Source of the DNA: Celerinatantimonas sp. YJH-8
GTDB taxonomy: Bacteria; Pseudomonadota; Gammaproteobacteria; Enterobacterales; Celerinatantimonadaceae
Reading direction: 5' to 3'
DNA length: 24,000 nucleotides
Assembly (NCBI RefSeq): GCF_046054165.1
Contig: NZ_JBFNXK010000009.1
Span: 49,263-73,262, forward strand
Part shown: positions 1 to 24,000 of the stretch, piece after piece
How the letters are laid out: every line of letters begins with the position of its first letter
How positions within the stretch are numbered: position 1 is the stretch's first letter
Translations under genes and position numbers: made by a program
The notes under the pieces: generated by a model
What the model was told of the DNA's origin: nothing
Database searches by the model: none
Seen by the model: only the letters and a program-made list of their open reading frames with translations

Positions 1-780
1 CCCAAACGCAAAGTAGAAGAAATCGAACCGATTCGTAAAGAGCTCAACGCATTTATTCACAGTAACCGGCAACTCATCGAGAATGAAAAACGGATCACCG
101 GTGATATTGCTCACGAACTCAAAACGCCCATCGCAGAACTTATTGCTCTGACTGAGATCTATATTCAGTACCCACAAGATGAACGGATTAGCAAAACCTA
201 CCAGCACGATATGCTCTCCATCGCCAATCGTATGAAAGGGATTGTTGAGAATTTGCTATTACTGCAACGAACGTCATCCCTCTCCATGAACAAACAGTTG
301 GAATCCCTGTCTCTGGAATCGGTACTGGAACAGATCACCCGCGATTTATCATTTAAATATCCGGATATTGGCGATCGATTATCAATTGATTTAGACGGTC
401 AGGATGAAATTGTTGCCGATCGATTCAGCATCGAAACGTTGCTGGTCAATCTGTTGGATAATGCGCTATTTTATAGCCCTGAACAGACCCTCATCACCAT
501 TCGCTGGAATGCCGATCATCAGCGACAACTGGAAGTCCGCAATCAAACAGCAACACCTTTAAGCCCACAAGATCTGGAACATATTGTACAGCCGCTGTTT
601 CAGCTGGATACCTCCCGAACCCGCAGTGATCGCCATGGACTGGGTCTCTCCATTGTCAGTAACATTTGTCGGCAAAACGGTTATCAGTTTGATCTGAAGC
701 ATTCAACTGATCAAGAATTTGTCGCACGCGTTTATATTCCGCAAGGTCCTGAACTCCCTTCATCAGACTCGTTGCTATAA
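1..780 (+). CDS. Sensor histidine kinase, C-terminal portion (5' end lies outside the window)
   Basis: Frame 1 is open from base 1 (PKRKVEEIEPIRKELNAF...). The track ORF 211..780 begins at an internal Met. H-box AHELKTPIAEL has its His codon at 112-114. N-box LLDNALFYSP and G-box DRHGLGLSIVSNI are present. Stop TAA at 778-780. Confidence 0.9.
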   Translation, partial: PKRKVEEIEPIRKELNAFIHSNRQLIENEKRITGDIAHELKTPIAELIALTEIYIQYPQDERISKTYQHDMLSIANRMKGIVENLLLLQRTSSLSMNKQLESLSLESVLEQITRDLSFKYPDIGDRLSIDLDGQDEIVADRFSIETLLVNLLDNALFYSPEQTLITIRWNADHQRQLEVRNQTATPLSPQDLEHIVQPLFQLDTSRTRSDRHGLGLSIVSNICRQNGYQFDLKHSTDQEFVARVYIPQGPELPSSDSLL

Positions 781-1024
781 GCCGAGTTTTGTGAACTTTT
801 TAACTTCACTTGAGAAACGTGAATCGCGCTACAAATGAGTATTAAAGTATCATACTGGTTGCTTTGTTCATTACTGCTGAAACACGTTTCTGGACAGAAA
901 CCATTTAGCATTTTTTACTGACAAAGCATTTTCATATTAGTAAAAGCCTGTGAAATAGTGATGTTTGTACACAAATGGAGTATAGTTTGTTAGAAAAGGC
1001 AAACGATGTGACTATACCAGCGAA

Positions 1025-1060
1025 AATGATACGGGGAGCCTAATGGCTCCCCGTATCATT
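1025..1060 (-). terminator. Rho-independent terminator downstream of the helicase gene
   Basis: Perfect 16-bp inverted repeat aatgatacggggagcc / ggctccccgtatcatt with loop taat. On the minus strand the GC-rich stem is followed by ATCATTTTCG. It lies 72 nt after the helicase stop at 1132. Confidence 0.7.
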
Positions 1061-1131
1061 GCGTCGTAACTATATAACCTAGTCCGCATACAATCGTGAT
1101 CTTCAAGAATCCACGAGATAATTTATAGATA

Positions 1132-4100
1132 CTATTCTCCAGATAACTGCTTCCAAACTTTCCGATAGTCATCACCTGACATTACTGCACCATTAGGTCT
1201 AAGTCTTGACCAATCATCAGAACTCAGAGTCCTGACATAGCTAGTAGCAACCGATGAAGACAACGCTATATTTGAGTCTCTGTACTGTTGCTTAAAATCA
1301 GCCCCTAAATTTTCAGCAATACTACGGGGAACGGAATTCATTCTCATCAGGACACCTTCATCTGTTCTGACACCATGATAAAGCATTGCTGGAAGGTTGT
1401 TCAGAACTCTAAGATCAGCCTCTGACAAACTATCGAAATCAATACCAGCTGTTGGCAGCTTACTTAATGCTGATAGACCCCAAGCACCATTATTCGCAAG
1501 GTCCCGATAAACAGCTTTACAAGCTTTAGACAAATTATTTGTTAGATCACCTTCATTAAAAAATCGAGCTGCAATCTCTTGAAGAGAAGCCCCGTCAACC
1601 CAAGCTTGAGTTATATCAGCTAATCGTTGATGACCAATACCATCACCACCGATTTCAGTTAAACTTTTTTGGAGTTGTGGTACTCGCATCATTATTCCCA
1701 TCAAATCAGGTAACGCAGATCGCCTTCCTTCATTTCCAAACAAGCTACTTGGTTGCCAATCTTCGATTGTTAATTTGTTTTCAAGATTATTGAGTTCTAA
1801 CAACGCAGTTCGAACCCCCTCCGGAGAAAAACCAGTTGAGTCCGCCAAAGCGGCATTTTCAGGATGCTCAGCAATTTGTCTAACATAACCTCGGGTAGCT
1901 TCAAGTAGAGCATCTGCTCGCTGCTGAGAATTCGCATCTGATTTAGCTCGCAGTGAGCTAAATCCATAGGTATTCCTCAAAAGTTGTTCCGCTTCAGCAA
2001 TAACCTCGTCAAGATTACGTTTCTCATTCCATAAGTGTGCTATATAACTACGAAAATCGGCCCATTGCTCTTGGTGAATTACCGCTGAGAGATCATTTAA
2101 ATCTCCAAGAGAATCAATTTCTTCAAGCATACTTACTAGACGCGAAAGGAGATCACCAGTAGCATCACGAACAAACTGTCTTATTTCATGAGGATTAGTT
2201 CCTGCTGCTATTCCAACCACACCAACGCTATCGTGGTCAATTCTTCCAGCTCGCCCAGCAAGATTCCAAAACTCACGAGACGACATTTTAACGCCATAAG
2301 GATACTTAGGACTTGCAAGAAAAACTGATGAAACTGGGAAATTTAATCCTTGAGCAATCGTTGTCGTTGCACACATGACTCTGACATGACCTTCTTCGGT
2401 TAGCCATTCAATAAGTGCTAGAGCTTCCGCAGGCAAACCAGCATGATGCACTACAACTCCTTTTTCTAGCATTCCTATAAGCTCAAAATCCGGACTAATT
2501 TCTGTACTTAGGAATCGTTGAACCAAAGCAATTTCCTCTGGAATCCTATCTAGAGGCTCAAGATCATTTGCTATTAATCTAGCAATACTCCACACATCAG
2601 GAATCTTTTGCGCAACAGCAATACTTGTTCCTCGTTTAGAAAAGACTTTGGCCATAGCAGCGGCCTGCTTTGATAAAGACTGGGCAGAGCTATAATTCAA
2701 ACTTCGAATAGGTCTAATACCATCCACATAGTGTTGTCCACGAAGATGAATTGTCCTTTGAGTGGTTGTTAAAGTCTCAAATGTTAACTTCCAATTACCA
2801 TTTCCTTCTGCGCGTTCCCTATTAAACAAACCAACAATTCTTTCGTTTGGTTGCCAAGCTGAAGTACTAAGACTAATACTCTTTCCTCTACCGGAACCAA
2901 GCCACTGTGCAAGTTCATTAGCATTTGGCACAAAAGGCATTAGCAACAAGAAGTTTGCTTTTGAAGCTTCTTGCTTAATGGTTGCCAACAGAAGCTCAAT
3001 ACGAAGGCCACGCTCTCTATCTTCTATGTTGTGTGCCTCATCCATTACTAATAGTGCTAATGGACGCTGAACCTTCCTATTGCGCATAACCAGTTGCAAC
3101 TTCTCTGGCGTTGCAACTAATACCTGAAAAGCATCATCTTCACTTAAAAGTGCATTTTCAAAAGCATCTACTTCAATCGCTCCTGTAAGTTGTTCAACCT
3201 TGATGCCAATTGGCCCAAAGTCAGAACGCAATCTCCTAGTGATCTGCGAAACAAGTGCCCGTGTAGGTGCAACATATGCAATCCATCCTCCATCATCAGC
3301 AAACTGATTTAGTGCCTGAAGCATTCTAAATTGAGCTAATTGGGTTTTACCTCCAGATGTAGGCATATCTATCACAACAGCCCGACTTGCAGGATCAAGC
3401 AGATTTTGCTCTTGCAATGCAGCTCTCTGAGGTGGTAATAACTCAAACATACTTTTATGACGAATAACATGGTCAACAAACCTAGTCACTCTAGAGTTCA
3501 CACTATGAGCAACCCACCAAAGAGAACCTTCGACCATTTTATGACTAGATACATGTAGCCAACGCAACAACATTTCTAACTTTGTATCAGAAGATATTTG
3601 TGCGGCTTTTAGAGCTGCTTCGAAATGCAGATCTAACTCTGATTCAATTGCTAATGGTTCTCCCTGAAGCATATATGTTGCAAGTCGTTCAGTTGCTTTA
3701 GCCCAATGATATAGGGAGATCAAACGAACCGCCTCACTTTGTTTGGTTGTACCTTGGGAGCTTTCTAAGAAAGCTCTTTCATGACTAGATTGATCATTAC
3801 GAAGACCTACAATAATTTCCGAAATTTGATCTAAATCGTCCCAAGAGCGTTTTCGAAGCAAGCGAATCCATGCATCAAACAAACGATAAACTACTCGCTT
3901 GTTCCATTCAACATCAACAACAGATGGACTCTGAACTTCTTGCTCATGCTTTTCAAACCAACGTCTCAGATCTGTCCATCGGTCACCTGCATATGCCAAC
4001 CCAGCCATGTGAAGGACATGAAATATACGCTGATCAGTATCTTCCGGAATAGGAAGTGCTCTCATTAAACTAAAAGCTTTATTGGCACCAGCTATCGCTA

Positions 4101-4362
4101 TATTTTTGATATTTTTCTCTACAGACGAAGGACTAAGCAGCATAGGTAGTCCTTCAATAGCCGCCAGCTCATATGCAGAGGCGACTTCCTCAATAGATAC
4201 ATAATCAATATTTACAGGTTCACTAGTAAACAAACTACCCAAAGCACTATTTACCAGACTATCTTTTGCTGCATCAAACGCCGCTTTACGAGTTTCGCCA
4301 TTGATAGACTGTACTGCCCAGTGAGTATCTACTGACTGCAACTGTTCAAATGATAAGGTCAT
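1132..4362 (-). CDS. Ski2/Hel308-like superfamily-2 DEAH helicase (1076 aa) with uncharacterised N-terminal (~305 aa) and C-terminal (~355 aa) regions; HamB-like candidate
   Basis: Motifs in order:
- pre-motif-I LLPPQRAAL;
- motif I MPTSGGKT (nt 3343-3366, checked on the sequence);
- motif Ia YVAPTRAL;
- VATPEKL;
- motif II DEAH (nt 3031-3042, checked);
- HHAGLP...ATTTIAQGLNFP (motifs IV/V);
- motif VI AGRAGR (nt 2242-2259).
The ATG at 4362 overlaps the upstream gene's TGA as ATGA. Confidence 0.9.
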   Translation of the reverse strand: MTLSFEQLQSVDTHWAVQSINGETRKAAFDAAKDSLVNSALGSLFTSEPVNIDYVSIEEVASAYELAAIEGLPMLLSPSSVEKNIKNIAIAGANKAFSLMRALPIPEDTDQRIFHVLHMAGLAYAGDRWTDLRRWFEKHEQEVQSPSVVDVEWNKRVVYRLFDAWIRLLRKRSWDDLDQISEIIVGLRNDQSSHERAFLESSQGTTKQSEAVRLISLYHWAKATERLATYMLQGEPLAIESELDLHFEAALKAAQISSDTKLEMLLRWLHVSSHKMVEGSLWWVAHSVNSRVTRFVDHVIRHKSMFELLPPQRAALQEQNLLDPASRAVVIDMPTSGGKTQLAQFRMLQALNQFADDGGWIAYVAPTRALVSQITRRLRSDFGPIGIKVEQLTGAIEVDAFENALLSEDDAFQVLVATPEKLQLVMRNRKVQRPLALLVMDEAHNIEDRERGLRIELLLATIKQEASKANFLLLMPFVPNANELAQWLGSGRGKSISLSTSAWQPNERIVGLFNRERAEGNGNWKLTFETLTTTQRTIHLRGQHYVDGIRPIRSLNYSSAQSLSKQAAAMAKVFSKRGTSIAVAQKIPDVWSIARLIANDLEPLDRIPEEIALVQRFLSTEISPDFELIGMLEKGVVVHHAGLPAEALALIEWLTEEGHVRVMCATTTIAQGLNFPVSSVFLASPKYPYGVKMSSREFWNLAGRAGRIDHDSVGVVGIAAGTNPHEIRQFVRDATGDLLSRLVSMLEEIDSLGDLNDLSAVIHQEQWADFRSYIAHLWNEKRNLDEVIAEAEQLLRNTYGFSSLRAKSDANSQQRADALLEATRGYVRQIAEHPENAALADSTGFSPEGVRTALLELNNLENKLTIEDWQPSSLFGNEGRRSALPDLMGIMMRVPQLQKSLTEIGGDGIGHQRLADITQAWVDGASLQEIAARFFNEGDLTNNLSKACKAVYRDLANNGAWGLSALSKLPTAGIDFDSLSEADLRVLNNLPAMLYHGVRTDEGVLMRMNSVPRSIAENLGADFKQQYRDSNIALSSSVATSYVRTLSSDDWSRLRPNGAVMSGDDYRKVWKQLSGE

Positions 4363-5165
4363 ACATTGTCCTCACCATTCATTGCTGATTGTGCTAGTGT
4401 CGGCAAATTTAAGATATTACCAGTAGGAATATGTATCGCATGCAGCTCTATATTCGTTGCTACGGGACAGTTGTTGGCAAGAGCACTGGCTTTTCCACGA
4501 AGATCTGTCTCTTGAGGCGTAGTATCACGAATAAGTACACCATACACAGCTATATCCGTACCACTTGACTGAAAATAACGTTTAGCTGCACTTTGAAATT
4601 TGCATTGCCAAGGTTTACCTATGGCATGCCGTCCTAAATATTTCACTAGATCTATCTTTACTCTCTTATCATCACGTAAACCAAACAATTGGTTTCCTAG
4701 ACTAGTCATAACACTTGGCGGTGAGCTTTGAGAATAAGATGTCTTAACTTCGCCAAAACTAAAACGATAAGGTAGCTCTTGATCATTAACTCGTTGAAGT
4801 CCTGTTAAGTCGCATCCCGCAGGGCTTGCATTAGAATTTTTTAGATCTCTGGATGTTGGCCATGGATATTCACATCCTCCGCGTTCTGAGACAAAAGCTT
4901 CTGCAATTGCTTCTCCAACCAACCAGTCTTCAAACTCATAATCTTCAGCAAGTACTTGCGCTAATTCGGCATGTTCAAAATCTGTAGTAATAAGACCAGC
5001 AAGTAATCCTTGGAGTTCTTCTTGACCAGTCGTATCCCGCAAAATAGTTTTCACTGGACCAGAAAGAATCAGGTCTAGTTGATGAGCTGTATAGGAAATG
5101 CCATAAGCAACAACTGGAGGTGTACTGACATCATATTCTAGAGTATAAGCAGGCATAGCCATCAC
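4359..5165 (-). CDS. Hypothetical 268-aa protein with a PD-(D/E)xK nuclease-like signature; HamA (DUF1837)-like candidate effector
   Basis: Uninterrupted ORF. Possible starts are GTG 5165, ATG 5162 or ATG 5156, with AGGA 6-9 nt upstream. The motif order is typical of restriction-endonuclease-fold enzymes: a helix Glu (WLVGEAIAEAF), D119 in GCDLTG (codon 4809-4811) and E139-V-K141 in FGEVKTS (4743-4751). It has a 4-bp overlap with the helicase gene. Confidence 0.75.
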   Translation of the reverse strand: MMAMPAYTLEYDVSTPPVVAYGISYTAHQLDLILSGPVKTILRDTTGQEELQGLLAGLITTDFEHAELAQVLAEDYEFEDWLVGEAIAEAFVSERGGCEYPWPTSRDLKNSNASPAGCDLTGLQRVNDQELPYRFSFGEVKTSYSQSSPPSVMTSLGNQLFGLRDDKRVKIDLVKYLGRHAIGKPWQCKFQSAAKRYFQSSGTDIAVYGVLIRDTTPQETDLRGKASALANNCPVATNIELHAIHIPTGNILNLPTLAQSAMNGEDNV

Positions 5166-5614
5166 TAGATATCCTGCTTACAAGAACAAGAGAAAACTAT
5201 TTTATTCAAAGTATTACCCTTACATTATCTACGTACTGTTAAGTAACCCATGATAAACTCAATATATGTTACCATTTCATATTGATCAAAACTGAATCCA
5301 GCAGTAGCACACGACACCTTTACACCAAAAACTATTTAAAAATAGGCGTATCTACTTACCAGCGCTGATTAAATACATCACCTATCATATTTTCTAAGTT
5401 AAATTTTACGAGATTAATAACATAAACCCAAGTTCAAAAAGTCATGCAAGGTATCAGATAGAGCGCCAAATCAAAGAAATAATTACATATAAATCTGGTA
5501 AGGCCTGAAATTTATCGATACAGTAGGATTACAAAAAGTAAGTTTTTACACCACTTTAACCGCCATATTGATAGATTTAACTAAAACACAATGGGGCAAA
5601 ACCGTCTTAGAAAC

Positions 5615-5640
5615 GGCAGCGTACCGATGCGATCGCTGCC
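5615..5640 (-). terminator. Candidate terminator of aegA
   Basis: Stem ggcagcg / cgctgcc (7 bp, 12-nt loop). On the minus strand it is followed by GTTTCTAAGACGGTTTTG. A second small hairpin (gcccctc gagt gaggggt, 5700-5717) sits directly after the aegA stop but lacks a U-tract. Confidence 0.35.
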
Positions 5641-5739
5641 ATTTTAGGATGATACTTTAACACTCAGTATGAGACTTTGTTACTCTCCCACGATGCTCAG
5701 CCCCTCGAGTGAGGGGTGATTTACCTTAAGCGGGATCAG

Positions 5740-7719
5740 TTATGCCTGAATATAATTCAGGATCCCTTCTGCCGCATGACGGCCATCCGCTAAGGCCGTT
5801 ACCACTAAATCAGCCCCGCGCACCGCATCACCACCGGCAAAAATTTTCGGATTAGAAGTCTGATAACTGTATCGGCTATCCACTCGGGCATCAATGTTAT
5901 GCCAACGCCCCAGTTGAACCCCCTGTTCCACCAGCCAAGGCATTTCATGGTTTAAGAAACCAAAGGCAACAATCACCGCATCGGCAGGCATTACAAACTC
6001 CGAACCTTCAATCGGTTCTGGTCGACGCCGACCATCAGCACCCGGTTCACCTAACTGCGTCCGTAACATCCGGATCCCACTGACAGCCCCGGTTTCATCC
6101 AGCTCAATATTGATAGGTTGTACATAAAATTCAAATTCAACCCCTTCCTCTTTCGCATTCTTAACTTCTTTGCGAGAGCCCGGCATATTGGCTTCATCCC
6201 GGCGATAAGCACAAGTAACTCGGGTGGCTCCCTGACGAATCGCGGTACGCACACAATCCATCGCGGTATCACCACCGCCCAGAACCACCACCTGTTGACC
6301 CGATAAATTAATATAAGGCTCTTTCGGATCTTCCGGCAGGTTCATCAGAGAACGCGTATTGGCCATCAAATAAGGCAGCGCTTCAAATACCCCCGGAGCA
6401 TCTTCATTCGCCAGACCGGCCGCCATTGGTTTATATGTTCCAACCCCGACAAATACCGCATCATATTCTGACAACAAATCAGATAACTGAACGTCTGTTC
6501 CGACGTCACACCCCAGACGGAATTCGATCCCCATCTCGGTGAAAATCTCCCGGCGCCGAGCCAGAACCGATTTATCCAACTTGAAGGATGGGATCCCAAA
6601 TGTCAGCAAGCCACCGATTTCAGCATGGCGATCAAACACCACCGGTTTCACACCATGTCGGATCAAGACATCGGCACAAGCTAATCCAGCTGGACCGGCA
6701 CCAATAATGGCGACCCGTCGATCCGTCATCATGACCCCACTCAGATCAGGTTTCCAACCTTTAGCAAAAGCCTGCTCTGAAATAAAACGTTCAATATTTC
6801 CAATGGTCACGGAACCTGATTTTTCTTTTAAGGTACATCCGCTTTCACATAACCGATCTTGAGGACAAATCCGCCCGGTAATTTCAGGCATACAGTTGGT
6901 CTGGTGTGATAATTCAACCGCCTCATCAATCCGCCCTTCCTGAACTAAACGGATCCATTGTGGAATATGGTTGTGCAGTGGACATTTCCACTCACAAATA
7001 CTGTGCTCACCACAGGTTAAACAACGCCCACTCTGGCTATCGGCTCGTTTTTCATCGAAGGTGATATACAGTTCATCAAAACCTTTTTTACGAAGCTCCA
7101 GATCAATCTTATCCGGATCCTGACGGGATGAAGAGTGTTCCAGTAAAGTCACTTTATTAATTCGATGTGCGCTTGGCGCCGCAGTATCAACAACCGGTTC
7201 ACTCTGGGTATGCCAAGGCAACGCCGACTGCAAGGCATTATTGCGACGTTTTTCAGCAGCGCTATCCGACAGCATCTGCTCGGTCATCAGTGACAAGGCC
7301 TGATTAGGGCAGTTTTCAACACAAGCCGGGCCACCCTCACGATCCACGCATAAATCACATTTGAGCGCCATCGCCTTCACCTGATGCTCAGCAATCGGCC
7401 GAGTCACCACTTCAATTGCCCCGAAGGGACAGTTGACCTCACATGCTTTACACCCGATACATCGCTGCTGATCAATATGGATCCCATCATCCAGCCGTTG
7501 GATGGCACCATTTGGACACCCCTGTAAACAAGGAGCATCCTCACAATGGTGACATGTAATCGCCGTATTAATTTGCTCAGATTTAATCACATGAATACGA
7601 GGAAAAAACTGATCCGCAGTTAATACATGTTGACCATCGTTATGTGCCATGACACAGGCAACTTCACAGGCATGACACCCCAAACATTGCTTTGGATTTA
7701 CAATTATAAATTGATTCAT
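5740..7719 (-). CDS. aegA: AegA-type oxidoreductase: N-terminal multi-4Fe-4S ferredoxin module fused to a GltD-like NAD(P)H/FAD domain
   Basis: Several CxxCxxCxxxCP clusters (CLGCHACEVAC, CIGCKACEVNCP, CDLC...CVENCP). The GltD-like part carries VAIIGAGPAGLACA and VVVLGGGDTAMDC dinucleotide folds and ends in FAGGDAVRGADLVVTA. It is collinear with my recollection of E. coli AegA. I use the ATG at 7719 (MNQFIIVNPKQCLGC, 659 aa) instead of the track's TTG at 7755. Confidence 0.9.
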   Translation of the reverse strand: MNQFIIVNPKQCLGCHACEVACVMAHNDGQHVLTADQFFPRIHVIKSEQINTAITCHHCEDAPCLQGCPNGAIQRLDDGIHIDQQRCIGCKACEVNCPFGAIEVVTRPIAEHQVKAMALKCDLCVDREGGPACVENCPNQALSLMTEQMLSDSAAEKRRNNALQSALPWHTQSEPVVDTAAPSAHRINKVTLLEHSSSRQDPDKIDLELRKKGFDELYITFDEKRADSQSGRCLTCGEHSICEWKCPLHNHIPQWIRLVQEGRIDEAVELSHQTNCMPEITGRICPQDRLCESGCTLKEKSGSVTIGNIERFISEQAFAKGWKPDLSGVMMTDRRVAIIGAGPAGLACADVLIRHGVKPVVFDRHAEIGGLLTFGIPSFKLDKSVLARRREIFTEMGIEFRLGCDVGTDVQLSDLLSEYDAVFVGVGTYKPMAAGLANEDAPGVFEALPYLMANTRSLMNLPEDPKEPYINLSGQQVVVLGGGDTAMDCVRTAIRQGATRVTCAYRRDEANMPGSRKEVKNAKEEGVEFEFYVQPINIELDETGAVSGIRMLRTQLGEPGADGRRRPEPIEGSEFVMPADAVIVAFGFLNHEMPWLVEQGVQLGRWHNIDARVDSRYSYQTSNPKIFAGGDAVRGADLVVTALADGRHAAEGILNYIQA

Positions 7720-7978
7720 ATTGAGTCTTTTTTCTAAGCCGAGACAAGCTCCCAACAGATCATCGAAATCATATCAACACAAGAGGCACAGTGCCGATAC
7801 AATAGATCGAGATGAGTTTTGTCTTAATAATGAAGAATTATCTTATTTATTGTTATTTATTAGGTAGTTGCAATCGCTTTGAAATGATATATACAACATA
7901 CCTTTCATGAATTACGCCATCAACATGACATAGAAAAGAGGGGTTGTCGCTTATCTTATGTGACATTTTAAAGTTCGG

Positions 7979-7992
7979 TTGATCTGAATCAA
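7979..7992. promoter_or_regulatory. FNR-type box TTGATctgaATCAA upstream of aegA
   Basis: Exact match to the FNR consensus TTGAT-N4-ATCAA. On the minus strand TAAGAT lies about 21 nt downstream of the box, which is class-II-like spacing. The box is about 260 nt upstream of the aegA ATG. Confidence 0.5.
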
Positions 7993-8290
7993 GATGCACC
8001 GAAAAAACAAATTTGGGGGGAAACACTATAAATACCAATTATTTATAGCATAATACACTATTACTAATCCTCTTGATGCCTCGATCGACTTCTCTGTCCC
8101 GGGTTCACAGGGATTCACCAGTCAGAATACGCTCGCTCATGCGCCACGCCAAACGCAGAGGCTCAAAGCTCCGAAGCCTTCATAATCGCCAATTTATGAA
8201 TAAAATCACTTGCTTCTATATCGCAATTTTATCATTTTAAGAATATTGCCTGCTGTGATAACTTGGCGCTCATTCAACAGAATAATCGGG

Positions 8291-9202
8291 ATGGATAACT
8301 CATCAATGATGCTGCGTAAAAATTTCGCCGACTTATTATCCTTTCAAGTCGTCGCTCGTGAAAAGAATTTTACTCGAGCTGCCGCTCAACTCCGGCTCTC
8401 TCAGTCAGCTCTGAGTCACTCGATTCGAGCCCTAGAGGAACGGATCGGAGTCCGTCTACTAAATCGAACCACTCGTCGGGTTTCTCTCACGTTGGCCGGG
8501 GAGCAGCTATTAAAAACTTTAGATCCCCATCTGGCTGAAATTGAAAATACGATCCAACAAATCGGTGCGAATCAGAACAGCCCTCGAGGATTAATTCGGC
8601 TCAGTACCACCGATCATGCCGCCAATACCGTACTATTGCCCAGACTGGCTCCGTTTATGCGCAAATATCCGGATATTCACATTGAAATCAATGTGCAGAA
8701 CCGTTTTATCGATATTGTTTCAGAACGTTTTGATGCCGGGATCCGCTTTGGTGATGATATTGCTCAAGATATGGTTGCGGTCAAACTCACCGGTGACATG
8801 CGCATGGCACTGGTCGGATCACCTGAATATTTTAAACATCAACCGGAACCTAAAACCCCTTATGATCTCTCGGAACATTCCTGTATCAACCTGCGATTGA
8901 TGTCGACTGGCAGTTTGTATAATTGGGAATTTAAAAAAGATAACCATGAATTCAGTGTTCCGGTCAACGGCGCTTTTACAGCCAACACCTCACAGCTGAT
9001 TATTAATGCGGCCCTCAATGGTGTGGGGCTCGCTTATGTTCCGGAAGATTTAATCATGGACGATATTCAAACTGGGAAATTAGTCCACGTTCTCGAAGAT
9101 TGGAGCCCCTATTTCCCAGGCTATTATCTCTATTATCCCAGCCGTCGCCAGCACAATACGGCCTTTTTGCTACTGCTGGAAGCCTTGCGTCATCATGAAT
9201 AG
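8291..9202 (+). CDS. LysR-family transcriptional regulator
   Basis: N-terminal HTH LLSFQVVAREKNFTRAAAQLRLSQSALSHSIRALEERIG followed by a LysR substrate-binding domain. The track start at 8210 is a TTG that adds an implausible leader. ATG 8291 is preferred, and ATG 8306/8309 are possible. Stop TAG at 9200-9202. Confidence 0.88.
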   Translation: MDNSSMMLRKNFADLLSFQVVAREKNFTRAAAQLRLSQSALSHSIRALEERIGVRLLNRTTRRVSLTLAGEQLLKTLDPHLAEIENTIQQIGANQNSPRGLIRLSTTDHAANTVLLPRLAPFMRKYPDIHIEINVQNRFIDIVSERFDAGIRFGDDIAQDMVAVKLTGDMRMALVGSPEYFKHQPEPKTPYDLSEHSCINLRLMSTGSLYNWEFKKDNHEFSVPVNGAFTANTSQLIINAALNGVGLAYVPEDLIMDDIQTGKLVHVLEDWSPYFPGYYLYYPSRRQHNTAFLLLLEALRHHE

Positions 9203-9207
9203 TTTCC

Positions 9208-9240
9208 TTCCCCTTTCATCTTGCTGAGCAGAAAGGGGAA
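9208..9240. terminator. Hairpin between the convergent LysR and LacI-family genes
   Basis: Perfect 10-bp stem ttcccctttc / gaaaggggaa with a 13-nt loop, lying between the stops at 9202 and 9249. No clear U-tract on either strand. Confidence 0.4.
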
Positions 9241-9248
9241 CGATAAAT

Positions 9249-10265
9249 TCAGGCATTCATTTGCGGGACACCCACCGAATCTCGCACAATCAATTCACCT
9301 TCAATCGCCTGCGTAGTTGCAGCCGGTGGCTCCCCTAGCAGATGTAATATAGCCTGTTCGACCATCGCCCGAATCGGCACATTCACTGTCGTCAATGACG
9401 GATAGCTATATCGGCTCATGGTACTGTTATCAAAACCAGCAATGGAGACATCTTCCGGGATCCGCAGCTTGGCTTCACGCAGTGCCCTCATCGCTCCGGT
9501 CGCCATATCATCATTACCCGCTAAAATGACTGTAAAAGGTACGTTTCGGGAGAGTAGCGTCTTGCCAGCCAAATAACCACTTTCGGTTGACCAGTCTCCG
9601 GGCACAATCAACTGTTCATCCGGTTCAATACCATATTCCTTTAATTTATCCAGATAAGCACTAAATCGAGCTTGGCCACTGGGCGAATGCGCTCGCCCCT
9701 GGATAAAGGCAATGCGCCGATGCCCTTGACTCAAGATATAGTCCATCATCGCCTGAGCACTTTGATAATGATCCATCACCACATAGTCGGAGTCGTTCCC
9801 GGGAAGTTGCCGATTAATCACCACAATCGGGGTTTGATTCTTGGCAATGATTTCTGCGAGCTCATCACCAGAGAGATATTCGGGATAAATTAAAATCCCG
9901 GCACAACGCATATCCAGCAAAAAATCGATGGCTCGACGCTCATCATCAGCACTATGCTTGCCATCGGCTAACATTAACTGATGCTGATACGTTTCACTGA
10001 AAGACGCCGCCGCATACACAAATGATGAAAAATAAGGGCCATTATATAAACCGTTGGTCATAATGAGTCCCAGCAGATTCGTTTTCTGAGTGGCCATCTG
10101 CCGAGCCAATAAATTAGGTCGATAACCGGTTTCTTCAATCGCTCGATAAACCAGCTCTTTCACTGCATCACTGACGATATTTTTACCGTTGAGCACTCGT
10201 GATACCGTTGCCTTTGAAACGCCCGCTTTTTTTGCCACATCAAGCATTGTGATCATGGTTGTCAT
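9249..10265 (-). CDS. LacI-family transcriptional repressor (probable beta-glucoside operon regulator)
   Basis: N-terminal HTH MLDVAKKAGVSKATVSRVLNGKN followed by a periplasmic-binding-protein-like sugar-binding core. AAGG lies 6 nt before the ATG at 10265. The gene is last in the bglF-bglA string. Confidence 0.9.
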   Translation of the reverse strand: MTTMITMLDVAKKAGVSKATVSRVLNGKNIVSDAVKELVYRAIEETGYRPNLLARQMATQKTNLLGLIMTNGLYNGPYFSSFVYAAASFSETYQHQLMLADGKHSADDERRAIDFLLDMRCAGILIYPEYLSGDELAEIIAKNQTPIVVINRQLPGNDSDYVVMDHYQSAQAMMDYILSQGHRRIAFIQGRAHSPSGQARFSAYLDKLKEYGIEPDEQLIVPGDWSTESGYLAGKTLLSRNVPFTVILAGNDDMATGAMRALREAKLRIPEDVSIAGFDNSTMSRYSYPSLTTVNVPIRAMVEQAILHLLGEPPAATTQAIEGELIVRDSVGVPQMNA

Positions 10266-10290
10266 CTGACCTTATCATTCCTATCAATCA

Positions 10291-10316
10291 CAGAGCCGGA
10301 TTAAAATCCGGCTCTG
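10291..10316 (-). terminator. Hairpin or partial terminator after bglA
   Basis: Perfect 10-bp stem cagagccgga / tccggctctg with a 6-nt loop, 8 nt after the bglA stop. The minus-strand tail is TGATTGAT, a weak U-tract. Confidence 0.55.
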
Positions 10317-10323
10317 ATATTAT

Positions 10324-11766
<1,443 letters not shown>

Positions 11767-11781
11767 TTAATTTCCTCTTTG

Positions 11782-13665
11782 TTAATGTGAAAGTTGTAAA
11801 ACAGGTTGACCCAATGTGATGTTCTGCGCATCCGTCATCGGATTGAGCGTAAATTCATCACTATTGACCACTAAAAATGGGGTCGTTAAGTCATATCCTG
11901 ACTGCTGAATTTTATCTTTTTCAAAATAAATCAATGGATCACCTGTTTTCACGCGATCGCCTTCGTGAACAACAGTGTTAAAATATTGACCTTTCAAATT
12001 TACCGTATCTAATCCGACATGGATCAAAAGTTCGGCCCCATTATCACTGGTTAATCCAACGGCATGCTGTGAATCAATAACCGAAGAAACAACCGCATCG
12101 CAAGGGGATTTCACGACCCCATCGTTTGGTGTAAAAGCAACACCATCCCCCAGCATTTTCTGAGAAAACATCTCATCATGGACCTGATCTAACGCCATTA
12201 ATGAACCATTGACCGGACTGACTAAAGTTAATACCGCCGTTGCATGAGAACCTTGTGACTCAGGTGTCGCCGCAGATTCAACGCTATCTTCTTCGGGTTG
12301 CGGATCATCAAATCCCACCCAATACACCAGAATGATGGTCACCACAATCGCCACGATCGAGCCTGCTATTTCACCGATAAATGAACTGGGATTTTCAGCA
12401 CTAATCGCATTCACCGTTGTTAAAATACTCGGAAGCCCGGCATACACATAATAATAGCTGCCAAATAAACTCACGACGACCGCACCGACCGCCCCACCGA
12501 TACAACCGCAGACAAATGGTTTTTTCAGTCGTAAGGTCACCCCATAGATGGCCGGTTCAGTAATTCCGAAGACCCCGGTTAGCCCGGCAGAAAAACAAGT
12601 GGTTTTAAAGAGCTTGTTCCGACTGCGAAATCCACAGGCAAAGGCCGCCGCCATTTGTCCGATAACCGCAACAGTCTGAAAAGCCTGAAACGAATCATGA
12701 CCGTAAACCTGGAAATTGGCAAACACCACTGGCGTGATCCCCCAGTGAACGCCAAAAATCACGATAATTTGCCAAACGCCGCCAATAACCGCAGCCGCCA
12801 ATGGCGGAAATAAGGCATACAGCCAGTTGTATCCTTGCGCAATCCAGGTAGCAATTTCTGTAGTTACCGGACCAATCACGACCAGTGTCAACGGCACCAT
12901 AATGGCCACACAGATCAACGGGGTAAATAAAGCTTTAACGACATCCGGTAAAATTCGTTCAACCCAGCGTTCAACCCAAGATAACCCCCAAACTAAAAAT
13001 ATCGGTGGTAATACCGATGAGGTATAAACCACTTTAGATAACGGTAATCCAGCAAAGGTGATCGATTGTCCCTGTGCAATCTCAGCCGCCATCTTGGCCC
13101 ACTCTGGATTAATCAGTGCACAACAGCAAAAAACCGAAATAAATGGATTACATTTAAAATGTTTGGCTGCGGTAATCCCGATAAATACCGGGAGGAAACT
13201 AAAGGGGGTCCATGAAATAAAATTAAGAACATTAAAGGCCCCGGTATGTATAAATTCCGGGAAAGCCAGTTTCGACAGAATTAAAATCCCCTGTAGGATC
13301 CCAGCGGCCGCCAAAATATAAATGACCGGCGCAAAAATGCCTGCCATCGCCGCAATCAATGAATCCAGAATCCCTTTTTTTGCGACATTGGCACTGGCCA
13401 TCAAACTCACATTGACCAATCCAGATATGGCCTCATAAACATCACCGACATGAGTTCCAATAACAACCTGAAATTGTCCACCTGCCAAAATAACTGTAAT
13501 CACGCCCGGCAATTTTTTAATCCGTTCAACAGCCGTGTCCGGGCACGTTTTAAGCTCTAACCGAAGCCGGGTCGCACAACGGTTAATACTGACTAAATTA
13601 GCTTCTCCTCCTACCTCCTGGAGAATATCCTGTGCTAACTTCGAATAATCTCTTATTTTCGCCAT
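11782..13665 (-). CDS. bglF: PTS beta-glucoside-specific EIIBCA component
   Basis: EIIB active-site motif CATRLRL near the N-terminus, a polytopic EIIC core, and a C-terminal EIIA-Glc domain (LIHVGLDTVNLKGQ). 627 aa, against 625 aa for E. coli BglF as I recall. A 15-nt gap with an RBS separates it from bglA. Confidence 0.88.
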   Translation of the reverse strand: MAKIRDYSKLAQDILQEVGGEANLVSINRCATRLRLELKTCPDTAVERIKKLPGVITVILAGGQFQVVIGTHVGDVYEAISGLVNVSLMASANVAKKGILDSLIAAMAGIFAPVIYILAAAGILQGILILSKLAFPEFIHTGAFNVLNFISWTPFSFLPVFIGITAAKHFKCNPFISVFCCCALINPEWAKMAAEIAQGQSITFAGLPLSKVVYTSSVLPPIFLVWGLSWVERWVERILPDVVKALFTPLICVAIMVPLTLVVIGPVTTEIATWIAQGYNWLYALFPPLAAAVIGGVWQIIVIFGVHWGITPVVFANFQVYGHDSFQAFQTVAVIGQMAAAFACGFRSRNKLFKTTCFSAGLTGVFGITEPAIYGVTLRLKKPFVCGCIGGAVGAVVVSLFGSYYYVYAGLPSILTTVNAISAENPSSFIGEIAGSIVAIVVTIILVYWVGFDDPQPEEDSVESAATPESQGSHATAVLTLVSPVNGSLMALDQVHDEMFSQKMLGDGVAFTPNDGVVKSPCDAVVSSVIDSQHAVGLTSDNGAELLIHVGLDTVNLKGQYFNTVVHEGDRVKTGDPLIYFEKDKIQQSGYDLTTPFLVVNSDEFTLNPMTDAQNITLGQPVLQLSH

Positions 13666-13692
13666 GATGCCCTCTTTATTCGAATAAGTTTA

Positions 13693-13706
13693 TGAAACCG
13701 ATTTCA
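13693..13706. promoter_or_regulatory. LacI-family operator 1 (TGAAACCGATTTCA)
   Basis: 14-bp near-palindrome fitting the LacI/GalR-family pattern TGnAAnCGnTTnCA. It lies 28-41 nt upstream of the bglF ATG. Confidence 0.6.
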
Positions 13707-13730
13707 AACATGAATTTGAACCCATCGCTT

Positions 13731-13744
13731 TGCAACCGGTTTCA
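13731..13744. promoter_or_regulatory. LacI-family operator 2 (TGCAACCGGTTTCA)
   Basis: Second 14-bp near-palindrome with the same pattern, 38 bp centre-to-centre from operator 1. Confidence 0.55.
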
Positions 13745-14591
13745 AATAGAGGTGTGCGACTGATCGCTATTTGATGAAGTTATTTGTAAGAAATGAGCGG
13801 CAAGATCACAGAATGTGATAAGCCTTAAAAACCATCCTGATAGGATCAAGCAAAGGTCATATCCGATGCCATTTATCCGGAGCACCCAGCGTCTTTGGGA
13901 TGCGAAAAGCCATAGCTCTCGATACAAAATTACCGGCTGCGGGCCACCCCTGAAAATCGTGATCACGCAGCATCGATGCAGCGTCGTCATCTTTCTGGAG
14001 CTACCATTGGGACTCATGAGTTCTCGCTATAATTCATAACTTTTTATTACAACTCATTCCGTTGCATTACTTTAAATAAAACATTTATTCTACAAATAAT
14101 AACCTGTTGCAAACATCGTCATACAAAATACAACCGTTACAGTTAATATAGGTGGGTTTAAGCTATCGCAAGCTACCTCATCGCCTTAATGATCCATATA
14201 ACGCTAACGCGCGAAGATGACGGAAGCGAGAGCCAGCTCAAGTATTTAACAAGTTATTTATAAGATAATCACATATATTTAAAGACTTCTTGTATGTGCT
14301 CTATGTTCAGTGGTTGAGCATCTGATTCTGAACTATGTTTTCATCCCAATTACGGCCTGAAAGCATGATCTCAACTGTCTGAATAGGCCTTAGGAGTAAA
14401 GCTGAAAGTTAGCGGTGGTGAATCCGATAGAATTGCAGTGTTTGGCCACATTTATCTGCACATGGCCGACATGTTATAGCTGCTTCTCCCCTTTCACTTT
14501 CTGTCTGACTGCTGTTTATAACGATGGATGAAAGATTATCTCAGGTAATCACCGCATCCTAACAATAACGAGATAGATAAAGGAGAATGCC

Positions 14592-15983
14592 ATGGCTTAC
14601 GCCACTACCAATCCTTATACAGGGGAACTCATTAAAACGTTTCCGGATGCAACTGATGAAGAAGTCAGTCAGGCATTGGAAACCGGGCATGCCGCTTTTC
14701 TCGAATGGAAAACGACTAGTTTTGAAACCCGTCGGACAATTCTTCAAAAAGCCGCCGACTTGCTTCGTCAGGATTCCACCAAATACGCAAAATTACTCAC
14801 TCTCGAAATGGGTAAACTCTTAGCTGAAGCCGAAGGTGAAGTTGAACTCTCCGCTAAAATTCTCGAATACTACGTCCAGAATGCCGAAAAACTTTTAGCA
14901 CCGGAACCCCTTCCTGTTGAAGATCCAGCCGAAGGCCAAGCCGAACTCGTCCATGAACCGTTAGGGATCATTCTGGCCATTGAACCTTGGAACTTCCCAT
15001 TTTATCAAATCGCCCGTATTCTGGCGCCCCAACTATCGGCCGGAAACGTATTGCTCCTTAAACACGCTTCGAACGTTCCCCAATGTGCCCATGCATTTGA
15101 ACAACTAATGCTAGATGCCGGGTTACCGAAAGGTTGCTTTAAAAATCTGTACGCGACTCGTTCTCAAATCGAAATGATCCTGAATGACCGCCGGGTACAC
15201 GGTGTGGCCCTGACCGGTTCAGAAGGCGCTGGGGCGATTGTCGCATCGCAAGCCGCCAAAGCGCTGAAAAAATCCACTATGGAACTGGGTGGCGCCGATG
15301 CATTTGTGATCCTAAAAGATGCCGATCTTCCCAAAACGACCCAGTGGGCTGTTTTTGGTCGTCACTGGAACGGCGGACAGGTCTGCGTTTCCTCAAAACG
15401 AATGATTGTCGTAGACGATGTTTATGATGAATTTTTAAAAGGTTATCAAGAAGGTGTAGCGGCTTTGAAAATCGGCGATCCGATGGATCCAGCCACTACT
15501 CTGGCGCCACTTTCATCCAAAGGGGCTGCTGATGAAGTGCGTCATCAGATTCAAGAAGCGGTCGCCCATGGTGCAACCGCAACTGAAGTTGGCCCGAAAG
15601 TTCCTGAAGATACCGCGTTCGTTCAGCCAACTATTCTGACTGGCTTAACACCAGATAATCCAGCCTACTACTGGGAATTCTTCGGTCCAGTATCCTTAAT
15701 CTTTAAAGCCAAAGATGAAGCAGAAGCCATTGCCATAGCGAATGATTCTCCATTTGGTCTGGGGGGGTCCGTTTTCACTCAGGATCTGAAACATGGTAAA
15801 GAAGTCGCACAGCAAATTTCAACCGGGATGGTTTTCGTCAACCACCCAACCATGGTGAAAGCCGATTTGCCATTTGGTGGTATTCGCCGCTCCGGTTATG
15901 GCCGGGAGTTACTGGGCTTAGGCCTGAAAGAGTTTGTAAACCACAAACTGATCGACGTCGTTGATATCGATGCTCCATTCTAA
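14592..15983 (+). CDS. NAD(P)+-dependent aldehyde dehydrogenase, Sad/YneI-like succinate-semialdehyde dehydrogenase family
   Basis: AAAGGAG RBS 6 nt before the ATG at 14592. Motifs PWNFP, catalytic Glu in MELGG and catalytic Cys in GQVCVSSKR. 463 aa, collinear with my recollection of E. coli YneI. Confidence 0.9.
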   Translation: MAYATTNPYTGELIKTFPDATDEEVSQALETGHAAFLEWKTTSFETRRTILQKAADLLRQDSTKYAKLLTLEMGKLLAEAEGEVELSAKILEYYVQNAEKLLAPEPLPVEDPAEGQAELVHEPLGIILAIEPWNFPFYQIARILAPQLSAGNVLLLKHASNVPQCAHAFEQLMLDAGLPKGCFKNLYATRSQIEMILNDRRVHGVALTGSEGAGAIVASQAAKALKKSTMELGGADAFVILKDADLPKTTQWAVFGRHWNGGQVCVSSKRMIVVDDVYDEFLKGYQEGVAALKIGDPMDPATTLAPLSSKGAADEVRHQIQEAVAHGATATEVGPKVPEDTAFVQPTILTGLTPDNPAYYWEFFGPVSLIFKAKDEAEAIAIANDSPFGLGGSVFTQDLKHGKEVAQQISTGMVFVNHPTMVKADLPFGGIRRSGYGRELLGLGLKEFVNHKLIDVVDIDAPF

Positions 15984-16006
15984 TGCTCCTAAATGATTCA
16001 CCGATC

Positions 16007-16036
16007 AAAAGAGCCGCTGTTGCGGCTCTTTTCTTT
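16007..16036. terminator. Bidirectional rho-independent terminator
   Basis: Perfect 11-bp stem aaaagagccgc / gcggctctttt with loop tgtt. The plus-strand tail is TTTTCTTTG and the minus-strand tail is TTTTGAT. It lies between the convergent dehydrogenase and cupin genes. Confidence 0.85.
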
Positions 16037-16079
16037 GATAGATACCCGCATTGCAAGCAGGATAGATGCGGCCTTTAGC

Positions 16080-16397
16080 TCAGGCCATTGTGGTCCCCTC
16101 TTTTTCAGCATGGGCGACATAAACAGAATCTTCCAATGCGGCAATCGTATGCACCTTATCCTGAGGAATTTTTAATTTTTGTCCGGCCTGTAGTTGCTTG
16201 CGATTAATCGCTAATGTTCCCTGTAAGACTTCTATTTTTTCCCATCCCGGATGCGAGTGTGCCGGTAAAGCACACGCTTTAGCCATTTTGACAACATAGA
16301 CCGCTTGAGCAATATCCTGCCGATGGATCACACTGAAAAAAATGCCTTCAAACTGGCTGGGTTGCCAGTGATCAATTTTAGAAAGATCAATCTGCAT
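16080..16397 (-). CDS. Small cupin-domain protein (WbuC-like size and fold class)
   Basis: Cupin metal motif PAHSHPGWEKIEVLQG followed by a later His (KVHTIAALE). GGAGG RBS 5-9 nt upstream of the ATG at 16397. The track's extra first codon (16398-16400) is a TTG. Confidence 0.75.
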   Translation of the reverse strand: MQIDLSKIDHWQPSQFEGIFFSVIHRQDIAQAVYVVKMAKACALPAHSHPGWEKIEVLQGTLAINRKQLQAGQKLKIPQDKVHTIAALEDSVYVAHAEKEGTTMA

Positions 16398-16516
16398 CAA
16401 ACCTCCCTCCCCTCATAACGCCTCTCAAGACTGCGGATCAAGATCACCCAGTCTTTTATCATTCTCTTGTAAAGACAATACGCTATCGAGGAAGGCGGCG
16501 TCCATTCCAATCAATA

Positions 16517-16547
16517 GCTCCATCGCAACATTTTGCCGCGATGGAGC
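16517..16547 (-). terminator. Candidate terminator after eptA
   Basis: Perfect 10-bp stem gctccatcgc / gcgatggagc with an 11-nt loop, 49 nt after the eptA stop. The minus-strand tail is TATTGATTGG. Confidence 0.5.
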
Positions 16548-16595
16548 CTCATGAATAGATGAATACTGAACATTATCAAGACGAAGAACAGCTAT

Positions 16596-18233
16596 TTAGT
16601 TCTTCCGACACCGAGAGAAGATGTCCTGCGCTGGTCGATATACCGATGTTTGCACATCCATAATCCCCAGTAACGAATCAAAGATGTTGTCTTGGCTCTG
16701 TCCACCTTCATCTGCAACTGATTTAAGACAACTACGATTTAATTGCTTCGCTTGGATCAAGCCATCAGAAAACCACATCATTAAAGGAACATGAGTTTGA
16801 TACTTCGGCGCAAACCGGTAAGGTGCGCCATGCAGGAATAACCCATCTTCGCCTAATGACTCGCCATGATCGGATATATAAATCACGCCAACATTATAGT
16901 GATCTTGCAGCGATTTAAGCTTTTCAATCACCTGATTAAACACATAATCGGTATAGCGCAGCGTATTATCATAAGTATTCACGATCTCTTGAACCGAACA
17001 GTTTTCAATATCGGCTCGCTGACAATCCGGCTGGAAATGCGCCATTGACTTCGGATAACGCTGGAAATAAGTGGGACCATGACTGCCGATTAAATGTAGA
17101 AAAATAGCCCGGTTTCCCTTCATGGCATTAATTTCCTGATCCAAATCCGTCAACAGTGCCATATCATAACAGGTACGTCCATTACACAGAGGGTTACTCT
17201 TATCCACCGTTAATTCAACTTTCTGGATCCCTTGGGCCACATGTTTATCCCCCCCGTCATTTTCTTTCCAGAGGAGATCGATGCCAGCACGCTTCATAAT
17301 ATCGATCGCATTATCCTGATGATCGGCCAAATCTCGATCAAACTTCGTACGATTCATATGTGAGAACATACACGGAACCGAAATAGCCGTCGCCGTTCCG
17401 CAACTCGCTACATTTTTAAAGTTATAGGTCGACTGGCCCTGCGAATAAGGCGTGGTATTCCGTGCATAACCATTAAACGAAAAATTCTGAGCCCGCGCAG
17501 TTTCCCCCACCATAAAAATCAATACGGTTGGTTTTTGCTGTGCCAGTTGCAATGCTGCGGTAGATTGATGCGCGTCTTCTCCCAAAAATTGATAAGGAAT
17601 CGGCGCCGAAAAATATTCTTTTCTCAGATAACGATAGCTATTGTGAATAAACGCTGTGGGTACAATCCGATCCGCAATAAAGCGATTATTACGCACAACC
17701 GAGGCGTAATCCTGATAAAAGAAGAAAGCAATCACCAGAATACCTACGACAGAAGCCGCAACATAAATGATTTTTTTCAGACAGAAAATAATGATCGATT
17801 CCCGCTTGATCGGCCACACCGCCAATAGATAAGCCGGAAGGATCCCCAGCAGCAAGAACCAGATAAACGAATAGGCGCTAAAATAAGACGAAGCTTCGCT
17901 GCTGTTAGTTTCAAACAGGTTACGGATCATCGACTTATCAAAGATGATGCCATAGTTAAACTCAGCGTAACTCAGCAAACTAGAAACAATCAGGATCAGA
18001 ATAAAAAACGGTTTAATTAAATAAGGCCAGCTCAACACATTAAATAATATATTGAGTGCCAATATAAAGAATATCGGAACGGAAATAGCAAACCCAATAC
18101 TAAAATTATCCAGGCTGGATAATATTTTATGGAGATCACTATAGACCGGGACATTCAAAATTAAAGAGAAAAATGTGGCTAACACCAATGTCATATTGGC
18201 ATTAGATAACCGAAATCGTGCTAATAATTTCAT
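16596..18233 (-). CDS. eptA: Lipid A phosphoethanolamine transferase, EptA/MCR family (MCR-3/9-like by motif recollection)
   Basis: Five N-terminal TM helices plus a sulfatase-fold periplasmic domain. Motifs:
- Zn ligand Glu in MVGETARAQNFSFNGY (E244);
- nucleophile Thr in SCGTATAISVPCMFS (T279, codon 17397-17399);
- WKENDGG;
- HLIGSHGPTY;
- SDHGESLGE;
- LHGAPY.
The ATG at 18233 overlaps the dgkA TGA (ATGA). Confidence 0.93.
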   Translation of the reverse strand: MKLLARFRLSNANMTLVLATFFSLILNVPVYSDLHKILSSLDNFSIGFAISVPIFFILALNILFNVLSWPYLIKPFFILILIVSSLLSYAEFNYGIIFDKSMIRNLFETNSSEASSYFSAYSFIWFLLLGILPAYLLAVWPIKRESIIIFCLKKIIYVAASVVGILVIAFFFYQDYASVVRNNRFIADRIVPTAFIHNSYRYLRKEYFSAPIPYQFLGEDAHQSTAALQLAQQKPTVLIFMVGETARAQNFSFNGYARNTTPYSQGQSTYNFKNVASCGTATAISVPCMFSHMNRTKFDRDLADHQDNAIDIMKRAGIDLLWKENDGGDKHVAQGIQKVELTVDKSNPLCNGRTCYDMALLTDLDQEINAMKGNRAIFLHLIGSHGPTYFQRYPKSMAHFQPDCQRADIENCSVQEIVNTYDNTLRYTDYVFNQVIEKLKSLQDHYNVGVIYISDHGESLGEDGLFLHGAPYRFAPKYQTHVPLMMWFSDGLIQAKQLNRSCLKSVADEGGQSQDNIFDSLLGIMDVQTSVYRPAQDIFSRCRKN

Positions 18234-18598
18234 CGTACGACCAGAATCAAAACCCAGGTAAGAATAGCCAGACAGATCGCAACCAACACCGCTGCTGACC
18301 CTAAATCTTTCGCTAAACCGCTTAACTCATGCCAATCCGGACCGATGCGATCCACCACAGCCTCAATCGCTGAATTTAGGAGCTCACAAATGATGACGCC
18401 CACCAAACTAGATATCATTAAAATCTGTTCCACCACAGTAACGGGCAGAAAAAAAGAAATAATAATCAATGGGATAGCGACCATCACCTCCTGACGAAAA
18501 GCAGCCTCATTTTTCCAGGCAAAACGAAATCCCTGAATTGAATAACGGGTTGCATAAATAATTCGGCTCACGCCAGTTCGCGTATGTGCTTGGTGCAT
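18230..18598 (-). CDS. dgkA: Diacylglycerol kinase
   Basis: 122 aa. WKNEAAFRQE and LNSAIEAVVDRIGPDWHELSGLAKDLGSAAV closely match my recollection of E. coli DgkA. A strong RBS, TAAGGAGG, precedes the ATG at 18598. Confidence 0.93.
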   Translation of the reverse strand: MHQAHTRTGVSRIIYATRYSIQGFRFAWKNEAAFRQEVMVAIPLIIISFFLPVTVVEQILMISSLVGVIICELLNSAIEAVVDRIGPDWHELSGLAKDLGSAAVLVAICLAILTWVLILVVR

Positions 18599-18715
18599 AG
18601 CTACCTCCTTAACTTAAGCTATGGATCCTTGGCTCAATAAAACGATGGCAAGTTGTTGATTATTCTCTTCATCATAACAACCGCCATAGTTAGCCCCATA
18701 TCGTAATAAACAACT

Positions 18716-18732
18716 CTTAAGATAAACTTAAG
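18716..18732. promoter_or_regulatory. PmrA/BasR-type direct-repeat box CTTAAG-ataaa-CTTAAG upstream of dgkA-eptA
   Basis: Exact fit to the PmrA box consensus YTTAAK-N5-YTTAAK. It lies 118-134 nt upstream of the dgkA ATG, in a 320-bp AT-rich spacer next to a PmrA/QseB-subfamily response regulator gene. Confidence 0.55.
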
Positions 18733-18917
18733 AAACAGCCCTAAATAAAAGATAGTTTAAAAAAATATGACAGGACATAAATTTGATAAAAAATTTTTAA
18801 GAATATGCTTTTTAAACAACATGTTATTTATACATGTTTAAATGGAATATGAGAGATTCCGTAGTCGATTGATGCCAAAATGAAAGTAAATTATTAGATT
18901 TATTTTTAATTTGGAAC

Positions 18918-20387
18918 TTAAGTCGATTTTTTACTCAGAGTCACTAGGAACATGTTTTGCTGAACGATATCAAATGGCAACAGTTCAACCTGTCCGTGAT
19001 GTAATTTAGCAATATCCCGGGTAATGGACATCCCCAACCCGGCCCCGTCTCCCCGGCTGGGTTGTGCTCGATAAAAATTGTTAAAGATCTGCAGTCGTAC
19101 CGACTCCGGGATGGCTGGGCCAGTATCACTCACCCGAACCTCATAAGCAGCACCGATATCCCGGATATCAACCCGGATTTCACTGCCCATTCCCGAATAA
19201 CGAATGGCATTATCAATGAGATTTGAAAACAAAACCTCCAGTAACGTCAAATCCCCTTCCATCCGTGACGATTCACTTTGTAAAACCAGTTCCTGCTGAT
19301 TTTTTAATGCCACCGGAACCAAATACGCCATCACCTGTTGGACAACCTGCTGTAAATCCAGCGACCGATAATCCACCGAGCGAATGCCTTCAACCTTAGC
19401 CAACATCAATAATTGTTGAATTAACCGATCTGAACGCTCGATTCCTTGCAAAATATTTTGTAAATCATGTTGCAGTTCTTCCGGGGTACGACTGGACAAA
19501 GCATTTTCGGCATTGACCCGAAGAATCGTCAATGGCGTTTTCAGTTCATGTGCCGCCATCCGAGTGAAACGGCGCTCTCGCTGCCAAGCTTCGTTTAAAC
19601 GATTCAGCAGTTGATTTAAAGTATCGACTAACGGTGCCAGTTCAAGTGTCGATTCACGGACCGTGACCTCATTGAGCTGATTGATATTCAATCCCCCAAT
19701 CCGCTGCTGCAATTCACTGATCGGACGAAAATAACGATTAATTAAAACGATAAAAAATAGCGCTAATAGCGGGATCAACAAAAACATCGGTAATGTTGTG
19801 GAAATCGCCAGCTTATGCATCATGTCCTGACGGATCTCCTGCTTTTCAGCCACAATAATGGTGTCATTCTGGGCCAATGTCACCAAGGGAGCATGATAAA
19901 GGAAATAACGCCACCGCTCTCCATTTAGCTTAAAGTAGCCAAATCCAGACTGATGAATATGATCCAAAACCGGTTTAATCTGATAGTGAGAGTTCCACAT
20001 CAGTTGCCCGTTCCGGTAAAACTGAACCAGCAAGTTGAGTTCATAGGGGTGACCCAGCCCAGTCAGACGATCATCACTCACTCGGGACTGCTGTGTCAGC
20101 TCATCCATCCAGTGATTCAAACGGCCCTGTAATTTTTGGCGCTGTTCTTCGGTCATATCCGGTAATGTCAGCAATAATTGCTTCGCCGAACGCCCCAAAC
20201 GCGCATCATAAACTTCCATAATTTCATGGCGCGCTTCGAAGTAGCTAAAGACCAATGAAATCATCAGCAATGAAGTTGTCACCGCAACGACTGAAATAAT
20301 CAGCCGCCGTTTGATAGAATAGATTTTACTGGGGTGATTTTTCAATAAGATAGCCGACTCCCCGAATATTCTTAATCGGAAAACCAT
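18918..20387 (-). CDS. Sensor histidine kinase (PmrB/QseC-like) with two TM segments and a ~140-aa periplasmic domain
   Basis: H-box MAAHELKTPLT, N-box LIDNAIRYS and G-box GDGAGLGMSITRDIA. TM helices at about aa 29-50 and 198-220. The ATG at 20387 overlaps the regulator gene by 62 nt. An alternative TTG at 20345 (MKNHPSKIYSIKRRL...) would give a 20-nt overlap. Confidence 0.88.
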   Translation of the reverse strand: MVFRLRIFGESAILLKNHPSKIYSIKRRLIISVVAVTTSLLMISLVFSYFEARHEIMEVYDARLGRSAKQLLLTLPDMTEEQRQKLQGRLNHWMDELTQQSRVSDDRLTGLGHPYELNLLVQFYRNGQLMWNSHYQIKPVLDHIHQSGFGYFKLNGERWRYFLYHAPLVTLAQNDTIIVAEKQEIRQDMMHKLAISTTLPMFLLIPLLALFFIVLINRYFRPISELQQRIGGLNINQLNEVTVRESTLELAPLVDTLNQLLNRLNEAWQRERRFTRMAAHELKTPLTILRVNAENALSSRTPEELQHDLQNILQGIERSDRLIQQLLMLAKVEGIRSVDYRSLDLQQVVQQVMAYLVPVALKNQQELVLQSESSRMEGDLTLLEVLFSNLIDNAIRYSGMGSEIRVDIRDIGAAYEVRVSDTGPAIPESVRLQIFNNFYRAQPSRGDGAGLGMSITRDIAKLHHGQVELLPFDIVQQNMFLVTLSKKST

Positions 20388-20991
20388 TCAGTTTTTTACG
20401 TAGATTATGGATATGCACTTCGATGGCGTTTTCTCCGGCTCCTTCATCCCAACCGTACAACACCTGTTGTAACTGCTCTTTACTTTGAACCCGCCCAGCC
20501 TGCATCACCAGACTAGAGAGTAATTTAAATTCATGATGAGTCAGCCGAACAACTTCCCCCTGATAAGTGACCGATTGTTCGGTCATCGAAAGCGTCAAAT
20601 CACCAATTGAAACCAGCGGATCACTATATCCCGACTGGCGTCGGATCAATACCCGCAACCGCGCCATCAACTCTTCCAGAGCAAAGGGCTTCACCAGATA
20701 ATCATCCGCACCAGCATCCAGCCCTTTCACTCGATCATCGATGTCATCCCGAGCAGTTAAGATCAGGACCGGAAGCTGAAACTTCGCTTTTCGTAATTGA
20801 GCCAACACCTCCAGCCCATCGATATCCGGTAACGTTAAATCCAAAATAATACAACTAAATGATTCCATCTTAAGCGCCGAGAGAACCCCGGCGCCATTTT
20901 GGAGCCAATCTACGGTATAGCCACAGCGGCTTAATGAAGTTTCCATCGACTGGCCTAAAAGCTGGTCATCCTCAACCAAAAGTAGTCGCAT
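20326..20991 (-). CDS. OmpR/PhoB-family response regulator, PmrA/QseB subfamily
   Basis: Receiver domain MRLLLVEDD...ILDLTLPDIDG...YLVKPF. The winged-helix domain carries AIEVHIHNLRKKL and IRGVGY, typical of PmrA/QseB. The start lies 3 nt after the TPR gene stop. Confidence 0.92.
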   Translation of the reverse strand: MRLLLVEDDQLLGQSMETSLSRCGYTVDWLQNGAGVLSALKMESFSCIILDLTLPDIDGLEVLAQLRKAKFQLPVLILTARDDIDDRVKGLDAGADDYLVKPFALEELMARLRVLIRRQSGYSDPLVSIGDLTLSMTEQSVTYQGEVVRLTHHEFKLLSSLVMQAGRVQSKEQLQQVLYGWDEGAGENAIEVHIHNLRKKLNGFPIKNIRGVGYLIEKSPQ

Positions 20992-20994
20992 AAC

Positions 20995-21633
20995 TTATGA
21001 CAATCCCTGTAATTTTTTCTGGATTTCGGCCCGGCGTCCTTGATCAGCAAGTGGTCGATTGGCACGAGGAGCAGCCTGTAAGGCTTTTAAGAAATAGCGC
21101 TTAGCCTGTTTTTTATCCCCTTGATCCAGTAAAAAATCAGCATAGAAAAAATTACTATCCAATCCATCCGGATTCATTTTTAAGGCTTGTTTGAGTAATT
21201 GTTTGGCTTTTTTATCGCTGCCAAAGCCAATCGGCCAACCCGGAACCTGATAATACAACGCACCTAAGCTGGTATAAGCCGAACCGGATAAAGTTGAAGG
21301 GGCTGTATCGATCACCTGCTCTAGCAGTTTTTTAGCTTCTTTGACCAGTGATAAAGCCCCAATACCGCCTTTACTCCCCGCCAGCGAACTCAAATTAATC
21401 GCCAGCCAGACTTGAATTTCCGGATGTTCCGGCATGTTCTGGAGATCTTGCCGATTCCGGGCCACCAAATCCGTTAAACAACTCTGCTGAGCTTTATCTT
21501 TATGCACCTGATACTGACAAACCGCCCACTGGTGCTGCAAATATGTAAGTTCCGCCTCAGGTGAAAGCGACTGTGCCTGCACCCCATAACTCAGAGTGAA
21601 TAAACCTAAGAAAATCACCCAATATTTTTTCAT
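20995..21633 (-). CDS. Secreted tetratricopeptide-repeat protein
   Basis: Signal peptide MKKYWVIFLGLFTLSYGVQA|Q followed by TPR-like helical repeats (KKAKQLLKQALKMNP, KQAKRYFLKALQAAP). It has a 4-bp overlap with the SDR gene and a 3-nt gap to the response regulator gene. Confidence 0.8.
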   Translation of the reverse strand: MKKYWVIFLGLFTLSYGVQAQSLSPEAELTYLQHQWAVCQYQVHKDKAQQSCLTDLVARNRQDLQNMPEHPEIQVWLAINLSSLAGSKGGIGALSLVKEAKKLLEQVIDTAPSTLSGSAYTSLGALYYQVPGWPIGFGSDKKAKQLLKQALKMNPDGLDSNFFYADFLLDQGDKKQAKRYFLKALQAAPRANRPLADQGRRAEIQKKLQGLS

Positions 21634-22484
21634 CGGAATAACTCCTTGTGATGAGCGGATTTATTAAGATGTAACGGCTCTTTATGGCCCACTTCATCCA
21701 TATACAACGACAACGTAGGAAACTGGCGGCGGATCTGTCTGGAAACCACATCCGGCAACAACTGGTTAATTTTGGCGAACAGTTTCTCCGGCCAACCGAT
21801 CCAACGACTTGAAGTTTCCGACACAAACATCTGCGCGATAATTTCAGCCACCGTTTCCGGTGCATCCTCACGATTTCCGAGAGAGGCATTCATCTGCACA
21901 ATCAACGGCTGATTCAGTGGGGTCCGGGTCGCCCGGGGAGCCACATACAACACCCGAACGCCTAAACCGGATAATTCCCGATCCAGCGCCTCACTAAATC
22001 GATGTAACCCCGACTTCGCGGCACAATAACAGCTATATCCGGGATAACCGATAGACCCAAAAGTAGAACCGACATTTAAAATAATTCCAGGGCGATTCAT
22101 GTTAGGGAGCACCATATGGCACACTTCAATCGGCGTAATTAAATTCAGTTGTAACTCCTGTTCGATGTCGGAGAGTCCACGACGTTCAAACCAGTTAAAT
22201 TCATAATGACCAGCATTATTGATGAGGCCATCGATACTCACGCCCTGCGTTTTAAGTTCAGTCAACTGGGTATCAAATTGACGCCGCCCCTCAGTCGTTG
22301 CCAAATCAGCTTCGATTAAATAATGAGGTCCACCGGGAAGATCGCGCTGCAATGCATATAATTTTGCCAGTGAGCGCCCGACTAAAACCAGATTGACCTC
22401 TTGTAAGGCAAATTGATGTGCAATGGCAGAACCGATCCCACCACTGGCACCGGTCAAAATAATCGTCTTATGCGCTAACTGCAT
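21630..22484 (-). CDS. Short-chain dehydrogenase/reductase (SDR)
   Basis: Cofactor motif TGASGGIGSAIA, NNAG, and catalytic YCAAK (YxxxK). 284 aa. Confidence 0.88.
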   Translation of the reverse strand: MQLAHKTIILTGASGGIGSAIAHQFALQEVNLVLVGRSLAKLYALQRDLPGGPHYLIEADLATTEGRRQFDTQLTELKTQGVSIDGLINNAGHYEFNWFERRGLSDIEQELQLNLITPIEVCHMVLPNMNRPGIILNVGSTFGSIGYPGYSCYCAAKSGLHRFSEALDRELSGLGVRVLYVAPRATRTPLNQPLIVQMNASLGNREDAPETVAEIIAQMFVSETSSRWIGWPEKLFAKINQLLPDVVSRQIRRQFPTLSLYMDEVGHKEPLHLNKSAHHKELFR

Positions 22485-23181
22485 GGGAAATTCCTACTGG
22501 TTCGTTCAAAGATGATGACGCTACCGGTAACTGACGAAGCATTTCACCATACAGGTGAAAAACCCGGTTGGCTGAATCAATGATGACCTGTTGGTCCAAA
22601 GGCGATTCAACACGATTCATCAATCGTTCAAAAAGCTGAATATGTTCCTGATCAAGCGTACTGTGCGAGGTCAGATAGCTCATTGCGGCTTCTGGTAAAT
22701 CAAGCCGATGGCGGATCAACTCAGCCATATTGCCTCCGATGCTGACGCTGGTTCCTTCCAGAACCCAGACCATTCCAAATAACGCCAGAGGATTATGTCG
22801 GTCAATTTGGTGATAGAGATAAGCCACCATCAATTCAATCGGCCAACCCACCCGGCCTTCTCCCTGGTTATCCCGGACCATCTGCGCATTAGCGCCCAGA
22901 GCCGCGATATCATCTAAAATCCATTCATGATGGCCGCTTTCTTCTTCAATATATTCACCGATAGCCTGTCGCAACCATTCATATTCTTCAGACAATCGTC
23001 CACCACAGGCCATTAACAGTGGCACCGTATGTTTAACATGGTGATAAGCCTGAGTCAGAAACTGACGATAACTTTCCTTATTAATGAGACCTTGCTGACA
23101 GGCCGCCAAAATCGGAGCCTGTAGCATTTGCTCGCGTGCTTTTTGGGTTTCCTGTTTAAGGATAGTAAAAAATAAGCTCAT
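22468..23181 (-). CDS. Heme-oxygenase-like (TenA/PqqC/CADD fold) putative di-iron redox enzyme
   Basis: 237-aa all-helical protein with candidate carboxylate/His metal ligands: YHHVKH, YIEEESGHHEW, VLEGTS and HSTLDQEH. ATGA overlap with the ligase gene and a 17-nt overlap with the SDR gene. Confidence 0.6.
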   Translation of the reverse strand: MSLFFTILKQETQKAREQMLQAPILAACQQGLINKESYRQFLTQAYHHVKHTVPLLMACGGRLSEEYEWLRQAIGEYIEEESGHHEWILDDIAALGANAQMVRDNQGEGRVGWPIELMVAYLYHQIDRHNPLALFGMVWVLEGTSVSIGGNMAELIRHRLDLPEAAMSYLTSHSTLDQEHIQLFERLMNRVESPLDQQVIIDSANRVFHLYGEMLRQLPVASSSLNEPVGISHAVSA

Positions 23182-24000
23182 CGCAGTGTTTCCTCATAAA
23201 AAGGCGTTGTAGATCCAATCATTAAATGATCGGCTAATAATTGATGTAGGTGTTGGCAAGGTTGCTGACCCACTGCAGGGATCCGATGACGAACCGGACG
23301 TCCATTTGCCGTAAACCAGCCTTCCTGAACAGGCCACTGGTTCAGTACTCCAATTTCTTTAATCTGTGCGTAATCGGGTAAATTCGTGTTGAGCTCGGCA
23401 ATCGCATCCTGAACCCGACCCGGATCCGCATGACAAACCCAAGCGCTTAAATGCGGCTGACCTTCCCCAACGACAATCATTCGGCTCAGCTCAGGATAAA
23501 TTTGAGCTTCAGATTCAATCCATTCCGGTGAAATATTGCGGCCAAAGCTGGTAATCAAAATATTTTTACGCCGTCCCAGAATGGTGATGAATCCCTGCGC
23601 ATCAATCTGTGCCAGATCACCGGTGGCTAACCATGGTTCAGTAAACGGTTGCCCTAAATATCCCAGTGCTTTAGGTCCACAAACTTCCAGCTCTCGCTGT
23701 TCATTCACCCGGACTTGTAAATGAGATAACACCTGACCACTGGTTCCGGCTTTGTGATGTAACGGCGTATTCAATGTCACGACCGAACCGCATTCCGACA
23801 GTCCATAACCTTCATAAACCGGAATGCCTAAATAACGCGCCTGATCGATTAACTTAGCCGAAACCCGGGCACCACCGACCGCCACAAAGTCCAGTGAATA
23901 AGCCAACTGCGGCTGCTTTGCGACCAGATGTAACAACAACTGTAAAATCGCAGGCGTCAAGACCAGAGAATGCGGTTGATGTTGTTGCAATGCCTGCGCA
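23178..24000 (-). CDS. AMP-dependent synthetase/ligase (acyl-CoA synthetase-like), C-terminal part; 5' end outside the window
   Basis: The frame stays open to base 24000. Adenylate-forming motifs YEGYGLSECG, ATGDLAQIDAQGF and GRRKNILITSFGRNISPEWIE. Confidence 0.85.
   Translation of the reverse strand, partial: AQALQQHQPHSLVLTPAILQLLLHLVAKQPQLAYSLDFVAVGGARVSAKLIDQARYLGIPVYEGYGLSECGSVVTLNTPLHHKAGTSGQVLSHLQVRVNEQRELEVCGPKALGYLGQPFTEPWLATGDLAQIDAQGFITILGRRKNILITSFGRNISPEWIESEAQIYPELSRMIVVGEGQPHLSAWVCHADPGRVQDAIAELNTNLPDYAQIKEIGVLNQWPVQEGWFTANGRPVRHRIPAVGQQPCQHLHQLLADHLMIGSTTPFYEETLR

Follow-up and report, generated by a model that had tools for sequence, protein, structure and literature searches.

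An overlapping nuclease-helicase gene pair of Celerinatantimonas sp. YJH-8 as a probable divergent Hachiman-type anti-phage system

Two minus-strand genes, A and B, located in a 24,000-nucleotide stretch of Celerinatantimonas sp. YJH-8 DNA (hereafter, the window) quite probably constitute a divergent Hachiman-type anti-phage system and belong to the family of the PADLOC candidate PDC-M23. This candidate is one of 145 proposed bioinformatically, where it is described as cassette CAS_00096, FAM_02460>>FAM_00699 (Payne et al. 2024, bioRxiv 10.1101/2024.01.29.577857). PDC-M23 as a catalogued candidate has been known since 2024, while its link with Hachiman, drawn here from predicted structures, is not stated in the literature searched. 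The PDC-M23 label is purely bioinformatic, with fold and mechanism undescribed; no experimental test of it was found in the same literature, and some of the PDC candidates already tested gave no activity. The genes and their junction are as follows.

4359..5162, minus strand: gene A, predicted HamA-like PD-(D/E)xK nuclease (PADLOC PDC-M23A), 267 aa; alternative GTG start at 5165
1132..4362, minus strand: gene B, predicted HamB-like Ski2/Hel308-type SF2 helicase (PADLOC PDC-M23B), 1076 aa
4359..4362, minus strand: ATGA stop/start overlap of A and B, read from the sequence

The overlap, already pointed out in a sequence-only reading of this DNA, was confirmed: at the junction ...aat gta TGA / ATG Acc... 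the stop codon of A and the start codon of B share the tetranucleotide ATGA. It is kept in 63 of 71 related loci, implying translational coupling of the two genes. If initiated at GTG, the A frame would occupy positions 4359..5165 of the minus strand and encode 268 aa. Since the alignment with the PADLOC model begins at residue 2 and every homologue uses the ATG at 5162, protein A is probably 267 aa long, and residues previously numbered D119, E139 and K141 therefore become D118, E138 and K140. Both products have the size typical of their families (267 aa versus about 265–270 for A and 1076 aa versus about 1076–1090 for B). The pair is solitary: it is surrounded by metabolic and regulatory genes, and no defence genes adjoining it were found within the window. 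The GC content of the A-B module is 0.41 versus 0.48–0.49 in the neighbouring gene.

Both proteins match dedicated family models far beyond chance, A being recognised as PDC-M23A with E = 6e-104 over 263 of 265 model positions and B as PDC-M23B with E = 0 over 1057 of 1060, which makes the window pair a full-length, high-scoring member of this family. Protein B also matches about 20 HamB models of PADLOC (HamB1/HamB2), with E-values down to 5.5e-65, contains the Pfam-type domains DEAD, ResIII and Helicase_C, and aligns at the sequence level with HamB chain 8vx9_B (2.8e-25, residues 303–716 versus 302–713). Its predicted layout in residues is given below.

about 1–300: all-helical N-terminal domain
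about 328–500: RecA1
about 507–546: beta insertion
about 557–720: RecA2
724–1076: helical C-terminal region
310–312, 337–340, 366–370, 418–421 and 441–444: motifs PPQ, GGKT, PTRAL, TPEK and DEAH, respectively
665–676 and 702–707: distal motifs ATTTIAQGLNFP and AGRAGR, respectively

Thus, the complete Hel308/Ski2-type SF2 core proposed earlier for the 1076-aa protein is there with all named motifs, and their key residues are invariant or almost so among 40 homologues. For the predicted model of B (pLDDT 79.4) the best Foldseek matches were HamB chains 8vx9_B, 8vxa_A and 8vxy_B (TMq 0.71–0.72). The alignment with 8vx9_B extended over about 1190 columns (E = 1.1e-24, TMq 0.72), versus about 0.45 for Hel308 and Pol-theta, which matched in the core alone. 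Judging from this model, B is homologous to HamB in structure along the full length and shares its entire architecture, including the N-terminal helical domain. The beta-rich insertion and a conserved C-terminal region of its own distinguish it from the HamB subunit of E. coli ECOR31. The resemblance of the B core to Hel308, Pol-theta, Brr2 and Ski2 helicases allows one to suppose that the pair is non-immune and participates in DNA repair or recombination, performs a Hel308-like housekeeping role, or serves a carrier transposon. We consider this very unlikely: B scores 105–135 bits against the Hel308 equivalog cut-offs of 887–1216 bits, and the closest structural relatives of the pair are the defence proteins HamA and HamB.

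Assignment of the smaller protein was less straightforward. Its membership in DUF1837, which the sequence-only reading considered without confirming, did not survive comparison: the Pfam domain PF08878 is absent from A and from all 54 family members, PADLOC HamA models gave no match to A, hhalign comparison of the A family with the B. cereus-type HamA family returned a probability of only 0.4%, and the A profile did not recover 8vx9_A at E<=10. In the control, the canonical HamA profile recovered 8vx9_A at 7e-18, and a canonical HamA passed the DUF1837/HamA tests; canonical HamAs recognise each other easily, whereas A is unrecognisable as DUF1837 by the sequence methods tried. At the structural level the picture is different. 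The AlphaFold model of A (pLDDT 89.9, pTM 0.88) has in the PDB only three matches with E<0.1, all of them HamA chains: 8vx9_A (E = 7.7e-5, probability 1.0, TM 0.57/0.58), 8vxy_A and 8zue_A. The sole significant match in the viral library was likewise a HamA-annotated protein (3.3e-4, TM 0.56). Agreement with the HamA fold is moderate, with a TM of about 0.57 and an rmsd of about 8 Å. Thus, A is outside DUF1837 at the sequence level but, according to its predicted fold, is still a HamA. The pairing does not become undescribed on the failure of DUF1837, as had been anticipated, because it was listed in 2024 and its small component is a HamA by fold.

The order of residues typical of the restriction-endonuclease fold, which had been noticed in the small protein, stands after renumbering by one: E84, D118 and E138-x-K140 do not vary among 54 homologues with identity down to 33%. 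In ECOR31 HamA nearly identical positions are occupied by G83-E84, D119 and E138-x-K140, and its E138A/K140A mutant has lost defence (PMC12278908). It is therefore to the residues E84, D118, E138 and K140 that the putative catalytic role in A is assigned. The regions by which HamA contacts HamB (30–63, 102–117 and 159–199; PMC12278908) also have counterparts in the A model, namely helices 26–71, loop 106–115 and helices 151–198, which may form the interface with B. The loop is conserved in the family, is modelled with low confidence, and carries an invariant motif PWPxxRDLKNxxASPAGxDLTG that distinguishes A from ECOR31 HamA.

In general organisation the pair resembles the Hachiman system of E. 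coli ECOR31 (PDB 8VX9/8VXA/8VXY; Tuck et al., Cell 2024, PMC12278908), where a small nuclease gene is also followed by a gene for a large Ski2-like SF2 helicase and the subunits have 259 and 1174 aa, but identity of the window proteins to the solved subunits is as low as 10–16%. AbpAB, the Hachiman variant of E. coli K-12 (PDB 8ZUE, PMC11914072), is another pair of a nuclease and a Ski2-like helicase, and its AbpA chain ranks third among the fold matches to A (E = 1.2e-3, probability 0.99). However, AbpA has 531 aa and a Cap4-like nuclease domain at its N-terminus, and its HamA-like domain bears inactive residues; A, in contrast, consists of one minimal domain, in which the D-ExK motif is intact.

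By homology with ECOR31 HamAB, a single characterised homologue with subunits only 10–16% identical to the window proteins, we infer that A and B would form a complex triggered by DNA damage, that A would act as a nuclease and that the pair would protect cells from phages. In such a mechanism the ATGA-coupled junction would provide a fixed A:B ratio, and the two proteins would form a heterodimer, in which the N-terminal helical domain and the helicase body of B might restrain the PD-(D/E)xK nuclease A, contacted through its N-terminal helices, the conserved loop 100–117 and helices 151–198. The complex would survey DNA until it meets damaged or free-ended molecules arising from phage infection; ATP-driven movement of the B helicase would then release or activate A, and the freed nuclease could degrade DNA indiscriminately via E84/D118/E138/K140, thus aborting the infection.

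Genomic data on the relatives show that the two genes behave as a unit. B is located directly 3' of A in all 79 testable loci, which represent many phyla and one archaeon, and identities to window A and window B co-vary (r = 0.92). Such linkage, and residence in variable defence islands, had been suggested as checks in the sequence-only reading; the relatives do occur within R-M operons, among clustered defence genes and on mobile elements, and not in conserved housekeeping neighbourhoods. Subunits of type I R-M systems (hsdM, hsdS or hsdR) lie within 3 ORFs on the same strand in 33 of the 79 loci, in 11 of which the pair is embedded between hsdM/S and hsdR, and in several loci, L001, L002 and L004 among them, the end of the hsdS ORF coincides with the first base of A. 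This frequent operonic association, which distinguishes the family from ECOR31 Hachiman, was the reason for its being first picked up (Payne et al. 2024), and in this embedding the relatives of the window pair share the defining trait of PDC-M23. One can assume, therefore, that the pair is an accessory of type I R-M, for example processing or amplifying the breaks made by HsdR, and that the solo window copy, residing outside R-M, is an orphan that by itself does little or nothing. We regard this as unlikely. No R-M subunit was registered nearby in the other 46 of 79 loci or in the window, and the window copy nevertheless retains intact ORFs and all catalytic motifs. Moreover, canonical Hachiman functions with two genes (PMC12278908), and many autonomous systems are likewise embedded in R-M loci (Payne et al. 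2024).

Other copies, which likewise speak against an R-M accessory role, neighbour defence genes of different types or occupy R-M-free mobile islands. The Vibrio parahaemolyticus pair precedes Gabija-like OLD-TOPRIM and UvrD genes in an element with DUF927, HTH_17 and MobI genes; an Enterobacteriaceae copy sits in an island with AlpA, IS and Bro-N; and on a Rhizobium plasmid a distant relative of B abuts CBASS. The flanks are variable (414 flanking proteins fall into 313 clusters) and the distribution among distant phyla is sporadic, while unrelated genera share near-identical copies; the Vibrio and Providencia relatives have 86% identity in A and 88–89% in B. Such flanks and such distribution also argue against a repair or housekeeping function, even if ordinary metabolic and regulatory genes surround the pair in the window.

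The remaining features describe the immediate surroundings of the putative Hachiman-type module.

5163..5579, minus strand: AT-rich leader/promoter region of the A-B operon (composition profile and promoter scan)
1021..1060, minus strand: intrinsic-terminator-like hairpin with UUUU (inverted repeat and folding energy)
5580..5692, minus strand: Tn7-like right-end remnant (inverted repeat and alignment with 10 metagenomic right ends)
821..856, plus strand: Tn7-like left-end remnant (comparison with complete left ends)

An AT-rich upstream region and a strong terminator, both belonging to the pair, had been reported before; both are present, but both lie inside a decayed Tn7-like element, which had been overlooked. 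At the right end the terminus CGTGGGAGAG occupies positions 5692–5683 and differs from the canonical TGTGGGAGAG in the terminal base, which is C, not T; two contiguous ~22-bp subterminal sites extend to 5646 and are followed by a conserved hairpin-containing segment. This end lies 47 nt 3' of the stop codon of an aegA-like oxidoreductase gene. The Tn7-like family was assigned via locus L092, where glmS is followed by the right end and then by TnsA (PF08721/PF08722). The left end keeps only the innermost ~22-bp site (836–856) and about 15 nt preceding it, while the outer ~115 nt with two further sites and the terminus are gone; in L093, L097 and L100, where the left end is complete, three sites are spaced along about 150 nt. 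In the window the absent portion would lie within a histidine-kinase gene, itself intact and ending at 780. No tns genes (tnsA/B/C/D) were found in the 4.87-kb interval between the ends. Asymmetric ends, a TGT-type terminus, arrays of ~22-bp sites, a right end just 3' of the stop codon of a conserved gene and defence genes as cargo are all shared with known Tn7-like transposons, and Hachiman was registered in 43 such elements, among which defence cargo is common (Benler et al., mBio 2021, PMC8649781). The low GC content of the A-B module, its close relatives in Vibrio and Providencia and the flanking end remnants indicate that it probably came into this genome horizontally, carried by a Tn7-like element whose ends are now decayed and whose transposition genes are absent. 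Although the location between Tn7-like ends could suggest service to the transposon, none of the 91 other pair-carrying loci contains the 12-mer of the transposon end, and the pair is therefore not a transposon function.

The truncated left end, the altered terminal base and the absence of tns genes raise one more question, whether the transposon is dead and the module no more than its decaying, non-functional passenger. This appears highly improbable, as a vehicle can decay without its cargo doing the same: A and B are full-length for their family and keep every invariant residue, and their overlap, the leader and the terminator have likewise remained intact. The leader belongs to a 574-bp intergenic region (5166–5739), and the GC content of the segment 4501–5500 is 0.37 versus 0.48–0.49 in the neighbouring gene. 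Its top sigma-70-like site, TTGATC-17-TATATT at 5289–5261, is a tentative candidate for the operon promoter, since the number of promoter-like sites registered by the scan is no higher than chance. The leader differs from that of the Vibrio loci, with which nucleotide homology ends at 5165. The terminator hairpin, located 72 nt downstream of the B stop codon, was not called by a strict consensus scanner because its T-run is short. Its stem is a perfect 16-bp inverted repeat (1025–1040/1045–1060) with a 4-nt loop and UUUU after it, and its folding energy of -33.1 kcal/mol (z = -8.1) was equalled by none of 200 shuffled sequences.

The small nuclease-like protein (A) and the large helicase (B) are encoded by two overlapping genes of the minus strand:

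4359..5165, minus strand: open reading frame of A, 268 aa counted from GTG
1132..4362, minus strand: open reading frame of B, 1076 aa

The overlap noticed in the sequence-only reading was borne out by both frames, as ATGA at 4359-4362 contains the stop codon of A and the start codon of B (the sequence reads ...aat gta TGA / ATG Acc...). Since the ATG at 5162 is where both the PADLOC model and the homologues start, A is most likely 267 aa long, and the residue numbers of that reading, counted from GTG, move by one. The window proteins are 100% identical to the Celerinatantimonas sp. YJH-8 records named hypothetical protein and DEAD/DEAH helicase. The AT-rich upstream region and the strong terminator ascribed to the pair are also present. 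A is preceded by 574 gene-free base pairs with a GC content of about 0.37, while downstream of B a hairpin with a perfect 16-bp stem followed by UUUU lies at 1025-1060 (folding energy -33.1 kcal/mol, z = -8.1); the strict terminator scanner did not call it, its T-run being too short. The GC content of the module is 0.41 versus 0.48-0.49 in its neighbours, and nucleotide homology with Vibrio loci (78%) spans exactly 1131-5165, that is the two open reading frames only.

Comparison with PADLOC-DB, which the same reading had proposed as a check, gave end-to-end matches of both proteins to one phage-defence candidate family, PDC-M23. Residues 2-264 of A aligned to positions 1-263 of the 265 in model PDC-M23A (PDLC04529, 6.1e-104) and residues 13-1076 of B to positions 4-1060 of the 1060 in PDC-M23B (PDLC04531, E=0), B being matched by HamB models too. 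The family is defined by adjacent genes matching these two HMMs, which is what the window contains, and on this profile evidence the window pair is a member of PDC-M23. PDC-M23 belongs to 145 "phage defence candidates" that were selected for "guilt by embedding" in BREX, DISARM and type I restriction-modification (R-M) loci and left untested (Payne et al., bioRxiv 10.1101/2024.01.29.577857); in the supplement of that work it appears just as cassette CAS_00096, FAM_02460>>FAM_00699 (bioRxiv 10.1101/2024.01.29.577857). This cassette list was the only mention of PDC-M23 returned by our literature search, which gave no match in main texts and no published test or interpretation of the family. Embedding, for which at least one instance in BREX, DISARM or type I R-M loci suffices, was registered among relatives in 11 of 79 loci; the window copy itself is not embedded in such loci. 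An undescribed nuclease-helicase pairing, suggested in case the DUF1837 assignment of A should fail, can thus be set aside, the pair being already catalogued as an anonymous candidate.

Hachiman, the HamA-HamB defence system, is usually recognised by the DUF1837 signature of HamA. Membership of A in DUF1837, which the sequence-only reading had flagged as unconfirmed, fails at the level of sequence: PF08878 is absent from window A and 54 family members at E<=1 and from eight selected proteins at E<=10. PADLOC HamA models did not match window A, and one family member, P0110, gave weak HamA1 matches (7e-4 and 1.7e-3), whereas B. cereus HamA, used as a positive control, matched PF08878 at 5e-15 and PADLOC HamA1 at 5e-107. 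Neither Pfam nor NCBIfam returned anything for A; the canonical HamA control also had no match in NCBIfam, which is therefore unable to judge HamA membership. With the A family profile no HamA came up in the PDB sequences at E <= 10, while the control profile of the B. cereus-type HamA family recovered HamA of E. coli ECOR31 at 7e-18. BLASTP and global alignment of A to HamA stayed at the noise level (z=0.8), and hhalign of the A family against a 50-member B. cereus-type (canonical) HamA family gave a probability of 0.4%. Because canonical HamA controls pass the same tests, the failure of A marks a real gap. For the precomputed PF08878.17 flags on four A-family proteins (P0071, P0081, P0109 and P0110) no supporting match was obtained even at E<=10, nor was one for the UniRef name "Anti-bacteriophage protein A" carried by some members. 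In an HMMER search over 1.84 billion representatives the best 150 of 611 matches were all strong family members, and no bridge to canonical HamA was seen among those listed. Phage genomes searched by tblastn with A gave no match.

Structure prediction followed by a fold search, another of the proposed checks, led directly to HamA. The AlphaFold model of A is confident (pLDDT 89.9, pTM 0.88), and its only PDB matches at E < 0.1 were HamA chains: 8vx9_A (7.7e-5, probability 1.0, TM 0.57/0.58), then 8vxy_A and 8zue_A (AbpA), the next match having E = 0.15. In the viral-protein library BFVD the single significant match was a HamA-annotated protein (3.3e-4, TM 0.56). The order of nuclease residues first read from the sequence is there with the numbering shifted by one, since E84, D118 and E138-x-K140 are invariant in 54 A homologues with identity down to 33%. 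Their positions (G83-E84, D118, E138-x-K140) correspond to those of G83-E84, D119 and E138-x-K140 in ECOR31 HamA, whose sequence was taken from the alignment of the B. cereus-type HamA profile to PDB sequences. Substitution E138A/K140A is known to give a nuclease-dead HamA (PMC12278908). Judged from its predicted model, A is a HamA by fold, with putative catalytic residues at HamA positions. The regions of HamA contacting HamB are residues 30-63, loop 102-117 and residues 159-199 (Tuck et al., PMC12278908); the model of A has helices at 26-71 and 151-198, and residues 106-115 form its sole internal low-confidence segment, which lies within the most conserved motif of the family, PWPxxRDLKNxxASPAGxDLTG. 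One can assume from the model that this loop behaves as expected if it is ordered only on a partner. In several family members (P0377 of 684 aa, P0501 of 452 aa, and P0414, P0427 and P0470 of about 340-354 aa) the A domain is C-terminal in a longer protein; no Pfam domain was detected in their N-terminal extensions of 70-420 residues, so that both real fusions and gene-calling artefacts are conceivable.

B matched about twenty HamB1/HamB2 models (down to 5.5e-65), some of them beyond the helicase core (for instance over residues 194-721 and 275-958). The complete Hel308/Ski2-type SF2 core assigned to it earlier is confirmed, every listed motif being present, with key residues invariant or nearly so in 40 homologues. 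The model (pLDDT 79.4) consists of an all-helical N-terminal domain (about 1-300), RecA1, a beta-rich insertion, RecA2 and a long helical C-terminal region. In Foldseek three HamB chains came on top (E about 1e-24, TMq 0.71-0.72 over about 1190 aligned columns; 0.72 for 8vx9_B), followed by Hel308 (about 0.45), Hjm, Pol-theta and Brr2 with TMq 0.39-0.50, which covered the core and ratchet only. In the sequence alignment residues 303-716 of B correspond to 302-713 of 8vx9_B. The Hel308 equivalog cut-offs of NCBIfam (887-1216 bits) were not reached, B scoring 105-135 bits with core residues 292-719 only. Since the HamB fold is matched over the full length and the Hel308 equivalog scores are low, B is a HamB-type helicase including its accessory domains and not a generic Ski2/Hel308 enzyme. 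Decay of the pair into a dead passenger of a transposon is less likely, because the reading frames and motifs are intact.

A pattern scan, in which each species was represented by one genome, registered 367 loci with relatives of A, 80 of which were fetched. Co-occurrence of the two genes, expected for a functional module, turned out to be complete: a full-length homologue of B directly follows A on the same strand in 79 of 79 testable loci, the contig of the 80th stopping 13 bp past A, and the 4-nt overlap is kept in 63 of 71 loci. Identities of A and B to the window proteins are correlated (r = 0.92 over 72 loci), with means of 45% for the faster-evolving A and 59% for B. HMMER over the same 1.84 billion representative proteins gave 611 clusters (at 50% identity) with E <= 1e-3, and 295 remained when the limit was set to E <= 1e-30. 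Relatives occur in at least 367 species, their hosts including Gammaproteobacteria, Desulfobacterota, Planctomycetota, Verrucomicrobiota, Firmicutes and an ANME-1 archaeon, and copies with 86-89% identity are present in Vibrio and Providencia. The A-B pair is a horizontally mobile module.

The surroundings of the relatives were those anticipated for a defence module, namely R-M operons, defence clusters and mobile islands, with no conserved housekeeping context among them. The flanks are highly variable (414 flanking proteins fell into 313 clusters), and large clusters are few: HsdM is present in 28 loci, HsdS in 26, and two types of HsdR in 13 and 12. Subunits of type I R-M lie at most three open reading frames from the pair in 33 of 79 loci, always co-oriented; in 11 loci the pair stands between hsdM/S and hsdR and in 9 directly after hsdR-M-S. 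Such co-operonic loci (L001, L002, L004-L009, L029, at about 4800-10001, as well as L036, L042, L048, L058 and others) have either hsdR-hsdM-hsdS directly upstream, the hsdS frame ending at the first base of A, or hsdM-hsdS upstream and hsdR downstream. A gene of YhcG-type PD-(D/E)xK nuclease was seen inside the same R-M/A-B operon in three loci. One may ask whether the pair is only an accessory of R-M, which is less likely, as no R-M is found nearby in 46 of 79 loci, nor in the window.

In Vibrio parahaemolyticus (L089-L091; 10001-18057 in L089), where A is 76% identical to window A, an OLD-TOPRIM ATPase and a UvrD helicase (Gabija-like) follow the pair within 170 bp, and the element also has DUF927 primase-like, HTH_17 and MobI genes, so that the locus amounts to a compact defence cluster carried by a mobile element. 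In Enterobacteriaceae the pair resides in an island with AlpA, HTH_3, IS transposase and Bro-N, adjoining yicG/ligB and once located at a different chromosomal position. A distant relative of B (PDC-M23B match 1e-177) adjoins a type II CBASS operon on the conjugative Rhizobium etli plasmid pRetMIM1e (L082, 4740-8712). This helicase is preceded by an overlapping gene for a 284-aa protein with "IQVKGT...RRPPGE" where A has "GEVKTS...SPPSVM"; the protein gave no PADLOC or Pfam match and no detectable relation to A, and may be a still more diverged nuclease partner.

Compared with Hachiman, the pair has the same gene order (a small gene directly upstream of a co-oriented SF2 helicase gene), and B has the features of HamB, being Ski2-like SF2 with the N-terminal HamA-interaction and C-terminal domains. 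The two systems differ in that A lacks the DUF1837 and PADLOC HamA signatures, whereas the fold of HamA, with its PD-(D/E)xK core, D-E(x)K residues and HamB-binding insertions, is reproduced in the model of A. We therefore file the pair as a sequence-cryptic Hachiman variant, and a link between PDC-M23 and Hachiman was not found in the literature searched. This agrees with the original proposal of a nuclease-helicase defence candidate, Hachiman-like or a variant, which the HamA and HamB folds, the linkage and the defence or mobile contexts uphold. By analogy the pair probably works like Hachiman, which is the explanation with the best support. Translational coupling, co-variation (r=0.92) and the conserved low-confidence loop 106-115 are consistent with a heterodimer in which the nuclease would be restrained by the HamB-like partner. 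As in ECOR31 HamAB (PMC12278908), B would keep A restrained as long as the DNA that it surveys is intact; once infection gives rise to damaged or free-ended DNA, this would trigger ATP-dependent action of B and activate A, and A, if it is a DNase, would then clear DNA, abort the infection and so protect from phages. The family shows that a sizeable clade evades the DUF1837 signature and keeps the HamA fold, catalytic geometry and HamB partner, and surveys therefore undercount Hachiman. PDC-M23 can move from "unknown candidate" to "Hachiman-like", gaining a concrete mechanism and obvious point mutants, which for specialists is a useful refinement of annotation and no great surprise.

The way in which the module reached its place can be traced from a 21-nt inverted repeat (19 of 21 positions) that brackets it at 836-856 and 5646-5666. 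Shuffled sequence would be expected to contain no copy, against two in the window, and the repeat was not found in 91 other loci carrying the pair. A metagenome scan registered the same 21-mer in 26 contigs, always within one of two conserved architectures. In the "right end" TGTGGGAGAG is followed by two or three contiguous units of ~22 bp (AGTAATAAAGTnTCATAC), and in the "left end" the terminus TGTGGGAGAG is followed by three spaced units across about 150 nt. Chance occurrence or a regulator site, considered for the repeat, was rejected, because it sits in these conserved Tn7-type end architectures in 26 metagenomic contigs. On contig L092 a right end lies about 40 nt past the stop codon of glmS (609 aa, SIS and GATase domains), and the next gene encodes TnsA (PF08721/PF08722). 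This order is the classic arrangement of Tn7 at attTn7, and the repeats are therefore TnsB-type sites of a Tn7-like family. Two probable end remnants were delineated in the window:

5580-5692, minus strand: Tn7-like right-end remnant, facing inward at 5692-5646, terminus CGTGGGAGAG, two ~22-bp sites, 47 nt past the stop codon of the aegA-like gene
821-856, plus strand: Tn7-like left-end remnant, innermost site (836-856) and about 15 nt before it

The terminus of the right end begins with CGT versus TGT of Tn7-like ends, and the missing outer part of the left end, including the terminus beside which a 5-bp target-site duplication would be expected, would fall inside an intact kinase gene. No tns genes (tnsA/tnsB/tnsC, tnsD/tniQ) were found between the ends or elsewhere in the 24-kb window. 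Since the remnants bracket the operon and no tns genes lie between them, nothing but the A-B operon, its leader and its terminator would make up the content of what is probably a decayed Tn7-like element of 4.87 kb. A repair or transposon function of the pair itself is less likely, given its sporadic distribution, variable flanks and independence of Tn7 ends in all other loci. Tn7-like transposons are rich in defence cargo, Hachiman being registered in 43 elements (PMC8649781), and the window module is probably a horizontally acquired defence cassette left by such an element. Elements of this family without tns genes exist elsewhere, since complete left and right ends stand 2.9 kb apart on metagenome contig ERZ1673961.45 (L100, 2560-5560) and enclose just a GntR-type regulator and a GH4 glycosidase, which suggests that the family includes non-autonomous mini-elements.

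In about 40% of the loci the pair runs in the same direction as hsdRMS, and stop and start codons often overlap; this frequent operonic coupling suggests a possible two-layer scheme of restriction followed by DNA-damage-triggered clearance. Rather improbable in our estimation is the broader picture in which PDC-M23 would be a distinct Hachiman clade, with a nuclease beyond DUF1837 recognition, maybe wired to type I restriction. DNA ends made by HsdR or products of stalled translocation would then serve as the activating "damage" signal for the HamB-like helicase, turning limited restriction into complete DNA clearance, and solo copies, as in the window, would sense phage-induced damage directly. 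Equally improbable, and independent of it, is that small tns-less Tn7-like cassettes (the window element and the 2.9-kb one of L100) form a non-autonomous class moved in trans, which could bring defence modules to conserved genes, at their 3' ends.

The right end lies just 3' of the aegA-like gene (5740-7755, minus strand; gap 5692-5742), mirroring Tn7 3' of glmS in L092, and this transposon subfamily may have its dedicated attachment site at the 3' end of the gene. A GC-rich hairpin (GCCCCTC GAGT GAGGGGT, 5700-5717) between the aegA-like stop codon and the right end is probably the gene's own terminator, preserved by the insertion. The genes flanking the module are ordinary ones. On its other side the 3' part of an intact histidine-kinase gene (1-780, plus strand) runs off the window edge. 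Interpretation of the frame 211..780 (plus strand) as a truncated kinase fragment with HATPase only was rejected, the frame being open from the first base and the H-box AHELKTPIAEL present. The aegA-like Fe-S/FAD oxidoreductase is followed on the right by a LysR regulator, a LacI/GH1/PTS cluster and an aldehyde dehydrogenase, then by eptA-dgkA with a two-component system and other metabolic genes; tRNA genes and Rfam RNAs are absent from the window. At 16596-20991 (minus strand) an EptA-type phosphoethanolamine transferase and diacylglycerol kinase stand beside a sensor-kinase/response-regulator pair, a locus with GC down to 0.36 at about 18-19 kb that resembles pmrCAB-like lipid A modification (polymyxin resistance).
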